Of a stretch of 64,000 nucleotides of DNA, positions 1 through 64,000 are shown piece after piece. Both the position numbers and the translations under genes were made by a program. This stretch comes from Escherichia phage V18. The notes under the pieces are model-generated. The model saw nothing but the letters and a program-made list of their open reading frames with translations, was not told where the DNA came from and searched no databases. The DNA lies in sequence record NC_041937.1, one strand, 5' to 3'. How positions within the stretch are numbered: position 1 is the first letter of the stretch; the number at the start of each line of letters is the position of its first letter.

Positions 1-31
1 AAAAGCCCCCGCCGAAGCGAGGGCAAAACAG

Positions 32-1064
32 TTACTTCAGTTTCTCTTGCAACCCAGTAACAACCTCTGTCAATTTTTTAACCTGCTCCTCAAGGGCGGT
101 TATTTTATCATCCTGCTCCCTGCAAACCTGGACAAGCAAGCCTGTTACAGCTGCGTAATCCACGCTGTAGAATCTTTCCTCTGTTATCAAAGGAGTTCCA
201 TCTTGATCAGGGTTTGGGATTTCCTTTCTTTGCACGAAAGAGCTAACTGCTTCCGGCAGCGCTTCAAGCACCTCTTGTGCTATAACACCTGCATAAGGCA
301 TACCATTCTCTTTCAAGGTGTAGGTATAACCCTTCATCTTACGGATAGCTTCTAACGCATCAGGAATAACAACTATGTTATCTTTCAGGTCTCTGTCAGA
401 ACTCTGATTGACAGATGTGCAATTCACAGCACCGTTTACAGAAAGATATCTTGATTTATCCGGCAAGGTACCGCAATGCCATACATAAGCTGATTGAGAC
501 TCGTCAAGAACCTTAAACTCTAGCACGTTTGGACGAGTCCCTGCACTGCCGTTGCCCCAATAATGCTGCCATCTGGAAAGCGTAGTTTCCAGAAAATGCC
601 ACAGACAACCCGCCAACAACCATTGAACCTTCAGGTCCGTTGACGTTGCCAGCCAGTATTTTGGATGGGTTGTTAGGCCCAAACTGGTTGTTCCAGTCTG
701 CACCAGTATGACATACAAAACCACCCGGTGCTGAGAAAGTGCCATCTTTGTTGAAGTTGTAGAATCTATGAGCTGTGCCTACAACATCGCGAACGATAAC
801 TTGACCAGCTTCCGGAGTAGATCTGAACTCTGCCTGGCCTTGCAGTCTTGCACCATTACCACATTTAGAGGTAAAGGTGTTGTTGATCAGATCCTCTGTT
901 CCTTCTGATGCAGCTTGGAACCCTGCGTTAGAGAACAGTGCTTTTCTAGTGGTCTGACTACCAGGACAAATGTAGTCAATACCGTCTGCCCAAAGCTCGA
1001 CTTTAGGCATGTTCATTTTGCTCATCACTGCATAGCGTTCAGGAGTCCCCAGGTAGTGCCACAT
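32..1064 (-). CDS. distal tail fibre protein with C-terminal intramolecular chaperone-like domain; reading frame changes near 540-560 (ORFs 513-1064 and 32-745)
   Basis: C-terminal SDRDLKDNIVVIPDALEAIRKMKGY followed by coiled coil resembles the self-cleaving chaperone domain of tail fibres/endosialidases; two overlapping ORFs in different frames. Confidence 0.5.
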
Positions 1065-1163
1065 AGTTCCACCACCAGTGTAGAAACCTGATGTTCCTTT
1101 GAACTCAACCAGAGGTCTGGTGTTTGTTACATCATCACCTTTGATTGCAAGACTTGGAAAGAA

Positions 1164-2963
1164 TCACCTCTGTCTGTCCAGCCACCAGTTCTGTAGTGAC
1201 ACTGTAGTGTAGCACAGTTCATTGGGTCCCCCTACAGTCCTGGCACTGGTACCACCACAAGCTATCGGTAGTGGTTCCCATTTGGCTTTCCGGTTGTTAT
1301 AAACACCCCATTCCAAACTGCCGTTACCGGATTCGTCCATCCCGCCATCCCAGATGACCATCTTGGCGGCTTTCTTAGATCCCCAGAAACCTCTTTCTGC
1401 TCCTGAACTGCGGATCCATTCTCCAAGTCCCCAGTTTGCCAGCTGACCGTTCAGATCACCAACCTGCATATATTTAGGACAATCTAAGACCCCATCCTCA
1501 CGGAAGCCTAAATATCTATGAGTTTCAGATCCTTTTGCGCCTTTGTGCAGGTGGATTGTCAACCAAGCCTTATTGTCGTTTCTTACCTCAGAGTAGATCC
1601 TATACCCATGCTCAAGGACACCGTCAGCGCTGTATTTGTCCCCGTTAACAATACCTGATGCTGACTTAACATCAGCAGAACTTTGAGACAGGTAAAGGTG
1701 CCCAAAGGTAGGGGAGTTTCTAGACCCGAGACCGATGTGTGCTCTAAAGGTATCATCGTTACGAGGTCTGACCATCGGCTGCCATGCAGTCCACTGATTT
1801 GTGTTGGCCTGGTAGGTTCTCAAATACCAAACATCTACGTTAGAGAATGGATAGTATTCCTGACGACAACCTGTACCGCCGTTAGCATTGTTCTGCCAAA
1901 CAATCAAGTGACCAGCACCAGAACCTGCAGGGTAACCATTTGCCTCAGTTGCATAGGCAGTCATCGGCTGGTAGTACACACCATCCTGATTACCAGTTAA
2001 GTTATTGATATTGAAATTTGGCTCAAGGGCTGCACGTTGCTTATAGAAAGCCCCCAAGTTAATGCGTGAACCTGCGGCATCCCTGGCACCTGTGCCGCCT
2101 TGCTCTATAGCAAGAGGTTGCCACGAAGCTGTTTGTTGGTTCCACATACCCCAACGGCCTGTTGCATCAAGCTGCAAGTACCCTGCTGTGTTTAAATCAT
2201 CTCCAGCACGGATAACTGTTCTTGTTGGGTTGTTTGCCTCTAGGCGTTTAAATTCATCACGAAGTGCTATTCTTTTTGTTGTTGCTACACCGTTGGTTAC
2301 TGCAATGGTATACATGGCTCCGGTGGTAGCGCCACGGAAAATACCATCAACAGTTGTAGTATCACGACGAGATACCACACCATTCAGAAATTTTTCACCA
2401 GCTGCTACAGAAGGGTAGTTGGTAGTTCTTCCCTCTTCAATAACTGCAGGGCCAACAAAGTTATCAAGGTGAATAACATCGCCTACAGTGTGCACTGTAC
2501 CAAAATCTACACGCTGTGCAAGGGCTTTAGCATCGTTAGCTGTCTGAACAGTAACATCCATTACATCCTGGACAGACTGCCCTTCGGCTGTCATAATCAT
2601 AGATGCGCCAATGGTAGATTCCAGCTCCTCCCTTAAGGACGGATCTGTATATACCATCCATGCAGCGTCAGTAATCCCACCATCGGAGTACGGTGAAGAT
2701 AGTGCAGGGACAGTGTGTGGAAATTCGCCTTTCCAACGCAGGTAGAGGTCTTCCTCTTCGAAGTAGGCAAAATCCATTGGGCCGTTTAACTTACCACCTT
2801 CCTTAAAGGAGATTACATGAGAAACAGTCCCATCCACATGGACAACATCGCCAATTTTTACACGACGAGTCAGGTCTGGTTGTTGAACAACCAGGTAATC
2901 ATCCTCTGTCACTGCGGTAGTGGCAGGAAGAGATTCAATTCTGACAACTTTAATATCAGCCAT
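1164..2963 (-). CDS. tail fibre protein
   Basis: 599 aa; N-terminus DDYLVVQQPDLTRRVKIGDVV shared with ORF 5598-6266; GGTGA(R) ... NLG fibre motifs (QGGTGARDAAGSRINLGA, ACGGTSAR). Confidence 0.7.
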   Translation of the reverse strand: MADIKVVRIESLPATTAVTEDDYLVVQQPDLTRRVKIGDVVHVDGTVSHVISFKEGGKLNGPMDFAYFEEEDLYLRWKGEFPHTVPALSSPYSDGGITDAAWMVYTDPSLREELESTIGASMIMTAEGQSVQDVMDVTVQTANDAKALAQRVDFGTVHTVGDVIHLDNFVGPAVIEEGRTTNYPSVAAGEKFLNGVVSRRDTTTVDGIFRGATTGAMYTIAVTNGVATTKRIALRDEFKRLEANNPTRTVIRAGDDLNTAGYLQLDATGRWGMWNQQTASWQPLAIEQGGTGARDAAGSRINLGAFYKQRAALEPNFNINNLTGNQDGVYYQPMTAYATEANGYPAGSGAGHLIVWQNNANGGTGCRQEYYPFSNVDVWYLRTYQANTNQWTAWQPMVRPRNDDTFRAHIGLGSRNSPTFGHLYLSQSSADVKSASGIVNGDKYSADGVLEHGYRIYSEVRNDNKAWLTIHLHKGAKGSETHRYLGFREDGVLDCPKYMQVGDLNGQLANWGLGEWIRSSGAERGFWGSKKAAKMVIWDGGMDESGNGSLEWGVYNNRKAKWEPLPIACGGTSARTVGGPNELCYTTVSLQNWWLDRQR

Positions 2964-2998
2964 TCTTTCTCCTGAAAGGGGGCAAACAGCCCCCTATG

Positions 2999-5596
2999 TT
3001 AAAGGTACAATCCACGGTATTGAGCATAAAGGCCTAGACCGCGAAGGATTTCGCCAGAGTGATAGCCAACCGGGTCAGAAACTGCCCAGCAGCCGTTTAA
3101 AATATTATCCCCATTAATGAAGTGGTGCTTTTGCAGTAGCTTCACACAGGCTTCCACAACAATATCTATTTGAGGTATTGTCTCTGAATACCCGCAAAGA
3201 CCTAGCCAGCAGCAACCTGCAAGCCATTCACCTACCACCCACATCCTGTCTCCTCTGTCCTGATAAGAATATCCCCCAGAGGTGTTAAAGTCTGTAGGCA
3301 GATTTCCTGAATGAGATGACTGGAATCTGTTGAGGAACCATGCCCATTTCTGGCAGAACAGGAATAGTCTTTCATCAACAGGTTCTTTATGTTTCTTGAG
3401 CTCATATATTGTGCGGCACGCAGCAACAAAAGATCTTGACTGGAGCTTAGAGTTATCTACCATCTCCCACCAACCAGTCAACCCTTCATTACCTCTTTGC
3501 CATACATAACGTGAGGCAACTGGACCCTCTGTCTTAAATGTATTATTATACCAGACTTGAGCGTCATACAGAAAGCCTATTGTATTTGACAATCTATGGC
3601 GATCTATGTTTTCTGCACCCATGCAGTAGACTGCTGGGTATTGCATGCCAGGGTAGGGCCAATTTGGCTTTTCCTCTAAGAGATAGTTTTCCTTATCTAT
3701 CATCTTTCCGGCAGGGAACACACCCGGTGTGTGCCTGTATGCACCTTGCTTGTAGTTTCTGACATAGCAATCTCCAACCTTAGCGGTTGATTCTGTCTTG
3801 CTTGCCATCCATACACTAAACCAGATTAGATAAGCATCCCTATCTGCAATATAGAATTGCGGCAGCGTGTTGACGCAATATAGATCAAACAAGCCATTAC
3901 CTATCTGCCTGTCGCTTAGGCTGAAATCTACAGAGGTGAGCCCCTTAGGATTAGCAAAGAAAGGTTTAATCTCTTCTTCGGTGTGGTGAGGTTGTGTCGG
4001 ATCTAGTTTGAAATCTCCTAGAGTAAGAGTTTCTGTTATCCATTGTCCATTAGTGGCATATAGATCAGCATACCATAACCACCTGTCTTTGTCAAGAAAT
4101 TTGACCCTTACCATCTCATCATCTGATCGATAAGTTACTGAGTTTAAAGAAACCTCTCTTCCAAAATTGAAAGTTACTTTACCTCTTGCTATATTACAAC
4201 GGGTGAAGTTGTCAGAGTGGTTGTAAATGTCGGTATCATACTGCATACTGACACTAGCGCCACCGCTCACGGCAATGTTTTCCTCTTTAGGTAAGAGATA
4301 CGGATTACCGTCTTTACCAACCACCTCTACAAAATCAGTAACCTTGGCAACTGTTTCTGTTACCTCTGCCCCTCCAAAAGGGACACCTATTCTGTACTGT
4401 TTTTTGTTATTGTTACCATCATTAAGGATGAAATGTGGTTGGAACAGAACCCCTTCTCCTCCGAAATTCATAACAATTTCAGCATCTCTGCCTATTTTGT
4501 ATGTAGTCCCTTTTTGGATTATTTCGCAAGGCTGGCGTGCGTTCATTCTAAAATTGATATATCCGTCACTATCCCTACTCATGACAGGTACTGTTCCTGC
4601 AACTAGACAAGTGCCATCTGTGAACGGGGCCTTAATCAACGTGGTCTTTCTGAACAGCTTGTCGTAGGCATTTATATCACTAAAATTAAGCAACTTATTG
4701 TAAGACTGCTTAAACGCGGTGTAATACTTTTCCTCACCTGTCAAGGTATAGAGTTGATAGCAAGCGTCACACCACATCTCTTCCCCGTCTAACTCTGTGG
4801 CTTGATTGTCTGCAACCACATTTATAGGATTTACAATTACAGGGGATCCAGCAGGTATCACCGATCCACCCTGCTCTTGTGGCAATCTCACACAGTAGGT
4901 CACCTTGTGGCTGCCTGTAACACCCTTATCCTGCAGTTGGATTGTGCCGAACTCTGCAGACGTATGACCACTATCGGCTATGCTACCGTTGGCCCAATAG
5001 CGGTTACCATCCCATGCTATATACCACTCAACCCACCAACTTAACCCGGATGTTGTCCAATCTGGGTTAGCATCTGTGCCACCGTAAACATCAGAGTCTA
5101 CAGTGTTTCTTCCTAATACACCGTTATATGCTTGAAATGCCTTGTCCAGGTATTCCCCCCATGTCGGAGATCCAGCTGGGATTTTTCCTCTACCATTGGT
5201 AAAAGATACCACCACATCTTTAAACCCACCATGTGATGGAACCCCATCTGTGGATAGAGGGTAGTGGGACAATCTTTGCATTTTACTTTCTACTGCATAT
5301 GCACCCAAAAGATGACTATTGTAAGCTTCCCAAGCATCTTTTGCCCTATCCAAGTAGAAATCGCTTTTCGATGCCCTGTATGCTTCAATGTACCCCAGAA
5401 TCAACACAGCTTGGGACTCATGCATTGCCCAATCATTATTTATCTTATTACCTGCCCACCCTGCAGCTATAAGACCATCAGGGTTTACTAGCTTATTTTG
5501 TGTGGGAGTGTTGGTAATACCTGTGTTGTTATCGAGGCACTTCCTGTGCCCCTCAATCATCTGAAATACGTTATCAATGTTGTGTTGAATACGCAT
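2999..5596 (-). CDS. putative tailspike / receptor-binding protein with possible polysaccharide-degrading domain
   Basis: 865 aa immediately downstream of a fibre-anchor ORF (stop and start 1 nt apart); N- and C-terminal regions look like alpha/alpha-barrel glycosidase folds; function unverified. Confidence 0.45.
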   Translation of the reverse strand: MRIQHNIDNVFQMIEGHRKCLDNNTGITNTPTQNKLVNPDGLIAAGWAGNKINNDWAMHESQAVLILGYIEAYRASKSDFYLDRAKDAWEAYNSHLLGAYAVESKMQRLSHYPLSTDGVPSHGGFKDVVVSFTNGRGKIPAGSPTWGEYLDKAFQAYNGVLGRNTVDSDVYGGTDANPDWTTSGLSWWVEWYIAWDGNRYWANGSIADSGHTSAEFGTIQLQDKGVTGSHKVTYCVRLPQEQGGSVIPAGSPVIVNPINVVADNQATELDGEEMWCDACYQLYTLTGEEKYYTAFKQSYNKLLNFSDINAYDKLFRKTTLIKAPFTDGTCLVAGTVPVMSRDSDGYINFRMNARQPCEIIQKGTTYKIGRDAEIVMNFGGEGVLFQPHFILNDGNNNKKQYRIGVPFGGAEVTETVAKVTDFVEVVGKDGNPYLLPKEENIAVSGGASVSMQYDTDIYNHSDNFTRCNIARGKVTFNFGREVSLNSVTYRSDDEMVRVKFLDKDRWLWYADLYATNGQWITETLTLGDFKLDPTQPHHTEEEIKPFFANPKGLTSVDFSLSDRQIGNGLFDLYCVNTLPQFYIADRDAYLIWFSVWMASKTESTAKVGDCYVRNYKQGAYRHTPGVFPAGKMIDKENYLLEEKPNWPYPGMQYPAVYCMGAENIDRHRLSNTIGFLYDAQVWYNNTFKTEGPVASRYVWQRGNEGLTGWWEMVDNSKLQSRSFVAACRTIYELKKHKEPVDERLFLFCQKWAWFLNRFQSSHSGNLPTDFNTSGGYSYQDRGDRMWVVGEWLAGCCWLGLCGYSETIPQIDIVVEACVKLLQKHHFINGDNILNGCWAVSDPVGYHSGEILRGLGLYAQYRGLYL

Positions 5597-5597
5597 C

Positions 5598-6266
5598 TTA
5601 GATAGCTCCTGCGATAATCAGTGCCCCGTACCAAGTTAACCCGTTGTCGTAGGTTTCCAACTTGAAAATATCTGTTGCACCAGCTGTAAATGTTAGGATA
5701 GGATCTCTTCCGTAGGACCATTTAACATTATCAGGCCAATAGACTTTGTTGCCGCCAGAGGTCTGAGTAATGCATACGGTTATAGTTCTCGCCACCCCTT
5801 CAAGACCTTCTGCTTGATTTTCAAAAGAGATTGTGGTATTTGAAGTTAGTCGAACCTTAAAGGTATCCGCAACTTCAAGATCCATATCAAGCTGACCACC
5901 GATAGATCCGTAATCAACTATTCTGCCAGAAGAAGTTGCAGCAAGCTCACCAAAAACAGACCAGGCATTTGCAGACACACCCCCAGCACCCTCTACAGTG
6001 GAGTCTGGGAGGATTATTTTAGGATAATCCCCGTTCCACGTGTAGTAGCGCTTAGTCTCTGGGTCATAAGCAAAGTCCTTCTTGCTCTTAAGATAACCAC
6101 CCTCTGTGAAATAGACTATCTTAGTGATACTAAGATCGTTGACAACATCGTCAATCTTAGCCTTTCTTGTCCCATCAGTCTGGTTGACAACCAAGAAGTC
6201 ATCACTCAGGACTGTTTCTGCATCTTCAAGATCTGGAATTGGTATTGTAGGATAAGCTACAGCCAT
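5598..6266 (-). CDS. tail fibre/tailspike N-terminal anchor-domain protein
   Basis: 222 aa; N-terminus DDFLVVNQTDGTRKAKIDDVV ... FTEGGYL ... DFAY is paralogous to the N-terminus of ORF 1164-2963. Confidence 0.55.
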   Translation of the reverse strand: MAVAYPTIPIPDLEDAETVLSDDFLVVNQTDGTRKAKIDDVVNDLSITKIVYFTEGGYLKSKKDFAYDPETKRYYTWNGDYPKIILPDSTVEGAGGVSANAWSVFGELAATSSGRIVDYGSIGGQLDMDLEVADTFKVRLTSNTTISFENQAEGLEGVARTITVCITQTSGGNKVYWPDNVKWSYGRDPILTFTAGATDIFKLETYDNGLTWYGALIIAGAI

Positions 6267-6275
6267 GATTTCTCC

Positions 6276-6992
6276 TTAGTTAACATCAATAGCACGACCA
6301 GACTGGTTGGCAATAGCCTCATCGTTGGAGGTAGCAATAACACCAGAGTATTCGCGCTCATCTGGAGCAAGCGTCCAGGTATTGCGGTTAATGGTTTGTT
6401 CTGCCTCAGTCATCAGCAGATCTTTATCCTGAGTCAACAGAGAGCCTACAGGGATCGGGTTTTCCATCTCAGGACCAGCATACTGGTTCCACCATGTGGC
6501 ATCTCCGGTTCTAGGCAATCTGAAGTTGATCAGATAGTACAGTTTATTAGCCCACTTAATCCAACCCTCATCATCACAAAGAGAGGTTGTCCCAGAATCA
6601 GGTTGTGGGTAGGTGAACTGATCAAGACCTACGAAAGCCAGTCTTACAATCTCGTTCTCTTTGGTAACAACCTCAAAGAACGCTTGGTATGTTCTCGATC
6701 TTCGATCCATGGTGGACTGGAAGTTTATGATGTTTAGCACATCCGGCTCTTGTCTTGCCACTTCCATGATCTTGTTATCAAGAACAGTCTTCATGACCTT
6801 CTTACTGAGAAAGTCCATATAAGGGAAGCCAAACAGCTCGTCGAAGTACCAGCTCCCCTTCCACGTATTAAACCTCATCCACAAGCGCTGGCGCAGACTT
6901 ACCTGGTTTGAATCTATCAACTCAAGACCTTTGTCTATCGCCAAATCGCCTGTCTGTGGGTCCATCAATATATCACTATAAAGCGTAGCCAT
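6276..6992 (-). CDS. putative baseplate protein
   Basis: 238 aa ORF in baseplate block between spike-like gene and fibre genes; position only. Confidence 0.4.
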   Translation of the reverse strand: MATLYSDILMDPQTGDLAIDKGLELIDSNQVSLRQRLWMRFNTWKGSWYFDELFGFPYMDFLSKKVMKTVLDNKIMEVARQEPDVLNIINFQSTMDRRSRTYQAFFEVVTKENEIVRLAFVGLDQFTYPQPDSGTTSLCDDEGWIKWANKLYYLINFRLPRTGDATWWNQYAGPEMENPIPVGSLLTQDKDLLMTEAEQTINRNTWTLAPDEREYSGVIATSNDEAIANQSGRAIDVN

Positions 6993-7004
6993 GAAAGCCC
7001 TCTA

Positions 7005-7682
7005 TTAGTGTGGTCCACTTGTCTCGCCATCAGGGCAAGAGTGGGTATGACCTTTATATTCTGCATAGAATGAATCCAAATCCACACCAGCAGCAGTTAT
7101 AATTCTACCAGATGGGTCTATTGTGGCACCATTCATTCTGATATTTCCATCCACAGCAGCTCGCAAATTGGCAGCCCCATTAGTGAAAGAAAACTCCCCA
7201 CTGCTGTCGCACCGTAATGTCCCACCAGGTGTTTGAAGCTCAAAATCGCCAGAAGGTGTCAGTTTAAAATAAACCCTATCATTCCATAACTCTACGTTAT
7301 CAGGATCGATCTGTAAAGAGTTTGAGTCTGAATGAACAGAGGTGATTGCCCACCCTGGAAACAGGCCGTGAGTTTGTTGATCGTCGTTATTGTTTTCATT
7401 TCTCTCTGAAAACTGCAATCCTACAACATCTCCGGCCTTAATAGGAAGTGTTAACCTTGCCTTTCCGCTGTTTGCAGACATCACCTGAATTGGAACGTCA
7501 TAGATAAGAGGGTATCTCTCCACATCTCCGTCATCAAACGTGGTTTCAGCTATTGGCTGCACGGCTGCAGAAGGAATACTGTAGTCAACACTGACAACTC
7601 TGGCCCTGATGCTGGTGTGGTAGTCCCTCATTATTTTTTCTATAAAGGATCTTACAGCAGCGTCTTTCCTATTTATTGCCAT
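7005..7682 (-). CDS. putative baseplate central spike (gpV-like)
   Basis: 225 aa; beta-rich repeat region and His-rich C-terminal tip (YKGHTHSCPDGETSGPH) typical of spike tips; GAGGAGG RBS upstream. Confidence 0.5.
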   Translation of the reverse strand: MAINRKDAAVRSFIEKIMRDYHTSIRARVVSVDYSIPSAAVQPIAETTFDDGDVERYPLIYDVPIQVMSANSGKARLTLPIKAGDVVGLQFSERNENNNDDQQTHGLFPGWAITSVHSDSNSLQIDPDNVELWNDRVYFKLTPSGDFELQTPGGTLRCDSSGEFSFTNGAANLRAAVDGNIRMNGATIDPSGRIITAAGVDLDSFYAEYKGHTHSCPDGETSGPH

Positions 7683-7685
7683 TAT

Positions 7686-8679
7686 ACCTCCTCAGTTTTG
7701 TCAACAACTCCACCCACTGTTTCCCCAAGGCCAAGCTCTGTAGTGTAATCACCGCCTTCTATGGTGCCCTTATGATGCACCGTGATCACCTTATAGAAGC
7801 CTGTATATTGCTTGCTTTTAAGATAAATAGTGGACTCTGGGAGGATAGCTCCGTTAAGGCATGTGGTTACAGTAAGACCGACATCCTCTCTCGGGTTTTT
7901 CTTTTTCTTACGTGTGCCACCTTTCGCAGCAGCTTTAGCTTTTCGTTTTTTAGCAGGCTCGGGGTTTTTAGGGTGGGAGATCCGTGCATCCCAGACTCTG
8001 CACTTATTTCAAACACAGAGTCCTTGAACCTTTTTCCAACCTTGGTCCAATACAAAGCCCCATCCTGAACGCTAAATGTGGAGTTGGTCAGTCTTGCAAA
8101 CCTGCGGAGGTTCTCTGCAGTGTTTCCAGAGAAAGCCATAGAGTATTGCAAAGTCTGGTTTCCAAAACCAACAACCCTACCTTTTGGCAAGTTCATATCC
8201 TTCAGTAGGTCATTAAGCACAGAGTTCAGAGGTGTGCCTTTCTGATAAGATCTTGTGCTTTGGCACTTAATGATGTTCTCAGTACCATCCCCGAAGATGA
8301 ACTTAGTTTTTCTGGTCGGACCTTCCCATCTGTCTTCAACAAACTCTACAGTTCCGGAGAATATCAACTGGTTCTCATCATCATAGCCAGCTTCAAACAT
8401 AACTGCAAGGGCATCAGCCTGATGCATATCCAGATAGTTAACTGTATCGTCAGACAGGTTGTAAACTGTCACATAACCTTTGTTTGGCTCTTTGGTATTG
8501 TCCTTTTGTATGTCAAACTCTATATTGGCGGCACCAGTGTCTGAGCTAACTTCATAAACTCCGGAATCACTCTCCCCTTTCTTTTCAACAGATTTTGGGA
8601 TATTGGTTTTTGATTTACCGCCATGCTCTACCGGACGACCAAACAATAATCGCCATGTTCTACGTCTGTACTCTGCCAT
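7686..8679 (-). CDS. putative baseplate/tail protein, apparent frame change near 7930-7990
   Basis: 270 aa ORF 7867-8679 ends in an implausible basic tail; another frame stays open to 7686 and encodes a Lys/Ala-rich linker plus C-terminal domain. Confidence 0.4.
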
Positions 8680-9059
8680 TATTCTAACCCTTGCTGTTCC
8701 TTGTAAAGATCAACCGGGGTGCCGTATACAAGTTGTAGCTCAGATCTCGCCCCAAGGTTATATCTTCCAACCCTACCCCAATATTGATCGTCTTTAAACG
8801 ACAGCGCCATCAGTCTACCTTTCGGTAAATCATCTCTGTAATGCAGTCCGTCTAAAATATCTTGACAAGCTGTTACTTTTCTGGTTACTAAAGGGCTGTC
8901 ACCTACTGGACCAAGAGATAACCACCAGGACTCATCCCTCTCATTCCATTGCATACGCATTTCATACGTTTCATTGTCTAAAACAACACGCATGGTTTGA
9001 TCAGGAAAGCCGTCAATGTCCCACACAAAGGTGATTATGCACCAATCTTTAAGCTCCAT
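8679..9059 (-). CDS. hypothetical tail/baseplate protein
   Basis: 126 aa ORF, start overlaps upstream stop (coupled), in tail block. Confidence 0.4.
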   Translation of the reverse strand: MELKDWCIITFVWDIDGFPDQTMRVVLDNETYEMRMQWNERDESWWLSLGPVGDSPLVTRKVTACQDILDGLHYRDDLPKGRLMALSFKDDQYWGRVGRYNLGARSELQLVYGTPVDLYKEQQGLE

Positions 9060-9071
9060 TATACGCTCCCC

Positions 9072-9983
9072 TTATTTCCCGTTAACTTTGTCGTAGTTTC
9101 CCTGTTCAGATGGGACTATGGTAGAAGGTCTTCCATATTCCTGATAATACCAATCCGCAGCCGATTGGGTAACACCGTTTTCATCTGTCCACATCATAGA
9201 TTTATATGGCTGCCACTCCTCTGCAGCATTTGTGGATGCAGTGTCTGCAAATGCCCCTGTGTCCCTCTTGTTACCTACGTTACTACCATTCTTACAGTCG
9301 TTGACAGCACCTTTTTGTTGGGTCTTGCCTACTTTCTTAGGGTTGCTGTATACGGTTGCATTAACAACCTTGTTCAAGTAGAATGTGCGGAACTCTGTAA
9401 GTTCTACATCAAACACCATTGCAGCACCTTCACCAACAGACTTGCTGGCAGAAAGGCTGGTTATGATGTAGTTCTCAAGAAGTCTCTCCTCGGTAACCAA
9501 AGAAACCAACTGTCGCTTATTAATGATCTCAGTCAAAGCCTCCAGTGCGGCACCTGGTCGCATAGATGCTGCAGGGTTTTTAGAGTCAGTATTCCTATCG
9601 ATGTAGTTTTGCTCATAGATTATATGTGGGGATGTATTTACCCTACCAGTAAAAGAAAATACACCATCTTTAATCACAGCGTGGTCTGACAGGGTAGATT
9701 TATCTTCCACCGCAAACCCCGTCTTATCAACAGAGTGTTTGAAAGAGTAATTCTCAACCTGATCGAAGATAATGGCAAGATCGTTAGTGAAGTTTTTACC
9801 CTTCATCTCTATGTTGCGACCGCCATAGTTAAGACCGCTGACAAACATAGTGTACTTTACATCGCTTTCGGTTTGCTGCTCTGCCTTTTCAGCCTTTGGA
9901 GATTTAACCTCTCGAGGCTTGTACAGGTCTTTTTCATCAACTATGTTACTTTGCATAACCTCTCCAGGACACTCCGATACCAT
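9072..9983 (-). CDS. hypothetical tail protein
   Basis: 303 aa ORF directly downstream of tape measure gene. Confidence 0.4.
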   Translation of the reverse strand: MVSECPGEVMQSNIVDEKDLYKPREVKSPKAEKAEQQTESDVKYTMFVSGLNYGGRNIEMKGKNFTNDLAIIFDQVENYSFKHSVDKTGFAVEDKSTLSDHAVIKDGVFSFTGRVNTSPHIIYEQNYIDRNTDSKNPAASMRPGAALEALTEIINKRQLVSLVTEERLLENYIITSLSASKSVGEGAAMVFDVELTEFRTFYLNKVVNATVYSNPKKVGKTQQKGAVNDCKNGSNVGNKRDTGAFADTASTNAAEEWQPYKSMMWTDENGVTQSAADWYYQEYGRPSTIVPSEQGNYDKVNGK

Positions 9984-10023
9984 TTAAATATTGTATCATA
10001 AAATAGCCGTTTTTACAACACTG

Positions 10024-10048
10024 ATAAAATAAAGGGGGCCAGAGCCCC
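10024..10048 (-). terminator. rho-independent terminator candidate after tape measure gene
   Basis: GGGGC-CAGA-GCCCC hairpin followed by T-run on minus strand. Confidence 0.45.
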
Positions 10049-10059
10049 TGCACAGTTTA

Positions 10060-11559
10060 TTACCAAAGGTCGGTAGACATGAAGTTGATATCTTTGCTGT
10101 TCTCCCACTCAAGTTTTGCATCAAGTATTTTGCTAAACTCACCCTCATCTATGGAAAGCGTGATTTTCCCATCACTGATCTCTAAAGGTAGCATTTCCAT
10201 AGTTCTTAATTGAGAAGCAAAACCAGGGCCACCTGGCAACGGAAGAGTCCCGCCCGGCAAAGTGTCCAAAGGATTAACAAACCCGTTACCTCCCGATATG
10301 ATATCTTTGCGAATCATATCGCTGATAGTATCCAGTTGCTGATTTCTTTCACTCAGTGGGTTGAAACGGTCATTAAATAATTCCCCGGCGCTTAATATTG
10401 TACCGATAATGCCCAGCTTGCCGAGCAGACCAACTTTACCACCAGGTGTCTTGAGGCCACCTCCACCTTTTCCTGCCGCGCCACCACTACTAGATCCTTC
10501 TGCAGTAGCGGCACCCGCTGCTCCAGCTGCACCCCTTAGAGAGTTAAGGAATTTAAAGGTTTTTACAAGCATAGATGCCATGACAAAACCTTTTGTTAGG
10601 GCGTTGACTACCAGCATGATGGCAGCAGCAAACCCTGCCCATTTAGCATAGCTAAAGGTGTCATGAAGCTCTTCAGAATATTCCTTCGTCTTAGCTGTTA
10701 TGAATCCCCATTTAATCCCCCATTCAAGGAAAAACATGCGGATCTTGACTATAGTGTTGTTTAGTTCACCAACTACCCAGTTAAGGCCTCTCACAAACCC
10801 ACTAACAAAATCACCAGAGGCATCCCACACAAATTGCAGAGTCTCACCAGTGCGGATTAATGTATAATAGAACTCTGTTAGTTCGTCAGACCAACGGGTG
10901 AACAGTTTCTGACGAGTCAGTTCGATGAAGGTTTTCAGTCTGTTTTCTGCCAGCACGTTAGACTTCTGCATTCTTTCATAACCAGCTGCAGATGCCTCGT
11001 TCATGTACTTAGCCACATACTTCATGATCTTGGCTGTTTTAACCTCACCTTTCTTCATCATGTCCATGAACTGATCCATGGATAGTTCAGAAAGACCAAA
11101 AGCCTCTTTAGTGGCCTTGATAAAAGGTTCGTATGCACCAGGCAAGGCTTCAGCAAGTTGTTGCTTCAGTTCTTCGGACATTACTTGTCCCTTGCCAAGC
11201 ATCTGTTGGATTGCCATAATACCGCGCTGGTATTTTACCTCATCAGCACCATAAGCAGCAGCATACTGGGAGTATGCAGAAAACAGCTCATGCACTTCCT
11301 GATTTGTCATCTGGTTTTTGGCGTTTACCGACATCTGGGCGTAACCTTGAAGACCAGATTTGAGATCAAAACCAAGACGCATAGCCTCTTGCTGGACAAA
11401 CGCAACCTCACTGTTGGCTTTGTTTGGATCTCCAGTAACAGCAGTAAGAGCAGCACTTGCCCCCTCCATCATGTGACCGGATCTGTTAACCGCAGCAAAT
11501 CCAGAAAAAGCTGTATACGCAGCTGTTGCATTAATAACAGATCTACGTAAGTCTCTCAT
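10060..11559 (-). CDS. tape measure protein
   Basis: 499 aa; long helical protein with hydrophobic segment and Gly-rich stretch (GAAGAAGAATAEGSSSGGAAGKGGGG); sits after tube and chaperone genes. Confidence 0.65.
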   Translation of the reverse strand: MRDLRRSVINATAAYTAFSGFAAVNRSGHMMEGASAALTAVTGDPNKANSEVAFVQQEAMRLGFDLKSGLQGYAQMSVNAKNQMTNQEVHELFSAYSQYAAAYGADEVKYQRGIMAIQQMLGKGQVMSEELKQQLAEALPGAYEPFIKATKEAFGLSELSMDQFMDMMKKGEVKTAKIMKYVAKYMNEASAAGYERMQKSNVLAENRLKTFIELTRQKLFTRWSDELTEFYYTLIRTGETLQFVWDASGDFVSGFVRGLNWVVGELNNTIVKIRMFFLEWGIKWGFITAKTKEYSEELHDTFSYAKWAGFAAAIMLVVNALTKGFVMASMLVKTFKFLNSLRGAAGAAGAATAEGSSSGGAAGKGGGGLKTPGGKVGLLGKLGIIGTILSAGELFNDRFNPLSERNQQLDTISDMIRKDIISGGNGFVNPLDTLPGGTLPLPGGPGFASQLRTMEMLPLEISDGKITLSIDEGEFSKILDAKLEWENSKDINFMSTDLW

Positions 11560-12395
11560 GCATCGCCTAGTGTAAGCGTTTGGCTGGTGGCACTTTTAAA
11601 TCCAGACTGCAGTGCTGACAGGTGGGCGTTAAAGGTTGACTTTTTCATCTCCCCGCGAGCAAACCTGGACTCTAACTCTGAGTATCCTGGCAAGCTTCCA
11701 CGGAATCCGGCCCCATACTTGGCAGAAAGTCTTATCGCGGAGTTGTAGAGGTGGGTTCTTCTTGCCTCACGATCCGACATAAGCCTATTATCCATACCAG
11801 CTTTACCGTCCCTTCTTAGCTGTCTATGATAACGATTCATAGCAGCTGTCTGAGCTTTTACAAGATTAGGGTCGGAAGCCACACCACCCATATTAGGGTT
11901 ACCGGGGATATATTTGAAAGCTTTGGCATTAGCCAGAACTCTTGCCTTAGGTGCCTTATAACCGCCGTAAGACACTGGTGCAGATTTGGCAGCCTTTTTG
12001 GCCTCTTTAGCTTGCTGCTGGTAGAACTTACGCATCCTAGCCATTTCTGGATTTTTAGCGGTAAGATTACCTACAGCTTGTTTACGTCTCGCATTCTCCC
12101 TACGTTCTATTGCAGCCCTTACTGCAGCCTCTTTCTTGGCCTGTGCTACGCTCTCCCTGTGCAGCTTAGCATTTGCCTGAGATTGCTGTCTGGCAACCCG
12201 CTGCATTGTCTGCTGGGTTTTAACAGCTACCGCCTGCCATCTACTCATGGGGTTGGCTGAGTTAAAATCCTCACCTAGTTTCCTGAACTCCCTCCCAATA
12301 CTGCGAATTTTCTCTACAGCTTTTTTGTAGGAGGAGTTCTCTATCTCAAAGCCAATCTTGTTGACTGTTGTGGCAACTATTTTGTTTGTAGCCAT
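11556..12395 (-). CDS. tape-measure-associated basic coiled-coil protein (possibly N-terminal part of the tape measure)
   Basis: 279 aa Lys/Arg/Ala-rich helical protein; its stop overlaps the next start (ATGA). Confidence 0.5.
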   Translation of the reverse strand: MATNKIVATTVNKIGFEIENSSYKKAVEKIRSIGREFRKLGEDFNSANPMSRWQAVAVKTQQTMQRVARQQSQANAKLHRESVAQAKKEAAVRAAIERRENARRKQAVGNLTAKNPEMARMRKFYQQQAKEAKKAAKSAPVSYGGYKAPKARVLANAKAFKYIPGNPNMGGVASDPNLVKAQTAAMNRYHRQLRRDGKAGMDNRLMSDREARRTHLYNSAIRLSAKYGAGFRGSLPGYSELESRFARGEMKKSTFNAHLSALQSGFKSATSQTLTLGDA

Positions 12396-12405
12396 GGTTT
12401 CCTCA

Positions 12406-12444
12406 TAATAAAAAGGGCCAGATCCCAGAAAAGGAATCCGGCCC
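12406..12444 (-). terminator. rho-independent terminator candidate
   Basis: GC-rich imperfect hairpin (GGGCC...GGCCC) followed by TTTTTATT on minus strand. Confidence 0.4.
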
Positions 12445-12449
12445 TTAGA

Positions 12450-12698
12450 TTATCCTCTCCTGCGCTTAGCTTTCGCAGCAGCTGCGGCAGCCTTCTGCTC
12501 CCGCTCCATTTCCCTGTTTTGGACGGTATCTAGGAATTCTTCGATATCAAGATACTCACAGAGCTTCAGGAAATACGCCATATCTGCAAGATTTAGCGAT
12601 TCAAAATTTTCCCCTTTGAAATTCTTGAGCACCCTGCACCAAAGAAAGTCGAACCAGTTGAGTGAACTGTTCTTGGCTGCCCACTCACTGGCCCTCAC
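12450..12698 (-). CDS. putative tail assembly chaperone (T-like ORF)
   Basis: 82 aa ORF with GTG start, in -1 frame relative to upstream 157 aa ORF, between tube and tape measure genes. Confidence 0.4.
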   Translation of the reverse strand: MRASEWAAKNSSLNWFDFLWCRVLKNFKGENFESLNLADMAYFLKLCEYLDIEEFLDTVQNREMEREQKAAAAAAKAKRRRG

Positions 12699-12709
12699 AA
12701 CAACCTTAC

Positions 12710-13183
12710 TTATTCCTGCTCTTCCGGAGTCTGATCCAGGTTGTTCACCTGCTGAATCATACCCATCTGCTGTAACATCTCCAGAAGGCTTCCTAAACCG
12801 TCTTGTGTGAAAAAACAGCCGTAGTTAACCTCCAGAACCTTACCTGCCAGCTTAATCATCTCCAGCAGATGCCCTGCAAACACAACATCTGGGTTAAGCT
12901 TATCCACACCATCTACGGTAATATCTTCGAACAAGATTTTAAATAACTCTTCAATAGAGCTATCATCAAGTTCTTGGAACAGGTAAGCCAGAGCAGTAGG
13001 AAGGACCTCTGCCATATTCTGACCACCAGAGATAATAGATCCACCGATAGCACCTAGCGGGACAGCCACAATCTTACCGATTTTAGGCATGTTTTTCATT
13101 GCTTTCATCGGTCCCCAGTGGGTGATCACAAAGTTGTGCCCTGCTAAATCAATCTCTGTTGTAGGTCTAAAGTTTATAGCCAT
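12710..13183 (-). CDS. putative tail assembly chaperone (G-like)
   Basis: 157 aa acidic protein between tube and tape measure genes; preceded by sigma70-like promoter. Confidence 0.45.
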   Translation of the reverse strand: MAINFRPTTEIDLAGHNFVITHWGPMKAMKNMPKIGKIVAVPLGAIGGSIISGGQNMAEVLPTALAYLFQELDDSSIEELFKILFEDITVDGVDKLNPDVVFAGHLLEMIKLAGKVLEVNYGCFFTQDGLGSLLEMLQQMGMIQQVNNLDQTPEEQE

Positions 13184-13209
13184 TTTATAGCATCCTTATT
13201 AGTCATGTT

Positions 13210-13249
13210 GTGCACCATATTTGTGTATTTTACCATGATTATGGTGCAT
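13210..13249. repeat. inverted repeat bracketing promoter -10 region
   Basis: GTGCACCATA (13210-13219) and TATGGTGCAT (13240-13249), 9/10 complementary. Confidence 0.45.
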
Positions 13250-13255
13250 TGTCAA
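13227..13255 (-). promoter_or_regulatory. sigma70-like promoter for chaperone/tape-measure genes
   Basis: Minus strand TTGACA-N17-TAAAAT; flanked by inverted repeat GTGCACCATA / TATGGTGCA(T). Confidence 0.45.
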
Positions 13256-13295
13256 TTTAACCTTTCAAGCAATTCAAGAACGTGTGTCAAAACCA

Positions 13296-13328
13296 TAAAA
13301 GCAAAAAGCCCCACCCGAAGGTGAGGCT
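13296..13328 (-). terminator. rho-independent terminator after tail tube gene
   Basis: Hairpin AGCCTCACC-TTCG-GGTGGGGCT followed by TTTTTGCTTTT on minus strand. Confidence 0.5.
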
Positions 13329-13345
13329 TATGCTAAAGTGTGCCC

Positions 13346-13819
13346 TTAGATAATACCTGCAAGACCTGCGAGGCCAGTAAGAGCACCAGTGATGTTATCA
13401 CGGTTGAGCCATGCATCCAGAATACCGATATCCCAGTCCAGCTGACCTACTTCGGTTCCGTAAGTCAGGTCAGGCTGTTTCTGGATCCAACCAATTGTGG
13501 AAATACCAGGGCCCTGGCTACCTTCCAGCAGAACCGGGAAGAATACCAGGCCAGTAATCGATGCCTGTTTCTGCCAGTCAGAAAGGTAAGCGTTCCATAC
13601 AGAAGTGTTCTGCAAAGACACGGTCATAACACCAGATTGGTTACGAGACAGAGCTGCAGACATTTCACCATCCACACCGACGTGAGGATAAATGTTGTCT
13701 TCGTTTCTTGAAACAACAATCTTGGTGTCAGCAGCGAAGCCAGTGACACGCTGCTGCATCAGATACAGTTTGACCTTTTTAGGGTCATACGCATAAGGAG
13801 TTAAAATTTGAGTTTCCAT
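13346..13819 (-). CDS. tail tube protein
   Basis: 157 aa ORF immediately downstream of sheath gene, followed by hairpin terminator. Confidence 0.6.
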   Translation of the reverse strand: METQILTPYAYDPKKVKLYLMQQRVTGFAADTKIVVSRNEDNIYPHVGVDGEMSAALSRNQSGVMTVSLQNTSVWNAYLSDWQKQASITGLVFFPVLLEGSQGPGISTIGWIQKQPDLTYGTEVGQLDWDIGILDAWLNRDNITGALTGLAGLAGII

Positions 13820-13829
13820 CTAGGCTTCC

Positions 13830-15206
13830 TTATTCAGTCATTGCAACAGCATTGGTGGATTTAGAACCAACTTTGTCCAGAAGGACGTTGATCCGGATAC
13901 GAACGAAGTGCAGGGCGTTGTTATACACCAGTTCTACTTTCACACCTTCCAGAACACGAGCAGCCAACTGATTGGTTGGAATCTCTGCACGTTTAGGAAC
14001 TGTGATGATCGGGTCGTAGAACACATTGTTGTCTTCGTCAAAACCTGTCAGGATCGCACCATTCTTAATGCCAGTGTTGATTGGGTTGTTCATCAGGACA
14101 GACTTGATAACCGGAAGATCATCATCAGACATCTTCATGCTTAAACCCATGTTGGAGCGACGATGCATGTACCCAAACATAGATTCTTCAGATCTGAACT
14201 TGATCCAGTGTGCAAAACGAATAGCGTCTGCATACTGACCTGAAGCACACTTGCCTTCCCAGAAAGCACCAACACCGTTAATCATTCTGTAGAAGTTAAC
14301 GTGGTTTTCCCAAATCGCCATACGCTGAGTTAAAGTCATAGATGGTGCAATCACACCCGGCATCTGTTTTAAGTGCAAGCTGTCACCGTAAGACGGATCG
14401 TTGGATGCCATAGCGCCTACGATACCACCCTCTGGAAAATCTTTATCAGCACGAGGATCGTACATGCCAACACTGTCATATTGTGCAGCCATCAGTTTGG
14501 TGGCAATGTTATTATCTTTACCAGTCACATCTTCTGCAGTAGAGTAGACATGCAGCTTGTAGTTAGCCTGAGCCCACTTAGCACATGCTTCAATGTCGGT
14601 GTGGTCTTCATGGCACAGGAAGTACCAATTGTCACGCTCAGCATTGATCTTATCAACTACTGTAGAAGGTTTTTCAGCATTGGCGATATTTTTGATTGTA
14701 TAGTTACCAGTATGGTAACCAACAGTACAGTCACCCGTGATGGTGATAACACCTTCAGAAGCCTCTACAGTGATATCGTCCAAGTTATCATCTGCTTCGA
14801 TTTTAGTCTTCATTGACTCTGCAATCTGAGTTGCACCTGTTCCACCAGAGATAGGCACTATCAAAGAAGTATTGTAGCTACCTTTTGCAATAGTCATTAC
14901 GACATCGGTATCAGCTGCGGCAGCAATACCTTTAAAATCTACAGTGGTCTTTTCTTTGGCCTGTCTGCCGATCATAACGTATTGTGGAGGGAATACACCA
15001 CCAAAAGCTTTTGCTGCAAACTCATACGCTGCAGAGCCTTGTGCGAAACCATCTTCCACCATCTGATCCAGCTCTGCATATACGCGAGCTCGCTCAGTAA
15101 AGTTGTTGTGGATAGCGATGAACAGGGGAGTTTCGAAACCTACAGTGTCAATAGGCTGGGTTCCGAGGTTAACTGTAACATCTACCACTTTATCTAAATA
15201 TGGCAT
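13830..15206 (-). CDS. tail sheath protein
   Basis: 458 aa ORF preceding tube gene; size, position and composition fit contractile-tail sheath proteins. Confidence 0.65.
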   Translation of the reverse strand: MPYLDKVVDVTVNLGTQPIDTVGFETPLFIAIHNNFTERARVYAELDQMVEDGFAQGSAAYEFAAKAFGGVFPPQYVMIGRQAKEKTTVDFKGIAAAADTDVVMTIAKGSYNTSLIVPISGGTGATQIAESMKTKIEADDNLDDITVEASEGVITITGDCTVGYHTGNYTIKNIANAEKPSTVVDKINAERDNWYFLCHEDHTDIEACAKWAQANYKLHVYSTAEDVTGKDNNIATKLMAAQYDSVGMYDPRADKDFPEGGIVGAMASNDPSYGDSLHLKQMPGVIAPSMTLTQRMAIWENHVNFYRMINGVGAFWEGKCASGQYADAIRFAHWIKFRSEESMFGYMHRRSNMGLSMKMSDDDLPVIKSVLMNNPINTGIKNGAILTGFDEDNNVFYDPIITVPKRAEIPTNQLAARVLEGVKVELVYNNALHFVRIRINVLLDKVGSKSTNAVAMTE

Positions 15207-15246
15207 TTGTTTCCTCTTAATATCTGTGCACGGATATCAAACACGC

Positions 15247-15263
15247 AGTGTAATCATTACACT
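15247..15263. repeat. 17 bp perfect palindrome upstream of tail sheath gene
   Basis: AGTGTAATCATTACACT, about 45 bp upstream of sheath start codon on the transcribed side. Confidence 0.45.
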
Positions 15264-15445
15264 ACACAATTATAACGATTACTGACCACTGTCTGTAACC
15301 GCTTTACCAGAATTGGGTGAAGGGAAGTGTGTGGTTATTTCAGCCTTAATTCCCTGAAGATCCTCAAAAGCCCCAATGTCTGTTTCAACAAACCTTACGT
15401 TAAATGTCAGCATCACAGTGGCTCTATTTTCATACGTCTGCTTAT

Positions 15446-15829
15446 TCAACGGCACTCTTTGAGGTGAGATTGTTGAATTGTTAGAGTAGGCAAAGCACGA
15501 TCCAGAGGGAAATACTTATCATAAAACATTGGAAGGTTTATTGCTTGCAATACTCTGCTAAGTGCAGCATATGCCCTGCCACGATAAGCTGTTAGCAGAT
15601 AGGTAACAGTGTAACTGTGGGTGACACAAGCATTACCCTCCGCATCTTGAAACTCATTATCTTCCCAAGTGGTAGGATTGATCGCCAAGGTTTGTAAAAG
15701 TACAAACTCACCTTCCGGCTTCGGTATGGTAGAGCTTTCTGCCAGAACTACAGTTCTTCCTGTGGCAACCTTGACGAGCTTAGCAATGGTTGTTTCAAGA
15801 TCAGAAAAAACTTTTTCGAAAGCTTCCAT
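15446..15829 (-). CDS. hypothetical head-tail joining/completion protein
   Basis: 127 aa ORF in coupled array between capsid and sheath genes. Confidence 0.4.
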   Translation of the reverse strand: MEAFEKVFSDLETTIAKLVKVATGRTVVLAESSTIPKPEGEFVLLQTLAINPTTWEDNEFQDAEGNACVTHSYTVTYLLTAYRGRAYAALSRVLQAINLPMFYDKYFPLDRALPTLTIQQSHLKECR

Positions 15830-16254
15830 CAGTTTTCTCCTTCAGGCTCTTCTACCACAAAAAATCTATATCTCCCACCACCAGAGGTAACATATGCATC
15901 GCATTTTAAAACGGTAAACCATTTCAAGTCACCACGGATGTCAGGAAGTTGAATTTGATCAGCCATTGCATATGTTCCTTCATCCGGACTATACAACTTG
16001 GTTGAGGAGTAAACTGTAAAAGCCTCGTACTGTCTGTCACCTTCAGGATTTATTTGAGAGGAGTAATCTTTAGCTGCCCTTCCTGTCAACGGCTGCACAA
16101 CACACTCTAAGACATCAAACTCTTCATACTCAAGCTCTAACCCCTCGTTGGCAAAAGGACCACCAACTGTTTTGTTATACACTCTGTGGCGACCTTTGAA
16201 TGTTTTACGAGGTATTAGTCTGTTCTTTCCTATCAGCTTATAACCTGCTGCCAC
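15829..16254 (-). CDS. hypothetical head-tail joining/completion protein
   Basis: 141 aa ORF, start overlaps upstream stop. Confidence 0.4.
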   Translation of the reverse strand: MAAGYKLIGKNRLIPRKTFKGRHRVYNKTVGGPFANEGLELEYEEFDVLECVVQPLTGRAAKDYSSQINPEGDRQYEAFTVYSSTKLYSPDEGTYAMADQIQLPDIRGDLKWFTVLKCDAYVTSGGGRYRFFVVEEPEGEN

Positions 16255-16269
16255 TCAACCCCCTTATTT

Positions 16270-16740
16270 TTACTGTCCGATTTTAAAGGTTGCAGATTCA
16301 AGCAGCACATCGTAATGCCGCATAGCCTCGTTGAAGCCCTTTTCTTGTGCCCACTGCTCACTAACAGTAGGATTACTAAACTGCCCAGCCTCAATAACAA
16401 ACTGGATAGCTTTGGCCCCTGTGTCCCCCATCTGCTTAAGAATAGCCTCTGCACTTGATCCTCTAGCCATAGCTCTCAACAATTTTTCTGTCAAGGTCTG
16501 TAGTTGAGCACTGTGAAATGCAAAGGCTGTCTCCATGAAATTGCGAACAGGCAGCCCGTTCCAACCGAAGTTGTGAATGGCTGCCAATGTTGCCATATTT
16601 AAGCCTGACGGGTGAGGTTCGTCATAAAAGCCGTAGGTTATTGTTTTGCTTTCAAGTCTCACAAGATCTTTGTAGAAGCGATCTAAACGCTTTAGGTTGA
16701 ACCTTGTTTGACACTTAACCTTTAGCATTATATCCCTCAC
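16270..16740 (-). CDS. hypothetical head-tail joining/completion protein
   Basis: 156 aa ORF in same co-oriented array. Confidence 0.4.
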   Translation of the reverse strand: MRDIMLKVKCQTRFNLKRLDRFYKDLVRLESKTITYGFYDEPHPSGLNMATLAAIHNFGWNGLPVRNFMETAFAFHSAQLQTLTEKLLRAMARGSSAEAILKQMGDTGAKAIQFVIEAGQFSNPTVSEQWAQEKGFNEAMRHYDVLLESATFKIGQ

Positions 16741-16781
16741 TAATGTATTTTACCACAAAGATACATCAAAAGCAACAGTTT

Positions 16782-17402
16782 TTAAAAACTGCGTTTGCGT
16801 CTTGGGTGGCGAGGAGGTTGATTATTTAGACCACTGATAGGTGTAATCCCCTGGACATCAAACGGTCCGTTGCTGTTTTCATTAAATTTAACCCGAATTC
16901 CTTCGTCTACACGAACACCACCAATGATAATCATTCTGCTGTAAGCATCCAGTTCAGAATCTACATAGTCAGGGTGTGCCAGCAGCCAATCAAGGAAATC
17001 TTTCCATTGGGCGTAGGAAGATCCACCACGAATCTCTATGGTCTCATCACCTATTTTTTCCAGACGGGAAGTTATACTTGCATTACCGCTGGACACTTCC
17101 TGCATCATCAGCCACCGCACAAGCTGCACAAGCACATTGTACTTAAGCAGAGGTAGCTTATCAGGGTCTGCTGGATAATTTAGTTTCAGCTTCTCCATGT
17201 CAAGGAATGTTTTAATTACCTCGTCAGGGAGGGTTTCCTCATCAACATTGCCAAGCAACAACCTCATAATATTAATAAGGGGTTGGTCTGGATCAGGTTC
17301 CGGAGGTACAGGATCTTCTTTTGGTGGTTCTTCTGGGGTATCAACTACACCATCATGGTTAGGCGGGGACGGGATAATCTCTTCATCTTCATACCATGCC
17401 AT
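16782..17402 (-). CDS. hypothetical structural protein
   Basis: ORF 16782-17459; start placed at ATG 17402 (MAWYEDEE) with GAGGT RBS; Pro/Glu-rich linker. Confidence 0.4.
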   Translation of the reverse strand: MAWYEDEEIIPSPPNHDGVVDTPEEPPKEDPVPPEPDPDQPLINIMRLLLGNVDEETLPDEVIKTFLDMEKLKLNYPADPDKLPLLKYNVLVQLVRWLMMQEVSSGNASITSRLEKIGDETIEIRGGSSYAQWKDFLDWLLAHPDYVDSELDAYSRMIIIGGVRVDEGIRVKFNENSNGPFDVQGITPISGLNNQPPRHPRRKRSF

Positions 17403-17415
17403 TTGAAAATACCTC

Positions 17416-17452
17416 GTAAAAATAAAGCCCCATTCCTGATTTGGAAGGGGCC
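17416..17452 (-). terminator. rho-independent terminator candidate
   Basis: GC stem GCCCC ... GGGGC with inner TTCC/GGAA stem, followed by T-rich run on minus strand. Confidence 0.4.
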
Positions 17453-17461
17453 TTAACAAAA

Positions 17462-17914
17462 TTATGCCAGTGCAGCCTCAAAATCTTTCATCATATTTTG
17501 GAAAGTTTTTGCCTTACTTAAGGTAACACCGTACTCTTTGGCGAAGGTTTGGAGTGCATCTTTTGAACCACTTTTGTCATCTTCGTTGTTAAGAGCTGCT
17601 GCCTGCTGTAGTATGGCATCAACATCACTGCGAGAAGATCTTGATTCTTGTGCCTGTTCAGGATCCTGCTCAGTGCCTTCCTCAGGTACAGTCGGGCCTT
17701 GAGATTCTTCACCACCACCAGGTTCAGTAGGACCTACAGGCGGCTCCGGCTCTGGTTCAGGCGGTGGAGCTACCGTAGAGGTCAGTCCAAGATTCACAAC
17801 CTGAGAACGTTTCTTAGGCCACTCAATGGTGAAAGTTTGGGTATCTTCTTCATAAACAATGCTGCATTGCTCATCGTTTATGGTCACTTTTTTAGGCATC
17901 CCTACAGGTCCCAT
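17462..17914 (-). CDS. hypothetical structural protein with Pro/Glu-rich linker
   Basis: 150 aa; PPPEPEPEPPVGPTEPGGGEE linker; followed by hairpin plus T-run. Confidence 0.4.
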   Translation of the reverse strand: MGPVGMPKKVTINDEQCSIVYEEDTQTFTIEWPKKRSQVVNLGLTSTVAPPPEPEPEPPVGPTEPGGGEESQGPTVPEEGTEQDPEQAQESRSSRSDVDAILQQAAALNNEDDKSGSKDALQTFAKEYGVTLSKAKTFQNMMKDFEAALA

Positions 17915-18306
17915 AGATGGCCCTCTGCCACGGAAACTTGGAAAGCAGCGTCTACCTCTTTAAACACTGACGGGGTGAGTGTAATATTGACATCCCCGCT
18001 TTGCAGTGTTAAAGTGCTTTCATCAAGGTTCTCTGTGAAGAACAGAAGAATAACACCCATACGGATAGTTGAAATACCAGTATCAATTGGCAGGCCTGTA
18101 TGTTTTGCAATCTTCTCGAAGAAGTCTACAATCGTTCTGCATGGATAGTGAACACTGCCAATAACGAACTCTGTTGGTGGCAGCAAGGCTGATAAACCGA
18201 CATTGATTTCTGGATTATATTGTGCTAAAAATTGATAAAAACTTAACTGATTGTTGAAAACTCTTAATAGAGGATCATACTCAACTGGGTAGACGGTTCG
18301 CTTCAC
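17902..18306 (-). CDS. hypothetical head protein
   Basis: 134 aa ORF downstream of capsid gene terminator. Confidence 0.4.
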   Translation of the reverse strand: MKRTVYPVEYDPLLRVFNNQLSFYQFLAQYNPEINVGLSALLPPTEFVIGSVHYPCRTIVDFFEKIAKHTGLPIDTGISTIRMGVILLFFTENLDESTLTLQSGDVNITLTPSVFKEVDAAFQVSVAEGHLWDL

Positions 18307-18330
18307 GGGACACTCCTGTTAAACCCTAAT

Positions 18331-18363
18331 AAATAAAAAGGGGAGGGGGAGAACCCCCTCCCC
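18331..18363 (-). terminator. rho-independent terminator after major capsid gene
   Basis: Perfect 10 bp stem GGGGAGGGGG-AGAA-CCCCCTCCCC followed by TTTTTATTT on minus strand. Confidence 0.6.
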
Positions 18364-18387
18364 ATATGGGATGAATCACCTCAGTGA

Positions 18388-19212
18388 TTATTCACCACCT
18401 TTCAGAGTTGCTTTAACAACCAGCTCTGGACGGGTGTTAACTGCCAGCATGGAAGTTTCAGATTCAATCTTCTCTTCACGCAGGTATGCAGAGTGTTTAT
18501 ACCACATGTACAGTTCCTGTGCTGGAGTGTTTGCTTCGTTAACATCGTCTGCCGGAGCAAAGTGCAGCTGGAACATCTGATCAATACCCATCGGCAGAAT
18601 GCGAGCTTCTTTCTTAGGAATATTGCCAGAGATATCTTCGATAAAGGTGATACCTTTATGCTCAAACACACGGTATACGCTGTCTTGACCGCCAGCACCC
18701 AGACGGCGACGCAGAGGTTCCTGAGCAGAGCCGTAATAGGTGTATGCCAGTTCTACCAGAGGGTCATACTGACAGGTTGTGTCACCAGGTGCATAGGATT
18801 TACCCAGAATAGCCTGGAACAGCGCTTTCTCACGCAGTGCTTCATGAGAAACACGGATACGGCGAACAACGCGGGTTACTACGTCCTGAACAGTTTTCGG
18901 AGCATCAGGTGTGAAGTAACGACGGAAGTTCTGAACATCTGCTGCGGTGATGCCTTTGTCCAGAGGGAAGAACGGGATGTTCAGGTTTTTAACCTGAGCA
19001 CGTTCACTACCAACGTAGTTACGCTCACCACCACGACGGCGTGCCGGAATGTCGGTTACAACTTCATCAACACGCTCAATCTGAGCAATTGTTGAGGTGC
19101 CGAGACGGGTTTCGAACAGATCCATACCAGTAATCAGGCGGAATTGACGCGGAACAAGGTCCAGAGTAGCACCTAAATCAACAATGCCAAATTCATCTTT
19201 ACGAGTAATCAT
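18388..19212 (-). CDS. putative major capsid protein
   Basis: 274 aa; strongly biased GC-rich codon usage unlike neighbours (high expression); downstream of portal and head ORFs; perfect 10 bp GC hairpin terminator follows. Confidence 0.55.
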   Translation of the reverse strand: MITRKDEFGIVDLGATLDLVPRQFRLITGMDLFETRLGTSTIAQIERVDEVVTDIPARRRGGERNYVGSERAQVKNLNIPFFPLDKGITAADVQNFRRYFTPDAPKTVQDVVTRVVRRIRVSHEALREKALFQAILGKSYAPGDTTCQYDPLVELAYTYYGSAQEPLRRRLGAGGQDSVYRVFEHKGITFIEDISGNIPKKEARILPMGIDQMFQLHFAPADDVNEANTPAQELYMWYKHSAYLREEKIESETSMLAVNTRPELVVKATLKGGE

Positions 19213-19296
19213 TTATTTCTCCAAAGTAAAATTGTAGCCAGCATCGCTAGAATCAACTTTGCCGAGCACGATATCAGAATATTGAGCGGTAATCAT
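19213..19296 (-). CDS. small upstream ORF (27 aa) preceding capsid gene
   Basis: MITAQYSDIVLGKVDSSDAGYNFTLEK; shares GAAATAAATGATTAC initiation region with the capsid gene; may be leader peptide or non-functional. Confidence 0.25.
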   Translation of the reverse strand: MITAQYSDIVLGKVDSSDAGYNFTLEK

Positions 19297-19380
19297 TTAT
19301 TTCCCCCGTTAAACTCTTATGCTTCAGCAGATCCAGATACTCTTTAGTTTTGGTTGCGTCCCTTGATCAGGTTCCCTTCT

Positions 19381-19728
19381 TTATCGAAGAGATCCCAGCC
19401 TACCAATACAAGACTCTGCGTCAGCTTGCGCCCATTCCCAATCAGGATGCTCTTTAGCCCAAGCCTCCTCTTCAATCTCAAAACCAAGCATGTGTGCAAG
19501 TGCTTTAGCATCATCATACCACATATCGAAGAAACGACGCAAGTATTCTTCAAAACTAAGCTCCACAGTAACTTGGCGAAGTGCCTTAACAATATCGTCT
19601 GTTAACTGCTCAGGCTTAAGATCACTCTTCATCAAAAGAGATACAGGTCTGTTGTTAGCGCTATAGCCTTGCGCCTTATGGCACAGGGCAATCCCCTTCT
19701 CTTTAATAGTAATCGTTTTTTCAGACAT
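19381..19728 (-). CDS. hypothetical head protein
   Basis: 115 aa acidic ORF between portal and capsid genes. Confidence 0.4.
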   Translation of the reverse strand: MSEKTITIKEKGIALCHKAQGYSANNRPVSLLMKSDLKPEQLTDDIVKALRQVTVELSFEEYLRRFFDMWYDDAKALAHMLGFEIEEEAWAKEHPDWEWAQADAESCIGRLGSLR

Positions 19729-20148
19729 TATTCATTGCCCTCTTCTACAACACTGATCCCGAAGTTTACGTTGGTAATTTCACCAGTTTCTTCATCAACA
19801 TTACCTGTTGCCTGAATGCTTAGGCCACCAACAATGCCAGCCTTCTTAGCTTCCCATAATTCAGGATTATTGTATTTAACTTTAGCAACCCAAGAGCCAG
19901 CCTTGATGACCTGCTCAGTGCCAATTACTACAACATCAAACTCTTCTTGAATCCACGTCTTTTCAATAGTGAAAGCATCTGTAGAGGTCAAGTGAAAAAG
20001 GTTTTCAGAAACTAGGCCTGCGGCGTATGCTGCGTCCCAATTATCTTTAGCCTTTTTGATGGTGTCTTTACTCATCCACTCACCGTGAGCATCTTTAGTG
20101 TCAGGTTCGTAGATGATTTCGTAGGAAATCATTTCTTCCTGTGGCATC
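19728..20148 (-). CDS. hypothetical head protein (scaffold or protease-like position)
   Basis: ORF 19728-20303 overlaps portal 3' end; start placed at ATG 20148 (MPQEEMISYE) with GAGGA RBS. Confidence 0.4.
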
Positions 20149-20214
20149 TTATTCCTCATGTGGATTATTTTATCACGCCAAAGGAGGTTTTGCAACCCCC
20201 TGTGTTGATAATTT

Positions 20215-21771
20215 TTAATTTTCCATGTTGGATATGGAATTATCTCTGGTTGATGACATCTTAGAAGTGCCGTTGCCAGTGGATCCTGCAGCCATTCCAT
20301 CACCAGCCCTACTAATGTCCTGGCCCAAGAGCTTCATCAGCTCTTCCTGATCCATGTCCTCGTCAAATCTTTCATCAAACCCGCCTACTTCAAGAATCTT
20401 ATTAATTACTGCAGGAGTTTTTGGCAAGTAACCTACAGCACCGATCCTCTGGACAAACTTGGAGAAGCTCTCCATATCCACTTCTTCAATCAGACCAGGT
20501 TTCAGTTTAGGCATATCATCATCTTCAAGGATGATACCATTCAATGCCAGAAGCTGTGGAATAAGATCTTTATTGAAGGCCTCAGTGATAATATCTATAT
20601 CACGCTGAACAAAATGACCATGGATAGACTGTTTTGACTCAGACAGAGAGAAGGATCCAACGTTATCGTTACCGAGGTTAATAAAGCCAGCACCGAAACG
20701 GTCAAGGATCGCCTTCTTACGGGCATCAATCAAATCTTTAGTGGAATACTGCTTACCCATACCGTCAACCCCCTTCAGGGTCATGGAGTAAAGCTCTTTA
20801 CCAGACTTATCTCTATCAGACGGAAGTATAAAGAAACTTTGCTCACCACTATGGGCGTTTGCTGCGTCAAGCATAAGGTCTGCAACCATTCTCCCTTCCA
20901 TTGAATTCGGGTCAATGCTGGCCTTGTTCAAAATATTGGAAGGAATTTTCAGCTCAAGCACACCACCAAGGTCTTTAGAACAGCCAACAACCTCAAGGTT
21001 TTCAATCAGAACTTTCTCACGGAAAGATCTGTAGCAACCTATCATCGGTGACACACCTGCAGGGTTAGATTCTGTTCCTGACAGGGTCATGAGCATAAGC
21101 TTTTTAGCAGGGATGAAAATTTCAGGCTCATTAAAGCCTTTTGAAGGCATTGCAGCAAGAGGTCCAGCCCAGCGTGCATTTTGAGTGTTTAGAAATGCAT
21201 TAGGTGATTGATAAATACCTGTCAGTGTTCTGCTATTCTTGTCAAAGACAAACGGCTCTGATCTGGACAAACTGGCCTGAGGTCGGAATGCAATTTTATC
21301 AATAAGAAGCATCCCGGCATATTTACCTTCTTTCTCTCTGCGGTATACTTTCTCAAACAGTGAAAAACCATACTCGTTAAAGGTAGCTGCGCTTCTTGCA
21401 ATATCTCGAAGAGTTTGTTGGTTTGCCAAATTACGCAAAGAATACTCTATAAGCTCGGCAGCTTTCTTAGAGTCTTCACTTTTAACATTATAAAGGATCT
21501 TAAAATCATTGAATGCTTTCGTGATGAAAACATATTTTGTATCTAAGGCAGTAGCAACTGTGGAATCACATTTCATAGTCTCCACTGTAGCAATCAGCTG
21601 AGGCCAACGCAATTCCTCAACCATCATAGATTGCGATTCTGCCATAATTTGGGAAAGTGCGCCAGAACCGATCTCACTCATACGAACATTATGAGTTGGT
21701 GCGCCTGCGTTCCCAGATTTATTCACAGTTTTGGCTGTGGCGTTGTGTTTCCTGCGGTTCTTTTTGGACAC
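20215..21771 (-). CDS. portal protein
   Basis: 518 aa ORF immediately downstream of terminase; size, position and acidic C-terminus typical of portal proteins. Confidence 0.7.
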   Translation of the reverse strand: MSKKNRRKHNATAKTVNKSGNAGAPTHNVRMSEIGSGALSQIMAESQSMMVEELRWPQLIATVETMKCDSTVATALDTKYVFITKAFNDFKILYNVKSEDSKKAAELIEYSLRNLANQQTLRDIARSAATFNEYGFSLFEKVYRREKEGKYAGMLLIDKIAFRPQASLSRSEPFVFDKNSRTLTGIYQSPNAFLNTQNARWAGPLAAMPSKGFNEPEIFIPAKKLMLMTLSGTESNPAGVSPMIGCYRSFREKVLIENLEVVGCSKDLGGVLELKIPSNILNKASIDPNSMEGRMVADLMLDAANAHSGEQSFFILPSDRDKSGKELYSMTLKGVDGMGKQYSTKDLIDARKKAILDRFGAGFINLGNDNVGSFSLSESKQSIHGHFVQRDIDIITEAFNKDLIPQLLALNGIILEDDDMPKLKPGLIEEVDMESFSKFVQRIGAVGYLPKTPAVINKILEVGGFDERFDEDMDQEELMKLLGQDISRAGDGMAAGSTGNGTSKMSSTRDNSISNMEN

Positions 21772-21873
21772 AAGCTTTACCCCTCAAAACAGTATAACAA
21801 AATAGCCCTCATGTTAGAGGGCTAGTATCTCCGATTACTCTATTCTACCACATCTAATTAAGATTGGCAACAC

Positions 21874-23429
21874 TTAGATAAAACGCTTGAACATAGAAGG
21901 TGATGAGATTGATGGAATCACACAAGGAAGTGCTACCTCCTCTTTCTCCAGGAAATTAATCGCAGAAGCTACACAGTCGGCCCAGTCGTCTTTTCTGTTA
22001 AATGTTGATCTTTCCCCGTTGAATTTTTCAAGTTCAGTCAGAAATGCTTCCAGAGTATCAGGATGGAAACTGGATTTTACAATCCTCACCATTCCTTGTT
22101 GGGCAAGATTGGCAAAAGGTGAGAACCTTGTCAGTTTAGATTTGTTGGAAGGCATTGGGTCTTCTTCAACCCTAAACCCTTCGGCAAGCAAGGATCTGGA
22201 GGAGGTTAAGAACTCACTCTTACCTGCCTGACCGGGGTCCACAGAGAATACGATTATACAATCATCACCATCAAACTGCGCCTGTTTCCTGATGATCACA
22301 TCTCGTTCACCAGCCTTTTTACAGAACTTGCCTTCCAGACCTGTGGAATACCTCCCGTCATCCACGTTCTCAGGACAATAATCCCCGGACAGGTAATAAA
22401 AGCCGTCGCTATCTTTACTTACCTTGACACTGGCGGTAAAGTCAGGAAATTTATTACCGGAAGTTCTCTCGGTTCCTGCTTTATCCCATGCCCTGCAAGA
22501 CACTGATCCAAGGGGTACTCTATCGGCATCACGAAGGAAAGATCTTTGAAAATAGTTTGCACCCTCAGGCTTTGCAAACCAGTTACCATGGAGAAGCTGA
22601 GCTTTTTCAAGCTCGGGCAGACCTTCAAGGAAAGCAAGGTATTCTGGGTTGTCTCTTAAGCAGACAGGATTATCGAAGATTGTTGCGCCTATAAACGAGA
22701 ATGACAACGGTCTCGGCTTGATCTCTACACCCAGTCCGTTAACCGTGGTGTATTTCTCTATCAACTCTTCTTTAGAGTCTCCCCAGATAAATTCACCGTC
22801 GCGTCGGATAAAATATCTTTTCTTACCGCATTTCTCCGGATCTGGATACCCTTCATCGTCCAACCACCACCTAACCAGTTTGGCAAGCATGTGTTCTGAA
22901 TCGGGGTTACAGCTGATAACCATTCTTGATGGATACTTTGACTGAGATCTCAGACGAGACATCAGATAGTCTATCTGCTCCCATTCGAACTGCGTGCCTC
23001 ATCGAAGCAAACCAAGCAAACCATGGTATACTCAAGCCCTTGATGGTTAAGCTTATCTTGTACATACTCCATGTGGCAGTATTTTACAACAGCTCCCTTT
23101 TTGCTTCTATCCCACTTGCCAGTGTTCGGATCAAACCGTGGAAAAATGAACTTATGATCCTTCTCTCTGAACTTTGGCTTAATGTTTTCAGGCAGATCAC
23201 TATAAATAGCTACTGCTTTAGGCCATAGTCCACCCTCACCTTCCAACTGTGGGGTTGTTCTTCGGAACATAACCACAGAGCTGTGGGGGTCATCAATAAT
23301 TTTAAGTGGCATCAATTGCAAGAGGAACGACTTGCCAGACCCTGCGGCACCGCCGATTACCAAAATATCTGCATCGTTTTCGAGGATCATCTTCTGCTTT
23401 TCAGAACACGGTCCGTAAATCTTAGACAT
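21874..23429 (-). CDS. terminase large subunit, split into two frames (ATPase ORF 22971-23429, nuclease ORF 21874-22962)
   Basis: Walker A GGAAGSGKS and Walker B CLVCFDEA in N-terminal ORF; other frame continues ...EWEQIDYLMSRLRSQSKYPSRMVISCNPD after a single frame change. Confidence 0.75.
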
Positions 23430-23716
23430 TAACCTCTCTCCTTTGGAAACAGTGTTCTAATATAGTCTTGCAAAATGATCAATTTAGCTCTATCATTGCT
23501 ACAAGACAGATTATTATCCCTCATAATGCCAGAATTCACTGCATCTGGCGCACCTTTCTTCAAAGGCATAGCTTTAGCAGGTGGTTTCATGGCACCTTCC
23601 GGGGGTTTAACAATCAACCTTCCTACATCAGGAGGGTCAATCTTGTATTCTCTCTCAACGCTGGTTGCACACCCACATAATAACAAGCAAACAATAAACA
23701 GTGTAGCAACTCTCAT
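23429..23716 (-). CDS. o-spanin (Rz1-like outer-membrane lipoprotein)
   Basis: 95 aa; signal peptide with lipobox-like LLLCGCA; Pro-rich mature region; overlaps i-spanin stop by 4 nt. Confidence 0.6.
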   Translation of the reverse strand: MRVATLFIVCLLLCGCATSVEREYKIDPPDVGRLIVKPPEGAMKPPAKAMPLKKGAPDAVNSGIMRDNNLSCSNDRAKLIILQDYIRTLFPKERG

Positions 23717-24111
23717 TGATCCTCCTGATTGATACTCTCATTATAAATATCTATAAGCTGATCAGGAAGTGTTGACTTCTTGCCTTCAGGTGACTGGAGG
23801 TAGATAATCTGCTTTTCTTTACCTGCCTTCTCAGCCATATTTAATTTATCCTGCAGATCAGAAAGGGATTTTTCAAGGTTTTTAACCTCCTCTGCGTGGC
23901 CCATTTTAATTTTGTCGGCCTGCTTTTGTTGCTGATCAAGGATCCGTTCCCACTTTAACTCTGTTGCTGACACACCCTCTTGGTAGGCTTCATTAAGCTT
24001 AGAGTTAAACCAATATACGGCCCCAAGATAAGCTGTACCTAGCGCAGCTGCAAAAACTAAACCTTTTATGATCCCTCTATACCTACTCAGCCATGTTAAA
24101 ACTGAAATCAT
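23713..24111 (-). CDS. i-spanin (Rz-like)
   Basis: 132 aa; N-terminal transmembrane helix (LVFAAALGTAYLGAVYWF) then coiled coil; paired with lipoprotein ORF. Confidence 0.55.
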   Translation of the reverse strand: MISVLTWLSRYRGIIKGLVFAAALGTAYLGAVYWFNSKLNEAYQEGVSATELKWERILDQQQKQADKIKMGHAEEVKNLEKSLSDLQDKLNMAEKAGKEKQIIYLQSPEGKKSTLPDQLIDIYNESINQEDQ

Positions 24112-24127
24112 TTTAAGGCTCCAGAAA

Positions 24128-24164
24128 CGAAAAAACCCCGCAGCTATACAGCTAACGGGGCGGG
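24128..24164 (-). terminator. terminator-like structured element upstream of spanin genes
   Basis: CCCGC ... GCGGG stem enclosing AGCT-ATAC-AGCT palindrome, followed by T-run on minus strand. Confidence 0.35.
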
Positions 24165-24209
24165 TTAAAATTGAGTAACCTAAATAGATCGAAACTAACT
24201 AAAAGGAGA

Positions 24210-24485
24210 CTAATACTTATCGAGCACTCGGTGGATGATTCTAACAGTAACTGCATTTTCATTCATCAAGTATGCATCTACATCTCTGTAAATATAAAAC
24301 TTCTGCTCACTATCAACAACACAAGCTACTGCCCCTTCAGAGTTGTCTTCAAAAAAGACCACCACTGCATCGCAGCTGAGTTCATGATATGACTCTCGAA
24401 GATTTACAGCCAGAGGATTGAAATCGTCACGAAAATCTACAGTATGGGTTGGATTTACACGCTCTACAATTTTAAGTGTATACAT
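24210..24485 (-). CDS. hypothetical protein
   Basis: 91 aa ORF between tRNA cluster and spanin genes; terminator-like structure downstream. Confidence 0.45.
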   Translation of the reverse strand: MYTLKIVERVNPTHTVDFRDDFNPLAVNLRESYHELSCDAVVVFFEDNSEGAVACVVDSEQKFYIYRDVDAYLMNENAVTVRIIHRVLDKY

Positions 24486-24531
24486 TTTAAAGGTTCCTTT
24501 TGTTTATATATGTTTAAAGTATAACTGAAAG

Positions 24532-24608
24532 TGGTCTCCACGGAGTGATTCGAACACTCGACCTCCTGATCCCAATGGTTTATCTCTACCAAGCTGAGCT
24601 ACGCGGAG
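24532..24608 (-). tRNA. tRNA-like gene, Pro(UGG)-like, with non-pairing 5' anticodon-stem strand
   Basis: Hand-folded: acceptor CTCCGCG/CGTGGAG, T-arm GAGTG-TTCGAAT-CACTC, encoded CCA, loop ATTGGGA, but AAACC cannot pair with TCAGG. Confidence 0.45.
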
Positions 24609-24619
24609 TATTTATTATT

Positions 24620-24694
24620 TGGTGGCCCTGGGTGGAATTGAACCACCGTCTGGCGATTATGAGTCGCTTGCTTGAACCTTCCAGCTACAGGGCA
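24620..24694 (-). tRNA. tRNA-Met (anticodon CAT)
   Basis: Hand-folded cloverleaf: anticodon loop CTCATAA, T-arm GGTGG-TTCAATT-CCACC, encoded CCA; position 1:72 is a T:C mismatch. Confidence 0.6.
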
Positions 24695-24770
24695 TGGTGC
24701 TGATAGCAGGACTCGAACCTGCAACCTATTGATTACAAATCAATTGCACTACCAATTGTGCTACATCAGC
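24695..24770 (-). tRNA. tRNA-Thr (anticodon TGT)
   Basis: Acceptor GCTGATG/TATCAGC, D-arm GCAC/GTGC, anticodon stem ATTGA/TCAAT with loop TTTGTAA, T-arm GCAGG-TTCGAGT-CCTGC, CCA encoded. Confidence 0.7.
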
Positions 24771-24867
24771 AAAAAGGTGCTAGGTGATGGAATCGAACCA
24801 CCTATGTATTCAACGACCAATAGATTTACAGTCTACACCGCTACCTCTACGGGATAACTCCCCAATT
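24771..24867 (-). tRNA. tRNA-like element with Tyr(GUA)-type anticodon arm; acceptor stem not resolved
   Basis: Anticodon arm GTAGA-CTGTAAA-TCTAT and T-arm GGTGG-TTCGATT-CCATC present, long variable region, but 5' and 3' ends do not pair; may be degenerate or mis-folded by me. Confidence 0.3.
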
Positions 24868-24942
24868 TGGCACCCCGTACTGGACTCGAACCAGTGTCAA
24901 CGGCTTAGAAGGCCGCTGCTTTATCCACTAAGCTAACAGGGC
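24868..24942 (-). tRNA. tRNA-Arg (anticodon TCT)
   Basis: Acceptor GCCCTGT/ACGGGGT with G:U pairs, D-arm GCTT/AAGC, anticodon stem GCGGC/GCCGT with loop CTTCTAA, T-arm ACTGG-TTCGAGT-CCAGT, CCA encoded. Confidence 0.65.
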
Positions 24943-25000
24943 ACTGGGTGGCTTTCTTTTACACCTTAGCCGCCAGAAAAGGTGGGAGACCATGTTTACA

Positions 25001-25028
25001 ATATTACACTGTTAAGCAAAGTTTGTCA
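25001..25028 (-). promoter_or_regulatory. sigma70-like promoter upstream of tRNA cluster
   Basis: Minus strand TTGACA-N16-TAATAT about 60 nt upstream of first tRNA 5' end. Confidence 0.45.
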
Positions 25029-25038
25029 AGAAAATATT

Positions 25039-25377
25039 TTAGCTATTGCTAACAGGTTGTATTTCTGTGGTAAATGGCATAAAAGGTGCTGGTTTTTCAG
25101 CCTCTTCTACTACCACCTCTTCCTCTTCACCAAACATCTCATCATATTCTTCCTGCATTCGGTCTGCCTTATCAAGAACATACTCTGCAATGCTTTGACG
25201 AATATTTTGTTTGGTTTTCGGGTCCAACATCAGCTCTCTTAAAACTTTGTGAGCTTCTGGAACCATCGCTATAAAAGATTCCTTCATATCAAGGATGTTC
25301 TTCTCTAGCTGAATGGCGTTGGACTCCTCTTTCAGAGGTCTGCCTCTACGGCGACGCTTTTTAGTTGTATCCGCCAT
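25039..25377 (-). CDS. hypothetical basic/acidic protein
   Basis: Start placed at ATG 25377 (MADTTKKRRRRGRPLKEE...) with sigma70-like promoter upstream; longer track ORF to 25497 runs into GC-rich noncoding DNA. Confidence 0.45.
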   Translation of the reverse strand: MADTTKKRRRRGRPLKEESNAIQLEKNILDMKESFIAMVPEAHKVLRELMLDPKTKQNIRQSIAEYVLDKADRMQEEYDEMFGEEEEVVVEEAEKPAPFMPFTTEIQPVSNS

Positions 25378-25405
25378 GTTTCCTCCATTATCACGTGATA
25401 GGTGG

Positions 25406-25434
25406 ATTTTATCACAGCAAATACTGATTGTCAA
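25406..25434 (-). promoter_or_regulatory. sigma70-like promoter for ORF 25039-25377
   Basis: Minus strand TTGACA-N17-TAAAAT; palindrome ATCACGTGAT between -10 and start codon. Confidence 0.4.
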
Positions 25435-25721
25435 GTTCGCCGCAGGGGTGTATTCCCTGCGACTTGCCCAGCGTCCTGGACCAGCAAGACCCAACAAGTG
25501 GGTTACCAGAGCACATTACCGCGCTTTGGCTCGACCTTATTACAGGTTGGCTGGGGTCACATCGTCATGTGCTGGCTGCCCCTACCATTTTAAGTGTGGT
25601 GCACTATCAAGCCCTCTAAGGGGAACTCAGTCTTCTCCGAACCCTGTTTCAAAACATCCGGAGATAAAGCCATCAAATTCATCTTTAAATCGGATATTCA
25701 TCATGATACACGAAAACAACC

Positions 25722-25964
25722 TCATTGTAAAGCACAAATAAATAAAACATACTTAATTTGTTTGTTATCAGGCTCAGGGTAGAAGTAGAAGATCTTGCTA
25801 TCACCGATCTGAACACCACCATCCCAACAGCATAGCCCATAACCCGTATTCATACAAGCTAAGTCGTTGGCAAAATCTATTGCATCATCCAGTGCACGAA
25901 ATTCACCTTCATCTTCTAAATAATCCTCATTCATGGAACGAAAAACGAGCTTAACCTTAAACAT
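25722..25964 (-). CDS. hypothetical protein
   Basis: 80 aa ORF, co-oriented with neighbouring leftward genes. Confidence 0.4.
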   Translation of the reverse strand: MFKVKLVFRSMNEDYLEDEGEFRALDDAIDFANDLACMNTGYGLCCWDGGVQIGDSKIFYFYPEPDNKQIKYVLFICALQ

Positions 25965-26056
25965 AGCATTACCTGTAGACCTCGTAAGTTAAAATTGTAT
26001 CACATCATATTGCAGATCTTATCAGGTAACATTATTTTTGTCAACAGATTCCGGCC

Positions 26057-26230
26057 TTATCCCCTCCTGTCTGCATATTCTTTAATCGCAACCTCATCTG
26101 CATTGGCGACTAAATCTTCAAAGTAACTCTCAAGCTCCTCGTCAATGTCAGGAAACCAACTCTTTTTCCTGTCAGTGTGAATCGCAGACTTGTTGAACTT
26201 ATTACAGTTCTTTGCTACCGGATTGTTCAT
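26057..26230 (-). CDS. small hypothetical protein (57 aa)
   Basis: Short ORF MNNPVA...AIKEYADRRG not in the track, immediately upstream of ORF 26241-26819's start region. Confidence 0.3.
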   Translation of the reverse strand: MNNPVAKNCNKFNKSAIHTDRKKSWFPDIDEELESYFEDLVANADEVAIKEYADRRG

Positions 26231-26240
26231 TAATCACCCC

Positions 26241-26819
26241 TCAGCGTTCATAATAAATCTTATTTAACATTACCTCATCCTTTGCAGAGAGAATACCGAG
26301 ATATGCATCACCGAACCTACCTGCAACAACCTCTACATGATACATCACTTCGTTAATATCGTCAAGAGTGATAACTGGATGACCGTATCTCTCTGAGTAT
26401 TGTCTCAGAGTGCGATGTAGGGAATCATCATCGTAGGCAGACTTTTTAATATCACAAACACGACGAATAGCCTTGATGTCGAAAAACCCTGTGCGATACC
26501 AACCAAGAAAAAGGTTTCGTACAGTGTCAACACCTACATCAACACCGTCAAGAACCTTATCTACAAGATAACTGTCATCCTTTGGACCTGCTTCCTTAGT
26601 GCGAATGTAGTTGCCATCTTTTCCAGGTGACATCTCCTTCTCATCACCAACCTGAATACCATCATTTGGTGGTGTTAACCACTTATCCGGATGCTTACGA
26701 TCACGAGCGTTAGAATGATTACGCTGGAAACCTGGCTTCCACTTGAAAGTTTTCTCCATCTGTTCTTCATTCTGATAACGTTTTGCAATCTTTTCACGGT
26801 CATCTTTGCGTGGACTCAT
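26241..26819 (-). CDS. hypothetical protein
   Basis: 192 aa ORF with good coding composition; no motif recognised. Confidence 0.5.
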   Translation of the reverse strand: MSPRKDDREKIAKRYQNEEQMEKTFKWKPGFQRNHSNARDRKHPDKWLTPPNDGIQVGDEKEMSPGKDGNYIRTKEAGPKDDSYLVDKVLDGVDVGVDTVRNLFLGWYRTGFFDIKAIRRVCDIKKSAYDDDSLHRTLRQYSERYGHPVITLDDINEVMYHVEVVAGRFGDAYLGILSAKDEVMLNKIYYER

Positions 26820-27180
26820 AGCTGCCTCCTCTTCAAGTTATAGAAAAACTCACTGTATCGCTTTGTAACGAGCTTTTCTATCAAACTGGTGCGATTGCCT
26901 TACCTGGTATAGTTTATATAGCTGTGGAGCGATTTAGGGGCCTTCTTGTCCGTTTCCACACATAAACTTCATCCAAGCTCGCGCGGGAGACTCTCAACCG
27001 ACTCCTTACGGCGCTGGCAAGCTTTCGTCGGTGGTCCACATCAGTGCTCGGCCTTTGGCCTGCGCTATCGCTTCGCTCCCACACATGTTAACAGACCTGC
27101 ATGTATGCACTTCTGTTATTGTGTGCACCCGGGAGGCCCGGCATCTCGCCCCTCGTAGCGAGTGCCAATGAAGGGCCGAC

Positions 27181-27320
27181 ACTACCCGTAGTAAGTAATA
27201 AATTTAAAACATAGTACTTAGGATCTAGTATATTCTACATAAGTTAAGTATATGTACTTAGTACCATAAGTACTAGATCTTTTATTTTTTATTATTTAGT
27301 TATTTTAGTTATATTCTTTA
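27181..27320. other. AT-rich tract with short repeats (possible DNA unwinding element)
   Basis: Strongly AT-rich; repeated GTACTTAG / AGTACT words and tandem TTATTTTAG; lies between GC-rich segment and palindromic repeats. Confidence 0.4.
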
Positions 27321-27322
27321 TG

Positions 27323-27382
27323 TGTCCGTATCACGGACAGTTAGTGTCCGTATGACGGACAGTAGTGTCCGTATCACGGACA
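27323..27382. repeat. three phased palindromic repeats (iteron/operator-like array)
   Basis: TGTCCGTATCACGGACA at 27323-27339 and 27366-27382, TGTCCGTATGACGGACA at 27345-27361; 7 bp arms, 3 bp centre, 21-22 bp phasing. Confidence 0.7.
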
Positions 27383-27457
27383 GTTACTAACCTCTGTTCC
27401 ATAGCGAACATAAAACATACGAATCCTTATAGTACAGATATTTAAGTTTTTACTGGT

Positions 27458-27808
27458 CTAACCAGTTGTTGACATTCGAATAACTTCTTCTGGTGGCAAA
27501 ACTTTGGAAAATGTGCATCTTTTACCTCTCCCTTGTGTGGATATTTCAACCACTCCTGCACATTCTAAAGTTTTAACGCACGCTGCTGCTTTTGTTTTCT
27601 TTATCCCAATATCTGCTGCAATTTTCCTTGTGCTGGGCGTGAAGCGTGAATTTCCTCCAAGCTTATACCAGTTGTGCAGGTAGCAGTATACGATCTTGTC
27701 ATATAAGTCAAGAACAACAACCTCACCAGTTGTGTCATTCAAAACTTTTGACATAGACAGTATTTCAAGGGGGACTTTAAGATATAGCAGCTTATCCCCA
27801 TCTTTCAT
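27458..27808 (-). CDS. small winged-helix DNA-binding protein (putative regulator or initiator)
   Basis: 116 aa; FTPSTRKIAADIGIKKTKAAACVKTLECAGVVEIS resembles a wHTH recognition region; 3' end lies about 75 bp from three palindromic repeats. Confidence 0.5.
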   Translation of the reverse strand: MKDGDKLLYLKVPLEILSMSKVLNDTTGEVVVLDLYDKIVYCYLHNWYKLGGNSRFTPSTRKIAADIGIKKTKAAACVKTLECAGVVEISTQGRGKRCTFSKVLPPEEVIRMSTTG

Positions 27809-27855
27809 ATCTCCTGATTCTCCTTGTGTGGCAATTTTCTTTAAAATAGCAGGGA

Positions 27856-28410
27856 TTACTCCCCGCTGTCAATAGCAAGACTCATTGCAATACGGTATGC
27901 CTCTTCTAATGGTAAGAGTCTCCCCCACACATCCCAACCGACATCAAACTGCCTGCCAAACAACTGCTGTGTGGTTCCGTGAGCATGACCGAACAGTTGG
28001 ACCGATCCGTGAGGCTTTCTGTTCCACTTTGCAAACTGGTAATGGCTCATACAGATCAAATTCTTGTTGTGGCGAAGCTCGTAATAATCTACAACCTCAT
28101 GACCGAACTCTTTCATAATTCTGACAGTCGTCCTTGTGTCATGGTTACCACGAACAAGAATAATATGTCCGTTCAACATATTTAGAACATCTGGGAGCAA
28201 TTTGTTAATATTCTTATCATTAGTGCACGCAATATCTCCTAAGTGAAACACAGTGTCTGCAGGTGACACAACAGAGTTCCACTTGGTGATGATCCCCGCA
28301 TTCATACTGTCAAGATTGTGATCATACTGAGATCTGTGTTTTTGACATGAGTCAAACTCCATGACCCGCTGGTGGAGAAAGTGTGTGTCGCTTGTTACAA
28401 AGTATTTCAT
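27856..28410 (-). CDS. calcineurin-like metallophosphoesterase (putative polynucleotide 3'/2',3'-phosphatase)
   Basis: Start at ATG 28410 (MKYFVTSDTHFLHQ) with GAGGA RBS; motifs DTHF, HLGDIA, RGNHD, GHAH. Confidence 0.65.
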   Translation of the reverse strand: MKYFVTSDTHFLHQRVMEFDSCQKHRSQYDHNLDSMNAGIITKWNSVVSPADTVFHLGDIACTNDKNINKLLPDVLNMLNGHIILVRGNHDTRTTVRIMKEFGHEVVDYYELRHNKNLICMSHYQFAKWNRKPHGSVQLFGHAHGTTQQLFGRQFDVGWDVWGRLLPLEEAYRIAMSLAIDSGE

Positions 28411-28417
28411 ACATTCC

Positions 28418-28828
28418 TCATTTAAGTTTAATGCAGTTTTTAAGCTGGCGTTCCATACGATCCACAACCCTGTCTGGAACATCATGAATGCTTTTACTAC
28501 CATGGCGGTTTTCAACCACGATTACGGTATAACTATACCCATGACTGATCGCCATGTCAATATATTCTTGCACATATTTTTCTTTTGTAAATGTATTACT
28601 TACCACGATACGGTCGTATCCCATACGCATCATATCTTCTACGTTATCTTTGCACCATTTTGCTGCAAGTGTTACTTTACTTGCATCCCAGTTGTAATTT
28701 CCATCATCGTCGTACCAGAACATGTCGTTCTCAAAATGTGGATACAGACCTTCTAAAGATAGCGCACTTGCCAGTGTTGATTTGCCAGACCCTGGTAGAC
28801 CACGCACGATATATAGCATTTTAGACAT
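28418..28828 (-). CDS. P-loop polynucleotide kinase-like protein
   Basis: Start at ATG 28828 (MSKMLYIVRGLPGSGKSTLA) with GGAGG RBS; resembles T4 Pnk kinase domain; stop overlaps phosphatase RBS. Confidence 0.6.
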   Translation of the reverse strand: MSKMLYIVRGLPGSGKSTLASALSLEGLYPHFENDMFWYDDDGNYNWDASKVTLAAKWCKDNVEDMMRMGYDRIVVSNTFTKEKYVQEYIDMAISHGYSYTVIVVENRHGSKSIHDVPDRVVDRMERQLKNCIKLK

Positions 28829-28856
28829 AGTAATCCTCCGTTTTAATTTCAACGAT

Positions 28857-28885
28857 AGTATACCTAACTGTTTTGTTAATTTCAA
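28857..28885 (-). promoter_or_regulatory. sigma70-like promoter for kinase/phosphatase operon
   Basis: Minus strand TTGAAA-N17-TATACT in divergent intergenic region. Confidence 0.4.
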
Positions 28886-28928
28886 GTGTTGACACTAGGT
28901 TATTTGTGTGGCAGGATAGACTGACAAA

Positions 28929-29606
28929 ATGACAAATGAGGAACGTATGATGAAGTATTTTAATGCAGACGACCTAGTTGACAAAGGTCTTGTAACCAGC
29001 AGATATTACACAGATCTTGGGTTAAAGATCTATAAATATGCCAGAAAAGTATTTTACAACAATTTATGGCATTTGTCCCCTCGTTTACTGGAGTGCCGAG
29101 GCATTGTTGTCGGTAATGAAGGAAATGTTGTGGCATGGCCCTTCACAAAAGTGTTTAACTTGGGAGAAAACTCCACCAACCTGTCTGACAATAAGCTTGT
29201 GACGGCGGTAGAGAAAAAGAACGGATTCCTTGGTGTGGTATCATCTCATAAAGGTGAACTATTGTTCTCAACAACCGGATCTCTTGATTCTCCATATTGT
29301 AACCTCGCAAAGGAAACCATCCAGGAGCAATGTGGTAATTTAGATCTTATCAAGAAGGTTATGGGCAATGAAAACATGACATTCATGTTTGAAATTTGTC
29401 ACCCTTCAGATCCGCATATTGTTCAGGAAGATCATGGCGCATATTTGATAGGTTGCAGGTATAATGATTCTGGAATAATGCTACCAGAGGCAGCTTTAGA
29501 TGGGATTGCCAAATACCTTGGTGCAAAACGTCCTCACACTGTGCGTGAAATTCCGTTCAGCTATGCAAAAGAATTGGCTGCAGAAACAAGAGGTGAAGGT
29601 ATATGA
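28929..29606 (+). CDS. putative RNA/DNA ligase-like nucleotidyltransferase
   Basis: 225 aa; candidate motif I lysine in VEKKNGFLGV (KxNG); divergent from kinase/phosphatase operon; assignment tentative. Confidence 0.45.
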   Translation: MTNEERMMKYFNADDLVDKGLVTSRYYTDLGLKIYKYARKVFYNNLWHLSPRLLECRGIVVGNEGNVVAWPFTKVFNLGENSTNLSDNKLVTAVEKKNGFLGVVSSHKGELLFSTTGSLDSPYCNLAKETIQEQCGNLDLIKKVMGNENMTFMFEICHPSDPHIVQEDHGAYLIGCRYNDSGIMLPEAALDGIAKYLGAKRPHTVREIPFSYAKELAAETRGEGI

Positions 29607-29863
29607 TTCGTAAGCCTTACTATCCTTATGATCTGCAGCTGAAGATTAAGTCTCCATACTATCTGGCACGGAAGGCCGTAATGAGGGGTAAAGCTTGGAA
29701 GATTTGGGATGATGATATCTTTAAACGTGTTGACGAAGAGTTTTACGGCATGGTAAACTTCATTCGTAGCAATTACACAGAAGATGTGTGGAACTGCCTC
29801 CTGGAGCAGGAACGCCGTGAGATACTTGACTGCTATTTCCACAACGAGGACTATATGCAATGA
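29603..29863 (+). CDS. hypothetical protein
   Basis: 86 aa ORF translationally coupled to ligase-like gene. Confidence 0.4.
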   Translation: MIRKPYYPYDLQLKIKSPYYLARKAVMRGKAWKIWDDDIFKRVDEEFYGMVNFIRSNYTEDVWNCLLEQERREILDCYFHNEDYMQ

Positions 29864-30042
29864 AGAAGTGGAAAGTTCTTTTTAATCACTCCAGAGAAAC
29901 GTCAAATTATGGGCTCCCAGACGCTATTTGGCTAAAGAATTCCTCCGAGTTTATGGATTTTATTAACGATAATAGAAAGCTCTACAGACGCGTTTCTGAG
30001 TGGCATATGGACAACGACCTTGGAGAGGTGTTCGAAGGGTAA
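29860..30042 (+). CDS. hypothetical small protein
   Basis: 60 aa ORF, start overlaps upstream stop. Confidence 0.25.
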   Translation: MKKWKVLFNHSRETSNYGLPDAIWLKNSSEFMDFINDNRKLYRRVSEWHMDNDLGEVFEG

Positions 30043-30211
30043 GACTGTTTTATTGCGCTTGGAAGAGCTATTTGTATTTGGTAAGCCTCCTGTAGTTGAC
30101 AACGTGAAGATTTTCGTGCATACTTCTAACCCATCAGCGGCTCGTAAATTCATGCTTGCGGCTGACTCGTTTAAAAAGTTTGGAATAGAGATTAAACAAA
30201 ACATCTACTGA
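30020..30211 (+). CDS. hypothetical small protein
   Basis: 63 aa ORF overlapping previous in another frame; may be a frame variant of the same gene. Confidence 0.25.
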   Translation: MERCSKGKTVLLRLEELFVFGKPPVVDNVKIFVHTSNPSAARKFMLAADSFKKFGIEIKQNIY

Positions 30212-30219
30212 GGACACTT

Positions 30220-30921
30220 ATGCGACGACTGATTGTTATCTCCGGTGCTGGTTTGAGTGCTGAATCTGGTATTCCCACTTTCCGATCTGGTAGCACTGCA
30301 ATGTGGGAGAATTTCAGCATCGATGAGGTGTGCAACATCCACACCTTTGCCAAGAACTACTATAAGGTGCATGACTTTTACAATGCACGTCGTGTAGCTT
30401 TAGGCAGTGTTGAGCCTAACCTTGCACATCTTCGGATCGCTGAGTGGTATTCCCGCTGGTCTGGTCGTGTGATCAACCTTACCACCAATGTAGATGATTT
30501 GCTGGAGCGTGCTGGTGTAAAACATGAAGATATTTTACATGTCCACGGGTATTTGCCAGAAATAGTCTATGAGGACGATGAAGGAAGTGACGTCATTAAG
30601 GACATTGGATACTCTGAGGTAGACGCAGGAAAGTATACCTGGGTTAAGCCTAATGTGGTGTTCTTCGGAGAAGTAGCTCCGAAGTATACAGACATGTATG
30701 ACCTGTTGACTTCTCTTACGAGCAATGATATGGTTATCCTTGTAGGGTGCTCCAACACAGTTATCAATTTTAACTGGGAGCATCTAGAGGAGAATGGCAT
30801 TTCACGTAGTGATATTTACCAGTATGAGGATCGCGGCATCCCAGTTTGGTTTAACGGTGCGGTTGATGCCTTCTCTGATAAAACATTCATTGAGACTGTA
30901 GAAAACTTTATGGAACTTTAA
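30220..30921 (+). CDS. Sir2-family (sirtuin-like) NAD-dependent protein
   Basis: GAGLSAESGIPTFRS Rossmann motif, NVDDL and HVHG motifs; no CxxC zinc-binding module; GAGGA RBS. Confidence 0.7.
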   Translation: MRRLIVISGAGLSAESGIPTFRSGSTAMWENFSIDEVCNIHTFAKNYYKVHDFYNARRVALGSVEPNLAHLRIAEWYSRWSGRVINLTTNVDDLLERAGVKHEDILHVHGYLPEIVYEDDEGSDVIKDIGYSEVDAGKYTWVKPNVVFFGEVAPKYTDMYDLLTSLTSNDMVILVGCSNTVINFNWEHLEENGISRSDIYQYEDRGIPVWFNGAVDAFSDKTFIETVENFMEL

Positions 30922-30934
30922 AAGGAGAACTTTA

Positions 30935-31648
30935 ATGCTGAATACTAAATTAATTGACAACCTGGAAAAACTATCCCAACCTGAAAACTACCTTTGGTCT
31001 GCCAACTGGGTGGAAAACTGGAACCGTGTGGCAGCTAAAGTGAAAAAATCATACACACCATTCGAATTACAGCTTAGCTTCATTGAGGAAGAGTTCAATG
31101 AAGTTTTGGAAGAGCTGGAGAAAGGTGATGGTGGAGATCACCTGCTAAAAGAGGCCTGCGATCTTCACGTTGTCACAAGTTATGCCGCTTATCTTGTTAA
31201 TGACAATCACGAAAAGTGGTCAAGCCTGTTTGATAATCCACAGGGTCTTAAGTTCAAGATCGGTGAGTTCTATGATACCCTGATCGCTGCGAAAAACACA
31301 CCTAAGCAAAGAGCGTCAGCTTACCGCTTAGCGGAGTTGTCAACAGCTTTGCTGTTCCAGCTTCGCGGCGATGTGTGCGGGATGATGCGTAAGGTTCTCA
31401 AATCGAATGACAGTAAGTTTGCACGGGTCAACCATCTACGGTATTCACACGGTGCCAGTGCAGATATGCCTGCTGAACAACTCATCGAGTTGGAGATTAA
31501 AGATCTTGAGCGACGCTTTGATGGTAGATATGAAGGTTTTGTTGCTAAGGAAGAGTTCTACAACGGTAATAAAGTTATCATATTCCTTGACAGTAAAGGT
31601 AAGATCATGAAGCCTTCGAGCTTCAAGGATGTAACAGAGTATATTTAA
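30935..31648 (+). CDS. putative MazG-like nucleotide pyrophosphohydrolase domain protein
   Basis: FIEEEFNEVLEELEKGD ... HLLKEACDL resembles the EExxE/D metal-binding helices of MazG-type NTP-PPases; tentative. Confidence 0.4.
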   Translation: MLNTKLIDNLEKLSQPENYLWSANWVENWNRVAAKVKKSYTPFELQLSFIEEEFNEVLEELEKGDGGDHLLKEACDLHVVTSYAAYLVNDNHEKWSSLFDNPQGLKFKIGEFYDTLIAAKNTPKQRASAYRLAELSTALLFQLRGDVCGMMRKVLKSNDSKFARVNHLRYSHGASADMPAEQLIELEIKDLERRFDGRYEGFVAKEEFYNGNKVIIFLDSKGKIMKPSSFKDVTEYI

Positions 31649-31654
31649 CAACAT

Positions 31655-31680
31655 AGCCGGGATTACCCGGCTTTACTTGT
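31655..31680 (+). terminator. terminator candidate
   Basis: AGCCGGG-ATTA-CCCGGCT hairpin then T-rich tail. Confidence 0.4.
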
Positions 31681-31681
31681 T

Positions 31682-32020
31682 GTGGAAAGTATGCAAGTGA
31701 GGAAGATAGTTATGTACAAGCACTCTAGAGATCTTGAAAACGATGCTGTGTTTGGGGATCAGATGAAAGAGTTGGTTAAACTCATAGGCAGGATAGAGGA
31801 TAAGTTTGACACTAAGATCTACATCGACAGCAAAGTATTCAACCACAAAATATGGACAAATCTGTGTGTTGGACTACATGGAGATAAAGATGTGGTAAAT
31901 TTAGTTGTAATTAAGTTCATAGTGTGGCAGAATAAAACTATAAATTATTACGATCCACACCTTCTTGTTTACCCGATAAAAGACCTATTAGATAAGGAGG
32001 ACTGCAGTGCCGTTATTTAA
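31682..32020 (+). CDS. hypothetical protein
   Basis: 112 aa ORF after terminator-like hairpin. Confidence 0.4.
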   Translation: MESMQVRKIVMYKHSRDLENDAVFGDQMKELVKLIGRIEDKFDTKIYIDSKVFNHKIWTNLCVGLHGDKDVVNLVVIKFIVWQNKTINYYDPHLLVYPIKDLLDKEDCSAVI

Positions 32021-32276
32021 TCTTGCTAAACCTGTAGAAGCACACCAGTTTGACGGAAGCTCTTCATCAGTATCTGATCTGCAACGGTGGATTGATACAG
32101 GTGTGTTTACATCGTCACCTGTTCGTACCAGAGATCTTCGTCGCATGTGTGAGCTTGTCGAGCCGTTTGGTAACCTGGTCTTGTACCAGGGAGATTGGTT
32201 AGTTGACTTTATGGGAGACTGGTTGGTAATGAGTAAAGAAGAGATGTTTAACATTTTTAAGGAAGAGGCCGAGTAA
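32007..32276 (+). CDS. hypothetical protein
   Basis: 89 aa ORF coupled to ligase gene (stop overlaps ATG). Confidence 0.4.
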   Translation: MPLFNLAKPVEAHQFDGSSSSVSDLQRWIDTGVFTSSPVRTRDLRRMCELVEPFGNLVLYQGDWLVDFMGDWLVMSKEEMFNIFKEEAE

Positions 32277-33598
32277 TGCATCAGATCAAAACAACACTGT
32301 ACGCACTGAACAAAGATGGCAGCTACCAACAGTGGAAAGTATTCACGGATGGTGATAAGGTTATCGTAGAGTTTGGCAAGCTTGATGGTAAATTGCAATA
32401 CAAAGAGACGATCTGCACACCTAAGAACGTTGGTCGCGCCAATGAAACTACAGCTGAGCAACAGGCCGAGCTGGAAGCGATCAGTAAGTGGGAAAAACAG
32501 GTCCGACTCGGGTACGTGGAGAGTATGGAAGATTGTGAGCAAGGTGTTGATCTTTTACCAATGTTAGTGCATGACTACCTGAAGCGTGGCAAGGCACTTA
32601 AATTACCTTGCTGGATCTTGCGTAAGTTAGATGGCCTTCGTCTACTTGTTGTTTTCCAGAATGGTGAGCCTAAATTTATTTCCCGTGGTAATAAATCCTA
32701 CCCTATTCAAGGAAAGCTTTTGGAGCAACTTCGCTCTTTCCACCTAACCACCGGGATTAAACAGCTCGACGGAGAGCTCTATATTCATGGTCTGCCTCTG
32801 CAGAAAATAGTGTCTCTTGCTAAACGGTGGCGCACACAGGAAGAAATTCAGGCCGAGATCGATAAAGACTACGAGGCAGATAAAAAACGCCGTCAGGCTG
32901 CGATTAAGGCAGGTTTAGCAACATACAAAAACTTCAACAAGATGGATATTCCTGTTGATGTTGATCCTGTTCGTGATGATTTGCGTTACGGAGGGTACTG
33001 CAGCTACGACCTAGAGTATCATATTTTCGATATCCCTAGCGATAAGGTGTGGTGGGATCCTGAAACAGAGTCTGGTCGCTGTAAGGATCTTATGGAGGCA
33101 AACGGTGCTATTACTTCTTTGATGCTTGATCATATTAAGGTTGTTGATGCAGAGCTTGCATATACGGTTGATCGGTGCGAAGAGTCTGTTGGTATATTTA
33201 TGTCTGAAGGATATGAAGGTACCATTATGCGTAACTTCTGTGGTAAATATGAGTATGGTCAGCGAACATCTGAAGCATTGAAATGGAAAAAGTTCAACGA
33301 CGCAGAGGTGAAAGTTATTGACGTTGAGAAAGATAAGAATGATGAAGGTGTTCTTATCTGTGTTGACAAGGAAGGTGTTGTTGTTAAAATGAAGATGAAA
33401 GGCACGCACGAGGAGCGTAGCTATGACAGGATGCAGGAAATGATCGGCAAGTTTGTCACCTTCAAATATCAAGCAAGGACAGAAGACAACAACTACCAAT
33501 TCCCGGAGTGGTGGGATGCTGTATGCGTCAGAAAATCCGCAGAATATGCAAAACATGATGATTCGTTGGAAGAGTGGTTTAATCGGAGGTTTAAATGA
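32276..33598 (+). CDS. ATP-dependent DNA ligase
   Basis: 440 aa; motif I KLDGLR, motif IV EGYEGTIMR, motif V KWKKF. Confidence 0.75.
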   Translation: MHQIKTTLYALNKDGSYQQWKVFTDGDKVIVEFGKLDGKLQYKETICTPKNVGRANETTAEQQAELEAISKWEKQVRLGYVESMEDCEQGVDLLPMLVHDYLKRGKALKLPCWILRKLDGLRLLVVFQNGEPKFISRGNKSYPIQGKLLEQLRSFHLTTGIKQLDGELYIHGLPLQKIVSLAKRWRTQEEIQAEIDKDYEADKKRRQAAIKAGLATYKNFNKMDIPVDVDPVRDDLRYGGYCSYDLEYHIFDIPSDKVWWDPETESGRCKDLMEANGAITSLMLDHIKVVDAELAYTVDRCEESVGIFMSEGYEGTIMRNFCGKYEYGQRTSEALKWKKFNDAEVKVIDVEKDKNDEGVLICVDKEGVVVKMKMKGTHEERSYDRMQEMIGKFVTFKYQARTEDNNYQFPEWWDAVCVRKSAEYAKHDDSLEEWFNRRFK

Positions 33599-34074
33599 AG
33601 CTAGATAAAAATGTACAATTGAGAGCATTTTTTTCGATGATTTCACACTCAGAAGGTACTGACAGGTATGGTGGCGAAGATGCTTCGTACCACATCCTTG
33701 TTGGTGGAAAATACATAGAGGATCTCAGCAGGCATCCCGGTATTTATGTCAAATTAAGACCGGGCCTTACCTCTTCAGCATTTGGCAGATACCAAATTCT
33801 GGAGAAATACGCTAAGCATTACATGAAGCAGCTTGGCTTAAGAGATTTTGGTCCGGCAAGTCAAGATGCCATAGCAAAACAGTTGATCCGCGAATGTAAA
33901 GCCCTTGATGACATTTATGAAGGAAGGATCCGTTCAGCTATCTATAAATGCCGTAGCCGTTGGGCAAGTTTCCCACCACCACCGGGGGCTGGTAAACTGT
34001 ATGATCAGCGTGTAGAAAACATAGAGAAGATGCTGGACGTCTTCCGAAAAGCCGGAGGCACAGTACTGGATTAA
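33595..34074 (+). CDS. endolysin (lambda R-like lytic transglycosylase)
   Basis: Aligns by eye with lambda R: SHSEGTD, ILVGG, SSAFGRYQIL, KQLGLRDFGPASQDAIA, WASFPPPPGAG, KAGGTV. Confidence 0.75.
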   Translation: MKLDKNVQLRAFFSMISHSEGTDRYGGEDASYHILVGGKYIEDLSRHPGIYVKLRPGLTSSAFGRYQILEKYAKHYMKQLGLRDFGPASQDAIAKQLIRECKALDDIYEGRIRSAIYKCRSRWASFPPPPGAGKLYDQRVENIEKMLDVFRKAGGTVLD

Positions 34075-34077
34075 TGG

Positions 34078-34106
34078 TTGACATAACCACACGGACGTGG
34101 TATTGT
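34078..34106 (+). promoter_or_regulatory. sigma70-like promoter
   Basis: TTGACA-N17-TATTGT upstream of ORF 34138. Confidence 0.45.
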
Positions 34107-34137
34107 CACCTCATAAGATGTTCAGGAGGGTTTAACC

Positions 34138-34344
34138 ATGAAAGATTTTCTGTTGGCAATTTTGTTCATGGCGGCATGTCTGGCCTGTGGTGTAGTGTTT
34201 GCAGGTGAAACAGCGTATCTTGTCGATGTATATCGGGACAATGGTAAACGTATTTGCCTTTATGAGACAAGCCAAGGTGAGCTCTACGAGCTTGTGAAAC
34301 AAGGCGAGGCAGGTTCCTGCCCTCGCACCCATTTCTTTGAATAA
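34138..34344 (+). CDS. small secreted/membrane protein (signal peptide or lipoprotein-like)
   Basis: 68 aa; N-terminal hydrophobic segment LLAILFMAACLACGVV; preceded by sigma70-like promoter; could be lysis-associated. Confidence 0.4.
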   Translation: MKDFLLAILFMAACLACGVVFAGETAYLVDVYRDNGKRICLYETSQGELYELVKQGEAGSCPRTHFFE

Positions 34345-34353
34345 GGGGGATAC

Positions 34354-34817
34354 GTGGAAGACGGACGTTTAATGAAGTCTGAACGCAGGCTTATTGTGCA
34401 ACTGATCCCAGAAACAGCTTGGTATAATAACCTCCGAAACGCTGTGAAGGAGAGTGAGTGGGATAAGATCCGCAAGAAGTGCTATAGAGAAGCCAACTAC
34501 ACTTGTGAGGTGTGTGGCGGTAAAGGCAGCAAACACCCAGTGGAGTGTCATGAACTTTACACTTTCGAAGAGGGAGTGATCCGGCTTGTCGGACTGATAG
34601 CGTTGTGCCAGATTGTCACACATCGGTGCATCCTGGGTTAGCAAATATTCGTGGAAAGTATGCTCAGGCAGTTAATCAGTTGGCTAAGGTGAATAAGATC
34701 ACCAAAGGTATGGCAGAGGCGTATTACCGAGACTGCTTTGCAGAGTGGCGTGAGCTTAGTAAAGTTCCAGAGTGGAAGACTGACTTTTCGTGGATAGAGG
34801 GTTACCTTGATGGCTAA
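34354..34817 (+). CDS. HNH-like zinc-finger nuclease, apparent frame change near 34605-34641
   Basis: CEVCGG ... HPVECHE in first ORF; second overlapping ORF begins ...PDCHTSVHPGL (second Cys/His pair); together resemble an HNH nuclease. Confidence 0.4.
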
Positions 34818-35100
34818 GAGATCTGTAAAAGAGAAATTCGATAAGACAGCTTTTGTATTCGATACACCTCTGGACGATATCATCAGAGGTATGCAAGCCT
34901 TGTATCGGAAGGCTGAATCTGAGCAGTTGTCTGAATCAGAACTTTACTGGCTTGGTTGGTGGGAGTTAAACCTGCCTAAAGCTGAAAGTTCTTGTCTGAG
35001 AACTGTTAAAACGTGCGCCCAAGAAAACGCTGCACTTGGAATCTACCACAAAAGGAAAAGATCAACAAAAAGCTCTCCAAGAAAGACTAAAAAGTCTTGA
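34807..35100 (+). CDS. hypothetical protein
   Basis: 97 aa ORF with basic C-terminus. Confidence 0.4.
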   Translation: MMAKRSVKEKFDKTAFVFDTPLDDIIRGMQALYRKAESEQLSESELYWLGWWELNLPKAESSCLRTVKTCAQENAALGIYHKRKRSTKSSPRKTKKS

Positions 35101-35126
35101 CAAAAGTGTTATTAATCTGATATTAT
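35097..35126 (+). promoter_or_regulatory. sigma70-like promoter
   Basis: TTGACA-N18-TATTAT upstream of ORF 35201. Confidence 0.45.
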
Positions 35127-35200
35127 CGGTCAGATATCTATAAACTAGGAGAACTAGATATGCTTAAATTTTTATTGTTGAAGATAAAGATATTGTCCAG

Positions 35201-35467
35201 TTGTATGCAAACGAGAATCATAAAGGTATGATTCTAAAGAAGGCAAGCAACCTTCATGAAAACACAATTCAACCTGGTGATGTAATTAAGATCTGTGGTT
35301 ATATGATACCAGACTCCTTGATGAAAATAACCCACCACTGGGGGTCTAATCCGTTCCTTTTTGAAAAGTATTGGGATGTTGAGTCACTTATTGCAGAGAG
35401 TGATGATGCCTTCCATTGCAGCATCCAACCATCTTGCAGAATAACTAACAGGAGGGTCTTTGAGTAG
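35201..35467 (+). CDS. hypothetical protein
   Basis: 88 aa ORF downstream of promoter 35097-35126. Confidence 0.35.
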   Translation: MYANENHKGMILKKASNLHENTIQPGDVIKICGYMIPDSLMKITHHWGSNPFLFEKYWDVESLIAESDDAFHCSIQPSCRITNRRVFE

Positions 35468-36599
35468 AGAATATCCACTTATTGAGTCCATAGATTGTCT
35501 GGCTGATCTTCTTGAACCTGACGCTATAGTTTATTATGACTTCGATCAGGTTGCATATCAAGCTGCAGCAAGTTGTGAAAAAAGGACAATTGAGGTAACA
35601 CACAAAGCCTCCGGACGTAAGAAGATGTTTAAAACACGAACAGAGTTCTGGGGGCGGCAGAAGAACACCGTTGGTGGTTGGTTAAAAGCTGAGAATACCA
35701 ACCGTGAAGCTGCATGTAAAAAGGCTGGCAAGGAGTTTATTCCGTGGACACGAGAAGATTTCGATGTCTTGGATATCCAAACCCCTGATCCTGTAGAGAA
35801 CTGCTTGCACACAATTAAGTGTAAAGCCAATGCAGTCCTTAATTATCTCGGTATTCCGGAAGATCGGTGCGTGGGGGTACTTGGAGGCACAGGTAATTTC
35901 AGACTAGATCTTCCCATGCCGGAAAGATATAAAGCCAACCGTAACAATACTCTTCGACCACTGCTGCTTGGAGATGCAAGACAGTATCTCCAAAAGCAGT
36001 ATAATGCTCAAGTGATCAACGGTATCGAGGCTGACGACTGGTTAGCTATCCAGCAATTTGAAGGTTGGAACCACTACCAAAAAACAGGTAAGTTCAACAA
36101 GTTTATTATCTCTATTGATAAGGACCAAAGAACACTACCGGGGCTTGTGTTCGATCCCATGCGAAACGATAAGGGAGATTTTGTAAGGGAAACCCCTATG
36201 CTGATCGATAACGGTATGGGGAACATCTTCATGAAGCCTAATGGAGAGGTTGGTGGTTACGGAATGCTGTTCTTCGGATACCAAATGCTGTGTGGTGACT
36301 CTGCTGACAACATCAAGCCGTATCAAGGACTTATCGGTAAGGGTAAGTTCGGAGATGCCTCAGCATTCTACCTACTGTCTCAGTGCAGCACTCCAAAGGA
36401 GATGTGGGTGGCTATTATTGATCAGTACAAGAAGTGGTTCCCGAAAGGTGTTGTTAAGTATACTGACTTCAATGGTATTGATCGTAGAATTTCCGTAGGT
36501 CAATGGATGAGTATAATTTTTGACTGTTTGTATATGAAGCGAACATTCAATGATCAAACAAAACTTGTTAACGTTCTTAGAAATGTTGGAGCAATTTGA
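35460..36599 (+). CDS. 5'-3' exonuclease / flap endonuclease (FEN/RNase H-like)
   Basis: 379 aa; GIEADDWLAI and IISIDKD acidic motifs typical of phage 5'-exonucleases. Confidence 0.6.
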   Translation: MSREYPLIESIDCLADLLEPDAIVYYDFDQVAYQAAASCEKRTIEVTHKASGRKKMFKTRTEFWGRQKNTVGGWLKAENTNREAACKKAGKEFIPWTREDFDVLDIQTPDPVENCLHTIKCKANAVLNYLGIPEDRCVGVLGGTGNFRLDLPMPERYKANRNNTLRPLLLGDARQYLQKQYNAQVINGIEADDWLAIQQFEGWNHYQKTGKFNKFIISIDKDQRTLPGLVFDPMRNDKGDFVRETPMLIDNGMGNIFMKPNGEVGGYGMLFFGYQMLCGDSADNIKPYQGLIGKGKFGDASAFYLLSQCSTPKEMWVAIIDQYKKWFPKGVVKYTDFNGIDRRISVGQWMSIIFDCLYMKRTFNDQTKLVNVLRNVGAI

Positions 36600-46318: not shown

Positions 46319-47407
46319 ATGGCTGTATTTAATGCTGAGAACACCGCTCATAAAACTGGTGACTATCCGCTGTTTTTAGGACAGCAAATGGGTATGTACG
46401 ACTCTATCAACAAAAAATATCCACAACTGTTTGAACTATACAAAAAACAAAAAGAACAAGATTGGGCAGAGGATGAAGTGGATTTGTCGCAATCTATTTC
46501 AGATTTTGTAACATGCTCAAAGTCAACTTATGACGTGATGGTACAGACCTTGATGTGGCAATGGGAGGCTGATAGCGTTGCGGCAAGATCGATCATCTGC
46601 CTCTTTTCACCGTTCATCACTAATAGTGAGCTTTTCACTCTATTGATGAAACAGTCGGAGATTGAAGTTCTTCACGCACTAACTTACTCAGAGATTGTTA
46701 GACAATGCCTCCCCAATGCCCGTGAGATTATAGAAGAGATTCAGGAAAACCAAAACGTTCTGAGCAGATCCGGTGTTATTGTCAAATACATGCAAGAGCT
46801 AGAGGTTATTGGTGCAAAATACCGACTGGATCCTTCTAGTGTTGAAGAAGATGTTGTGCGGAAATGCATTCTTAGAGCGCTTTTTGCACTTTTAGCTCTG
46901 GAAAGTATTGAGTTTATTGCAAGTTTTGCATGCACTTTCGCAGTAGCTGAACAGGGTATCTTTGTTCAGGTGGCGCAGCTTGTTCAAAAAATCATGCTTG
47001 ACGAAATGCTACATTCGAAAGGTGATTTTGCCATCATTGATATCTTGCTTAACGATCCCGCATGGGAGAAAAGCTTCCTGGAGATAAAAGGGGAGTTAAA
47101 AGAGATTCTTGATGAAGTACGAACCAAAGAGTACGGTTGGAGTGACTATATTTTCAGCGAAGGAAGAGCGATTATAGGTCTTAACTCACCGTTGCTTAAA
47201 GAATGGGTTGACTATAACTGCTCACCGATTTATGATTACTACGACATCGACAAAGACTTTGTGCCGCCAACAAAGGACCCGCTACCGTTTATGCAGGTGT
47301 GGATGAAACCTTCATTGCAACAGACGGCGAACCAAGAAATGTCGAACACTGACTACCGCGTCAACACAACTGTTAACGACGCTGAAGAAGAAATTTGGGA
47401 GTTTTAA
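46319..47407 (+). CDS. nrdB: ribonucleoside-diphosphate reductase beta subunit
   Basis: 362 aa helical protein immediately after nrdA terminator; size and position typical of NrdB. Confidence 0.8.
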   Translation: MAVFNAENTAHKTGDYPLFLGQQMGMYDSINKKYPQLFELYKKQKEQDWAEDEVDLSQSISDFVTCSKSTYDVMVQTLMWQWEADSVAARSIICLFSPFITNSELFTLLMKQSEIEVLHALTYSEIVRQCLPNAREIIEEIQENQNVLSRSGVIVKYMQELEVIGAKYRLDPSSVEEDVVRKCILRALFALLALESIEFIASFACTFAVAEQGIFVQVAQLVQKIMLDEMLHSKGDFAIIDILLNDPAWEKSFLEIKGELKEILDEVRTKEYGWSDYIFSEGRAIIGLNSPLLKEWVDYNCSPIYDYYDIDKDFVPPTKDPLPFMQVWMKPSLQQTANQEMSNTDYRVNTTVNDAEEEIWEF

Positions 47408-47410
47408 TAT

Positions 47411-47689
47411 ATGAGCTGCGAAAAATCTTTTTTCATCATCATTTACGGTAAGGATAACTGCCCACACTGTGTCAGAGCAAAAGAATTTGCAATCAGCAAA
47501 GGTCTGCCTTTTGTATATAAGACACTTGGCGATGGCTACACAAAAGAAGAGCTTATTGAGAAGTGTAGTCCAATTGTCCCCAGAACGTTGCCGCAGATCT
47601 TCTTAGAAAGCGATCTTGACAGTATCCATATAGGCGGTGCCGACGATTTCATCTCTTTTGTTAAGAATGGTTTTGGAGAGAAAAAGTGA
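47411..47689 (+). CDS. glutaredoxin/thioredoxin-like protein
   Basis: 92 aa; redox motif YGKDNCPHCVRAK (CPHC). Confidence 0.65.
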   Translation: MSCEKSFFIIIYGKDNCPHCVRAKEFAISKGLPFVYKTLGDGYTKEELIEKCSPIVPRTLPQIFLESDLDSIHIGGADDFISFVKNGFGEKK

Positions 47690-49808
47690 AAGTTGTAAAA
47701 CGGGACGGTAGAGAAGAGTTCTATAACGGAATTAAGGTGATCAAGGCGGCAGAGTCCGCCTTACTTGAGTCTGGACATACTGAAGAAGAAGCTTACCGGA
47801 TCGCCTGCGCGGTTAATGAAGTTGTTGCTAACAATCTACCAACCGACCAGTGCACGATCTCTGTAAAAAATATCCATATCCTTGTTGAAGATGCTCTTAT
47901 GGATATGGGTTTAAAATGTGCAGCCAGAGAATACATCCAGTATAGACAGACAAGAGATAATAACAGAGAGGCAGGTGGAAAACTGCTTGCAGATATTAGT
48001 GGCTTCTTGGATCGAACTTGTGATGAATTTACAAAAGAAAACGCAAATAAGCCCACTAATCATGTACACACTCATCGTGACCTGCTTGCAGGCATCCTTA
48101 GCAAACACCTTGCATCAACACAGATCCTGCCAGACCGTGTTTCAGAAGAGCACAATAAAGGCTTCATCCATGTGCATGATCTTGACTACTTGATCAGTCC
48201 GTTAACAAACTGTTGTTTGGTAAATTATCCAGATATGTTGGAAAACGGATTCAACATTGGCAACGCCCATGTCAGTAAGCCGAAGTCAATAGGGGTTGCA
48301 ACAACAATCCTTAGCCAAATCTCTAGTGCGGTAGCTAGTGCTCAATATGGTGGTCAGACTATGAGCCATATTGATCATTATCTGGCACAGTATGCTGAAG
48401 CGACCTATGAGAAGAACCTTAAATTTTGCCAGGAACATTGGTTGCCAGATGCTGAGACTGTTGCAATGCAAATGACAGATAAAGACGTGTTTGACAGCAT
48501 GCAGACGTTGCTTTATCAGATCAACACACTAACCTCGGTAAACGGTAACCCCTTTTATCACATTAAGTTTAGGTTTGGACACTTCGGTCTTTGGTAGAAT
48601 GATTACCAAAAACTACCTGAAAGTCCACAAAATGGGTCTTGGTGAAGAACGTATTACACCTGTGTTCCCTAAAGTGCTGTTCTTCCTAGAAGAGGGTGTC
48701 AACATGAACCCTGGGGATCCTAACTACGATTTGAAACGATTAGCTCTGGAATGCTGTGCAGAACGTATCTACCTGACTTCGTATCTGTACCACTAAATAG
48801 AAAAGTGACAGGCTCGACAGATGGCAAAGTAACGAGCATGGGATATGTAGAAGTTTCTTATCGAAATATAGCGACCCTGTAACAGGCGAGGAGAAATACC
48901 TTGGCAGATTTAACTTAGGCGTTGTTAGCCTTAACCTGCCAATGATTGCGGCAAAAGCTAAGACGGAAGGTGTTGATTTCTTTGCAGTTCTTGACGAATA
49001 CTTGGATCTTGCATACGAGGCTCACCTTGTAAGGGTTAATCGTCTAAAAGGAACAAAGGCGGGGCAGAACCCCATCATGTGGTGTGAAGGCGCTCTTGCT
49101 CGCCTGGATCCCGAAGAGAGTATTGATAAACTCTTCTATGACGGGTACGCTTCCATCAGTATTGGGTATATCGGTGTGTATGAAACCTGTCAGATTTTGG
49201 GTAGAGAAGGCGACAAGGCTTTAGCTCTTGGAATCCTTCAGCACATGAGAGATGCTTGTGAGCGATACAAGAAGGAAAGTAGACTAGCATTTAGCTTGTA
49301 CGGCACTCCTTCTGAGAGTCTATGCTATAAAGCTGCAACCTGTCTGGATCGTGAATATCCGGAAGTGTTGAAGCACGAGCATGAATATCTCACCAACAGT
49401 TTCCATCAGCCAGTATGGATAAATAGCTCTCCTTTTGATAAGTGGGAGTATGAGGAAGGTTTTGCTATGATCTCCTCTGGTGGCAACATCGGATACGTAG
49501 AGACACCTAACCTGAAAAACAACCTGGATGCTTTAGAGGCCCTTGTTGACTTCGGGTATAAACACATTATGTATTTTGGTATTAACCAACCTGTAGATAA
49601 ATGTCTCAAGTGTGGTTTCTCTGGTGAGTTCAGTGCAACAGCTAAAGGCTTTGTATGCCCAGAGTGTGGAAACCATGAAGAGGGAACGATCAGTGTAATT
49701 CGACGTGTGTCTGGATACCTTTCCAGTCCTAACTCCCGTCCTTACAATAAAGGTAAGCAAGCGGAAGTTATCGAGCGAGTTAAGCACTACGGAAGTTGTG
49801 GTTGCTGA
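47686..49808 (+). CDS. nrdD: anaerobic ribonucleoside-triphosphate reductase, interrupted by three frame changes
   Basis: N-terminal ATP-cone; segments resembling E. coli NrdD (ERIYPDF...KVTGS, CRSFL, RFNLGVVSLNLPMIA, glycyl-radical RVSGYL, CxxC zinc ribbon) lie in frames 1, 2, 1 and 0. Confidence 0.7.
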
Positions 49809-49871
49809 TTCTTGACAAAAGCCACAAGGATGTGGCATATTATTGACACACAGTGAGCTAGGAGGTGCAGT

Positions 49872-49985
49872 ATGTCATCAGGTATTTATAAAATTTGCAA
49901 GTGTGGTTGTCGTTGCAATCTTCGTTGGTGCAAGGCACTAGACGATTTTATTTGGCATTGCCCTAAATGTGATGCGGAGTATCTA
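49872..49985 (+). CDS. small Cys-rich zinc-ribbon protein (37 aa)
   Basis: MSSGIYKICKCGCRCNLRWCKALDDFIWHCPKCDAEYL; AGGAGG RBS; stop overlaps nrdG start. Confidence 0.3.
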
Positions 49986-50458
49986 TGAACATTGTCGGAT
50001 ACACAGAAATATCTTACACCGAAGGGCCAGGTATTAGAACTGCCTTGTGGGTATCTGGGTGCCCACACGCTTGCCCTGGTTGCTTTAATCAGGCATTTTG
50101 GTCAAAAGATAAGGGGAGGGAGTTCACTGAAGAAGATTTGCAAAAAATCTTGTCAGATTTAGATAACCTGTCTGTGTGCGGTATCTCTCTGCTGGGTGGA
50201 GAACCCTTAGCATACTATAATGAGCCAGATATTATTAGCCTGATGGAGAAAATTAAGGAAAAATTTGGTGACAAGAAAACTATTCTTGTATATACTGGGT
50301 TCACATTTGACCATATCTCTAGTGATGTTCTTAAACTGGCTGATATCATCATTGACGGTAAGTATGTAAAAGATTTACCAACCAAGAAACCGTTCCGAGG
50401 CAGCGATAACCAAAGAATGTTTAAAAAAGTAGCAGGCGGTTGGGTTCAGGTAGACTAG
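49985..50458 (+). CDS. nrdG: anaerobic ribonucleotide reductase activating protein (radical SAM)
   Basis: Cys cluster GCPHACPGC near N-terminus; 157 aa; adjacent to nrdD. Confidence 0.75.
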   Translation: MNIVGYTEISYTEGPGIRTALWVSGCPHACPGCFNQAFWSKDKGREFTEEDLQKILSDLDNLSVCGISLLGGEPLAYYNEPDIISLMEKIKEKFGDKKTILVYTGFTFDHISSDVLKLADIIIDGKYVKDLPTKKPFRGSDNQRMFKKVAGGWVQVD

Positions 50459-50461
50459 TTG

Positions 50462-50491
50462 TTGACAAAGCTTGGTTTAGATAGGTATAAT
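50462..50491 (+). promoter_or_regulatory. sigma70-like promoter
   Basis: TTGACA-N18-TATAAT upstream of small basic ORF. Confidence 0.5.
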
Positions 50492-50522
50492 TATCGTAAA
50501 ATGAAAGCAGAGGAGGTGCCAA

Positions 50523-50636
50523 ATGGCTAAAAAAGCCTTGAAGAAGGCGTACAAAAAAGAGATTGCGCTTGAGCTTAAGAAAAAACACAAGCGTGAAAAG
50601 AAACATCATGAAGATGAAGAGGGGGTGCAACAGTGA
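50523..50636 (+). CDS. small basic protein (37 aa)
   Basis: MAKKALKKAYKKEIALELKKKHKREKKHHEDEEGVQQ; AGAGGAGG RBS; directly after promoter 50462-50491. Confidence 0.3.
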   Translation: MAKKALKKAYKKEIALELKKKHKREKKHHEDEEGVQQ

Positions 50637-50983
50637 CACAAGAACGTATCGATTTGGCTAATAAGTTTGTAGATCTCATTTTGCCACGGTTAGTTACTCA
50701 ACATGCAGATGCTATTTCTACTAATCTTGATGGCTTACGCCTAATGCTGAATCGCACAGATGACCCTCGTATTCGGGCTGATTTAGAAGCCTCTGCCAAC
50801 AAACTGGAAAAGTTCTTGCAAGTAGACACGCAAGAAGCCTTACACAAGATTATGGTGGAAGGTTTCTCTAAAGAATTTACCATTAAAGAGCTTAAGGAGC
50901 TGATCCACCAAGAAGAGATGAATATCCGAGTTCAGGCTGTTGCAAGCAGCATGGAAGCGGCTATTGAAAAACTGTTGCAGTAA
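50633..50983 (+). CDS. hypothetical helical protein
   Basis: 116 aa ORF coupled to upstream small ORF. Confidence 0.4.
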   Translation: MTQERIDLANKFVDLILPRLVTQHADAISTNLDGLRLMLNRTDDPRIRADLEASANKLEKFLQVDTQEALHKIMVEGFSKEFTIKELKELIHQEEMNIRVQAVASSMEAAIEKLLQ

Positions 50984-51021
50984 AAGTACTTGGCACATCT
51001 CAATCTGAAAGGAGTCCCAAC

Positions 51022-51809
51022 ATGGGTCGAGCTAAAGAAACAAAACGCATGCGTGATGAAGCTAGAGAGGCTCGCAAATCTGATCGCCTGCGTAAGGCTG
51101 CTGAGAAATTTGCTGACGAACGAGAGCACACTGCTCCAGCTCTCCGACCAATGAATAAGAAGCAGCAAAAGTATCTTGATTACCTAGGGTCGCGTAAAAT
51201 TATCATTGTAAACGGAGTGTTTGGGTCTGGTAAAACATTCATGGCATCTGCTATGCAGGTGACCTTCTGCGTAAGAATGAAATTGATAAGATCATTGTTG
51301 CACGTCCTTACGTTCAGACAGGAAAGACTTCAGGATTTAAACCTGGAAATGCAATGCAGAAACTGTGGCCCTATCTTCGAAGCATGATGGACACGATTTG
51401 TCGTCGTGTTGGCAAAGGTGCTTTTGCCGCAATGCTGGGAGACGGTCAGAACAGCCGTATCGAGATTTGTGAAGTTGAAAGCATTCGTGGTCGTAGTTTC
51501 GATGAGCGATGCTTTGTCCTGATTGACGAGGCACAGCAAACTAACCCTGAAGAAATGTTGTCAATTATCACAAGGATCTCTGATCAAGCCACCCTTGTAA
51601 TTATGGGTGATAATAGCCAACGTGACATCCCTGGTAAATCTGGCCTTGCATGGGTGACGGATTTCTTTACTCGTCATCCAGATCCTGAGGTTGGAATGAT
51701 CAGCTTTGATAGTCCAGACGATGTCGTTCGTTCTGGGTTGGGTCGTCAGATCGCACTCAATCTTATTGAGGATCGTGCAAATCATATTTGGACCCCTGTT
51801 TCCGAGTAA
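51022..51809 (+). CDS. phoH: PhoH-like ATPase, frame change near 51250
   Basis: Walker A GVFGSGKTFMA in first ORF; second frame gives KIIVARPYVQTGKTSGFKPGN ... FVLIDEAQ. Confidence 0.65.
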
Positions 51810-51853
51810 TACAGAAGGGTGGTTATTCCACCCTTAAATATCTAAAACAGTTG

Positions 51854-51882
51854 TTGACAAATAGGTAAGCTTTAGATATTAT
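51854..51882 (+). promoter_or_regulatory. sigma70-like promoter
   Basis: TGTTGACA-N17-TATTAT upstream of ORF 51911. Confidence 0.5.
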
Positions 51883-51910
51883 TATCGGACAAAACAGAGA
51901 GAAGGACAGT

Positions 51911-52222
51911 ATGGCTACAATACAAGAGAAACTGAATAAAATATACTGCCTGTTTGTCTATAACGGCGAGACAATTTTGGCAAATAAAGGATCCAAGAAT
52001 GTGTGGACCAAGGACAGCGGTGGTAATATAATTAACTTAGCGTTGCTACGTGAGCGCCGACACAGATTCTTTATCGAGTCTCGAATTATTGAAAGCAGCA
52101 CTTGCTACAGAACAGGCGATAAAGTAATTGTTGACAATGATACGTGGTATGTGGTAGACTGGCAATCATTGAGTTGTGATGCTTCTGACAATCGTAAGTA
52201 TTCCATAGTGATTGCTAAATAA
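51911..52222 (+). CDS. hypothetical protein
   Basis: 103 aa ORF downstream of promoter 51854-51882. Confidence 0.4.
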   Translation: MATIQEKLNKIYCLFVYNGETILANKGSKNVWTKDSGGNIINLALLRERRHRFFIESRIIESSTCYRTGDKVIVDNDTWYVVDWQSLSCDASDNRKYSIVIAK

Positions 52223-52282
52223 AGGTAAATGTGAATCAGGTTTAAATAAATAGCTTTCAACTTCCAATATTAAGGATTTCTC

Positions 52283-53329
52283 ATGAATTTAACACCTCGC
52301 AGCACCATGGTACACGGCATGAAAGAAAAACAGAACGGTTTCGAACCTATGAGTAATAAAATGTTTGGTATGCCGGGTGGTATCATGGAAACATACAGCT
52401 ACCCAACACCTGTTGTTGACCACGTTCTTTATATCGACGATTTGGAAGACCTGCAGGATCATATGTCTCGTCTGCAGACGATCCGTATGGCTCAGCCGGA
52501 AGAAAGCATTCGGGTGATCATCAATAGCCCTGGGGGTTGCGTGCACATTGCAATGGCTTATCTACAGGCATTCCGCGAGTCTCAGGCAAGCGTTGTTGCA
52601 CATGCTGAAGGGATGTGCTGCTCTGCGGGAACAATCTTATGGCTGGGTTGTAAAGAACGCACTGTGGCTCCGGACACAGAATTTATGTTCCACTACTATC
52701 AAGGTGGCACTTATGGTAATGGTGTGAACATGAATACTCAGGTCAGCTACTGGAAAAAACGTTTTGAACGCCTGATCGAAAAATACTACGGTGGGGTGCT
52801 GACAGAAGATGAGATCGCATCCATCACAGCTGGTGGTGAAGTGTGGTTGGACGGAGAGGAGCTGGCAGCTCGAACTGGAGCCATCATTCTGGATGAAGGC
52901 AACATACAACGCATCCAGAATGGACAAAAACCTAAAAAGCTTCTGGCAAAAGGTGATGAAGGCGTGTTAGGTGAAGCAGGTCTTCCGGAGATTCACCAGT
53001 GCACCTCTTTAGATGAGCTAGTTCATGCTGTTGAATCTGCGAAAGCGGTTGGTTCGAAAGGTGATGTTCACACTGTGTTCCTGAATCTGCAGATGGAAAG
53101 TGGTGAGACCATTAAGATTGCCTTAGGTGAGATTACCTCAGAAGATCTGCAGCGATTCTCTGTCGTTGAACTTCAAGACATTCTGTCCCAATTGAAGACA
53201 ACCCTGAACGGCGGTGAAGAGGTTAAGGTAAAAGATAAGACTCGCAAGCGTCTGGTGGACAATATTATTAAAACAGCAAAAGAACTCAATGAAAAAATCC
53301 TGGGTGCAGGAATTGTCGAAGAAGCTTAA
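52283..53329 (+). CDS. ClpP-like (S14 family) serine protease with long acidic C-terminal extension
   Basis: RVIINSPGG, catalytic-Ser context GMCCSAGT, His context FMFHYYQGG; about 150 aa helical acidic tail; terminator hairpin follows. Confidence 0.65.
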   Translation: MNLTPRSTMVHGMKEKQNGFEPMSNKMFGMPGGIMETYSYPTPVVDHVLYIDDLEDLQDHMSRLQTIRMAQPEESIRVIINSPGGCVHIAMAYLQAFRESQASVVAHAEGMCCSAGTILWLGCKERTVAPDTEFMFHYYQGGTYGNGVNMNTQVSYWKKRFERLIEKYYGGVLTEDEIASITAGGEVWLDGEELAARTGAIILDEGNIQRIQNGQKPKKLLAKGDEGVLGEAGLPEIHQCTSLDELVHAVESAKAVGSKGDVHTVFLNLQMESGETIKIALGEITSEDLQRFSVVELQDILSQLKTTLNGGEEVKVKDKTRKRLVDNIIKTAKELNEKILGAGIVEEA

Positions 53330-53342
53330 ACATTAATTCTAA

Positions 53343-53365
53343 AGCCCTCTTCGGAGGGCTTTTAT
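53343..53365 (+). terminator. rho-independent terminator after ClpP-like gene
   Basis: AGCCCTC-TTCG-GAGGGCT hairpin followed by TTTT. Confidence 0.55.
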
Positions 53366-53380
53366 GATCTGGAGATTTGC

Positions 53381-53914
53381 ATGACTTGTGCTAGAAAACC
53401 TGATGAACAACGTAACGCCTACGATGAGTATGTGACACCGGAGTGGTGTGCAGAAGGGCTGTATGACCTTATTCCGTTCCCAGAAGACTGGACCTACTTA
53501 GAGCCTTGCAGGAATAGTGCCTCAGGTGTGTTCTACTCCCGTATGCCGTTAGGATCTGCATGGGGAGAAATCCAAGAAGGTGTTGACTATCTGAATACAG
53601 AATACAACCATGTTGACTGTATTATCACCAACCCACCATACAGTTTGGCTCGTGAGTTTGTAGACAAGGCGTTGAAAGATGCTGACGTAGTTATTATGCT
53701 TTTGCGTCTTAATTTTCTGGAAAGCAAAGCCAGATTTGAATGGTGGCTTGATAATGCACCTACCACTGTGATCACAATATCTAAGCGTCCATCTTTTCAA
53801 TCAAATGGCAGAACTGACGGGCAAGCATATGCATATTTTGTGTGGGATAAGAAAAACCGTTTAGGCTTGCCGCCATTTATGTGGTTGGCACCACCAGAGG
53901 TAGACCTGAAATGA
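53381..53914 (+). CDS. N6-adenine DNA methyltransferase
   Basis: IITNPPY (motif IV) and YVTPEW; 177 aa. Confidence 0.6.
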   Translation: MTCARKPDEQRNAYDEYVTPEWCAEGLYDLIPFPEDWTYLEPCRNSASGVFYSRMPLGSAWGEIQEGVDYLNTEYNHVDCIITNPPYSLAREFVDKALKDADVVIMLLRLNFLESKARFEWWLDNAPTTVITISKRPSFQSNGRTDGQAYAYFVWDKKNRLGLPPFMWLAPPEVDLK

Positions 53915-54195
53915 AGATGAGTGCTAAGGACAAATTACACCAGTTAGCGCTAAAACGTCCTGTAACGCTCCCTGACGAGCTTAACTCCATTTATGATGCG
54001 ATTGTAGGGGAGATACAAAATAAAGCGTTAGCAGGCTTTCTGGGATGCGGATTTTCGATAAATCTACCCTCGCATCTCTCAGATTACTTCCCGCACATTG
54101 TTGGAGATTTGAGAGCAGGAGGTCTGCAGGTAGATGTTGTTGGCATCTCCCCAGAGAAAAATAACACGGTTGCCTACTTGACAGTAACCTGGTAG
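53881..54195 (+). CDS. hypothetical protein
   Basis: 104 aa ORF overlapping methyltransferase 3' end. Confidence 0.35.
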   Translation: MVGTTRGRPEMKMSAKDKLHQLALKRPVTLPDELNSIYDAIVGEIQNKALAGFLGCGFSINLPSHLSDYFPHIVGDLRAGGLQVDVVGISPEKNNTVAYLTVTW

Positions 54196-54471
54196 TTGTG
54201 TATTGTTGTTCTCAACAAGGGGGAGTCATTTATGTACAAGTCATTTTCAATTTACTCAAGACAGGGGAAACACTACACAGAGATCCTGATCACTCAGAAA
54301 AAATCTGTAGAAGGTGAGTGGGAATATCACCATAAAATGTTGCGTCCAGATTGGGTTTTTGATAGACTTATTGCCATGATCCCTCTTGGAGAAGTATATC
54401 CTCTGACAGGCGGGAGGGATGTTTGGGATTTAATTGCTTACATAGATTCATTTAAGGAGCCCAGTGTATGA
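54196..54471 (+). CDS. hypothetical protein
   Basis: 91 aa ORF. Confidence 0.35.
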   Translation: MCIVVLNKGESFMYKSFSIYSRQGKHYTEILITQKKSVEGEWEYHHKMLRPDWVFDRLIAMIPLGEVYPLTGGRDVWDLIAYIDSFKEPSV

Positions 54472-54869
54472 AGATTGAGATCACCAAAGAAGGCAAGAAA
54501 GTGTCTGGCGACTATGCAACAGTAATTCGGGATTTAATGTTTGAAGCCACCAAGATCGGTACATCTAAAGTTGGTCAAACTGTTAGTGTGCAAAGTAATA
54601 TCGCCACAGGAGAGAAGGTATTCATTGTGGTCAAAGGGCAGGATCCTGTGGAAGGAACAGTGGGCCGAGGAGGTTACCTGTGCATTTCTGAAGAGCCTCG
54701 TATGCTAGTGGCTGACTCCGCTACTATAGGTGGGAAACGTGTGTGCGAGGCGGATGAGGTAATGATTATCCAGCCTGTTGACCCAGATGATCCAGCAACT
54801 TGGGTGGTAGGAAATGAAATCTTCTCTTTAGAAGAGTTATCCTTCCCAGCCCCGCGCTCTGTTCAGTAA
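54468..54869 (+). CDS. hypothetical protein
   Basis: 133 aa ORF, start overlaps upstream stop. Confidence 0.4.
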   Translation: MKIEITKEGKKVSGDYATVIRDLMFEATKIGTSKVGQTVSVQSNIATGEKVFIVVKGQDPVEGTVGRGGYLCISEEPRMLVADSATIGGKRVCEADEVMIIQPVDPDDPATWVVGNEIFSLEELSFPAPRSVQ

Positions 54870-54908
54870 TAATTTATCTTACCAGGGACGGTAGAAGCAG
54901 GAGGTAGC

Positions 54909-55142
54909 ATGAAAGTTAAATTTCTTACAGATTTAGGGTACCCTTCCTTGGTTGACTGTGTTGGTAAAATTGTGGAAGCAAAACGGCTATCTGCAAACGA
55001 GAATGTTGTCCTGGTTAAAGGGAAGGATTTACTAGCTGCAGGTGCAGAGTCTGGCAGGATCTCTCCTGATTATATGTATTACCTATCTTTAAGTAATCTG
55101 CCAGAGCGAGGCGGTAAAGGCCTTGAAGTTGTGGAGGAGTGA
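54909..55142 (+). CDS. small acidic protein, MKVK...DL(L/I)AAGA paralogue family member
   Basis: 77 aa; MKVKFLTD ... DLLAAGA ... LEVVEE; paralogous to 57400-57627 and 57617-57871. Confidence 0.45.
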   Translation: MKVKFLTDLGYPSLVDCVGKIVEAKRLSANENVVLVKGKDLLAAGAESGRISPDYMYYLSLSNLPERGGKGLEVVEE

Positions 55143-55238
55143 CAGGTATGCTTCTGATTAACTGGGAAGACCTCTATGGGCCTTTATGGGAAAAGAGCAT
55201 GTATTTAAAATGGTGCGTTAATTTAGGGAGGCCTTCCA

Positions 55239-55358
55239 GTGTTTCAAGCCATGTTTATTGAGATGCTATCTGGGGTATTGTTACTGGTAGCCATCTTAGG
55301 TGGTGCAGTTCTGATGTATAACTATCTTGAAAAAGGAGACAGCAATGGTAAAAAATAA
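55239..55358 (+). CDS. small membrane peptide (39 aa)
   Basis: GTG start after GGGAGG RBS; single transmembrane helix MLSGVLLLVAILGGAVLMY. Confidence 0.25.
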   Translation: MFQAMFIEMLSGVLLLVAILGGAVLMYNYLEKGDSNGKK

Positions 55359-55530
55359 ATCTTTAGAGCAGGCTGAAAACCTTCTCCACGAGCTGGTAAA
55401 GGAGTGGAAAGTTGAATACTCAGATTTTAATGCACGAGAGGGTGAAGATTATTGGCCTACGGAGCGCTCAGAGGGCGAATGGTATCAAGATTTTATAGAG
55501 TGGTTATATCAGACGTGCGATGAGGGGTGA
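55327..55530 (+). CDS. hypothetical small acidic protein
   Basis: 67 aa ORF. Confidence 0.35.
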   Translation: MKKETAMVKNKSLEQAENLLHELVKEWKVEYSDFNAREGEDYWPTERSEGEWYQDFIEWLYQTCDEG

Positions 55531-55991
55531 CGATGTTTGTTAAATATGTAAAAACGTGCCTCAACAGTCTTGGCAGAGAGCATTGGTACACCTTGCTTGA
55601 AAAAGGGGAAATTTTAACAAAATCTGGAAAGATAACTTTTATACATAGTAAAGGTAAAGACCCGTCACGACTTGTTATAGATGATTACGTTACAGGTGTG
55701 ACGTTCGAGGTCTCTGTGGAGAGGTTAATACGCAGAGCTGGCGGCCCTTATGACCGAAGAGAGTATGTTTTCGATTCCGTTACAGAGATGGGGGAGCATC
55801 CGTCTTTAATGTTCAGGATGGTAATCAGAGATATGAGGTCATCTATAGATAGGATTGTAAAGGACATTAAGGAACCTTTTAGAGTAAAAGTTAAGAAGTT
55901 TTTCGATTCTAAGATTAACATACTCGCCGTTGCACTAGGTGTAGTTCAACTTCTGTTAATTTTGCACTATTTTGAACTACTATTTAAGTAG
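55527..55991 (+). CDS. hypothetical protein with C-terminal hydrophobic segment
   Basis: 154 aa ORF; C-terminal ILAVALGVVQLLLILHYF. Confidence 0.4.
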   Translation: MTMFVKYVKTCLNSLGREHWYTLLEKGEILTKSGKITFIHSKGKDPSRLVIDDYVTGVTFEVSVERLIRRAGGPYDRREYVFDSVTEMGEHPSLMFRMVIRDMRSSIDRIVKDIKEPFRVKVKKFFDSKINILAVALGVVQLLLILHYFELLFK

Positions 55992-56053
55992 TAGTTGAGA
56001 TATGGCACAAAGGATGTGCCATAGTGAAATAAACTAAGAAAGAGGTAGAGAGA

Positions 56054-56401
56054 ATGCCAAAGATTAAAACGTTATTACTGTGGGTAACTGTTTTAGCTTT
56101 TATAGGGTACTGGACTTGGGAAACTGAATTAAAAGATATAGGATATACCAGTCTTGAGAGCAAGGCGTGCATTGGCATAACCGATGCGTTCAGGCAAAAT
56201 GCTATGGATCACGAATGTGTTGATGCAGATATAGATGAGAAACTGTCTAAGGACAAAGATTTTTACCATGGGCATGCTTTACTTGATAGTGGTGACACTG
56301 TAGAGTTCTGGTCGTGGTTTCGTGAAGATGGAACAATAAAAACAGCAGTAAAGATCTCTAACAAAGAGTTAATGCTGTTGCAGCAAAAGGAGGCTCAATG
56401 A
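56054..56401 (+). CDS. hypothetical protein with N-terminal signal/transmembrane segment
   Basis: 115 aa; N-terminus LLLWVTVLAFIGYWTW. Confidence 0.4.
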   Translation: MPKIKTLLLWVTVLAFIGYWTWETELKDIGYTSLESKACIGITDAFRQNAMDHECVDADIDEKLSKDKDFYHGHALLDSGDTVEFWSWFREDGTIKTAVKISNKELMLLQQKEAQ

Positions 56402-56685
56402 TCTGGATATCCTATGCTGATGGCACCATGCTGTATACTGCAGGTACCAGATATGAAGTTCAGGAGAACGATAAAAAATTTATCGTAAAAACATTTGACA
56501 AGGACGACAACCTTTTGCTAGAATTGACTTACAAGGTTGGAGAGGTATCCAATATCCAATTGGATTGTGGTCATAAAGATAACCCACTCAAAAAACCTGG
56601 AATAGGCAAGGCTTCAGAAGAACGTTTGTCTCGTATTGCAGAAAGCGTTTCTACACAAAAATCTAAGAAGGGGACTAGAAAATGA
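56398..56685 (+). CDS. hypothetical protein
   Basis: 95 aa ORF coupled to upstream gene. Confidence 0.4.
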   Translation: MIWISYADGTMLYTAGTRYEVQENDKKFIVKTFDKDDNLLLELTYKVGEVSNIQLDCGHKDNPLKKPGIGKASEERLSRIAESVSTQKSKKGTRK

Positions 56686-56750
56686 AAAACTTACGTTTTA
56701 ACACTGGCGCAATGGAAGAAGCAATATTCTAAACCAGGCGGGAGGGTTTT

Positions 56751-56936
56751 ATGAAGCACTATTGCCTGTCTGGTAGAATGGGTACAGATTGTGATTGGGT
56801 TTTCTTAAAACTTGTCAGCATTCGAGAGTTCATCCCAGAGGAAGAGCAAGAAAGCGAGCTGATGTCATGGATCAACCATTACGGTAACACTTTTCGGCAT
56901 GTTAAGGTAGAAGAGTTGCCAAGCGAGGCTGATTGA
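56751..56936 (+). CDS. hypothetical small protein
   Basis: 61 aa ORF. Confidence 0.35.
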   Translation: MKHYCLSGRMGTDCDWVFLKLVSIREFIPEEEQESELMSWINHYGNTFRHVKVEELPSEAD

Positions 56937-56938
56937 CT

Positions 56939-57028
56939 ATGATTGCATCAATATTAACGTTTATGGGTGGCGTGGCATTCGGATTCATTGTTTGCCTGTT
57001 TATAGTGATTATGTCTATGCGAGGCTGA
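56939..57028 (+). CDS. small membrane peptide (29 aa)
   Basis: MIASILTFMGGVAFGFIVCLFIVIMSMRG; coupled between flanking ORFs. Confidence 0.25.
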   Translation: MIASILTFMGGVAFGFIVCLFIVIMSMRG

Positions 57029-57031
57029 ATT

Positions 57032-57403
57032 ATGAAACTTTTTGAGTGGTTTAAAAAGTTTAAATATAAAGCTGTAGCCATCGTGCCGTGGTCAATTCAG
57101 TGGGTTGATGAAGGTGGTCTACCAATACCTGGTGACAAAGATACTGGGTACTGGATTATGATGGAGAACGGGTTTGGAAAGCGAAAGTATACGTGCACAA
57201 ACTCTACTCGATCTGCCACTAACTGGTCTAAATTCTACTGGGGAGCCAACGAGTGGGGAAGATACGCCACCAAATCAATGGCACTTATTGGTATAGCAGA
57301 GTACATTGCAGCCAGAGATAGGGTTGGAGACACTTATTACTATACTGCGGACGATATTCGTAACAGTGTTTACGTCCCACAACCACCTGATGGAGACCGT
57401 TGA
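57032..57403 (+). CDS. hypothetical protein
   Basis: 123 aa ORF. Confidence 0.4.
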   Translation: MKLFEWFKKFKYKAVAIVPWSIQWVDEGGLPIPGDKDTGYWIMMENGFGKRKYTCTNSTRSATNWSKFYWGANEWGRYATKSMALIGIAEYIAARDRVGDTYYYTADDIRNSVYVPQPPDGDR

Positions 57404-57627
57404 TGAAAGTTAAAGTTTTAGATTCAAGCTTCTATATTGGTCAGGAGCCCTTAGTGGGGAAAGTGTTTACTGCTGTCCCTAACGAAGATTACCCCGACCT
57501 TTTAAAAATAAAAGGGGCAGATCTTATTGCCGCTGGTGCATCTCATGAATGCTTTGACAGTCAGTGGACCTACAACTTTGCCCTAGGTGAGGATGTAGAG
57601 ATAGTGGAGGACGATCATGAAGGTTAA
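57400..57627 (+). CDS. small acidic protein, MKVK...DLIAAGA paralogue family member
   Basis: 75 aa; MKVKVLDSSFYIGQ ... GADLIAAGA ... EIVEDDHEG. Confidence 0.45.
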   Translation: MMKVKVLDSSFYIGQEPLVGKVFTAVPNEDYPDLLKIKGADLIAAGASHECFDSQWTYNFALGEDVEIVEDDHEG

Positions 57628-57871
57628 AATTCTTGATTCTAACGTCTACTTGGGACAATCCTTCCTGAAGGGAAAGGTAGTTCCTGCGGTATACTTTGAA
57701 GGGTTGCCGTGGGATGATCCTGTGCGGCAACATCACAGTTATGTAGGCCACAACGTAGTGTTTATCTTAGGATCAGACCTGATCGCTGCTGGTGCACCGG
57801 AATATTATTTCGGGGAAGAATCCTATTATGCCTTTGGGGCAGGGTCAGATGCAGATATTGTAGAGCTGTGA
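57617..57871 (+). CDS. small acidic protein, MKVK...DLIAAGA paralogue family member
   Basis: 84 aa; MKVKILDSNVYLGQ ... GSDLIAAGA ... DIVEL. Confidence 0.45.
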   Translation: MKVKILDSNVYLGQSFLKGKVVPAVYFEGLPWDDPVRQHHSYVGHNVVFILGSDLIAAGAPEYYFGEESYYAFGAGSDADIVEL

Positions 57872-57883
57872 TGGGTAACCGTT

Positions 57884-58279
57884 GTGAAAAATAAACTGTT
57901 CAAAGTTACAATGAAAATTCGCGGAGCTTGGAGCGTAAAGCAAGGGCGTATCCCAGAATTTGAGAAAGACTTCTACGTAGTCTCCACCTCGGAGGAGGCT
58001 GCATGCTGGCAGGCTGGCTATGCCTATGCAAGAACCTGGTACGAAGGATACCAGACTGGGGGCTATGACGGAGAAATTATCAGCAAGGGTGTGGAAGAAA
58101 TTAATGTGTTGACAAGTAAAAATTTTGTTATAGTGCATCCAGATTCCAGAGTGAAGCATTACTGGAATGCCAGAACAAAAACTTGGACACCGTTTGCAGA
58201 TTCTGCTACACCACTTTTAAACCAAAAAGCTCTTGACTCTGCCCCGAGCTACGGGGTTGTTGAAGAAAAGCTAGACTGA
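57884..58279 (+). CDS. hypothetical protein, paralogue of 60089-60484
   Basis: Shared C-terminal segment (V/M)(V/R)HP.S ... YW ... WTP with ORF 60089-60484. Confidence 0.4.
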   Translation: MKNKLFKVTMKIRGAWSVKQGRIPEFEKDFYVVSTSEEAACWQAGYAYARTWYEGYQTGGYDGEIISKGVEEINVLTSKNFVIVHPDSRVKHYWNARTKTWTPFADSATPLLNQKALDSAPSYGVVEEKLD

Positions 58280-58296
58280 AACAGTGAGGTGCCACT

Positions 58297-58587
58297 ATGA
58301 TGGATTTAGTTCTGAATATTGATAACGCAGGGGAGTTTAAAGACGATGGTGTAACAAGCATTGACCAACCATGCTCTGCCAAGATTGACTCAAAATGGGC
58401 CTACAAGTTTGACGGAGAGATCTTCGCAAATGATGAGAAGGTTGTAGATGCTGCAGCCATTTTGAACGCTCTAGGGTACGACCCTGTGAATTCTTTGATC
58501 AAGGATCCTGTTGAGTTTGCAGAGTATGTTCGAAAAATGGCAGATCTTGCTGTAGATATTTTAGATACTATCGATAATAAGCTGTAA
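58297..58587 (+). CDS. hypothetical acidic protein
   Basis: 96 aa ORF. Confidence 0.4.
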   Translation: MMDLVLNIDNAGEFKDDGVTSIDQPCSAKIDSKWAYKFDGEIFANDEKVVDAAAILNALGYDPVNSLIKDPVEFAEYVRKMADLAVDILDTIDNKL

Positions 58588-58593
58588 AAACTG

Positions 58594-58622
58594 TTGACAC
58601 AACGCTTCAGATTTAGTATCAT
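58594..58622 (+). promoter_or_regulatory. sigma70-like promoter upstream of HPF-like gene
   Basis: TGTTGACA-N17-TATCAT. Confidence 0.5.
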
Positions 58623-58671
58623 TGTTTTCAAAGAGAGATAGTTATTCCCTCTTCCTTAAAAGGAACACGTT

Positions 58672-58992
58672 ATGCAAATTGAAATCACTGGCAACAATGT
58701 AGAAATCACAGAAGGTATGGTATCTTTTATTTCCCGCAAAATGTCCAAGCTGGAGCGTTTACATCCCTCTGTCAACTATGCACGTGTGAGTGTAAAAGTT
58801 GAAAATGATCACCAGGAAGTTATGGCGTTCATTTTTGACAATTCTGGAAAAGAAGTTATTGCCAAAGCTAAAGGCAGTGATGCTTACGAGGCAACTGACC
58901 GTATGGTAGATGTTGCAGCACGTCAGCTGGCTAAATGCGGTGGAAAGAAAGGTAAGGGGAAAGGCAAAGTAAAGATTGACTTTGGAGAATGA
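58672..58992 (+). CDS. ribosome hibernation promoting factor / RaiA (YfiA) family protein
   Basis: MQIEITGNNVEITEGMVSFISRKMSKLERL ... YARVSVKVE ... AKAKGSDAYEATDRMVDVAARQLAK matches short HPF/RaiA pattern; own promoter and AAGGA RBS. Confidence 0.65.
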   Translation: MQIEITGNNVEITEGMVSFISRKMSKLERLHPSVNYARVSVKVENDHQEVMAFIFDNSGKEVIAKAKGSDAYEATDRMVDVAARQLAKCGGKKGKGKGKVKIDFGE

Positions 58993-59001
58993 GGTGCTAC
59001 A

Positions 59002-59103
59002 ATGGGTGTGATTAAGAAATTAGTCACAAATGTAGAGATTGCATGCTTTGAAATTATGTTTGCAATCGCAGTTGTAGTTAATGTGTTAGGTTACGGCTAT
59101 TAA
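59002..59103 (+). CDS. small membrane peptide (33 aa)
   Basis: MGVIKKLVTNVEIACFEIMFAIAVVVNVLGYGY; GAGGTG RBS. Confidence 0.25.
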   Translation: MGVIKKLVTNVEIACFEIMFAIAVVVNVLGYGY

Positions 59104-59129
59104 TATCAAATAATTGAGGAGACCTCTAA

Positions 59130-59399
59130 ATGAAAATTAAATTATTCAAAACTGAGCTGGCAGACAAAAACTGTGGACTGGTTGAAGGCATGATTGTTGA
59201 AGCACAACCAGTGGACTATATGAAGGTGGTTCGTGATGCCCTAGGTGAAGGTTTTGATCTGATGGAGCCAGCTCTGCGAGAAGATGTTATCGAGATGGCT
59301 AAAAAGCACACACCTGAAGGTTTGGTGGTGTTTGTTGCACCGGGTAACGGAGAAGAGTTGATTGTAACTCCGGATGTGTATGAGATTGTAGAGGAATAA
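59130..59399 (+). CDS. small acidic protein ending YEIVEE (paralogue family B)
   Basis: 89 aa; MKIKLFKTE ... YEIVEE; similar architecture to 60561-60821. Confidence 0.45.
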   Translation: MKIKLFKTELADKNCGLVEGMIVEAQPVDYMKVVRDALGEGFDLMEPALREDVIEMAKKHTPEGLVVFVAPGNGEELIVTPDVYEIVEE

Positions 59400-59490
59400 T
59401 CCTGCTTGGATTAGCATACTTCCTCGATAAGGAAGATTTGTAATTATTTGTGGGAAAGGAATCCCAATCTCTTACCAGAGGTGATACTAT

Positions 59491-59670
59491 ATGATTGTTT
59501 ATTTTAAAACTTCAGGTGGATACCCTGATTCTCAAAGCTTGATCGGAAAAACGTGCACAGCATACTCACCTCTTGATGAGGAGGTAAGCGATATTCTACG
59601 AAATATGTATCGGATTGACCCCCAAGAAGCTTTGATCAAAACCTTGTATTTGTCAAGGGCTCAGATATGA
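59491..59670 (+). CDS. hypothetical small protein (59 aa)
   Basis: MIVYFKTSGGYPDSQ... ORF not in track. Confidence 0.3.
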   Translation: MIVYFKTSGGYPDSQSLIGKTCTAYSPLDEEVSDILRNMYRIDPQEALIKTLYLSRAQI

Positions 59671-59757
59671 AGTCTTTGGGAGCATTCCCTGAAGCAGATG
59701 ATGATGCCGTTTATTCGTTCATGACTCCTTTTGAAGCTATGGTTGTTGGGTGATAAT

Positions 59758-59949
59758 ATGAAAGTACGCTTTATTGGTGAAACAATTCCTGTGCATCTCC
59801 GGTCTCCTGAGGATTCTGCAGATCTTGCATCTCAAAAGGCGAGAGGTTATGATAAGAAAGTAACCTCAACCGATGTAGTGCTTGAGGCTACTAGCTACCT
59901 GACCCTGCTGCATTCTTTAATCATTATGGGTACTATTTCAGCAACCTGA
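59758..59949 (+). CDS. hypothetical small protein
   Basis: Start placed at ATG 59758 (MKVRFIGETIP) within track ORF 59731-59949. Confidence 0.35.
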   Translation: MKVRFIGETIPVHLRSPEDSADLASQKARGYDKKVTSTDVVLEATSYLTLLHSLIIMGTISAT

Positions 59950-60092
59950 TGAATATCGGTGAGCTTGTATTTATTAGTGGTGGAGAAATTGTTAGCAAGC
60001 TCGGTGGCGATCCAGATGTCTTTCATGAAACCTGTCCTTTTGCATTTGTGGTAGGTTCAGATGTGGAAGTTATTGAGGAGGTGCGGTAATGG
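59949..60092 (+). CDS. hypothetical small acidic protein (47 aa)
   Basis: MNIGELVFISGGEI ... VEVIEEVR; coupled to flanking genes. Confidence 0.3.
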
Positions 60093-60484
60093 TAAGCCTA
60101 TACCGTGTCGAGTATAGCTCGGATACTGTATACAACGTAAGAAGCAAAGATCGCAGCGACAGAGTGCAAGAAATGTATGTTCTTGCCGACAGTCCGTTAT
60201 CTGCAGCGTTCAAGGCAGGGGCTCTTGCATCTCGTTGGAAATTTGAAGGTGGATCTTTCTATGAAGAAACCCTTGAAGATTCTGTTGTTATTTCTTCTGT
60301 AGAGGTTTCAGATGACTACGAAGGGAAAAAGTTCGTAATGCGGCACCCACACAGCAATATTGCGTACTACTGGGACGTTCTGAACAACGAGTGGACCCCA
60401 GATCTTCAGAAGGCTACTGTGCTAACACCGTTTTTGGCAGATAAGTTCCCACCAGAAGGTAATTTATCTGCACTGTTTCAGTAA
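60089..60484 (+). CDS. hypothetical protein, paralogue of 57884-58279
   Basis: 131 aa; shared C-terminal HP.S ... YW ... WTP segment. Confidence 0.4.
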   Translation: MVSLYRVEYSSDTVYNVRSKDRSDRVQEMYVLADSPLSAAFKAGALASRWKFEGGSFYEETLEDSVVISSVEVSDDYEGKKFVMRHPHSNIAYYWDVLNNEWTPDLQKATVLTPFLADKFPPEGNLSALFQ

Positions 60485-60502
60485 TTTTCTTGCACACAGG
60501 TG

Positions 60503-60531
60503 TTGACAACGCCAACCCTGTGTGAAATAAT
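60503..60531 (+). promoter_or_regulatory. sigma70-like promoter
   Basis: TGTTGACA-N17-AATAAT with TGTG upstream of -10. Confidence 0.4.
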
Positions 60532-60560
60532 ACCTTCATCTTAACAAGACAGGAGACCGA

Positions 60561-60821
60561 TTGATGAAGATTAAATTGAAAAACCTTGAAACGGCAGAGA
60601 TTCAGGACGGTGTTGATTTCCGTTCTAAAGATGGTGACATCTTAGAGGTAAATATTCCAACCTACGATCTGATCAAAGGTTTTGGCAACGTCCCCGAGGA
60701 AGGTATCGCAGACGTTCTTCTAATGTTAATCGTTAGTGGGACAGTGTTCTTGGGTGAAGGTGAGAACGCTATTGCAATCCCAAGCCATTTTTATGAAGTA
60801 GTTGACGAAGAGGTGCTGTAA
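60561..60821 (+). CDS. small acidic protein ending YEVVDEEVL (paralogue family B)
   Basis: 86 aa; MKIKLKNLE ... YEVVDEE; promoter 60503-60531 upstream. Confidence 0.45.
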   Translation: MMKIKLKNLETAEIQDGVDFRSKDGDILEVNIPTYDLIKGFGNVPEEGIADVLLMLIVSGTVFLGEGENAIAIPSHFYEVVDEEVL

Positions 60822-61172
60822 ATGAAAGTAGAAATTACTGGTTTTGATGTGAATGCGGTTCCGGAAGATATTTTAGCTAAACTTCCGGAAGGTTTTGGTA
60901 ACGGTGTTGTGGTGGATGCTGTTCCTCCTACCAAAGACATTCTGCTGCAGTATGGTGTAGCAGAGGAAGATGTCGATAAAGTTCTTACAATGATGGCAAT
61001 CGATCGTGTTGTCGTTGTTAAAGGTCTCGATAATTTTGAGAGTGATCCCCTGATTATTCGTGGAGATGACTACAAAATCATCGATAATGAAGGCCAAGAG
61101 TTCTATGAACCTTGTGCAGAAGATATTCTTAACTTATTACTGGAAGCAGGCACCGAAGAGGAGGACGAATAA
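60822..61172 (+). CDS. small acidic protein
   Basis: 116 aa; MKVEITGF ... acidic C-terminus EAGTEEEDE. Confidence 0.45.
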   Translation: MKVEITGFDVNAVPEDILAKLPEGFGNGVVVDAVPPTKDILLQYGVAEEDVDKVLTMMAIDRVVVVKGLDNFESDPLIIRGDDYKIIDNEGQEFYEPCAEDILNLLLEAGTEEEDE

Positions 61173-61501
61173 TGAAGATTGACCCGTTACTGAAGGCTCG
61201 TGCAGAAAAAGCGTACACCATTAAGCTGACCACCCTGGTTCCTGCTTGTCATCCGGATGTAGGTTGGCCCGAAGGTCTGGTAGAGGGGACTGTAACAGCC
61301 GCATACCTTCCTAACATCAAATACCTTATGGAAATCTTAGAGATGGATGAGGAAACTGCAGAACAGTTCCAGTTGGATATGAAACAAAGTGGGACTTTGG
61401 TTATTCACGGGTGGTATAATACTAAAGATGCAGAAGACCCTCTGGTAACTTCTAATCTGGCATATGAAATCTTAGGGCCTTTGAACCTGGGGGAAGACTA
61501 A
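61172..61501 (+). CDS. small acidic protein
   Basis: 109 aa; ends AYEILGPLNLGED. Confidence 0.45.
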   Translation: MKIDPLLKARAEKAYTIKLTTLVPACHPDVGWPEGLVEGTVTAAYLPNIKYLMEILEMDEETAEQFQLDMKQSGTLVIHGWYNTKDAEDPLVTSNLAYEILGPLNLGED

Positions 61502-61788
61502 TGAAAGATCTGGTTAAGATTAAGATTAAAGATACCAATGGAGAACTCAGCCATTTTGGAATTAATGATGGTGACGAGCTGATCGCACACTTGCCTACCA
61601 AGGAAGTTGTAAGCAAAGCGGTTGCCGGAGAAGAAGCTGCAATGCAGGCTGCAGGTGTGGATGAAAACTATGTAGCCATGTGCATGTGCCGAGATCAGGT
61701 TGTTCTGTATAAAGCGTATCGACCAAACGGAGCCACGGAGTGGCTTGTATTCCGACCTGAAGGATATGAAATCTTAGAGGCACTATGA
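61501..61788 (+). CDS. small acidic protein
   Basis: 95 aa; ends EGYEILEAL. Confidence 0.45.
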   Translation: MKDLVKIKIKDTNGELSHFGINDGDELIAHLPTKEVVSKAVAGEEAAMQAAGVDENYVAMCMCRDQVVLYKAYRPNGATEWLVFRPEGYEILEAL

Positions 61789-61877
61789 TAAATCTTGCCA
61801 AGGTTGCAATGGTCCTGCTAATTATTTGCTGGTCAGTAACCTTAACACTGTGTCTTGTATTTCAGTAAGGTGCTTAT

Positions 61878-62075
61878 ATGAACATCCTGATGTGGGTTGT
61901 AGCAGTGGCGTTTGTTGCATGTTTTTGCTGCTGGGTTGCGGTGAGGATTTCTGTAGCTACCTTCGGAAGTTGGGGTTCTCAGAGTGGGATATTAATATCC
62001 TTTCTTTTCGCAATGAAACAATCTCAGCCGCCCTGCTCTGTAAGAAATTCAAGTGGGAACCTTGTGAGGTCATGA
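61878..62075 (+). CDS. small membrane protein (boundaries uncertain)
   Basis: N-terminal helix MNILMWVVAVAFVACFCCWVAV; overlapping ORF 61826-62140 has a plausible C-terminal half in another frame. Confidence 0.3.
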   Translation: MNILMWVVAVAFVACFCCWVAVRISVATFGSWGSQSGILISFLFAMKQSQPPCSVRNSSGNLVRS

Positions 62076-62168
62076 ACTATCTAAGAACGGGGGATATCCC
62101 TGAAAGATTTAAAAAAGTTCTTGACGGCAAGGATAAATGATAGTATAGTGACTAACAAGAGGTGAGGA

Positions 62169-62309
62169 ATGACTGATTTTACTGAAGCTTTGATGATGGC
62201 CTTGTCTGTTTTAGCGCTATCGGTATGTTTTGGGGCGTTATTCACATCTCTGGTTAAAGTTTTACATACAGTATTATTACCCAAGGAGCGCAGTAATGAC
62301 GAAGATTGA
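62169..62309 (+). CDS. small membrane protein (46 aa)
   Basis: MTDFTEALMMALSVLALSVCFGALFTSLVKVL...; GAGGTGAGGA RBS. Confidence 0.25.
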   Translation: MTDFTEALMMALSVLALSVCFGALFTSLVKVLHTVLLPKERSNDED

Positions 62310-62547
62310 CTTGAATGCTGGCGACCATGTTGTTGTCAAATGCATCGGAGATTATCTTGGATTCACAATCGGCAATACTTACGAGGCGGTAGTGTCGAAG
62401 GTTTATCATGATAAAGTCCTCAGTCTTGTATTTGACTGCGATGATGATGGGGATGACCGATACGTCTGTGAGGTGCTGGCACGAGACGATAGTGAAGACC
62501 AGAAATTCCTGGTTATTGAACTGAACGGTATTTTTGTAGAACGTTAA
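62296..62547 (+). CDS. hypothetical small protein
   Basis: Start placed at ATG 62296 (MTKIDLNAGDHVVV) with AAGGAG RBS. Confidence 0.45.
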   Translation: MTKIDLNAGDHVVVKCIGDYLGFTIGNTYEAVVSKVYHDKVLSLVFDCDDDGDDRYVCEVLARDDSEDQKFLVIELNGIFVER

Positions 62548-62575
62548 TTTAAAACAACATAAGGAGACTCTTACT

Positions 62576-62881
62576 ATGGCTAAATCTAAAGTTGAACTGT
62601 TCACCTCTCTTCCTTCTGACACTGCAGAACGTGATCGCCTTCGCAAAACAATCGAAGAACTGGTGGAACTCCAGCTTCAGATTAAAGACCTGAAAGATGC
62701 CATCAAGGATATCATTCTCGTTGAGAAGCAGGATCATCTATATTCTCCTAAATTCATCAAATCTCTGGTGGCTACAGAGTTTGATATCCGCTACGAAGCT
62801 GAAAAACGTCGCGCTAAGATTGAAGAAGAGGTTGAGCACATGTCTGAGGCAGACATTCTGTTCAAACGCTCTGTAGAATAA
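62576..62881 (+). CDS. hypothetical coiled-coil protein
   Basis: 101 aa helical protein; AAGGAGA RBS; terminator hairpin follows. Confidence 0.45.
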   Translation: MAKSKVELFTSLPSDTAERDRLRKTIEELVELQLQIKDLKDAIKDIILVEKQDHLYSPKFIKSLVATEFDIRYEAEKRRAKIEEEVEHMSEADILFKRSVE

Positions 62882-62889
62882 TGACAAAA

Positions 62890-62914
62890 AGAGGGGCCCA
62901 AGCCCCTCTTTTTA
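62890..62914 (+). terminator. rho-independent terminator
   Basis: AGAGGGGC-CCAA-GCCCCTCT hairpin followed by TTTTT. Confidence 0.55.
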
Positions 62915-62936
62915 CTATCTATGAAGGAGATTTGAG

Positions 62937-63263
62937 ATGGGTATACCGATCACTGTAAAAGAATTGAATGAACGTGATGCAGGCGGTCTATGGCCTGCAC
63001 GAAAAATACGCTGCGTCTATATGAAAGAGAATCTTGAACATCTTGATCAACAGATAAAGGTCGGCGATATTTTCGAGGTCTTCTATTCCAATCGGCGCAA
63101 CTGGGAAACCATTCAGCCTTCTGGTTTTGTTCTTGCCAAACTTGACACTGGAGAAGTGATTATCCCTGGGTTGGATATTGTCTTCGAAATTATCCAGGAG
63201 TGGGATCCGGATAAGATTAGATACGAAGAACTATTCGGTAAAGGTATTATCAAACCTGTGTGA
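62937..63263 (+). CDS. hypothetical protein
   Basis: 108 aa ORF with AAGGAGA RBS after terminator. Confidence 0.45.
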   Translation: MGIPITVKELNERDAGGLWPARKIRCVYMKENLEHLDQQIKVGDIFEVFYSNRRNWETIQPSGFVLAKLDTGEVIIPGLDIVFEIIQEWDPDKIRYEELFGKGIIKPV

Positions 63264-63655
63264 GGTGGATTATGTCTACAAAGGCGGCTAAATACTCTTA
63301 CATGCCATCAACCTCTGCAGAGGTAGACTTTAGTTTCGATGTGTTTCCACTGTTTGAGGTGGTTCTGGCATACCCAACAATACTATCTACTCCTGAATCA
63401 CTTGTGCCTGTTAAGTTGCAGAACGCTATGCATTCTATGCACTACAACAATAAATGTAGGCACAGATGGTGTCAAGACGAGGAAAAAGATTTGGATAGTT
63501 TGAGGGATTTTGACAGTCACCTTTTGACACCTTTCAGCTACTCCAACCTTGATAAGCCTCATGGGTATAGCAAAATATCAAATTTAAGACACCTAGGACG
63601 CTCTGTGGCGTCCTTTTCTTTATCTGGTGCACGATTGCATACCTTGGACAGATAA
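63260..63655 (+). CDS. hypothetical protein
   Basis: 131 aa ORF coupled to upstream gene. Confidence 0.4.
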   Translation: MRWIMSTKAAKYSYMPSTSAEVDFSFDVFPLFEVVLAYPTILSTPESLVPVKLQNAMHSMHYNNKCRHRWCQDEEKDLDSLRDFDSHLLTPFSYSNLDKPHGYSKISNLRHLGRSVASFSLSGARLHTLDR

Positions 63656-63783
63656 TCCCGTTACAGAGCGTTTAAGAGCTTCCTACAAACAAATCTCTCT
63701 TTCGAGCGTAGCGAGAACGCACGTCCGTTTTGACCCAAATCACCATACGCTCGGATTTTAACCAAACCCTCGCGGCGTTTCTG

Positions 63784-63812
63784 TTGACACATTACCGCTA
63801 CCGTGATAGTAT
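63784..63812 (+). promoter_or_regulatory. sigma70-like promoter
   Basis: TGTTGACA-N17-TAGTAT upstream of small membrane ORF. Confidence 0.5.
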
Positions 63813-63830
63813 CCACACAGTTTGGAGAAT

Positions 63831-63932
63831 ATGGAATACACAATGAGAACATTGTCTGAAGTTTTAGTGGTGATCCTGATGATCATTACGTCTATAGCGG
63901 CTGTTGCCGGAATACTCACGGGTGGAACATGA
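63831..63932 (+). CDS. small membrane peptide (33 aa)
   Basis: MEYTMRTLSEVLVVILMIITSIAAVAGILTGGT; downstream of promoter 63784-63812. Confidence 0.25.
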   Translation: MEYTMRTLSEVLVVILMIITSIAAVAGILTGGT

Positions 63933-64000
63933 TCAACACACATGCATCTGAAGGAGTGACGACATGTAGCCTGGATGAGCCAGTTAAAGAGGAAAACTTA

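Follow-up and report, generated by a model that had tools for sequence, protein, structure and literature searches.

Lysis genes in the window

Besides the large terminase gene (TerL), the analysed window (a stretch of DNA of 64 kb) contains a spanin pair, an endolysin gene and a gene for a small exported protein:

21874..23429, minus strand, large terminase gene (TerL), in two ORFs in two frames (22971-23429 and 21874-22962)
23429..23716, minus strand, o-spanin, outer-membrane lipoprotein subunit, 95 aa (phrog_1267 'Rz-like spanin', E=1.3e-22)
23713..24111, minus strand, i-spanin, inner-membrane subunit, 132 aa (phrog_4297 'Rz-like spanin', E=7.5e-50)
33363..33390, plus strand, sigma-70-like promoter match 5' of the endolysin gene (TTGACA-16-TAAAAT, 11/12, with TG; consensus match only)
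33595..34074, plus strand, endolysin, lambda R-type lytic transglycosylase, 159 aa (phrog_90 'endolysin', E=1.3e-40)
34078..34106, plus strand, sigma-70-like promoter match immediately 5' of the 68-aa gene (TTGACA-17-TATTGT, 10/12, extended-10 TG; consensus match only)
34138..34344, plus strand, predicted Sec-secreted periplasmic protein, 68-aa precursor, ~45 aa when mature, two invariant Cys (phrog_4641, E=4.4e-28)

The first-pass annotation had described the lysis functions as dispersed, with the spanin pair upstream of terminase and a lambda R-like endolysin some 10 kb away in the rightward region. This description holds: all four elements were found at the coordinates listed here, and spanins and endolysin are 9.5 kb apart. 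The spanin assignment follows from the PHROG matches and from the annotations of relatives, in which the same two genes are designated I- and O-spanin. The o-spanin N-terminus, MRVATLFIVCLLLCGC, is a signal with a lipobox-like LCGC, and the i-spanin possesses an N-terminal transmembrane domain (TMD; residues ~13-35, by hydropathy) and, behind it, a charged helical region. With an overlap of 4 nt, the two genes are located directly upstream of TerL (the o-spanin stop abuts the TerL start at 23429), at the head of the leftward late block of packaging and structural genes. rV5 was placed in the 'separated' spanin class (PMC6139136), and in rV5 and PVP-SE1 the spanins adjoin TerL (PMC7344957).

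The endolysin matches lambda lysozyme (PDB 1am7/3d3d) with E=6e-31 over 154 residues and keeps the SEGTD motif with the catalytic Glu; an identical protein is found on many Vequintavirus contigs. Gene orientation and the sign change of the GC skew support a transcription switch at ~28.9 kb, by which the endolysin gene falls in the rightward block, among genes of replication and nucleotide metabolism. No hydrophobic N-terminus, signal or SAR domain was found in its sequence, by which the endolysin is to be regarded as a soluble cytoplasmic protein.

The window is a draft-quality piece of the genome of a Vequintavirus (rV5-like myophage of E. coli), with 95-98% nucleotide identity to many Vequintavirus genomes. 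It carries many frameshifts and broken essential genes; the break in TerL consists of a 9-nt duplication and a 1-nt deletion, exactly at the intron insertion site of its relatives. As Vequintavirus genomes have ~137 kb, the window covers less than half of one, and the holin may simply sit outside it.

Search for a holin in the window

All coding-strand ORFs of 28 aa or more in the whole 64 kb were scanned for hydropathy, and none of the small proteins showed more than one hydrophobic span. Among the ORFs adjoining the endolysin or spanin genes, only the 68-aa ORF has a membrane span. The scan thus agrees with the earlier statement that no holin is evident near either lysis locus, and a canonical holin adjacent to the endolysin, looked for by hydropathy, was not found. 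Most probably, a small membrane protein whose gene lies outside the window serves as the holin. The papers on LL12 (PMC6658697), Gotham (PMC7471380) and KPP-1 (PMC9862379) did not identify a holin either.

A phrog_1322 protein as the best holin candidate

Our best candidate, a new proposal, is the 88-aa rV5 gp29-type membrane protein (phrog_1322), for which we infer a holin function with a likelihood somewhat short of even. Its gene, which has a good ribosome-binding site, belongs to the late tail-fibre operon, ~14-16 kb to the left of the window; a neighbouring gene encodes a conserved protein of the gp31 type (a single TMD plus coiled coil). The Vequintavirus protein matches phrog_1322 with E=2.7e-32, and so do proteins of Pseudomonas phage Bise, Ralstonia phage RS138 and Mu-like prophages (E=1e-19 to 9e-23); hhalign of the Vequintavirinae and Mu-like sets gave 98.4% probability (E=8.3e-15, 69 columns). 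The gene order in the Mu-like cassettes is Mor, soluble endolysin, phrog_1322 gene, spanin(-like) gene, TerS, with overlaps of 4 nt. The endolysin there is of the Peptidase_M15_4/VanY type in Bise and the prophages, and that of RS138 belongs to a different endolysin PHROG. In a third context, the phrog_1322 gene lies two genes after a Peptidase_M15_3 gene. Unlike in the Mu-like cassettes, where the phrog_1322 gene stands between endolysin and spanin, its homologue in Vequintavirus is far from both.

The family is kept in all Vequintavirinae genera and beyond (373 records), and one of its UniRef entries is named 'Holin'. A two-helix comparison is provided by S68 of phage 21, a class II holin. 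Like class II holins, phrog_1322 proteins are short (77-90 aa), basic at the N-terminus, polar at their short C-terminus and predicted to form two Gly/Ala/Ser/Thr-rich helices, with an acidic loop. The charge distribution of the gp29 type fits an N-in/C-in topology. Compared with S68, phrog_1322 proteins are less hydrophobic, and they have no sequence relationship to class II holins. As their partner endolysins are soluble, phrog_1322 proteins would need to form large holes rather than the pinholes of S68.

Several observations argue against a holin. The two hydrophobic stretches of the gp29 type are weak (Kyte-Doolittle ~1.0-1.3), the TMHMM and Phobius runs of the describers of rV5 listed no TMD for gp29, and the AlphaFold2 model (helices at 22-43 and 49-73) is of low confidence (pLDDT 58). 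The gp29 type matches no holin model of Pfam, NCBIfam or PHROG, and for a holin, an identity of ~50% between genera is high. In large myophages, the phrog_1322 gene is found beside tail-fibre/tailspike genes or beside DNA polymerase, and because of these neighbours a role in virion assembly or another membrane role is possible. Furthermore, the Mu-like cassettes also encode a small phrog_462 membrane protein of 92 aa (single TMD, coiled coil), which could be the hole-former there instead.

The gp129-type protein and the 814-bp deletion

The only published candidate is gp129, proposed as holin by the describers of rV5 (PMC3606486). In the window, the place of its gene is taken by a deletion:

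55139..55261, plus strand, fusion ORF across the 814-bp deletion (junction ~55170-55172, mapped against phage inoa)

The deletion removes a gp129-type gene expected at ~55.17 kb, and tblastn found no gp129 homologue in the window. Among the best matches listed, 30 of 30 relatives have ~810 extra bp at this point. The absence of the gene here proves little, because the window also has broken essential genes. That gp129 is the holin, missing here only through a deletion or assembly gap, is rather unlikely. In its favour are, besides the published proposal, the architecture of the protein (78 aa, two strongly hydrophobic TMDs, Lys/Arg-rich C-terminus), its occurrence in 116 phage records, with organism names that correspond to those of the ~118 rV5-like genomes, and the many other defects of the window, which suggest that the loss may be an artefact. 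However, tblastn matches at E<=1e-3 come solely from records named Escherichia, Shigella, 'Campylobacter', 'Phage' and Vequintavirinae sp., none of them from hosts of the sister genera, whereas the spanins are common to several genera. The gene has small accessory genes as neighbours in the rightward block, and the protein matches no holin-family model (Pfam, NCBIfam, PHROG). As its inter-helix loop SRRRVKFDD is basic, the positive-inside rule suggests an N-out/C-out topology, unlike that of class II holins. Finally, gp129 was left 'hypothetical' in sampled Vequintavirus records and in the announcement of LL12, which came from a group specialised in phage lysis; the LL12 and Gotham papers both count the holin as unidentified.

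Possible lysis without a canonical holin

Less probable still, and in our view improbable, is that these phages use no canonical holin and that a secreted or SAR-type hydrolase and a releasin-like membrane protein start lysis, as in Mu, whose lysis needs no holin (PMC9239132). The players would be a SleB-like hydrolase that is hydrophobic near its N-terminus and whose gene lies upstream of rIIA/rIIB, and a helper of the gp31 type. Relatives do encode a SleB-like Hydrolase_2 protein with a signal-like N-terminus, and the gp31 type, with its N-out TMD and cytoplasmic coiled coil, has the same topology as the Mu gp25 releasin. However, the gp31 type has no detectable homology to the TMD-plus-coiled-coil proteins of Mu-like phages (hhalign 2.4%) and no DUF2730 match, both genes are outside the window, and the lambda R-type endolysin lacks an export signal, hence a hole is still needed.

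Small membrane peptides and the exported 68-aa protein

For a holin, the first-pass annotation had pointed to small membrane peptides scattered over 55-64 kb. This region contains the following features:

55239..55358, plus strand, 39-aa single-span peptide, weak holin candidate (hydropathy 2.3; phrog_15251, no assigned function)
55527..55991, plus strand, 154-aa protein with a C-terminal membrane span by hydropathy (phrog_7821 'virion structural protein', E=4.8e-71)
56054..56401, plus strand, 115-aa protein with an N-terminal anchor/signal and an acidic two-Cys C-terminal domain (hydropathy scan)
56933..57028, plus strand, 31-aa hydrophobic peptide ORF (hydropathy 2.6-2.7)
59002..59103, plus strand, 33-aa single-span peptide by hydropathy (phrog_15151, no assigned function)
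61826..62140, plus strand, gene for an 87-aa N-terminally anchored protein, here frameshifted (ORFs 61878-62075 and 61826-62140)
62169..62309, plus strand, 46-aa single-span peptide by hydropathy (phrog_16755, no assigned function)
63822..63932, plus strand, 36-aa single-span peptide ORF by hydropathy (phrog_34195, no assigned function)

The gene at 61826..62140 is split relative to the 87-aa protein of HMD-6, and its phrog_13956 match covers residues 1-33 only. The choice of region was reasonable, as gp129 would have fallen within it. As leading candidates, however, the peptides did not hold up, and it is highly improbable that one of them (39, 31, 33, 46, 36, 87 or 115 aa) is the holin. They are hydrophobic and conserved in rV5-like genomes, several with ribosome-binding sites, but are single-span (31-46 aa) or N-terminally anchored, have one PHROG match each, none with an assigned function, and are encoded away from the lysis genes, in a part of the rightward block that is rich in small genes; some ORFs of the window are frameshift products. 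To our knowledge, all characterised holins are larger than 31-46 aa.

The 68-aa ORF that follows the endolysin gene is preceded by a strong ribosome-binding site (AGGAGG), begins with a hydrophobic segment and is 100% identical in many rV5-like genomes. It had been called signal-peptide or lipoprotein-like, of which the signal peptide stands and the lipoprotein does not: in an alignment of 33 sequences, the homologues have a short, variable classic signal peptide with a conserved signal-peptidase I site of the AxA type, and the cysteines of the hydrophobic N-terminus are not kept. C40, C61, T25, L28, Y32, Y42 and G47 are invariant in the alignments. The AlphaFold2 model (pLDDT 82) consists of an N-terminal helix and four strands, with no significant structural match in PDB. 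In 4MG, KPP-1 and Kashira (Seunavirus, Mydovirus, Kashira), a homologue occupies the same syntenic slot with no endolysin nearby, and others are found in Yersinia genomic islands beside integrase ('Secreted protein' in one source). The product is a Sec-exported, disulfide-type periplasmic beta mini-protein, neither holin nor lipoprotein, which is a new point; it may have a periplasmic regulatory role. Its position directly 3' of the endolysin, the ribosome-binding site and a long (19-residue) hydrophobic, Ala/Gly/Cys-rich N-terminus that could here serve as an anchor would suit a lysis partner (one-TMD holin, RI-like antiholin or lysis lipoprotein), but with a cleavable signal peptide, a conserved portion confined to the ~45-aa two-Cys beta domain, a slot kept without endolysin and relatives in Yersinia islands, this role is the least probable of all.

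Comparison with other phages and proposed course of lysis

The published Vequintavirus sets (rV5, LL12, Gotham, FV3) likewise have their spanins by TerL and their R-type lysozyme after DNA ligase, and no holin is accepted in them; the window differs from them in its many frameshifts and in having neither a gp129-type gene nor an HNH gene upstream of the endolysin. In T7, the endolysin gene is in the early region (gp3.5 amidase, class II region), holin gp17.5 follows the tail-fibre gene 17, and spanins 18.5/18.7 lie beside the terminase genes 18/19. Here too, the endolysin is in a DNA-metabolism block, the spanins adjoin terminase and the best holin candidate is encoded among tail-fibre genes; in contrast to T7, the endolysin is a transglycosylase rather than an amidase, the phage is a myovirus of ~137 kb, and the putative holin is unrelated in sequence.

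In T4, which possesses rIIA/rIIB, the lysis genes are dispersed (e, t, rI, rIII, pseT.3/pseT.2). This dispersal is shared, and Vequintavirus relatives have rIIA/rIIB homologues, although no homologue of the T4 holin T or of the antiholins RI/RIII is annotated in the whole genome of one relative. The T4 parallel was also drawn in the rV5 paper (PMC3606486). With lambda S-R-Rz/Rz1, the window shares a true R homologue and a two-component spanin, but its genes are unclustered, an S-like three-TMD holin is missing, and the spanin genes are separated/overlapping rather than embedded.

The holin gap in the rV5-like group is already on record (PMC6658697, PMC7471380, PMC3606486). A holin-like gene (small, at least two spans) is very probably absent from the window, which in all likelihood has the normal dispersed lysis layout of Vequintavirus; T4 and T7 are comparable, the lambda cassette is not. 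The endolysin would accumulate in the cytoplasm and, as it carries no export signal, would need a hole-forming holin to release it at the end of infection; the spanins would then fuse the inner and outer membranes.

Lysis genes in the window

Altogether, 110 phage genomes cover at least 80% of the 23000-35000 part of the window with identity of up to 98% (megablast). All of them are rV5-like E. coli myophages of the genus Vequintavirus with genomes of ~135-140 kb each; the window is therefore less than half a genome. Its genes run leftward up to ~28.9 kb and rightward beyond, and the GC skew changes its sign at the same point. The ORFs named in the first-pass annotation are real genes with PHROG or PDB matches:

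23429-23716, minus strand, putative o-spanin; phrog_1267, E=1.3e-22; lipoprotein-type signal (…LLLCGC)
23713-24111, minus strand, putative i-spanin; phrog_4297, Rz-like, E=7.5e-50; one N-terminal transmembrane domain (TMD), residues ~13-35
33595-34074, plus strand, lambda R-type endolysin (lytic transglycosylase); PDB 1am7 and 3d3d; phrog_90
34138-34344, plus strand, 68-aa ORF; phrog_4641, a family without assigned function

Some 18-21 records named "Campylobacter phage" (MG0656xx) share 97-100% identity with rV5-like phages of E. coli over these genes and are probably mislabelled or contaminant Vequintavirus assemblies.

The spanin genes are co-oriented and adjacent, with a 4-nt overlap at 23713-23716, and the end of the o-spanin gene coincides with the TerL start. 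The i-spanin combines its N-terminal TMD with a periplasmic helical domain (hydropathy, PHROG); in the o-spanin, the lipobox cysteine (MRVATLFIVCLLLCGC, read from the sequence) is followed by a Pro-rich stretch. Relatives' records name the two genes I-spanin and O-spanin. Judged by these structural features, the 23429-24111 pair is a putative two-component spanin. Promoter and terminator scans around the spanin genes gave counts no higher than the chance level.

Residues 5-158 of the endolysin match the lambda lysozyme structures 1am7 and 3d3d with E=6e-31 (phmmer against PDB), and the SEGTD motif is conserved, HSEGTD pairing with lambda WSEGTD in the alignment; its Glu corresponds to E19, the catalytic residue of the lambda enzyme. 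The lambda R-like endolysin of the first-pass annotation is thus borne out. A Pfam search of the protein gave no match at E≤0.1, which we took as a filter or model-sensitivity issue. Hydropathy scans revealed no hydrophobic segment in the endolysin, whose N-terminus aligns with that of lambda R. By analogy with the lambda paradigm, we infer that the enzyme is cytoplasmic and would have to have a membrane hole to get to the wall.

This layout of lysis genes is ordinary for the rV5-like group and is already in the literature: a spanin survey puts rV5 in the "separated" architecture class (PMC6139136), and the spanins of rV5 and PVP-SE1 were described as lying beside TerL, outside any cassette, in the CB7 paper (PMC7344957).

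The region between the spanin and endolysin genes (27856-30921) carries an RNA-repair- or anti-defence-looking cluster, named here from annotations and Pfam:

Metallophos phosphoesterase
AAA_33 kinase, annotated as polynucleotide kinase
T4 Rnl1-type RNA ligase, frameshifted in the window
cREC_REC cyclic-phosphate receiver protein, frameshifted in the window
Sir2 protein

The ORF downstream of the endolysin gene

The 68-aa protein encoded directly after the endolysin is 95-100% identical among rV5-like genomes. It was aligned with 11 and then with 32 homologues. The hydrophobic N-terminal stretch is variable; in most members it is short and terminates at an AxA-type site (AFA|T, AHA|S, AWS|G, VFA|G). 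Most homologues have no cysteine in the signal region, and conservation does not extend to the signal cysteines of the window copy, which leaves the family without a lipobox. The remainder is a conserved domain of 41-45 residues with invariant T25, L28, Y32, C40, Y42, S45, G47 and C61. In an AlphaFold2 model (pLDDT 82), a signal helix precedes a four-stranded sheet; a Foldseek search of PDB with this model found nothing beyond generic small beta-barrels (E≥0.03). A sigma-70-like match just upstream of the gene (34078-34106) is a consensus match only.

The gene occupies the same slot in Seunavirus 4MG, Mydovirus KPP-1 and Serratia phage Kashira, between the ligase region and an exonuclease gene. 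Further homologues are found in genomic islands of Yersinia enterocolitica, one of them named "Secreted protein" in one source. No endolysin gene adjoins the homologue in 4MG, KPP-1, Kashira or the Yersinia islands. In Yersinia, the gene is found at the margin of an integrated element, beside an integrase gene and near restriction-modification and resolvase genes; this setting suggests a mobile periplasmic effector gene.

A holin function of the 68-aa protein can be rejected, as its hydrophobic stretch is not conserved as a TMD and would not be retained (being variable, short in most homologues and provided with an AxA cleavage motif), it ends in a conserved beta domain with two cysteines instead of a charged cytoplasmic tail, and linkage to lysis genes is absent in the phages and islands just listed. 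It is not a lipoprotein either: the alignments contain no conserved lipobox with an invariant +1 cysteine. We conclude that it is a predicted Sec-exported periplasmic mini-protein. Of the earlier description as "signal-peptide or lipoprotein-like", the signal peptide with its AxA site stands, and the lipoprotein is to be dropped. The family is a candidate periplasmic effector, not a lysis gene.

Sequence damage in the window

Compared with its close relatives slur16 and HMD-6, the window is of draft quality or damaged throughout. Single-base deletions, several of them beside short homopolymer runs, break up essential genes, and more than 20 genes are split or differ in length from their HMD-6 counterparts, including those for RNA ligase, Dam methylase, PhoH and NrdD. 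The main lesions are:

~7910-7971, baseplate hub gene split by a single-base deletion
~11560, tape measure gene split by a single-base deletion
15502, 16259 and 17907, further gene-splitting single-base deletions
within 18764 / 19231-19395, internal 185-bp deletion in the major capsid gene
within 18764 / 19231-19395, head-decoration genes short of ~350 bp and ~640 bp compared with slur16
22960-23000, TerL intron site, where 9 nt are duplicated in tandem (GGTTTGCTT) and 1 nt is deleted (net 8 nt), leaving the halves in different frames
24620-24942, tRNA cluster of three genes (Met, Thr, Arg) with ~370 bp missing
33497-33600, 823-bp deletion compared with most relatives, which takes the ~18 last codons of DNA ligase and most of an HNH homing-endonuclease gene

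As written, the capsid and head-decoration deletions are incompatible with a viable virion. TerL is intronless in the window, the relatives having introns of 330-950 bp at the same site; the scar could be due to imprecise intron loss or to a sequence error. Through the 823-bp deletion, ligase and HNH sequences are fused into a 440-aa ORF (32276-33598), which extends over the endolysin start. The tRNA cluster of relatives comprises five to seven genes, also for Pro, Ser and Tyr. Because the genes for the tape measure, the major capsid protein and TerL, among others, contain frameshifts and internal deletions, the window is not trustworthy as a functional genome.

Search for a holin

The first-pass annotation had seen no holin, and hydropathy analysis of small ORFs agrees with this: none of the coding-strand ORFs of the whole window encodes a small protein with at least two spans, be it near the endolysin or elsewhere. 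The first-pass suggestion that small membrane peptides in the 55-64 kb region are holin candidates found little support. This region encodes:

peptides of 39, 31, 33, 46 and 36 aa, one span each, from PHROG families without assigned function
a frameshifted copy of an 87-aa protein
a 154-aa protein with a C-terminal span, annotated as virion structural protein

None of them is close to a lysis gene, and they are poor holin candidates. Searches of every membrane candidate against Pfam, PHROGs and NCBIfam gave no match to a holin family, matches to XhlA and DUF2644 being below threshold. None of the 222 features of HMD-6 is annotated as holin, and literature searches for a characterised Vequintavirinae or Phapecoctavirus holin, DUF2644 and RS138 found nothing relevant. 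The same holin gap is reported for KPP-1, from a sister genus (PMC9862379). The observation of dispersed lysis genes was correct, and its interpretation mostly right.

phrog_1322 as a holin candidate

The whole HMD-6 genome was scanned for membrane proteins and its annotation read. Its late tail-fibre operon encodes two small membrane proteins:

104 aa, homologue of rV5 gp31 (gp31 type); one TMD and a coiled coil; phrog_5345
88 aa, homologue of rV5 gp29 (gp29 type), 103645-103911 in HMD-6 (PQ505080); phrog_1322, E=2.7e-32

Neither gene is present in the window; both would lie ~14-16 kb beyond its left end. The gp31 and gp29 types are conserved in all Vequintavirinae genera (222 and 373 records, respectively). 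They are neighbours in Aeromonas phage 2L372D and, separated by a four-TMD protein, also in PVP-SE1. The PVP-SE1 genes gp42-gp44, in which phrog_5345 and phrog_1322 flank a 157-aa phrog_7451 protein (four TMDs according to the record), form a membrane cluster in the tail-fibre operon.

Proteins of phrog_1322 are also encoded by small Mu-like phages, among them Bise (Pseudomonas) and RS138 (Ralstonia), and by many prophages of Pseudomonadota. The gene order in Bise, RS138 and the prophages is Mor, soluble endolysin, phrog_1322, spanin(-like) gene and Mu gp27-type small terminase, with start and stop codons overlapping by 4 nt. The endolysin of Bise and the prophages is a Peptidase_M15_4/VanY protein, that of RS138 belongs to a different endolysin PHROG; on another contig, the phrog_1322 gene is located two genes downstream of a Peptidase_M15_3 gene. 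Mu-like members match phrog_1322 with E=1e-19 to 9e-23, and comparison of the Vequintavirinae and Mu-like profiles gave 98.4% probability (E=8.3e-15). Linkage to endolysin and spanin genes is thus found in the Mu-like relatives, but not in the Vequintavirinae themselves.

Members of phrog_1322 (77-90 aa) possess a basic N-terminus (D..R.SHTKxW), two predicted, weakly hydrophobic helices with a high content of Gly, Ala, Ser and Thr, an acidic loop and a short polar tail. This is the pattern of class II holins, yet the hydrophobicity is weak. The charge pattern of the gp29 type fits an N-in/C-in topology; an AlphaFold2 model places helices at residues 22-43 and 49-73, with low confidence (pLDDT 58). 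The table in the rV5 paper gives no TMD for gp29 (PMC3606486), and this may be why the protein has been overlooked. One UniRef entry of the Mu-like branch bears the name "Holin", which occurs for the gp29 type in no sampled Vequintavirus record. Judging from its place in the late tail-fibre operon, the gp29-type gene may be expressed late.

On these sequence-based grounds, we regard phrog_1322 as a tentative candidate for the Vequintavirus holin, with a chance that we put slightly below even. By extension, and at the same just-short-of-balanced level of confidence, the missing holin of rV5-like phages and of the Vequintavirinae as a whole might be this uncurated family, which is only faintly related to DUF2644. 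Its gene stands between the endolysin and spanin genes in Mu-like phages. In several lineages of large virulent myophages (Vequintavirinae, Phapecoctavirus, Aeromonas Plateaulakevirus, Menderavirus), it would have moved into the tail-fibre operon or to other sites, and in at least two of them it stays close to a gp31-type gene.

The Vequintavirus holin may also be another protein. The Mu-like cassettes and the class II-like pattern favour phrog_1322; against it speak its tail-associated contexts in large phages, the different setting of the gene in Menderavirus, next to DNA polymerase, and a further membrane protein of the Mu-like cassettes that could take the role instead.

The standing proposal for this role, the two-TMD protein gp129 of rV5, is weakened by our follow-up. 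It has two strong TMDs and a basic loop (SRRRVKFDD), the latter suggesting an N-out/C-out topology, opposite to the N-in/C-in topology of class II holins. Genes of the gp129 type are carried by 116 phage records and labelled "hypothetical" in every record sampled. At E≤1e-3, tblastn matches are confined to records named Escherichia, Shigella, "Campylobacter", "Phage" and Vequintavirinae sp., with no match in phages of sister-genus hosts. In the window, tblastn found no gp129-type protein: ~810 bp are absent at 55170-55172 compared with all of the best 30 relatives listed (814 bp when mapped against phage inoa). Across the deletion, 11 codons from the start of one gene are joined to 26 from the end of another (ORF 55139-55261), and the two-TMD gene is lost. 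The deletion junction has no exact match in viral, metagenome and genome collections and none in complete E. coli genomes (megablast), and the fusion protein, looked up as an exact sequence, likewise gave no match. Since the window is damaged throughout by frameshifts and deletions, this loss is no proof that gp129 is dispensable.

Comparison with known lysis systems

Scattered lysis genes together with rIIA/rIIB are known from T4 and likewise found in this phage group (rIIA/rIIB in relatives). The layout is especially similar to that of T7, in which the endolysin gene is in the early region, the holin gene follows the tail-fibre gene, and the spanin genes are next to those of the terminase. 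The lambda cassette is organised differently, though the enzyme is a lambda R homologue.

A holin-less lysis scheme of the Mu type (PMC9239132) is conceivable by analogy. A SleB-like hydrolase with a hydrophobic segment at its N-terminus is found in relatives, and the gp31 topology is releasin-like; however, the gp31 type has no detectable homology to its Mu-like counterpart, and the R-type enzyme would still be without an export route. The Mu-like 92-aa TMD-plus-coiled-coil protein (phrog_462) was rejected as a gp31 homologue (BLASTP E=0.1, hhalign probability 2.4%). The SleB-like gene (Hydrolase_2, E=2.7e-19; 122924-123424 in HMD-6, PQ505080) is located outside the window, directly upstream of rIIA/rIIB, and its product, having an N-terminal signal-like segment, may be a second, exported murein hydrolase.

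Significance

The gap, already documented earlier, is that of rV5-like phages with recognisable endolysin and spanin genes and without an accepted holin. To this, our analysis adds a clear negative for the ORF beside the endolysin, which belongs to a separate secreted mini-protein family of phages and genomic islands, a warning about how far this sequence can be relied on, and, encoded outside the window, a candidate holin that lends itself to testing. As rV5-like phages are widely used in biocontrol cocktails against E. coli O157 and APEC, both the timing of their lysis and its engineered control matter in practice. If our proposal is true, phrog_1322 would represent a new holin family that temperate Mu-like phages share with several groups of large virulent myophages.

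Follow-up and report, generated by a model that had tools for sequence, protein, structure and literature searches.

The tRNA cluster at positions 24532-24942 of Escherichia phage V18 is probably an ordinary rV5-like cluster with three private lesions, which are most likely artefacts of sequence reconstruction; on comparison with related genomes, we give this reading a probability of about 60%. The lesions are a 402-bp gap, a replaced block of 8 nt and the loss of a single base. The original prediction had described five tRNA-like elements, two of which did not fold canonically and were proposed to be decaying tRNAs, tRNA-like RNAs with another role, or errors of hand folding. In our reading, these two odd elements are private lesions of known genes, most likely artefactual, with nothing new in them.

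The window, that is, the whole 64-kb stretch of V18 DNA analysed in this study, belongs to a Vequintavirus (an rV5-like coliphage), and its 701-nt tRNA region together with two segments of ~20 kb matched more than 100 Vequintavirus genomes at 96-98% identity. Compared with rV5_ev147 (ev147), 216 synonymous and 81 non-synonymous SNPs were observed, distributed over the codon positions as 48/31/218, and since they are overwhelmingly synonymous, the backbone can be regarded as natural sequence. The tRNA elements all lie on the minus strand at the positions already proposed for them. Upstream, on the same strand, an intact sigma-70-type promoter was found at 25001..25029 (TTGACA, 17 nt, TAATAT; 10 of 12 consensus matches), which matches the P(tRNA) annotated in rV5 and is conserved in the alignment with relatives. 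In rV5 and ev147, the cluster reads Arg(UCU), Tyr(GUA), Ser(UGA), a tRNA-like element of 99 nt, Thr(UGU), 'Met'(CAU) and Pro(UGG), and six tRNAs are listed for rV5 (PMC3606486). The V18 cluster resembles this rV5/Vequintavirus cluster (Kropinski et al. 2013, PMC3606486) in its position between the spanin/gp069 genes and ORF74, in its promoter and gene order, and in its tRNA sequences, which are 96-100% identical; it differs in being without 402 bp (the 3' part of Tyr, Ser and the 5' part of the tRNA-like element), in an 8-nt block in Pro, and in the loss of 1 nt from the CAU tRNA. The Arg and Thr genes are intact, the CAU tRNA is still recognised despite its one-base loss at position 1, and every base of the Pro-like and Tyr-like elements outside the block and the gap has its counterpart in the family genes. 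Judged by this gene order and identity, the V18 cluster is the published rV5-type tRNA cluster.

During the detection analysis, default ARAGORN called three tRNAs only, namely a tRNA with anticodon CAU that it labels 'Met' (24620..24694), tRNA-Thr(UGU) (24695..24770) and tRNA-Arg(UCU) (24868..24942), and the same three were returned by the Rfam model RF00005 at its gathering score of 29 bits. The tRNA-Arg is intact with an encoded CCA (67.8 bits) and identical in rV5 and ev147, and the tRNA-Thr is likewise intact (76.2 bits) and identical to the ev147 copy. The clean folds that had been read by hand for Arg, Thr and Met were thus recovered by both programs, and Met and Thr are directly adjacent as described, the former ending at 24694 and the latter starting at 24695. 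Neither the Pro-like nor the Tyr-like element appeared in the default ARAGORN output or in the Rfam gathering run. In the Pro-like element (24532-24608), the acceptor stem forms all of its 7 bp, and a T arm, the discriminator A and an encoded CCA are present; its anticodon-stem strands AAACC and TCAGG form 0 of 5 pairs, exactly as first noted, and G10-A25 is mismatched. With permissive filters, which were used for the two odd elements, Rfam cmscan aligned it (24535-24608) locally at 32.1 bits, skipping the anticodon arm and flagging the D-stem mismatch, compared with 66.4 bits for the canonical rV5 tRNA-Pro, whose anticodon stem is CCUGA/UCAGG. The Tyr-like element (24776-24863) displays D, anticodon (GUA) and T arms, with a 5-bp anticodon stem; the earlier reading of an unpaired acceptor also holds, as GGGGAGT at the 5' end and ACCTAGC at the 3' end are not complementary and the MFE and centroid structures contain no acceptor helix. 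The permissive Rfam search gave it 26.1 bits over model positions 10-63 only, which is below the gathering score. In the MFE folds neither odd element adopts a cloverleaf, and shuffled versions of the two sequences fold about as stably (z = -0.81 and -0.82).

These results leave next to no probability that the two elements are canonical tRNAs whose boundaries or folds were missed, through an intron or an alternative register. Very relaxed ARAGORN thresholds do report them, one as a 91-nt 'tRNA-Tyr' and the other as a 'tRNA-???' whose anticodon has 2 nt. Against this, default ARAGORN, its intron mode and the Rfam gathering run find nothing, no group I intron model matches the window or the endonuclease-bearing allele discussed below, and the alignment with relatives identifies which canonical bases are missing, by which the reading is refuted. 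The relaxed, intron and mitochondrial modes of ARAGORN were also tried as a source of candidates and were rejected, having yielded implausible calls only, with a 2-nt anticodon or 'introns' of 150-250 nt on the wrong strand. The software check proposed with the original prediction, which envisaged five canonical tRNAs with other boundaries, ended with ARAGORN finding three, and errors of hand folding are refuted as an explanation, because ARAGORN, Rfam and the MFE folds agree with the hand folds.

Aligned with rV5 and ev147, the Tyr-like element proves to be no single gene: it starts as the 5' two-thirds of tRNA-Tyr and continues as the 3' third of the tRNA-like element that the family carries. 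V18 is identical to the rV5 trnY, which ARAGORN calls as a tRNA, from G1 at 24863 through ...TCTATTG at 24818 (24818..24863, minus strand), a stretch that comprises the acceptor 5' strand GGGGAGT, the D arm and the anticodon arm. From 24817 onwards it equals the 3' part of the tRNA-like element (24776..24817, minus strand), with half of the variable arm, GTCGTTGAATACATA, then the T arm and ACCTAGC-A-CC, followed by TTTTT at 24771-24775. The junction (24817..24818, unstranded) is a clean, single switch point with 0-1 nt of microhomology as read. Here 402 bp that all relatives possess are missing from V18, namely the variable arm, T arm and ACTCCCC of Tyr, tRNA-Ser(UGA) together with a spacer on each side of it, and the first two-thirds of the tRNA-like element, counted from its 5' end. 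The natural 3' partner of GGGGAGT, ACTCCCC, falls within these missing bases, and the acceptor strands of the Tyr-like element are unpaired because they come from two different genes. In the relatives, the complete tRNA-like element folds as a cloverleaf (z = -3.66), and other records label it tRNA-OTHER, tRNA-???(atcc) or tRNA-Lys. Translocation of the missing segments was considered and rejected, since no copy of the 402 bp occurs elsewhere in the 64-kb window. The junction is private to V18: a junction-centred megablast found it in none of 50,697 phage records, and exact-pattern scans found it in neither the IMG/VR nor the JGI metagenome contigs. With no competing acceptor helix, the T-arm region of the chimera extends to an 8-bp hairpin followed by U5, which scored as terminator-like, and one may speculate that, if the RNA exists, this hairpin might weakly terminate transcription ahead of the Thr, CAU and Pro genes.

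The Pro-like element (24532..24608, minus strand) is, by alignment, Rfam and folding, the family tRNA-Pro(UGG) with a replaced block, its acceptor stem, T arm, anticodon and CCA being intact. The block (24576..24583, minus strand) reads ATAAACCA in the tRNA sense against the canonical CGCCTGAT, that is, eight consecutive mismatches to rV5 and ev147 with the length unchanged, and it replaces D-stem base 25, base 26, the whole 5' strand of the anticodon stem and loop base 32. In context, the canonical GGTAGAG-CGCCTGATTT-GGGATCAGG has become GGTAGAG-ATAAACCATT-GGGATCAGG in V18. Within the normally conserved part of the 22 kb aligned to two relatives, no other run of mismatches is as long, and a 54-nt stretch of the canonical tRNA-Pro is 100% identical in ~100 vequintavirus records and nearly identical in the tRNA-Pro genes of T4-like phages. 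The V18 version was detected neither in the 50,697 phage records by megablast nor in the IMG/VR or JGI metagenome contigs by exact-pattern scans. A local gene conversion or inversion was rejected as the source of the block, there being no local template: ATAAACCA and its reverse complement have no other occurrence in the window. An IMG/VR scan with a tRNA-Thr motif recovered only two vequintavirus contigs, both with the canonical Pro; the other matches to that motif are unrelated phages sharing the tRNA-Thr sequence.

The same 10-nt slot of tRNA-Pro is occupied by a 356-nt insert in 14 related genomes, comprising Escherichia phage navn (MN850642) and 13 other records, A142 included. The insert begins ATAATCAAAG, terminates CCATAACTTT and encodes a 113-aa protein with a Pfam HNH match (E = 4.9e-5). 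All ten bases of the V18 slot, ATAAACCATT, equal the first or the last 10 nt of this insert, in the pattern L L B L R L R L R R; for the eight changed bases, a match of this kind to the cassette ends would arise by chance with a probability of ~0.002, and the left boundary coincides exactly as well. From this match, we conclude that the V18 block derives from the HNH cassette. The V18 disruption resembles the navn allele in starting at the same base after GGTAGAG (tRNA position 24/25) and in ending at the same GGGATCAGG; it differs in that V18 is without the HNH ORF, the slot holding only 8-10 nt, and in a flanking SNP haplotype closer to HNH-less phages (ev147, APECc02). No endonuclease ORF is present in the V18 slot, which is only 10 nt long. 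Neither the V18 window nor the HNH-bearing allele matched group I intron or other intron models, and excising the 356-nt insert leaves tRNA-Pro 10 nt short, so that the tRNA is not restored; the insert is therefore read as a free-standing endonuclease gene that destroyed tRNA-Pro. Six distant homologues of the navn HNH protein (59-65% identity), on five IMG/VR contigs and in Salmonella phage 7t3, were all located in tRNA clusters, where no split tRNA halves were found around them and the copies stand free between tRNA genes. With reference to the literature, homing endonucleases drive rearrangements in phage tRNA regions, as exemplified by T4 SegB (PMC2330249; PMC13096335). SegB and the navn gene are alike as selfish endonuclease genes resident in, and reshaping, a phage tRNA cluster, and homologues of the navn protein also occupy the tRNA clusters of unrelated phages; they differ in that SegB is a GIY-YIG enzyme encoded between tRNA genes, whereas the navn protein is a predicted HNH enzyme encoded inside one.

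The third lesion affects the CAU tRNA (24620..24694, minus strand), in which one G of a GG pair is gone (indel at 24693): relatives read ...CACCA-(T/A)-GGCCCTG..., whereas V18 reads ...CACCA-T-GCCCTG.... ARAGORN consequently takes the spacer T as position 1, which places U1 opposite C72, while the CAU tRNAs of rV5, ev147 and navn have G1-C72. The loss lowers the Rfam score from 60.0 to 51.1 bits, and a megablast against the 50,697 phage records found the GG>G version in none. The 1:72 mismatch reported for Met is accordingly present in V18 as read. Its suggested resemblance to initiator tRNAs finds no support: bacterial initiators have C1xA72, whereas the V18 U1/C72 arises only through the missing G of a homopolymer, relatives are paired G1-C72, and the anticodon stem AGCGA/UCGCC is without the three consecutive G:C pairs of an initiator. 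The closest E. coli gene is an annotated tRNA-Ile(CAU), at 81.6% identity over the full length, which shares the first six acceptor pairs (the seventh differs) and an identical anticodon arm, CAT included, and differs from the family tRNA in the D and T arms. This E. coli gene is of the ileX/ileY type, the lysidine-modified decoder of AUA, and by its similarity to it the family 'tRNA-Met' is most likely an AUA-decoding tRNA-Ile(CAU).

The one-base loss belongs to the same class as other indels of V18. Approximately 11 single-base differences in homopolymer length, mostly shortened G/C runs, were counted in 22 kb against both closest relatives, and such indels split the genes of the tail-completion protein, the prohead-protease inhibitor, TerL, a 305-aa protein and an endonuclease, although both halves of the split genes are still 97-100% identical at the protein level. 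Split genes with undecayed halves are a signature of sequencing error and not of decay. The capsid module shows further gaps: the major head protein has lost 186 nt without a change of frame, the decoration gene 354 nt, almost its entire length, and one gene has gaps of 367, 83 and 116 nt, between which islands of 41 nt and 34 nt remain at 98.7% identity to relatives. No phage record contains the 186-nt junction, which is private too, and searching for exact copies of the truncated capsid protein gave a negative result. As written, the V18 sequence cannot be that of a viable phage, and with frameshifts in essential genes and island-like gaps, its private indels are not trustworthy. A left/right interleaving was also considered at the TerL intron site and was rejected, since it does not account for the 9-nt duplication there.

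The lesions of the tRNA cluster are most likely products of sequence reconstruction and not states of a living phage. The source phage would really carry the HNH gene in its tRNA-Pro, and its consensus would have been derived from a reference without the insert; stretches that had no coverage would have been left out and their flanks joined, and homopolymers would have been miscalled. The insertion would thereby have collapsed into a garbled block of the same length made of the insert's two ends, and the dropped stretches would have left the capsid module as islands of sequence. Some observations argue against an artefact. Slot positions 5-8 alternate R-L-R-L, which is not the smooth left-to-right switch of a simple pile-up, the 100% identical flanks of the 402-bp gap meet at one clean junction, as they would after a genuine deletion, and the SNPs on either side of the cluster form a haplotype nearer to that of HNH-less phages (ev147, APECc02) than to that of navn. 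Moreover, the block can be read as ATAA, the left end of the cassette, plus ACCAT, from 9-13 nt before its right end, plus T, which would amount to two real deletions inside the cassette.

These observations favour a different and rather doubtful account, in which the lesions are real: a defective or lab-adapted rV5-like lineage would have deleted the 402 bp and lost the HNH gene imprecisely, which would leave an endonuclease-resistant scar and true pseudogenes. The SNPs look naturally selected, rearrangement of phage tRNA regions by homing endonucleases is known from T4 SegB (PMC2330249; PMC13096335), and a real loss of tRNA genes is plausible since tRNA-Pro is dispensable in the 14 HNH-bearing genomes. 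On the other hand, TerL, the tail-completion gene and other genes are frameshifted with undecayed flanks, the capsid gaps are island-like, and no second genome carries any of the lesions. A real scar would also need two deletions, or one deletion and two substitutions within 6 nt, and would have to restore the original length of 10 nt exactly. The more specific proposal that the block is an 'empty but scarred' allele left by the loss of a tRNA-Pro-targeting HNH gene, with the 402-bp deletion as collateral repair damage, we consider unlikely on the sequence comparison. As for the suggestion of decaying tRNAs, it is right in that a tRNA-Tyr and a tRNA-Pro are damaged, and it fails in that the damage is no gradual decay, consisting of one 402-bp gap and one 8-nt block that perhaps do not exist in the real phage.

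Whether the lesions are artefacts or real, the two odd elements are not functional tRNAs or special RNAs. RNase P processing, CCA maturation and charging all depend on an acceptor helix, and without one the chimera would not be a substrate for RNase P or a synthetase. The anticodon stem presents G35/G36 to ProRS, and the Pro remnant is without that stem. If the lesions are real, both elements are dead pseudogenes, and only the Arg, Thr and Ile2-like CAU tRNAs would work. The contrary view, that both are functional non-canonical tRNA-like RNAs whose unusual folds were selected, for instance for a regulatory task or as bait for host nucleases that attack anticodons or variable loops, is very improbable. 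It draws on the use of phage tRNAs as tools of counter-defence, such as tRNA-Tyr against the variable-loop-cleaving Septu (PMC13096335), on the co-transcription of both elements that is still expected from the cluster promoter, and on the acceptor stem, T arm and CCA kept by the Pro remnant. Nevertheless, neither sequence occurs in the other phage records, viral contigs or metagenome contigs searched, more than 100 relatives keep the canonical genes, the folds are no stabler than shuffled sequence (z about -0.8), and a gap or a cassette remnant explains each element base for base. The idea of tRNA-like RNAs with another role is hence unsupported, both elements being private, one-off derivatives of family tRNA genes with no conservation or covariation.

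This study carries a caution: two tRNA-like RNAs that looked exotic turned out, on alignment with relatives, to be the junction of a gap and an endonuclease site that has collapsed or been scarred. Given the frameshifts in essential genes of V18, other oddities in the window are not to be trusted without the reads. Our data also point to a clade of HNH endonucleases that is consistently associated with phage tRNA clusters and that lies inside tRNA-Pro in the navn-type vequintaviruses. If the scar were true, a single tRNA gene of the vequintaviruses would be seen in all three states of a homing cycle, being intact in ~100 genomes, occupied in 14, and scarred and resistant here, a modest step beyond the T4 SegB case.

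The window shows single-base differences in homopolymer length from both closest relatives. Runs are one base shorter at 15504, 17907, 22997, 24224, 24693, 27159, 29598, 34610 and 35169, and one base longer at 18345, 19303 and 26064, with further length differences of this kind at 7971 and 11560. These differences frameshift the genes of the tail-completion protein, the prohead-protease inhibitor, TerL, a 305-aa protein and an endonuclease, and both halves of the frameshifted genes retain 97-100% identity. The homopolymer differences of the window look like sequencing error. In TerL, where the lesions span 22997-23014, the 1-nt loss coincides exactly with the point at which an insert of approximately 900 nt, bearing an endonuclease, is present in APECc02 and rV5. 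A tandem duplication of 9 nt (AAGCAAACC) follows 12 nt downstream of the loss; together, the loss and the duplication break the gene into ORFs of 152 aa and 362 aa.

Larger gaps relative to all relatives were observed in the capsid module, at 18763, 19227 and 19320-19395. The major head protein has lost 186 nt in frame, leaving an ORF of 274 aa as against 335 aa, at a junction that is private to the window. The decoration gene is almost entirely gone, with 354 nt absent compared with relatives, and the gene that follows it displays gaps of 367, 83 and 116 nt, between which islands of 41 nt and 34 nt remain. The junctions of these capsid gaps exhibit 0-5 nt of microhomology. Elsewhere, an in-frame 60-nt gap with AGC microhomology was noticed in a Sir2-like gene (30779), and at 27354 an intergenic region with a repeat/hairpin (GTCCGTAT...GACGGAC) has a gap of 21 nt.

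Within the tRNA cluster, a conserved tRNA-like element of 99 nt is found between Ser and Thr (rV5 1878-1976, minus strand), and its 3' part is retained in the window at 24776-24817. Its cloverleaf fold includes a D stem of 6 bp and a very long variable arm; the anticodon arm is odd, with a loop of UUUUUAA or shorter, and the 3' end reads ACC and then U5 in place of CCA. The fold has z = -3.66, the element reaches 35.5 bits in Rfam tRNA, and existing annotations name it tRNA-OTHER, tRNA-Lys or tRNA-???(atcc). Its T arm is lengthened to an 8-bp hairpin and followed by GCACC-TTTTT (24781-24804, minus strand), and this mid-cluster site scores as intrinsic-terminator-like.

In 14 vequintavirus records, tRNA-Pro is interrupted at tRNA position 24/25 by a gene for a 113-aa HNH endonuclease, currently annotated as hypothetical; it occupies 479-820 on the minus strand of phage navn and is likewise present in L020 and L021, two of the MG0656xx records. 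Five IMG/VR contigs and Salmonella phage 7t3 encode homologues with 59-65% identity, in every case within a tRNA cluster. The MG0656xx records, approximately 18-20 UNVERIFIED GenBank entries titled 'Campylobacter phage', are rV5-like coliphage genomes classified as Vequintavirus, and their Campylobacter host label is probably wrong.

The 'tRNA-Met(CAT)' of the family (window 24620-24694; rV5 1721-1795) shares its first six acceptor-stem pairs with E. coli tRNA-Ile(CAT), and the anticodon arms of the two are identical. Judged by sequence, this tRNA is probably an AUA decoder, misnamed through annotation by anticodon alone.

Follow-up and report, generated by a model that had tools for sequence, protein, structure and literature searches.

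Genomic organization and composition of the locus

The stretch of DNA analysed here, referred to below as the window, comprises 64,000 nucleotides (64 kb) of Escherichia phage V18 (NC_041937.1) and contains two GC-rich blocks, block 1 (25435-25721) and block 2 (26940-27180). The genes around block 1 are oriented leftward, with the exception of the RNA ligase 1 gene on the opposite strand. Read in the direction of transcription, RNA ligase 1 (opposite strand) is followed by a polynucleotide-kinase-like P-loop protein, a phosphoesterase, an HTH regulator, block 2, three small genes, block 1, a gene coding for a protein of 112 amino acids and a tRNA array, which consists of three tRNAs (24620-24942) found by both ARAGORN and Rfam. 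Block 1 is flanked upstream by the leftward ORF 25722-25964 (80 aa, phrog_5676) and downstream by the leftward ORF 25039-25377 (112 aa, phrog_3330). The promoter of the latter (TTGACA-17-TAAAAT, minus strand, 25434-25406) has 11 of 12 consensus matches and an extended -10 TG, and sets the downstream boundary of the RNA described below while lying outside the RNA itself. The 2.4 kb surrounding block 1 are shared at 97-99% identity by about 116 rV5-like Escherichia phages (genus Vequintavirus).

The sequence-only reading of the window had placed a GC-rich stretch between gene 25722-25964 and the promoter of gene 25039-25377, and both parts of this description are borne out. The two ORFs and the promoter are supported, and the GC content reaches 50.2% in 25435-25721 and 55.8% in 25435-25640 versus 43.4% for the window, which ranks block 1 at the 98th percentile among windows of 287 nt; the highest value of all, 58%, belongs to block 2. 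The same reading had singled out a strong hairpin at 25441-25461, whose position is exact (cgcaggg 25441-25447, gtgtatt 25448-25454, ccctgcg 25455-25461). The hairpin is present and its stem is conserved, but taken alone it is weak evidence, and it constitutes the 3'-terminal stem of a larger fold and not its main feature. Perfect 7-bp hairpins arise in 8% of the shuffles of block 1, which puts this one by itself within chance, and about 12 comparable GC-rich hairpins exist elsewhere in the window. Its significance derives from its conservation, as the stem is kept, with a single C:G to U:G change, while the loop varies. The informative feature of block 1 is a three-way-junction core located at 25554-25507.

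Coding potential of block 1

No ORF is conserved in frame across the core of block 1, since 1-nt insertions and deletions throw every long open frame out of register among genomes sharing 95-97% identity; the view that no convincing ORF lies here thus stands in the homologues. GenBank records disagree with each other on this segment: some annotate micro-ORFs, whose length is 78, 99 or 111 nt, and others leave it empty. The only frame that persists is a 25-codon frame at the 5' end, open in all eight Vequintavirus genomes compared and shortened to eight codons in L041, a member of a divergent rV5-like clade.

The possibility that an annotated micro-ORF (for example MMNIRFKDEFDGFISGCFETGFGED, 25704-25627) codes for a functional small protein is the least probable of the explanations considered, and a very improbable one. 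In its favour, the 25704-25627 frame is open in the eight genomes, and a 21-mer coding for KDEFDGF is kept in the divergent L041 and L102, where an ATG preceded by a Shine-Dalgarno sequence would yield MKDEFDGF. Against it, the frame spans the first 75 nt only and leaves the conserved core uncovered, differences between close relatives amount to three synonymous versus four non-synonymous changes upon inspection of the alignment, no Shine-Dalgarno sequence precedes the ORF in the clade of the window, and the frames of the core are scrambled. The 21-mer itself (AAAGATGAATTTGATGGCTTT, minus strand, 25666-25686), which is unique in the window, is identical in L041 and L102 even though its flanks are far more divergent, the alignable stretch being limited to 111 nt around the core at 76% identity. 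Conservation of 21 out of 21 nucleotides at such divergence points to a constraint at the level of nucleotides rather than protein. In L041 and L102, this 21-mer sits just upstream of the -35 element of a consensus promoter, and may act as an upstream promoter element, as a micro-ORF or as a segment of the RNA. A structured RNA, if real, would also account for the "empty" GC-rich gaps of rV5-like genomes, into which annotators have placed arbitrary micro-ORFs.

Conservation of the minus-strand fold

The minus-strand RNA of block 1 (25700-25439) is predicted to form successive hairpins with a small three-way junction at their centre. The predicted folding energy of the minus strand is -102.8 kcal/mol (z = -2.25), versus -89.9 kcal/mol (z = -1.82) for the plus strand. 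An alignment of eight Vequintavirus copies (seven genomes in an earlier run) was submitted to RNAalifold, which returned 84 predicted pairs. Compensatory double changes affect five of the 84 pairs, in hairpins 25664-25634, 25503-25489 and 25481-25466, and another 17 show one-sided switches between Watson-Crick and G:U pairs alone. Seven pairs are disrupted or contain a gap in one or more genomes. Nearly all substitutions among the eight genomes preserve pairing. Because the G:U-compatible changes would produce A:C mismatches on the opposite strand, the minus strand is the functional sense.

Just upstream of the fold, a candidate sigma70-type promoter (TTTACA-17-TATCAT, minus strand, 25731-25703) with 10 of 12 matches is identical in close relatives and overlaps the final codons of gene 25722-25964. 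The RNA could start at about position 25696 from this site or, with equal likelihood, arise by read-through from the 26044-26016 promoter. The first hairpin predicted by RNAalifold, UCUCCGGAU...GUUCGGAGA (minus strand, 25664-25634), contains one compensatory change from C:G to U:A (in L083) and three Watson-Crick/G:U changes. It is followed by a conserved 5' segment, CCCCUUAGAGGG-CUUGAUAGUGCACCACAC (minus strand, 25623-25594), nearly identical in the L041/L101-L103 clade, where its counterpart starts about 10 nt after the consensus promoter in L041 and L101-L103. The P1 domain (minus strand, 25582-25553) is built of an outer stem GGGG/CCCC around the hairpin CACAU-GACG-AUGUG. Elsewhere, the same architecture is made of other sequences: GGGAA/UUCCC in T4, GGAAC/GUUCC in L041, and AAAGG/CCUUU, AAAGC/GCUUU or AAAGA/UCUUU in other T4-like phages. 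Its pair 16-63 is GC in nine, CG in four and AU in one of the T4-like lineages, and P1 covaries both within and between families.

Downstream of the core, hairpin ACCCA-CUUGU-UGGGU (minus strand, 25503-25489) bears a compensatory A:U to U:A change in L100, and hairpin GUCCAG-GACG-CUGGGC (minus strand, 25481-25466) bears compensatory changes in three pairs (L096 and L100). The fold closes with a 9-bp hairpin, GUCGCAGGG-AAUACAC-CCCUGCGGC (minus strand, 25463-25439), which includes the 25441-25461 hairpin and ends 5 nt ahead of the -35 element of the next promoter. This terminal hairpin is no Rho-independent terminator, as its stem is followed by the tail GCGAACUUGACA without a U tract and a terminator scan was silent. 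Two other pairings proposed by RNAalifold were set aside: a long-range GGCUUG/CGAGCC pairing is unlikely, being broken in L100 and without counterpart in other families, and an alternative CUGUA/UGCGG pairing is unsupported.

The three-way-junction core

The core motif spans 48 nt (minus strand, 25554-25507) and is described by a covariance model, R1. Its consensus reads P2-ACCU-GUNNNA-AGGU-CNA-GC-N6-GC-GGUAA-N-G-P2', with near-invariant junction nucleotides ACCU.GU...A.AGGUC.AGC......GCGGUAA, and its rV5 and T4 versions read P2-ACCU-GUAAUA-AGGU-CGAGCC-N5-GCGGUAA-P2'. In P2, positions 25551-25548 pair with 25515 and 25513-25511 and nucleotide 25514 is bulged; AGCCA is paired with UG(U)GCU in the window, and most members carry a bulged G after the first P2 pair. 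P3 pairs ACCU (25547-25544) with AGGU (25537-25534) around the loop GUAAUA, P4' pairs GC (25530-25529) with GC (25522-25521), and the junction is completed by GGUAA (25520-25516). The P1 domain stands directly 5' of P2 in the window as well as in other families.

At 25554-25507, R1 scores 63.7 bits (E = 6e-26), and this is its sole match in the 64 kb, the next best reaching 8.6 bits. All real copies score 30-71 bits, at least 50 for first copies and 30-43 for tandem second copies, while chance matches selected by pattern remain at or below 23 bits. Across 38 distinct cores, 94.5% of cells are paired in the proposed structure and the covariation score is 0.305, as compared to 0.076 in shuffles (none of 500 reaches 0.305) and at most 0.094 when the partners are slid; since the sequences are related, the shuffle statistics overstate significance and the slid-partner control is the fairer of the two. 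The individual P2 pairs illustrate this variation: AU 22, UA 6, UG 5 and CG 3 at pair 7-40 (G:C in the truncated copy L089), CG 24, GC 4, UA 4 and AU 2 at pair 6-42, and CG 29 and GC 8 at pair 5-43.

The invariance of the core is in part a matter of construction, as the patterns used to retrieve most loci prescribe core bases. The covariation of the stems is free of this bias, given that the search patterns leave the flanks unconstrained; the unbiased parts of the comparison are thus the flanks (P1 and P2) and the variants L100-L103, L026 and L094, which were obtained by blastn or with other anchors. P3 (ACCU/AGGU) is invariant and the comparison is consequently neutral on it, neither for nor against. 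P4' relies on a single compensatory event, C:G to G:C in L100, with a C-to-A change at a loop position in L101-L103. An initial P4 model pairing GCC with GGU was dropped, as L100 (GCC..GC to GGC..CC) and L101-L103 (GCC to GCA) favour the 2-bp GC/GC helix.

The sequence-only reading had suggested structured RNAs or protein-binding sites rather than proteins in this region. For block 1, the comparative evidence backs a minus-strand structured RNA, on account of the pair-preserving substitutions in Vequintavirus and the covariation of the core across unrelated phage families.

Distribution among phages

By blastn, block 1 is found at full length in Vequintavirus only. About 545 T4-like genomes contain 41 nt of it (25554-25514), 90-97% identical and placed in the intergenic space that precedes vs.8; the T4 counterpart of the element corresponds to 64,855-64,930. 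In these phages, including RB18 and T4, the motif lies within the interval from the stop codon of the upstream gene to the vs.8 start and keeps its orientation relative to the genes; the identity of the upstream gene varies (denV, RB32ORF122c or others). Pattern scans of viral and metagenomic contigs extended the set of carriers to further T4-like lineages, 46-kb siphoviruses of Klebsiella, Salmonella and E. coli, contigs of 70, 75 and 96 kb, a distant relative of phiEap-2, and the divergent rV5-like clade L041, L087 and L101-L103. The motif is present in a single copy in the window and in tandem copies in one T4-like lineage. The motif family is carried by rV5-like phages, T4 and T4-like phages, 46-kb enterobacterial siphoviruses and unclassified contigs, typically in or beside a tRNA island.

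A search of 5,426 E. coli genomes gave no match to block 1. Among 185,579 genomes of bacterial and archaeal species, 23 pattern matches were found, all of them devoid of the ACCUGU half, for a chance estimate of about 17. A host origin was rejected on these grounds, the bacterial matches being chance matches in coding sequences without the 5' half, and the motif family is, as far as sequence comparison tells, phage-specific.

Genomic context of the motif

Genes for tRNAs share the strand of the motif, at a distance of 170-1200 nt, in 13 loci (window included), which represent at least four unrelated phage types; in the window, the tRNA-Arg gene (24868-24942) is co-oriented with the motif at a distance of 565 nt. 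L041 has a consensus promoter with TG (TTGACA-17-TATACT, 481-509) directly upstream of the RNA and the promoter of the next gene directly downstream, so that an RNA of about 170 nt is bracketed by two promoters. In L094 and L042, an intrinsic terminator immediately follows the motif, with a gene 40-75 nt further. The motif of the siphoviruses resides in about 1 kb of ORF-free DNA together with tRNAs and boxA-like UGCUCUUU sequences, and no ORF occurs within more than 500 nt downstream of it. In the clade of the window, no strong promoter lies directly upstream of the RNA, no U tract follows the terminal hairpin, and in the rV5 clade the boxA-like sequence is not conserved.

Genes downstream of the motif are unrelated between lineages, coding for tail-fibre-like or HNH-like proteins or small ORFs, or are absent. 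T4-like phages are the exception, as a vs.8 homologue always follows the motif, down to 37% amino-acid identity, and the motif copies lie 6 kb away from the T4 tRNA array. Vs.8 is an uncharacterised P-loop protein (phrog_1488). A vs.8 homologue was considered as a protein partner in the window, where none exists, and Vs.8 is dissimilar to the P-loop kinase of the window. The invariable location of the T4-like motif in the 5' leader of vs.8 weighs against the free-RNA reading in that it suits a cis-regulator just as well.

The second GC-rich block

Block 2 (minus strand, 26940-27180) is also a structured element, and its homologue occurs on 13-kb E. coli plasmids. Its helix ACCGAC (27032-27027)/GUCGGU (27002-26997) encloses the invariant loop GAAAGCUUGCCAGCGCCGNAAGGA, and comparison with the homologue on these circular plasmids reveals three compensatory pairs in one helix. 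No Rfam family matches block 2 above its gathering score, the best being rli43 with 27.9 bits against a gathering score of 100. The 13-kb plasmids that carry the homologue are satellite-like and encode a capsid protein and rV5-like structural proteins. Block 2 adjoins iterons and AT-rich DNA in phage and plasmids alike, and may be tied to replication. A search for wider spread yielded one viral-contig match only, itself of the size of a Vequintavirus genome.

The idea of an inter-module region endowed with structured elements therefore holds for both blocks; the motifs common to the two blocks are chance 7-mers only, and block 2 is, by its sequence, unrelated to block 1.

A candidate free-standing phage RNA and its alternatives

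The comparisons establish for block 1 a conserved and covarying fold, a near-invariant junction, strand specificity and the lack of a conserved ORF. We consider it probable that the minus strand of block 1 codes for a free-standing structured small RNA whose conserved junction binds a partner, and which belongs to a family absent from Rfam and from the literature searched. The two parts of this proposal differ in strength: block 1 very likely encodes a structured RNA of a conserved family, and the action of this RNA as a free, trans-acting binder is put forward more hesitantly, as a possibility falling somewhat short of even chances. A stand-alone unit is suggested by the promoters flanking the RNA in L041, the terminators of L094 and L042, and the unrelated or absent downstream genes.

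According to this model, 25700-25439 (minus strand) would give rise to a non-coding RNA of about 170-260 nt, co-oriented with the surrounding genes and the tRNA array. Transcription would presumably occur early with the leftward genes, either from TTTACA-17-TATCAT (25731-25703) or by read-through, and the 3' end would lie at, or be trimmed back to, the stable hairpin 25463-25439. The RNA would then act as a free and stable molecule, the invariant junction of which would bind one sequence-specific partner shared by enterobacterial hosts, be it a protein, an RNA or a small ligand. Phage tRNA islands likewise harbour further RNAs with roles in translation or defence.

The principal competing explanation is a leader acting in cis, a riboswitch-like aptamer whose junction binds a ligand or a protein and thereby controls what lies downstream, namely vs.8 in the T4-like phages and, in the window, the 112-aa gene and the tRNAs. 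Its fixed position directly upstream of vs.8 across T4-like phages, even with homologues as distant as 37% identity, speaks for this reading, as do the aptamer-like combination of invariant junction nucleotides and freely covarying stems, the tandem copies in one T4-like lineage, and the succession of motif, intrinsic terminator and gene 40-75 nt further on in L042 and L094, which is the layout of a termination riboswitch. However, the downstream genes have nothing in common between lineages, in both the window and L041 a near-consensus promoter stands between the RNA and the gene that follows, the siphovirus motif stands inside an ORF-free RNA island, and inspection of the sequences disclosed no conserved alternative pairing or expression platform; specifically, neither a conserved anti-terminator nor an anti-Shine-Dalgarno pairing was seen by eye in the T4-like leaders. 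On balance, we regard such a leader as unlikely, albeit a serious competitor. The remaining explanations, including the micro-ORF, are less likely than either a free RNA or a cis-acting leader. The proximity and co-orientation of tRNA arrays, the boxA-like UGCUCUUU sequences accompanying the motif in about 1 kb of untranslated DNA of 46-kb siphoviruses, and the close succession of two structured domains, P1 and the junction, nearly without a linker could reflect an element for processing or transcription of the tRNA island, such as a self-cleaving ribozyme, a nuclease entry site or a put-like processive antiterminator. We deem this improbable, as neither a ribozyme nor any other Rfam 15 family matches up to E = 10, the T4-like copies are remote from their tRNA array, a terminator at once after the motif in L042 and L094 would be odd for an antiterminator, and the rV5 clade does not conserve the boxA-like sequence.

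An element acting at the level of DNA is more improbable still. It could be a region associated with an origin or an R-loop, a signal for single-strand initiation, or a junction for recombination or homing that spreads between phages, and several features would suit it: GC-rich islands within AT-rich early regions, the association of block 2 with iterons and AT-rich DNA in phage and plasmids, the junction of the T4-like motif with a variable upstream gene (denV, RB32ORF122c and others), and the presence of 41 near-identical nucleotides in unrelated phage families, which implies horizontal transfer. A fold of minus-strand single-stranded DNA is also formally possible. Nonetheless, G:U-compatible substitutions are favoured in one sense only, the unpaired junction is fixed while the stems covary, and the orientation of the motif always agrees with local transcription, tRNAs, promoters and terminators.

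Returning to the free-standing RNA, the near-invariance of the 33-nt junction across myoviruses, siphoviruses and T4-like phages, with stems that covary, argues for a specific molecular partner in Enterobacterales. As a speculation that we rate at long odds, the junction could be an aptamer-like module exchanged by unrelated virulent phages and aimed at one conserved enterobacterial factor. Such a module may be an RNA decoy that neutralises an RNA-binding protein, tRNA-directed or otherwise, with a defence or housekeeping function, or may represent a new ligand-sensing riboswitch class that functions as a leader in some cases (T4 vs.8) and as a free RNA in others. If real, this family would add a widespread and strongly constrained RNA to phage biology, T4 included, where the element is buried in an apparently over-extended annotation of vs.8. 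Known partners of phage RNAs, such as defence nucleases, translation and RNA-decay factors or metabolites, are few and sought after. Because the element is small, in single copy and found in tractable phages (T4 and rV5-like phages of the BASEL collection), its function is directly testable.

Relation to known RNAs

The 4,227 models of Rfam 15, which include riboswitches, ribozymes and phage RNAs, gave nothing in block 1 at E values up to 10, nor in the copies of T4, L014 and L016 up to 5. A tRNA, tmRNA or tRNA-like structure was rejected, ARAGORN and Rfam (RF00005) calling nothing in 25435-25721 even at E up to 10. Short resemblances of GCGGUAAU to the 530 loop of 16S rRNA and of the GUAAUA loop to the 1095 loop of 23S rRNA were set aside, as chance presumably suffices to produce an 8-mer match to rRNA in the former case and as loop positions 3-5 vary in the family in the latter; likenesses to lambda boxB and to the tRNA-Tyr anticodon loop CUGUAAA are presumably fortuitous as well.

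Aptamers of purine and TPP riboswitches are small three-way junctions with invariant junction nucleotides and freely covarying stems. Block 1 resembles these riboswitches in its fixed junction and covarying stems, and in its leader-like position in T4-like phages, L042 and L094. Unlike them, the motif matches no riboswitch in Rfam, lacks both a recognisable expression platform and a gene family that consistently follows it, and in several phages forms a separate transcription unit or lies in ORF-free DNA. The put antiterminator of HK022 consists of two stem-loops that target RNA polymerase in cis and so make it read through terminators further downstream, and its likeness to the motif, two adjacent domains, is one of loose architecture.

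Within phages, the T4 species 1 and 2 (rnaC and rnaD) are untranslated small RNAs of 120-140 nt, located by the tRNA island and co-oriented with it, and in these respects are similar to block 1. Homology was nonetheless rejected: R1 gives at most 6 bits over the T4 tRNA region, blastn returns chance 7-9-mers only, neither sequence nor structure reveals any kinship, and the T4 copy of the motif lies 6 kb off, upstream of vs.8. The core sequence was found in no paper of the literature searched, and a paper on T4 RegB/denV is unrelated to the motif. About 8,500 "csRNAs" of IMG/VR phages, including tRNA-like candidates and candidates directly upstream of genes, were reported by Fremin et al. 2023 (PMC10690425). 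These share with block 1 an intergenic location in phages, a comparative analysis with covariation support and an orphan function, and the motif may already sit unnamed in this bulk catalogue. The motif is in this sense a phage orphan structured RNA, of a known kind, whose family was not found described in Rfam or in the searchable literature. A precedent for phage RNAs directed at host defence is pseudo-ToxI of Pectobacterium phage PhiTE, an rV5-like phage of the same subfamily, reported to be a non-coding RNA that binds a host defence protein (PMC3475682). ToxI-type RNAs are tandem 36-nt repeats, while the block 1 element is single-copy and non-repetitive.

Conservation and context of the RNA motif

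A 21-mer, AAAGATGAATTTGATGGCTTT, is identical between the window (25666-25686, minus strand) and two divergent rV5-like relatives, L041 (456-476) and L102 (8403-8423). In these relatives, it closely precedes the -35 element of the predicted promoter of the candidate structured RNA, and is also readable as a putative micro-ORF, MKDEFDGF, preceded by a Shine-Dalgarno sequence.

In T4-like phages, the three-way-junction core of this RNA (the RNA motif) is directly followed by vs.8. The annotated vs.8 of T4 (219 aa) starts 40 codons further upstream and crosses the motif, the extension spanning 3794-3913 of the sequence compared, i.e., T4 64,793-64,912 (NC_000866); homologues in other T4-like phages are 179 aa long and start with MRTFLTG. 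Judging from sequence comparison, the annotated start of T4 vs.8 is probably over-extended. In one T4-like lineage (L048, L091, and L045), the motif occurs twice in tandem ahead of vs.8, at 9021-9068 and 9135-9180 in L048, and the second copy has a shortened junction (CAGCC-CGCG-GCGGUAA). In 46-kb siphoviruses of Klebsiella, Salmonella, and E. coli (L037, L039, L040, L047, and L080), about 1 kb of DNA without ORFs forms an RNA island (L040 8420-9500, minus strand). The motif sits there inside a long closing helix, together with tRNAs, recurring boxA-like UGCUCUUU sequences, and one or more tRNA-like units without an ARAGORN call.

The tRNA array and neighboring genes

About 370 nt of the tRNA array, which in AlexBoehm and Mangalyan contain tRNA-Lys, tRNA-Ser, and tRNA-Tyr, are missing from the window at 24770-24868 (compared over L001 708-1078). 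The flanks of the gap share a 34-nt overlap of similar sequence, which suggests a deletion between tRNA-like repeats. Relatives also have a tRNA-Pro at the position of about 24532-24608, for which ARAGORN made no call in the window.

At 27322-27386, a 22-nt unit, GTGTCCGTATCACGGACAGTTA, is repeated three times in tandem, each repeat being palindromic within itself. These repeats adjoin both an AT-rich stretch (27190-27320) and an HTH gene (27458-27808), which FV3 labels "replication initiation protein" and some records "transcriptional regulator". The arrangement is operator-like or origin-like. The RNA blocks also adjoin an RNA-repair-type gene set (27856-28885 in the window, and the region beyond in relatives) which, according to the annotation of relatives, comprises RNA ligase 1, a polynucleotide-kinase-like P-loop protein, and a metallophosphoesterase.

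Eighteen GenBank records (MG0656xx) titled "Campylobacter phage" share about 97% identity with the E. coli rV5-like region of the window; these records are probably mislabeled, or derived from contaminating coliphages.

Block 2 and capsid-encoding plasmids

The second GC-rich structured element, block 2 (26940-27180), has a homologue on circular E. coli "plasmids" of 13.2-13.7 kb, found at 12380-12700 of the sequence compared from NZ_CP020521.1, with further homologues in NZ_CP178698.1, NZ_CP035869.1, CP148565.1, CP134895.1, and NZ_CP043822.1; one record of 39.6 kb holds three homologue-bearing copies. Their products include a major capsid protein, a tape-measure-like protein, and a "baseplate" protein. 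Window ORFs 9270-9884 (51% identity), 16300-16722 (44%), and 10666-11430 (28%) each match one plasmid protein. The plasmids look like satellite or mini-phage elements akin to rV5-like phages.

Follow-up and report, generated by a model that had tools for sequence, protein, structure and literature searches.

The window analysed here, a 64,000-nucleotide stretch of the Escherichia phage V18 genome (NC_041937.1), derives from a Vequintavirus, an rV5-like phage of E. coli, and is matched by 117 phage records at 88–99% identity. Within it, positions 26,820 to 27,457 lie between two minus-strand genes, one encoding a 192-aa protein and the other a 116-aa winged-helix protein (Table 1), and a first-pass annotation had described this region as a noncoding hub. 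The noncoding status holds up: only mechanical ORFs are present, each of 70 aa or fewer, and relatives differ from the window by a 1-nt indel, by 18- and 21-nt deletions and by the gain or loss of 21–22-nt repeat units, so that no reading frame is conserved among them and homologous phages carry no conserved protein gene across the hub. Some GenBank records annotate small "hypothetical proteins" in this region, and these are unsupported. A tRNA and tmRNA scan of the window returned only the known cluster at 24.6–24.9 kb. A contig break at the repeats in the mislabelled record MG065672.1 was considered as a mark of physical ends and set aside, as sister records of identical length start elsewhere.

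As had been proposed, a GC-rich segment (58.1% GC over 26,940–27,180) is followed by an AT-rich one (21.4% GC over 27,181–27,320), compared with 43.4% GC for the window as a whole, and the short perfect hairpins ascribed to the GC-rich segment are present, including the GGCC-TTT-GGCC and AACAGA...TCTGTT stems and a long hairpin near its 3' end. The hub is a composite cis-acting region with two separable parts: Part A, which comprises the AT-rich tract, the palindromic repeats and the winged-helix gene, and Part B, a GC block built of hairpins.

Table 1. Features of the hub and its surroundings, in window coordinates.
Feature	Position	Strand	Remarks
192-aa gene	26241-26819	-	Function unknown; phrog_12226; directly downstream of the hub in the minus sense
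Left spacer and 5' leader of the 192-aa gene	26820-26926		Holds Shine-Dalgarno complement at 26825-26831
Conserved inverted repeat in left spacer	26840-26851 / 26870-26881		
18-nt motif GTGCGATTGCCTTACCTG in left spacer	26889-26906		Recurs inverted in satellite-like plasmids
GC block (Part B)	26927-27183		Short hairpins separated by CCACACA / CCCACACA motifs
68-nt core, irregular hairpin	26976-27043		Arms 26989-26992 / 27033-27036 and 26997-27002 / 27027-27032
Variable hairpin cassettes	27044-27125		Include GGCC-TTT-GGCC (27050-27060) and CCCACACA (27078-27085)
Long hairpin CACACA...TGTGTG	27080-27125		Encloses AACAGA...TCTGTT (27090-27117)
3' hairpin module GGCCCGGCATCTCGCC...GCGAGTGCC...GGGCC	27135-27177		Common to plasmid NZ_CP020521.1
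Part A	27184-27808		
AT-rich tract	27184-27320		Candidate unwinding element; 21% GC
9-bp perfect inverted repeat GATCTAGTA / TACTAGATC in AT tract	27222-27230 / 27271-27279		
Motif TATATTCTACA in AT tract	27229-27239		Present in the window and SSE121
Inner palindrome of AT tract	27245-27260		
T-run in AT tract	27280-27297	+	Terminator-like
Three 21-22-bp repeats	27322-27343, 27344-27365, 27365-27386		Spacing 22 and 21 nt; putative binding sites of the adjacent winged-helix protein
Spacer, repeats to winged-helix stop codon	27387-27457		
116-aa winged-helix gene	27458-27808	-	Protein resembles N-terminal domain of replication initiators
Sigma-70-like promoter TTGACA-18-TATTTT with TG	27843-27872	-	Upstream of winged-helix gene

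The three phased 17-bp palindromes reported beside the winged-helix gene are likewise real: TGTCCGT-N3-ACGGACA occurs three times where 0.08 copies are expected by chance, and has no copy elsewhere in the 64 kb; the last repeat ends 72 nt from the stop codon. Relatives carry 2–6 copies of the repeat unit. Palindromic units such as these are commoner in operators than in classical iterons, an observation that counts against an origin. The adjoining AT-rich segment (27,181–27,320) contains two GATC sites (0.24 expected), and no DnaA box (TTWTNCACA) was found in the hub, with the window as a whole holding 7 compared with 8.4 expected.

The 116-aa protein matches phrog_12838, named "replication initiation protein", at 3e-80, with weaker matches to phrogs 8102, 428 and 270; its Pfam HTH_36 score of 25.1 bits is borderline to the cut-off of 25, and DUF6945 falls just under its cut-off (27.1 bits, cut-off 28). 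Both the HTH_36 and the PHROG labels are annotation names and not tested functions. With an AlphaFold2 model of mean pLDDT 70 as query, Foldseek returned 4ro3 first and then the N-terminal domains of RepA_N initiators (4pql, 4pt7 and 5kbj), the latter at modest scores (E ~1e-3, TM ~0.5), so that among PDB structures of known function the model appears closest to the iteron-binding N-terminal domain of this family. Pfam RepA_N gave no match to the protein, and phmmer against the PDB, which likewise put these N-terminal domains first among entries of known function, reached only E ~0.9. The likeness is confined to the DNA-binding domain, and the two-domain architecture is absent: the phage protein is a single winged-helix domain without a domain recruiting helicase, primase or loader. 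The RepA_N plasmid origins (staphylococcal pSK41/pTZ2162) nevertheless share with the phage hub tandem repeats of ~22 bp, bound in RepA_N by a winged-helix dimer domain, and an initiator gene that adjoins them; the differences are that the phage protein, at just 116 aa, has no counterpart of the C-terminal domain with which RepA_N initiators recruit the replication machinery of the host, and that the phage repeats are palindromes located outside the gene. Even a full HMMER scan turned up almost nothing related to the winged-helix protein or the flanking proteins beyond the genus, and tblastn with the 192-aa protein matched Vequintavirus records only.

Comparison with a divergent relative, contig L009, shows what moves together in this region. 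Flanking genes are 84–89% identical to those of the window (84% at the nucleotide level for the 192-aa gene) and the GC block is 82% identical, whereas AT tract, repeats and winged-helix gene have been exchanged (46%): L009 has a different winged-helix protein of 143 aa, whose gene is abutted by a different palindrome array. Mydovirus and Seunavirus, two other genera of the Vequintavirinae, carry a 105–120-aa homologue with palindromic or 22-nt repeats of their own and an AT tract with GATC clusters (in SSE121, 4 GATC sites where 0.17 are expected; the Mydo homologue matches phrog_8102 at 7e-36), and their module sits at the point of divergent transcription. In L009, Mydo and SSE121 alike, a different winged-helix protein accompanies different palindromes. 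To judge from these comparisons, AT tract, repeats and winged-helix gene behave as one exchangeable cassette. The GC block, which the first-pass annotation had counted into a single hub with these three elements, stands outside the module; it is missing from Mydo and SSE121 and is therefore not required by the winged-helix module.

The placement of the repeats differs among these phages. In the window the palindromes lie downstream of the winged-helix stop codon, away from the promoter-like site of that gene, which is not the layout of an autoregulatory operator, whereas Mydo and SSE121 have them between divergent promoters and immediately upstream of the winged-helix gene, as would be the case for such an operator. 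This placement fits autoregulation equally well, which counts against an origin. It also bears on the main rival to an iteron-type origin, a transcription switch in which the winged-helix protein would repress or activate through the palindromes as its operators, the AT tract would supply a promoter or UP element, and the GC block would form, on the minus strand, a structured leader, which could act, for example, in processive antitermination or as a stability element of a long minus-strand unit. The hub does head a co-directional unit of ~50 kb containing the 192-aa gene, the tRNAs, the lysis genes, the terminase and all structural genes; a sigma-70-like promoter precedes the winged-helix gene, and no minus-strand terminator was found between that promoter and the 192-aa gene, through the hub; and the 7-3-7 palindrome of the repeat unit is typical of dimer operators. 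On the other hand, the recurrent phage promoter form TGnTAAAAT(A), which follows late-region terminators, has no exact copy on the minus strand of the hub, 2–6 repeat copies are unusual for an operator, and the best functional matches of the winged-helix protein are initiators. Taken together with the plasmid evidence below, we consider a switch unlikely, though a serious contender. Of the other promoter motifs searched for, the T4-type late promoter TATAAATA is not enriched and has no copy in the hub, and CCACACAAGGAG is not enriched as a general leader motif.

GC skew had been suggested as a check on an origin at this locus. Its minimum falls at ~28–29 kb of the window, equivalent to ~132.5 kb in a complete relative whose hub occupies 133.6–134.3 kb, and so a sign change does lie ~1.5 kb from the hub; however, it coincides with the switch in coding strand at the divergent-transcription point and is therefore weak evidence for an origin, and the genome has three other sign changes.

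Part B is a base-paired array. In the helix of its core, phage and plasmid copies (described below) differ at three pairs in which both partners have changed, and 98% of cells are paired, compared with 38–74% in slid controls; RNAalifold extends this helix through AU, GU and GC states, and a covariance model of the core finds one match per genome. Its 24-nt loop, TCCTT[A/C]CGGCGCTGGCAAGCTTTC, is nearly invariant, and the core segment GCGCGGGA (26,981–26,988) may possibly pair with loop bases. The 3' hairpin carries two compensatory pair changes relative to plasmid NZ_CP020521.1 of E. coli strain 190, the small hairpins show further compensatory changes, and many hairpins have G-N-A three-base loops on the plus strand. 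In two relatives, an 18-nt deletion in the variable cassettes still leaves a CACACATG/CATGTGTG hairpin. A coding role for the block is ruled out by indels and by plasmid differences confined to complementary helix arms. By eye, an HDV-like ribozyme fold was tried and its helices do not fit, and a small ORF following AAGGAG on the minus strand is not conserved in the plasmids.

Searches with Rfam 15 at gathering and at permissive thresholds assigned no family to the phage hub or to the plasmid block: in the window tRNAs alone reach threshold, outside the hub, and hub scores are at chance level (rli43, 27.9 bits, threshold 100). No copy of the block was found in E. coli chromosomes, so it is not a REP/ERIC-type host repeat. 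Either strand of the block may be the active one: folding energies and z-scores do not distinguish plus from minus, wobble-pair asymmetry speaks for one strand in one lineage and for the other strand in another, and promoter scans yielded no promoter that is conserved. Two transitions in the core of L009 keep G-U pairs on the minus strand only, a point in favor of the minus-strand leader that a transcription switch would employ.

Modules of the GC block are common to, and shuffled with, circular E. coli elements of ~13–14 kb, and on present database comparisons the array appears to occur otherwise only in this family of small mini-plasmids. These elements encode capsid, tape-measure, Dit-like, neck and tail proteins, and neither terminase nor portal. 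When a plasmid is compared with the whole phage genome, the GC block is the strongest nucleotide match (84–87% identity); the other matches are short and lie inside homologous structural genes, apart from a 47-nt stretch in an unannotated gap, and the shared proteins are 48–57% identical. In the plasmids the block sits beside iterons that co-vary with a Rep-like protein of 290–305 aa, which bears the same HTH_36 signature as the phage winged-helix protein and whose N-terminal 150 residues co-vary with three iteron types. Window, L009 and plasmids share the same left-to-right order of block, plus-strand T-run or terminator, and repeats. In the minus sense, the plasmid block also precedes an operon whose last gene encodes the tape-measure protein, and a switch would explain this if the leader had been copied so that the plasmid's own minus-strand operon is expressed on phage infection; yet the plasmids have a sigma-70 promoter of their own between block and operon, and strong plus-strand terminators at the far end of the block argue for plus-strand transcription there.

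We tentatively favor another arrangement, with confidence somewhat short of even: Part A may be an iteron-type initiator module, and as such a likely replication origin, with Part B as an origin-auxiliary hairpin array. To our knowledge, rV5-like phages have so far had neither a replication origin nor a master control region assigned to them. An iteron-type origin had been suggested for this hub, and the support that we find is circumstantial: the repeats are tandem and phased, each unit palindromic, an AT tract adjoins them, the neighboring gene for an initiator-like protein co-varies with them as part of a swappable module, and the skew changes nearby. Missing from the hub are DnaA boxes, which are common but not universal in such origins, and, from a protein that consists of a DNA-binding domain only, the recruiting domain. 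We infer protein binding, origin function and any replication role of the GC block from this arrangement. Dimers of the winged-helix protein would bind the 21–22-bp palindrome-bearing repeats, phased at about two helical turns, and would thereby load or distort the adjacent 21% GC tract with its GATC sites; the tract would melt, and phage primase/helicase and polymerase would take over at the opened DNA. The hairpins of Part B would act in single-stranded form, either as RNA transcribed on the plus strand toward the AT tract and halted at the T-run, or as DNA strands exposed once the tract opens. We propose that Part B is an auxiliary element independent of the choice of initiator, such as a signal for priming or loading or else a transcript with an activating role, which would account both for its constancy while initiator and repeats are swapped and for its retention in plasmids beside different iterons of their own. 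With its initiator-like protein, repeats and AT tract, a swappable cassette that three genera have kept offers a precise and testable origin candidate.

Two kinds of known origin offer precedents for such an auxiliary. The oriV of RSF1010 and other IncQ plasmids combines initiator-binding repeats, an AT-rich tract and conserved single-strand hairpins (ssiA/ssiB) read by a dedicated primase. The phage hub has the same order of parts, from repeats through AT tract to hairpins, but shows no sequence similarity to it, and the phage block is much longer, modular and missing from sister genera that have the module. ColE1, with RNA II, and phage T4, with oriF and oriG, have transcript-primed origins; the block, plus-strand T-run and AT tract of the phage have the topology of a structured transcript directed toward an origin, although sequence and Rfam similarity to these systems is absent.

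Alternatively, the GC block could be a stand-alone structured RNA gene that lies next to the winged-helix module by chance, possibly a decoy or sponge for a host or defense protein or a C-rich RNA that loads Rho; recombination would then have passed it between phage and plasmids, each of which benefits from it in their common host. Its absence from other genera that have the module, the mosaic exchange of its cassettes among phage and plasmids, and the plus-strand terminator-like ends found in all three lineages agree with an independent RNA, and the nearly invariant loop suggests a specific partner. No such partner is identified, however, Rfam holds no relative, promoter scans of the phage hub found no conserved promoter for a plus-strand transcript of the block, and coincidence would have to explain why phage and plasmids alike carry it to the same side of their AT-rich DNA and protein-binding repeats. 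We regard this as distinctly unlikely.

The plasmids raise the question of what they gain from the block. It is possible, if on the unlikely side, that the GC block belongs to a class of modular hairpin arrays not described before, active as RNA or as single-stranded DNA, and that a likewise undescribed family of extrachromosomal E. coli satellites uses this array to tap the machinery with which virulent rV5-like phages replicate or package DNA. P2 and P4 are a helper-satellite pair that shares cis sites, namely cos and the sites of the late-promoter activator. Like P4, the plasmid elements are small replicons with few structural genes and a noncoding sequence nearly identical to that of a large phage whose parts they resemble, but here the elements are extrachromosomal circles of 13–14 kb, the phage is a virulent myovirus and a hairpin array takes the place of the duplex cos site.

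A narrower version, that the block is or contains the start site for a headful terminase and was copied by terminase-less plasmids so as to be packaged by the phage, seems to us quite improbable. A pac site is expected within or next to the gene for the small terminase subunit, where the first cut of a packaging series is made. No small terminase subunit gene was identified near the hub; that for the large subunit is co-directional with the hub and ~4.5 kb downstream. Vequintaviruses are reported to be circularly permuted headful packagers (PMC8407724, PMC13211470), in keeping with packaging piracy, as are the presence of capsid, tape-measure, Dit-like and neck proteins in elements that lack terminase and portal, and the rank of the block as top nucleotide match well above the identity of the shared proteins. 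Compensatory changes in many hairpins, by contrast, point to a folded single-strand function that is unexpected of a duplex terminase site, and the block is missing from other Vequintavirinae genera. Furthermore, in about one-third of the plasmids examined the shared core gives way to a second one that does not align with it, although their structural genes are near-identical; this second core was matched by no phage among 50,697 records.

As a structured noncoding element without known relatives, the GC block links a virulent myovirus to plasmids bearing capsid and tail genes, and rV5-like phages are widely used in therapy and biocontrol collections. Should the plasmid elements prove to be satellites, their kind would be a new one, living outside the chromosome and relying on a virulent helper; a search for how the piracy works would naturally begin with the shared block, and the alternative cores would represent variants that differ in specificity, as phage and satellite compete in an arms race. 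We found no paper describing these elements, and a literature search on satellites, origins, RNAs and transcriptomes of the genus returned nothing relevant. In IMG/VR the capsid protein of the plasmids is without relatives. When IMG/VR, GTDB genomes and JGI metagenomes were scanned for exact patterns, most matches were due to chance, and the real yield was a single divergent phage, two plasmids and a further three rV5-like contigs.

The interval 26820-27457, which lies between the 192-aa gene and the winged-helix gene and was described in the first-pass annotation as a noncoding hub, is indeed noncoding: its mechanical ORFs do not exceed 70 aa, and no reading frame is conserved among relatives, which are set apart by an indel of 1 nt, by deletions of 18 and 21 nt, and by the number of 21-22-nt units. 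The small proteins that some records annotate in this interval are therefore not credible. The proposed composition was also borne out, with 58.1% GC at 26940-27180 and 21.4% at 27181-27320 against 43.4% for the whole window, and with three phased palindromic repeats at 27322-27386, spaced by 22 and 21 nt. The window holds three copies of the pattern TGTCCGT-N3-ACGGACA where chance would give 0.08, all of them in these repeats. The leader of the 192-aa gene carries an inverted repeat that is kept even in the divergent 137-kb relative contig L009 and may act in translation or stability.

The 64-kb window belongs to a Vequintavirus, an rV5-like coliphage, and 117 phage records match the region at 88-99% identity. 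Eighteen GenBank MG0656xx records titled 'Campylobacter phage' (e.g. MG065658.1, MG065672.1) share 93-98% identity with this coliphage region and appear to be mislabelled rV5-like sequences. In our ORF list every gene from ~23.7 to 28.9 kb is on the - strand and + strand genes begin at 28,929; in the complete relative RudolfGeigy (MZ501102.1), the hub sits 1.0-2.0 kb within a long co-directional unit that begins at the divergent-transcription point. Cumulative GC skew reaches its minimum at ~28-29 kb in the window, and in RudolfGeigy, where the hub occupies 133.6-134.3 kb, the sign changes at 47.5, 54.5, 94.5, and 132.5 kb, the last being the main minimum. A skew inflection thus lies about 1.5 kb from the hub, and its position fits an origin there, but it is no proof of one because all four sign changes coincide with coding-strand switches. 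The hub contains no DnaA boxes. A RudolfGeigy interval without annotated genes, at a convergent point and the GC-skew maximum, holds 47 nt that match (85-87%) the Rep-like gene region in the plasmids described below.

Locations and contents of features in the window and in related elements
Feature	Location	Content
tRNA genes	24620-24942	three only: Met/Ile-type CAT, Thr, Arg
Gap in tRNA cluster	24771-24867	~100 nt
Second GC-rich noncoding block	25440-25700	52-55% GC
Inverted repeat, 192-aa gene leader	26840-26881	12 nt, ATAGAAAAACTC / GAGCTTTTCTAT
Motif shared with plasmids	26889-26906	18 nt, GTGCGATTGCCTTACCTG
Core of GC block	26976-27043	68 nt
3' hairpin of GC block	27135-27177	
RudolfGeigy unit, first part		in order: polynucleotide kinase, phosphoesterase, winged-helix gene, hub, 192-aa gene
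RudolfGeigy unit, after 192-aa gene		in order: tRNAs, lysis genes, terminase, all structural genes
RudolfGeigy interval without annotated genes	91,805-94,337 (L292 41806-44336)	2.5 kb, outside the window
L009 replacement		pyrimidine-rich AT tract; four to five different palindromes (TGATRCA-N-TGYATCA type); different 143-aa winged-helix protein, gene abutting the palindromes
Mydo module		105-aa protein (phrog_8102 'replication initiation protein', 7e-36); inverted repeats; AT tract with GATC sites
SSE121 winged-helix homologue	L294 1782-2144, - strand (NC_027351.1)	120 aa, unannotated
SSE121 repeats		two to three 22-nt units with ATTCCC-N4-5-GGGAAT, 24-nt spacing
Plasmid genes		major capsid protein, Dit-like tail-tube initiator, neck protein, 700-aa tape-measure protein, 290-305-aa Rep-like protein
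Plasmid-like element records	NZ_CP020521.1 (L005, whole record); L004, L006-L008, L225, L237, L296-L298; NZ_AP045055.1, NZ_CP074841.1, NZ_JBUCKS010000006.1	

The winged-helix gene, repeats, and AT tract (27184-27808) appear to form a single cassette, with repeat copies ranging within the genus from two (phage navn) to six (O157 typing phage 14). Comparison with L009 points to exchange of this cassette as one unit: the 192-aa gene (84% nucleotide identity), GC block (82%), and phosphoesterase gene (89%) are retained, and the whole stretch from GC block to phosphoesterase gene is replaced (46% identity, the random level). Modules of the same type lie at the divergent-transcription point in two further genera of the subfamily, in the Proteus phage Mydo and the Salmonella phage SSE121. 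The SSE121 ORF, which falls in a 709-bp gap shown as gene-free by its record, belongs to phrog_8453 with weak DnaD-like and initiator matches, and the SSE121 AT tract has four GATC sites against 0.17 expected. A common winged-helix core can be aligned across all four proteins, and because protein and repeats co-vary in the four lineages, binding of the repeats by the winged-helix protein is predicted on indirect but consistent grounds.

On its own, the 116-aa window protein makes up PHROG 12838, labelled 'replication initiation protein'; it weakly matches the N-terminal ~100 residues of longer 'replication initiation' PHROGs and just meets the Pfam HTH_36 threshold (25.1 bits against 25). The family is tiny, with five 90%-identity clusters among 5.8 billion proteins and 12 matches in a full HMMER scan. 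The structure closest to its AlphaFold2 model (mean pLDDT 70) is a Vibrio domain of unknown function (4ro3), followed by the N-terminal iteron-binding domains of RepA_N plasmid initiators (4pql, 4pt7, 5kbj; E ~1e-3, TM ~0.5), which rank above LexA and other regulators; phmmer against the PDB gave the same ranking. Unlike the RepA_N initiators, the phage protein is without any second domain. The architecture is one form of a familiar type of origin or operator region, with an initiator-like protein that is unusually small and single-domain, and the module as a whole behaves like an exchangeable cassette.

The GC block (26927-27183) is, by sequence comparison, an element separate from this cassette. 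It has no counterpart in Mydo or SSE121, matches no Rfam family even at permissive thresholds, and consists of a chain of short GC-rich hairpins with CCACACA or CCCACACA spacers. A sensitive search of E. coli genomes matched it to unannotated DNA of 13.2-13.9-kb circular 'plasmids' and never to chromosomes. No other nucleotide match between a whole phage genome and these plasmids is as strong as the block (84-87% identity); the rest are short ones in homologous structural genes, plus a stretch of 47 nt within an unannotated gap. The plasmids, found in 7 of 5,426 complete E. coli genomes as well as two metagenome contigs and sequencing-run assemblies, encode neither terminase nor portal; their tail proteins are 48-57% identical to those of the phage across aligned stretches, and the main cluster of their capsid protein has 441 member sequences. 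They resemble extrachromosomal satellites of rV5-like phages, and the literature searched yielded no description of them and no counterpart to a GC block shared in this way. The 39,610-bp NZ_CP043822.1 (p3RM10740, including L004), about three times the unit length with three GC block copies, appears to be a trimer of the 13.2-kb element. The 18-nt motif beside the block has a plasmid counterpart, CAGGTAATGCAATTGCAC, which is identical at 16 of 18 positions and lies on the same side in opposite orientation.

The block's core is almost identical between phage and plasmids outside two mutually complementary segments, ACCGAC/GTCGGT in the phage and GCTGCC/GGCAGC in the plasmids, so that both partners differ in three of six helix pairs; the share of cells that pair is 98%, compared with 38-74% when partners are slid. 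The helix stacked on it shows A-U, G-U, and G-C states plus one A-C, and the 24-nt loop is invariant except at one A/C position. Two more compensatory pairs distinguish the 3' hairpin from that of NZ_CP020521.1, several Watson-Crick to Watson-Crick exchanges separate the small hairpins of plasmid cassettes, and two phages with an 18-nt deletion still retain a hairpin. The compensatory changes that recur in its hairpins indicate that the block functions as a single folded strand. Searches with a covariance model of the core gave exactly one copy in each phage genome and in each plasmid of matching core type; three plasmids carry a different, non-alignable core of the same general shape, with no match among 50,697 phage records. 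With cassettes shuffled among plasmids and phage, the block evolves by module exchange. Another reading of the block, as a packaging site pirated by the plasmids, is attractive given that they lack a terminase and that the genus uses headful packaging (PMC8407724, PMC13211470), but this fits poorly with both the hairpin covariation and the second core type, and we regard it as quite improbable.

The plasmid block is flanked on one side by the promoter region of the Rep-like operon and on the other by an AT-rich segment followed by 22-23-nt iteron arrays. The three iteron types go with differences in the first 150 residues of the Rep-like protein, whose identity there is 91-95% inside a type and 16-46% between types. 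This protein carries a weak HTH_36 signature as the phage protein does; core type is independent of iteron type. Both kinds of replicon thus place a constant hairpin array beside a variable initiator-and-repeat pair. Our preferred reading, held tentatively and at somewhat less than even chances, is that the winged-helix cassette is an iteron-type origin module and the GC block an initiator-independent auxiliary single-strand element, which would serve, for instance, as a priming or loading signal, or as an activating transcript, whichever initiator is used. That the block is instead an unrelated noncoding RNA, a mere neighbor of the module, seems distinctly unlikely to us.

The main rival to this origin reading, a transcriptional switch with the GC block as a - strand leader, strikes us as rather unlikely. 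Evidence on the active strand of the block points both ways. For the - strand, read-through into the block from the winged-helix promoter is likely, as no - strand terminator was found; two L009 transitions keep pairing only through - strand G-U, and one small hairpin takes a C-G, U-G, U-A path on that strand. For the + strand, by contrast, canonical terminators (11-bp stem and T-run) close the block in most plasmids, a hairpin and T-run follow it in L009, and a 9-bp AT-rich hairpin with TTTTATTTTTT follows it in the window, so that the order block, terminator, repeats is common to the three lineages. Many loops read G-N-A on the + strand, and another pair follows an A-U, G-U, G-C path there. 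Folding energies and z-scores do not discriminate between the strands, and promoter scans of phage and plasmids found no promoter for the block conserved across lineages.

Elsewhere in the - strand region, the tRNA cluster has only three genes in the window and six or seven in relatives such as nomine and RudolfGeigy, and it includes a gap. The second GC-rich block has an 80-aa gene on one side and, on the other, the strong promoter (TTGACA-17-TAAAAT) that precedes a 112-aa gene. It matches no Rfam family, is not similar to the plasmids, and could be a further structured RNA. In the RudolfGeigy late region (L291; genes corresponding to window 1-23,700), intergenic gaps repeatedly show a strong intrinsic terminator and, after it, an extended -10 promoter, TGnTAAAAT(A) or TGnTACAAT, which is a probable promoter consensus of the phage.

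Follow-up and report, generated by a model that had tools for sequence, protein, structure and literature searches.

The GC-rich, hairpin-dense element of Escherichia phage V18 is most likely an origin-associated structured signal. We studied it in a 64,000-nucleotide stretch of the phage genome (NC_041937.1), hereafter referred to as the window. The element is conserved, its hairpins are selected, and it holds a fixed place beside four different iteron origins. We infer that it has a role in replication, which would be exerted in a single-stranded form (DNA or RNA) by one active strand and would involve a factor that reads it.

The first-pass annotation had singled out positions 26940-27180 as a GC-rich segment featuring three short hairpins, and both observations hold. 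The GC content of the segment is 0.581, compared with 0.417 in the left flank (26700-26939), 0.317 in the right flank (27181-27420) and 0.434 in the whole window. All three hairpins are present, CCGGG-AGG-CCCGG at 27129-27141, CTCGC-N8-GCGAG at 27145-27162 and GGCC-TTT-GGCC at 27050-27060. The first is peculiar to the V18 window, as related phages have CCATGG, CCTTGG or CTATAG at this position, while the other two are kept among related phages.

The window derives from a Vequintavirus (rV5-like) myophage of E. coli. A 641-bp stretch around the element matches 117 phage records at 90-99% identity, and the element itself is found in all 117, with identities ranging from 88 to 99%. Its limits, for which 13 aligned phage copies and the plasmid copies described below were used, are about 26932-27185 on the minus strand, so that the conserved element is slightly larger than the segment first noticed. 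The strand sense was taken to be that of the flanking genes, i.e., minus. In the phage collection, both proteins encoded next to the element are confined to Vequintavirus. A second GC-rich block of the window, at 25440-25640, was considered as a paralogue and rejected; it has no match to the covariance model of the element (R1, see below), which finds no second copy in the window, and none in E. coli.

A sensitive BLAST search of complete E. coli genomes gave no chromosomal match that would indicate a host origin of the element, and returned small plasmids only. The matches are split into two blocks, show 84% identity, and fall in circular records of 13.2-13.9 kb labelled as plasmids, as well as in a 39.6-kb record that carries three copies. 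The set that we analysed is made of seven plasmids and two metagenome contigs (L003, L004, L005, L029-L032, L016 and L021). Each of the nine encodes a major capsid protein, a baseplate protein, a 152-residue protein, a tape measure protein, HTH proteins and a winged-helix protein of about 300 residues. The plasmid baseplate, 152-residue and tape measure proteins are 51%, 44% and 28% identical, respectively, to window proteins; the capsid protein shows only about 22% identity to that of any cultured phage. Noncoding DNA amounts to 2.2-2.9 kb per plasmid. We found no publication on these 13-kb plasmids, which apparently form a hitherto undescribed family of elements that resemble plasmids and are related to phages of the rV5 type.

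Read 5' to 3' on the minus strand, the element starts with a distal domain (27132-27180) of nested stems, GGCCC/GGGCC, GGCA/UGCC and CUCGC(C)/GGCGAG. A variable hairpin, AACAGA...UCUGUU (27090-27117), follows; 18 nt of it are deleted in phages A6-1 and Pr121LW, and the hairpin is thus dispensable. Next come, on the minus strand, UGUGUGGG (27078-27085), which is identical to the core of the boxC sequence in E. coli rrn leaders, and GCGAAGC (27070-27076), a "mini-hairpin DNA" motif that serves as a lead only; the 64-kb window holds just four copies of it when both strands are summed. The GGCC-AAA-GGCC hairpin (27050-27060; GGCC-TTT-GGCC on the plus strand) is invariant in 14 phage copies. Downstream of it, the minus-strand segment AUGUGGA (27035-27041, TCCACAT on the plus strand) is nearly invariant in phages and in both types of plasmid core, and is followed by a 6-bp stem, ACCGAC/GUCGGU, that varies with compensation and encloses the conserved 24-nt loop GAAAGCUUGCCAGCGCCGUAAGGA (26997-27032, minus). 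The series continues on the same strand with the conserved CUCCCGCGCG (26980-26989), a second GU-rich copy, UAUGUGUGGAAAC (26952-26964), and, as the last item, CCCCUAAAU (26940-26932). CUCCCGCGCG is a possible partner of UGUGUGGG, and the two are paired by RNAalifold; the predicted pairs are invariant and hence offer no covariation readout, and the helix needs several G-U pairs. In two phages, a U to C change in the UAUGUGUGGAAAC copy is accompanied by an A to G change in column 168 of the alignment. A UUCG tetraloop, entertained as an RNA signature, was dropped because a UUC triloop gives a better register.

The stretch from 26980 to 27085 (minus strand) forms a core of about 105 nt that is common to all phage and plasmid copies. 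A covariance model of this core, R1, scores 115 bits in the window and gives one match per phage or plasmid locus. R1 also recovers three copies from outside its seed (L042, L045 and L046), with E values of 1e-11 to 1e-12. Plasmid cores are of two types. Type A has the phage loop, and type B features an unrelated 22-nt loop, AUAAGAGACUUCUGUUUCCAAU, that has no match in cultured phages. The distal domain is missing from all plasmids other than L003; its place in plasmids is taken by one to three modules, in each of which hairpins come after UGUGUGGG.

Compensatory base changes, which the first-pass annotation had proposed to look for, are many when phage and plasmid copies are compared, and because of them the hairpins are, on sequence comparison, under selection. 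For instance, the long-loop stem is ACCGAC/GUCGGU in phages, GCUGCC/GGCAGC in type A plasmids, GUCCGG/CCGGAC in type B plasmids and GUUCGG/CCGAAC at a second phage locus. The small hairpin changes in the same order from GGCC-AAA-GGCC to AUGC-GUCA-GCAU, GUGC-GAUA-GCAC and GUGC-GUUA-GCAC. In the distal domain, which type B copies and the second phage locus lack, GGCA/UGCC of the phages is replaced by GUCA/UGAC, and CUCGCC/GGCGAG by CUCUCC/GGAGAG, in the type A plasmid L003. The three hairpins of the plasmid modules (H1-H3) exist in two or three fully compensated versions apiece.

Alignment cells changed on both sides of a stem number 19, against 4.9 +/- 1.7 in shuffled alignments, and none of 500 shuffles reaches the observed value. 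The covariation score is 0.199, compared with 0.084 in shuffles; again, 0 of 500 reach it, and all slid controls are lower. The test understates the signal, as the model-based alignment (A4) misplaces the type B stems. Two MAFFT alignments (A1 and A2) kept neither the type B stems nor UGUGUGGG in register, and a manual stem table was used instead. In that table, 182 stem pairs are Watson-Crick, 4 are G-U and 1 is A-C, a count that is biased, as the stems were picked by eye. From 12 phage copies alone, RNAalifold returns a global fold whose covariation term is positive and in which only two pairs are changed on both sides; by themselves, the phage copies are too alike for such a fold to be defined.

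Folding energies are less telling. MFE z-scores in the window are modest (-2.4 for the minus strand, -1.2 for the plus strand), and no strand preference is consistent across 13 homologues. It is the comparison with relatives, rather than thermodynamics, that sets the element apart from chance. The element matches no known RNA family. A covariance-model search, which had been proposed as a check, gave no Rfam match at either gathering or permissive thresholds: tRNAs alone pass the gathering threshold in the window, none of them at the element, and the sole overlap at E values up to 10 is with rli43 (27.9 bits against a gathering threshold of 100), mostly over the neighbouring AT-rich stretch. 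ARAGORN likewise gives no tRNA or tmRNA in the segment, in agreement with the absence of a tRNA-like T-loop noted earlier, and nothing resembling a ribozyme, another early suggestion, was found. Consensus scans detected neither a sigma-70 promoter nor an intrinsic terminator of the element's own.

The surroundings of the element have the layout of a replication origin. Next to it lies an AT-rich stretch (27186-27320, GC about 0.31) that contains GATC sites and inverted repeats and is presumed to be the DNA-unwinding region; over 27200-27399, GC is likewise 0.31. It is followed by three 22-nt iterons, GTGTCCGTATCACGGACAGTTA, spaced 21-22 bp (27322-27386); other Vequintaviruses have four. Beyond the iterons, the minus strand encodes a 116-residue winged-helix protein (27458-27808; Pfam HTH_36 and DUF6945), a putative replication initiator that matches PHROG 12838, annotated as replication initiation protein, with E = 3e-80, and two other initiator families more weakly. 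A sigma-70-like promoter, TTGACA-18-TATTTT, is located upstream of this gene on the same strand (27843-27872). No terminator-like site was found between this promoter and the element, and the element may be transcribed by read-through from it; in the phage, it is probably transcribed within an early operon.

The order iterons (at 21-23 bp spacing), AT-rich stretch, element is constant in four settings that differ in initiators and iterons. In the V18 window, the 116-residue initiator goes with three copies of GTGTCCGTATCACGGACAG, the AT-rich stretch and the element. In a divergent metagenomic phage, L006, an element 83% identical is found with an unrelated-looking 143-residue initiator, other iterons and an A-rich stretch. 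The third setting is a cassette at a second phage locus (L042, L045 and L046), where a 153-residue initiator-like gene, five iterons and an AT-rich stretch precede about 270 nt of hairpins, after which comes a type B core. L042, which came up when viral contigs were scanned for the type B loop, lies in the divergent L006 phage genome at another locus, and L045 and L046 are Logan contigs. This cassette sits between conserved genes, its core being followed by what reads as a sigma-70-like promoter and by the next gene; in phages that lack it (slur16, L047 and L048), only 60-70 nt occupy the site. The nine 13-kb plasmids and contigs represent the fourth setting, in which at least three kinds of iterons are followed by an AT-rich stretch and then by the element. 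The 21-23 bp spacing was read in the iteron arrays of L045, L006 and the plasmid L005.

The initiators found in the window, in L006, in L045 and in the plasmids are distant relatives of each other. PHROG replication-initiation families match the window, L006 and plasmid proteins, and the L045 protein matches a DnaD-like family of helicase loaders. Two features of an iteron-type, lambda-O-like cassette are in place, namely an adjacent gene for a winged-helix initiator and at least three repeats set about two helical turns apart beside an AT-rich stretch. In the four contexts, conserved hairpins lie beyond the presumed unwinding region, which is the position of ssi or primosome signals. The first-pass annotation had also offered a mobile-element remnant. 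Mobility is borne out in part, as the element travels inside the initiator-iteron-AT cassette and has been inserted with it at a second locus in some phages; decay is not, since the element is conserved in every Vequintavirus record matched. Nor is there a tie between the element and the downstream gene for a 192-residue protein, since the region upstream of a homologue of that gene (51% identical) lacks any such element.

No mapped replication origin of an rV5-group phage was found in the literature. Tentatively, we consider it quite plausible, if short of probable, that the element is a cis-acting origin component that forms single strands and works as a priming or helicase-loading signal, or as an origin transcript. 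It would be the structured, GC-rich arm of a modular cassette that comprises an O-like initiator gene, three to five iterons of 21-23 bp, the AT-rich stretch and the element. The initiator, which together with the iterons would confer the specificity of the origin, would bind the iterons and melt the AT-rich stretch. Either spread of the bubble or transcription of the initiator gene could then render the element single-stranded and allow it to fold into the conserved hairpins. Hairpins and single-stranded motifs (UGUGUGGG, AUGUGGA and the 22-24-nt loop) would be recognised by the replication machinery, and the recognised element would nucleate priming, helicase loading or both, with synthesis heading away from the iterons. 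Closely related to the priming-signal version is one in which a transcript of the origin acts as primer or activator. In plasmids, an element placed beside their own iterons may give access to this machinery, which could be supplied by an rV5-like phage that infects the cell. The loop would have a reader other than the initiator, as the loop type (A or B) is independent of the initiator type: L030 and L032 have initiators that are 93% identical and carry different loops. Stems that are almost purely Watson-Crick, and two strands that fold about equally well, are as expected of hairpins at the DNA level.

RSF1010 provides a model for such a signal, as its oriV contains the hairpin priming signals ssiA and ssiB (PMC8567376), and mini-hairpin motifs have been reported at the priming site of phage G4 and in RSF1010 ssiA (review, PMC13037366). 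Like ssi signals, whether recognised by a primase (RSF1010 ssiA and ssiB, via RepB'), of the G4 type or of the PriA type (R1, pAMbeta1), the element is conserved hairpin DNA located beyond iterons and an AT-rich stretch, and its single-stranded form would be required once the origin has melted. The only sequence link is given by the short motifs GCGAAGC and CCGAAGG in copies of the element; no wider similarity to a known priming signal was apparent. In contrast to ssiA and ssiB, which are 40 nt each and form an inverted pair, the element is 250-450 nt long, modular and present in one orientation, and a priming role is suggested by analogy.

The cassette may also be compared with ori-lambda. 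The latter consists of the O protein, four iterons, an AT-rich region and an adjacent inverted repeat. Both feature, in the same order, an O-like winged-helix initiator (PHROG "replication initiation O-like"), iterons, an AT-rich stretch and a GC-rich palindromic region. Unlike in lambda, the iterons lie outside the initiator gene, phage initiators are much shorter (116-153 residues), and the structured arm, with its conserved loops, has about ten times the length.

Two observations count against a priming role. The mini-hairpin motifs are on opposite strands, as CCGAAGG, the related motif found in plasmids, sits on the strand opposite to that of the phage GCGAAGC. In addition, priming does not explain the repeated boxC-like motif and a 13-nt identity to rrnB. 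Adjacency to iterons in the four settings could also be inherited rather than functional, if a single ancestral cassette had its initiator and iterons swapped by recombination and the element had acted as a homology arm.

The strongest competitor of the origin signal is a role at the RNA level, with which the position of the element is equally compatible, given probable transcription within an early operon in the phage. The minus-strand RNA might be an intercistronic or leader mimic of the rrn leader acting on processing, stability or RNA polymerase, or else a decoy acting in trans on a host factor or on the 16S trailer. We regard this possibility as real though rather unlikely. All copies, whether in the window, in L042 and L045 or in plasmids, are in the sense of the downstream genes, and in the window a promoter precedes the initiator gene with no terminator ahead of the element. 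The minus strand of the window folds slightly better, and the predicted UGUGUGGG:CCCGCGCG helix requires G-U pairs and could thus form in minus-strand RNA only. The boxC sequence is UCUGUGUGGG (PMC10250234), and UGUGUGGG corresponds to its core. Plasmid copies contain two to four boxC-like motifs between hairpins, among which UCUGUGUGGG and CAAUCUGUGUGGG occur, and three plasmids match the rrnB leader over the 13 nt of CAAUCUGUGUGGG.

Other data argue against RNA. No Rfam family emerged, even at E values up to 10, and the element has no discrete promoter or terminator, the nearest upstream promoter in the window being that of the initiator gene, about 690 nt away. The supported stems are nearly devoid of G-U pairs, and the z-scores show no strand bias. 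Both the type A and the type B loops have antisense matches of just 8-11 nt, in roughly the number expected by chance. Strong sigma-70 promoters separate the element from the downstream genes in L045 and the plasmids, and it is therefore not the leader of those genes. Furthermore, an RNA role gives no reason for the constant tie to iteron origins. The structured noncoding RNA proposed in the first-pass annotation is accordingly retained in part. The element is noncoding and its structure is selected, as the compensatory changes indicate; the label of small RNA is not established, and a part of an origin is more likely than a free-standing small RNA because the element is always beside an origin module.

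The resemblance to rrn leaders and to lambda nut sites (boxB-boxA-boxC) is similarly partial. In rrn leaders, boxC pairs with the 16S trailer. The element shares with these systems a boxC sequence, UGUGUGGG or UCUGUGUGGG, followed by hairpins, and its UGUGUGGG can pair with a downstream segment in the way boxC does. By contrast, it has no usable boxA: no site resembling UGCUCUUUAACAA with up to three mismatches occurs anywhere between 25134 and 28391, and the boxA-like CUCUUUA of plasmids is buried as the 3' arm of a 10-bp hairpin. Moreover, the boxC-like motif is repeated, the element is not located in a leader just after a promoter, and it goes with replication origins instead of long untranslated operons.

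A further reading makes the element a control or incompatibility region of the replicon, serving as a TGTGG/CCACA binding platform, a melting barrier or a transcriptional insulator. The element always has the AT-rich stretch on one side and the next transcription unit on the other, and motifs of the TGTGG type are repeated in one orientation. GC-rich segments are also known to flank the AT-rich stretch in iteron origins such as those of RK2, RSF1010 and lambda. Still, neither a duplex barrier nor a protein-binding array would require compensatory changes in stems, and the element lacks U-tract terminators. No DnaA box (TTATCCACA, up to one mismatch) was found in the phage region, which leaves an ABC-type site unsupported. 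We consider a control region improbable.

A packaging signal, of the pac or cos-like type, common to the plasmids and a helper phage is very improbable. Satellites commonly copy the packaging site of their helper, and the element is one of only two noncoding sequences common to phage and plasmids. However, the Vequintaviruses EdH4 and HdK5 have terminal redundancies of 458 bp (PMC6563267), and the element maps near 96 kb of the 136-kb EdH4 genome, about 40 kb away from the ends. A better candidate is the 24-mer TTCTTATAACAATTCTCAAATATC, which is located 27-50 nt from the EdH4 end and is found in all nine plasmid copies, about 1.5 kb from the element. The element was ruled out as a packaging site on these grounds, i.e., because genome ends lie elsewhere and a separate shared 24-mer is found there. 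As in P2/P4 cos and in PICIs that carry cos, a noncoding element is kept between a phage and small elements endowed with phage-like structural genes; unlike in those systems, the shared element is not at genome ends, and each 13-kb element is an autonomous circular plasmid that has an initiator and iterons of its own.

That the element encodes a small protein is hardly credible: a plus-strand ORF of 70 codons (26946-27158, TTG start) and a minus-strand ORF of 56 codons (26914-27084, open in 12 of 13 phages and annotated as hypothetical in some GenBank phage records) do exist, but the former is interrupted by in-frame stops in 10 of 13 phages, variable columns show no third-position excess in either (16/13/18 and 14/18/16 by codon position, respectively), neither matches Pfam, and plasmid copies retain the stems and lose the reading frames. 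The first-pass annotation had judged the plus-strand ORF implausible as a gene, and had held that a confident protein match to it would speak against a noncoding RNA; Pfam holds no such match.

An origin-associated element has implications for the plasmids that carry it. Were these plasmids satellites, they would live on in plasmid form while exploiting a strictly lytic myovirus, and the element and the terminal 24-mer would be the two handles by which to examine this. We infer satellite behaviour from gene content alone. In the fuller form of this proposal, the 13-kb plasmids are plasmid-borne satellites of virulent rV5-like phages, and the element is a shared cis-acting "replication handle" read by the priming or helicase-loading machinery of the helper, or by one common to both; plasmids would be amplified after infection and packaged through the shared 24-mer. 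This is a possibility that we hold with considerable doubt. Whatever their biology, the element links rV5-like phages to 13-kb plasmids that carry capsid, baseplate and tape measure genes.

For the phages, the cassette is a candidate origin of the rV5 group, in which an exchangeable recognition module (initiator and iterons) would be combined with a conserved structured arm. Motifs identical to boxC raise the question of whether a phage origin, or its transcript, borrows a signal of ribosomal RNA leaders. Pattern scans of genome and metagenome contigs yielded mostly chance matches, in Collinsella and others, along with five phage and two plasmid contigs.

Circular E. coli 'plasmids' of 13.2-13.9 kb that carry copies of the element form a single family, comprising L003 (NZ_CP020521.1), L004, L005 and L029-L032, together with the metagenome contigs L016 and L021; three copies of the plasmid are found in one 39.6-kb record. 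Their gene products include HTH proteins, an O-like initiator (with accompanying iterons) and three structural proteins: a tape measure protein, a baseplate protein and a divergent major capsid protein. The baseplate protein is 51% identical to that encoded in the window, in which regions 9270-9884, 10666-11430 and 16300-16722 are related to the plasmids. These 13-kb molecules appear to be plasmid-borne satellites, or else mini-phages, of rV5-like phages. The family was not found in any publication.

Phage and plasmids also share a 24-mer, TTCTTATAACAATTCTCAAATATC, found 27-50 nt in from the end of the phage genome, within the terminal repeat of the Vequintavirus EdH4 (27-50 in L039 and 2600-2623 in L040, both EdH4 sequences), and at 519-542 in plasmid L003. 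It is kept at 23/24 nt, at corresponding positions, in all nine plasmid copies, and is a candidate packaging or terminase site common to phage and plasmids. The motif ATTGACAAT occurs three times in L003 (12040-12240) and in the equivalent region of the other plasmids. The repeats overlap putative -35 boxes of the initiator operon promoters, as read from the sequence, and one of the HTH proteins encoded by the plasmids may use them as operators.

Some uncultured Vequintavirus-like phages carry, inserted between conserved early genes, a second cassette of initiator gene, iterons, AT-rich stretch and element, featuring the type B core loop (2444-3500 in phage contig L045; also in contigs L046 and L042). 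A single genome can thus hold two such modules. Directly after the type B core, the sequence reads as a putative sigma-70-type promoter, TTGCAA-N17-TATAGT.

The window contains a second GC-rich non-coding block on the minus strand (25440-25640; GC 0.48-0.53; z = -2.05), which is rich in hairpins and is followed immediately downstream by a strong sigma-70-like promoter (25434-25406) and a 112-aa gene. The block has no match in Rfam or in E. coli, and was not detected by R1, the covariance model of the element core.

A tRNA cluster maps to 24535-24942, minus strand. Three tRNAs (Met/Ile-CAT, Thr and Arg) are confident, one Rfam tRNA match is marginal (32 bits vs a 29-bit gathering score), and another falls below that score (26 bits). 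Because 6-7 tRNAs, including Pro, Ser and Tyr, are annotated at the same locus in related phages, some seem to have been lost or degraded in V18. Close to this cluster and immediately past the putative origin cassette is an RNA-repair set (27856-29606) encoding a phosphoesterase, a polynucleotide kinase and an RNA ligase, which is followed in relatives by a sirtuin-like gene.

Over the element locus, eighteen records titled 'Campylobacter phage' (phage collection matches H5-H7 and others, MG0656xx) share 89-98% identity with E. coli Vequintaviruses; these records are probably mislabelled or derived from contaminating coliphages.
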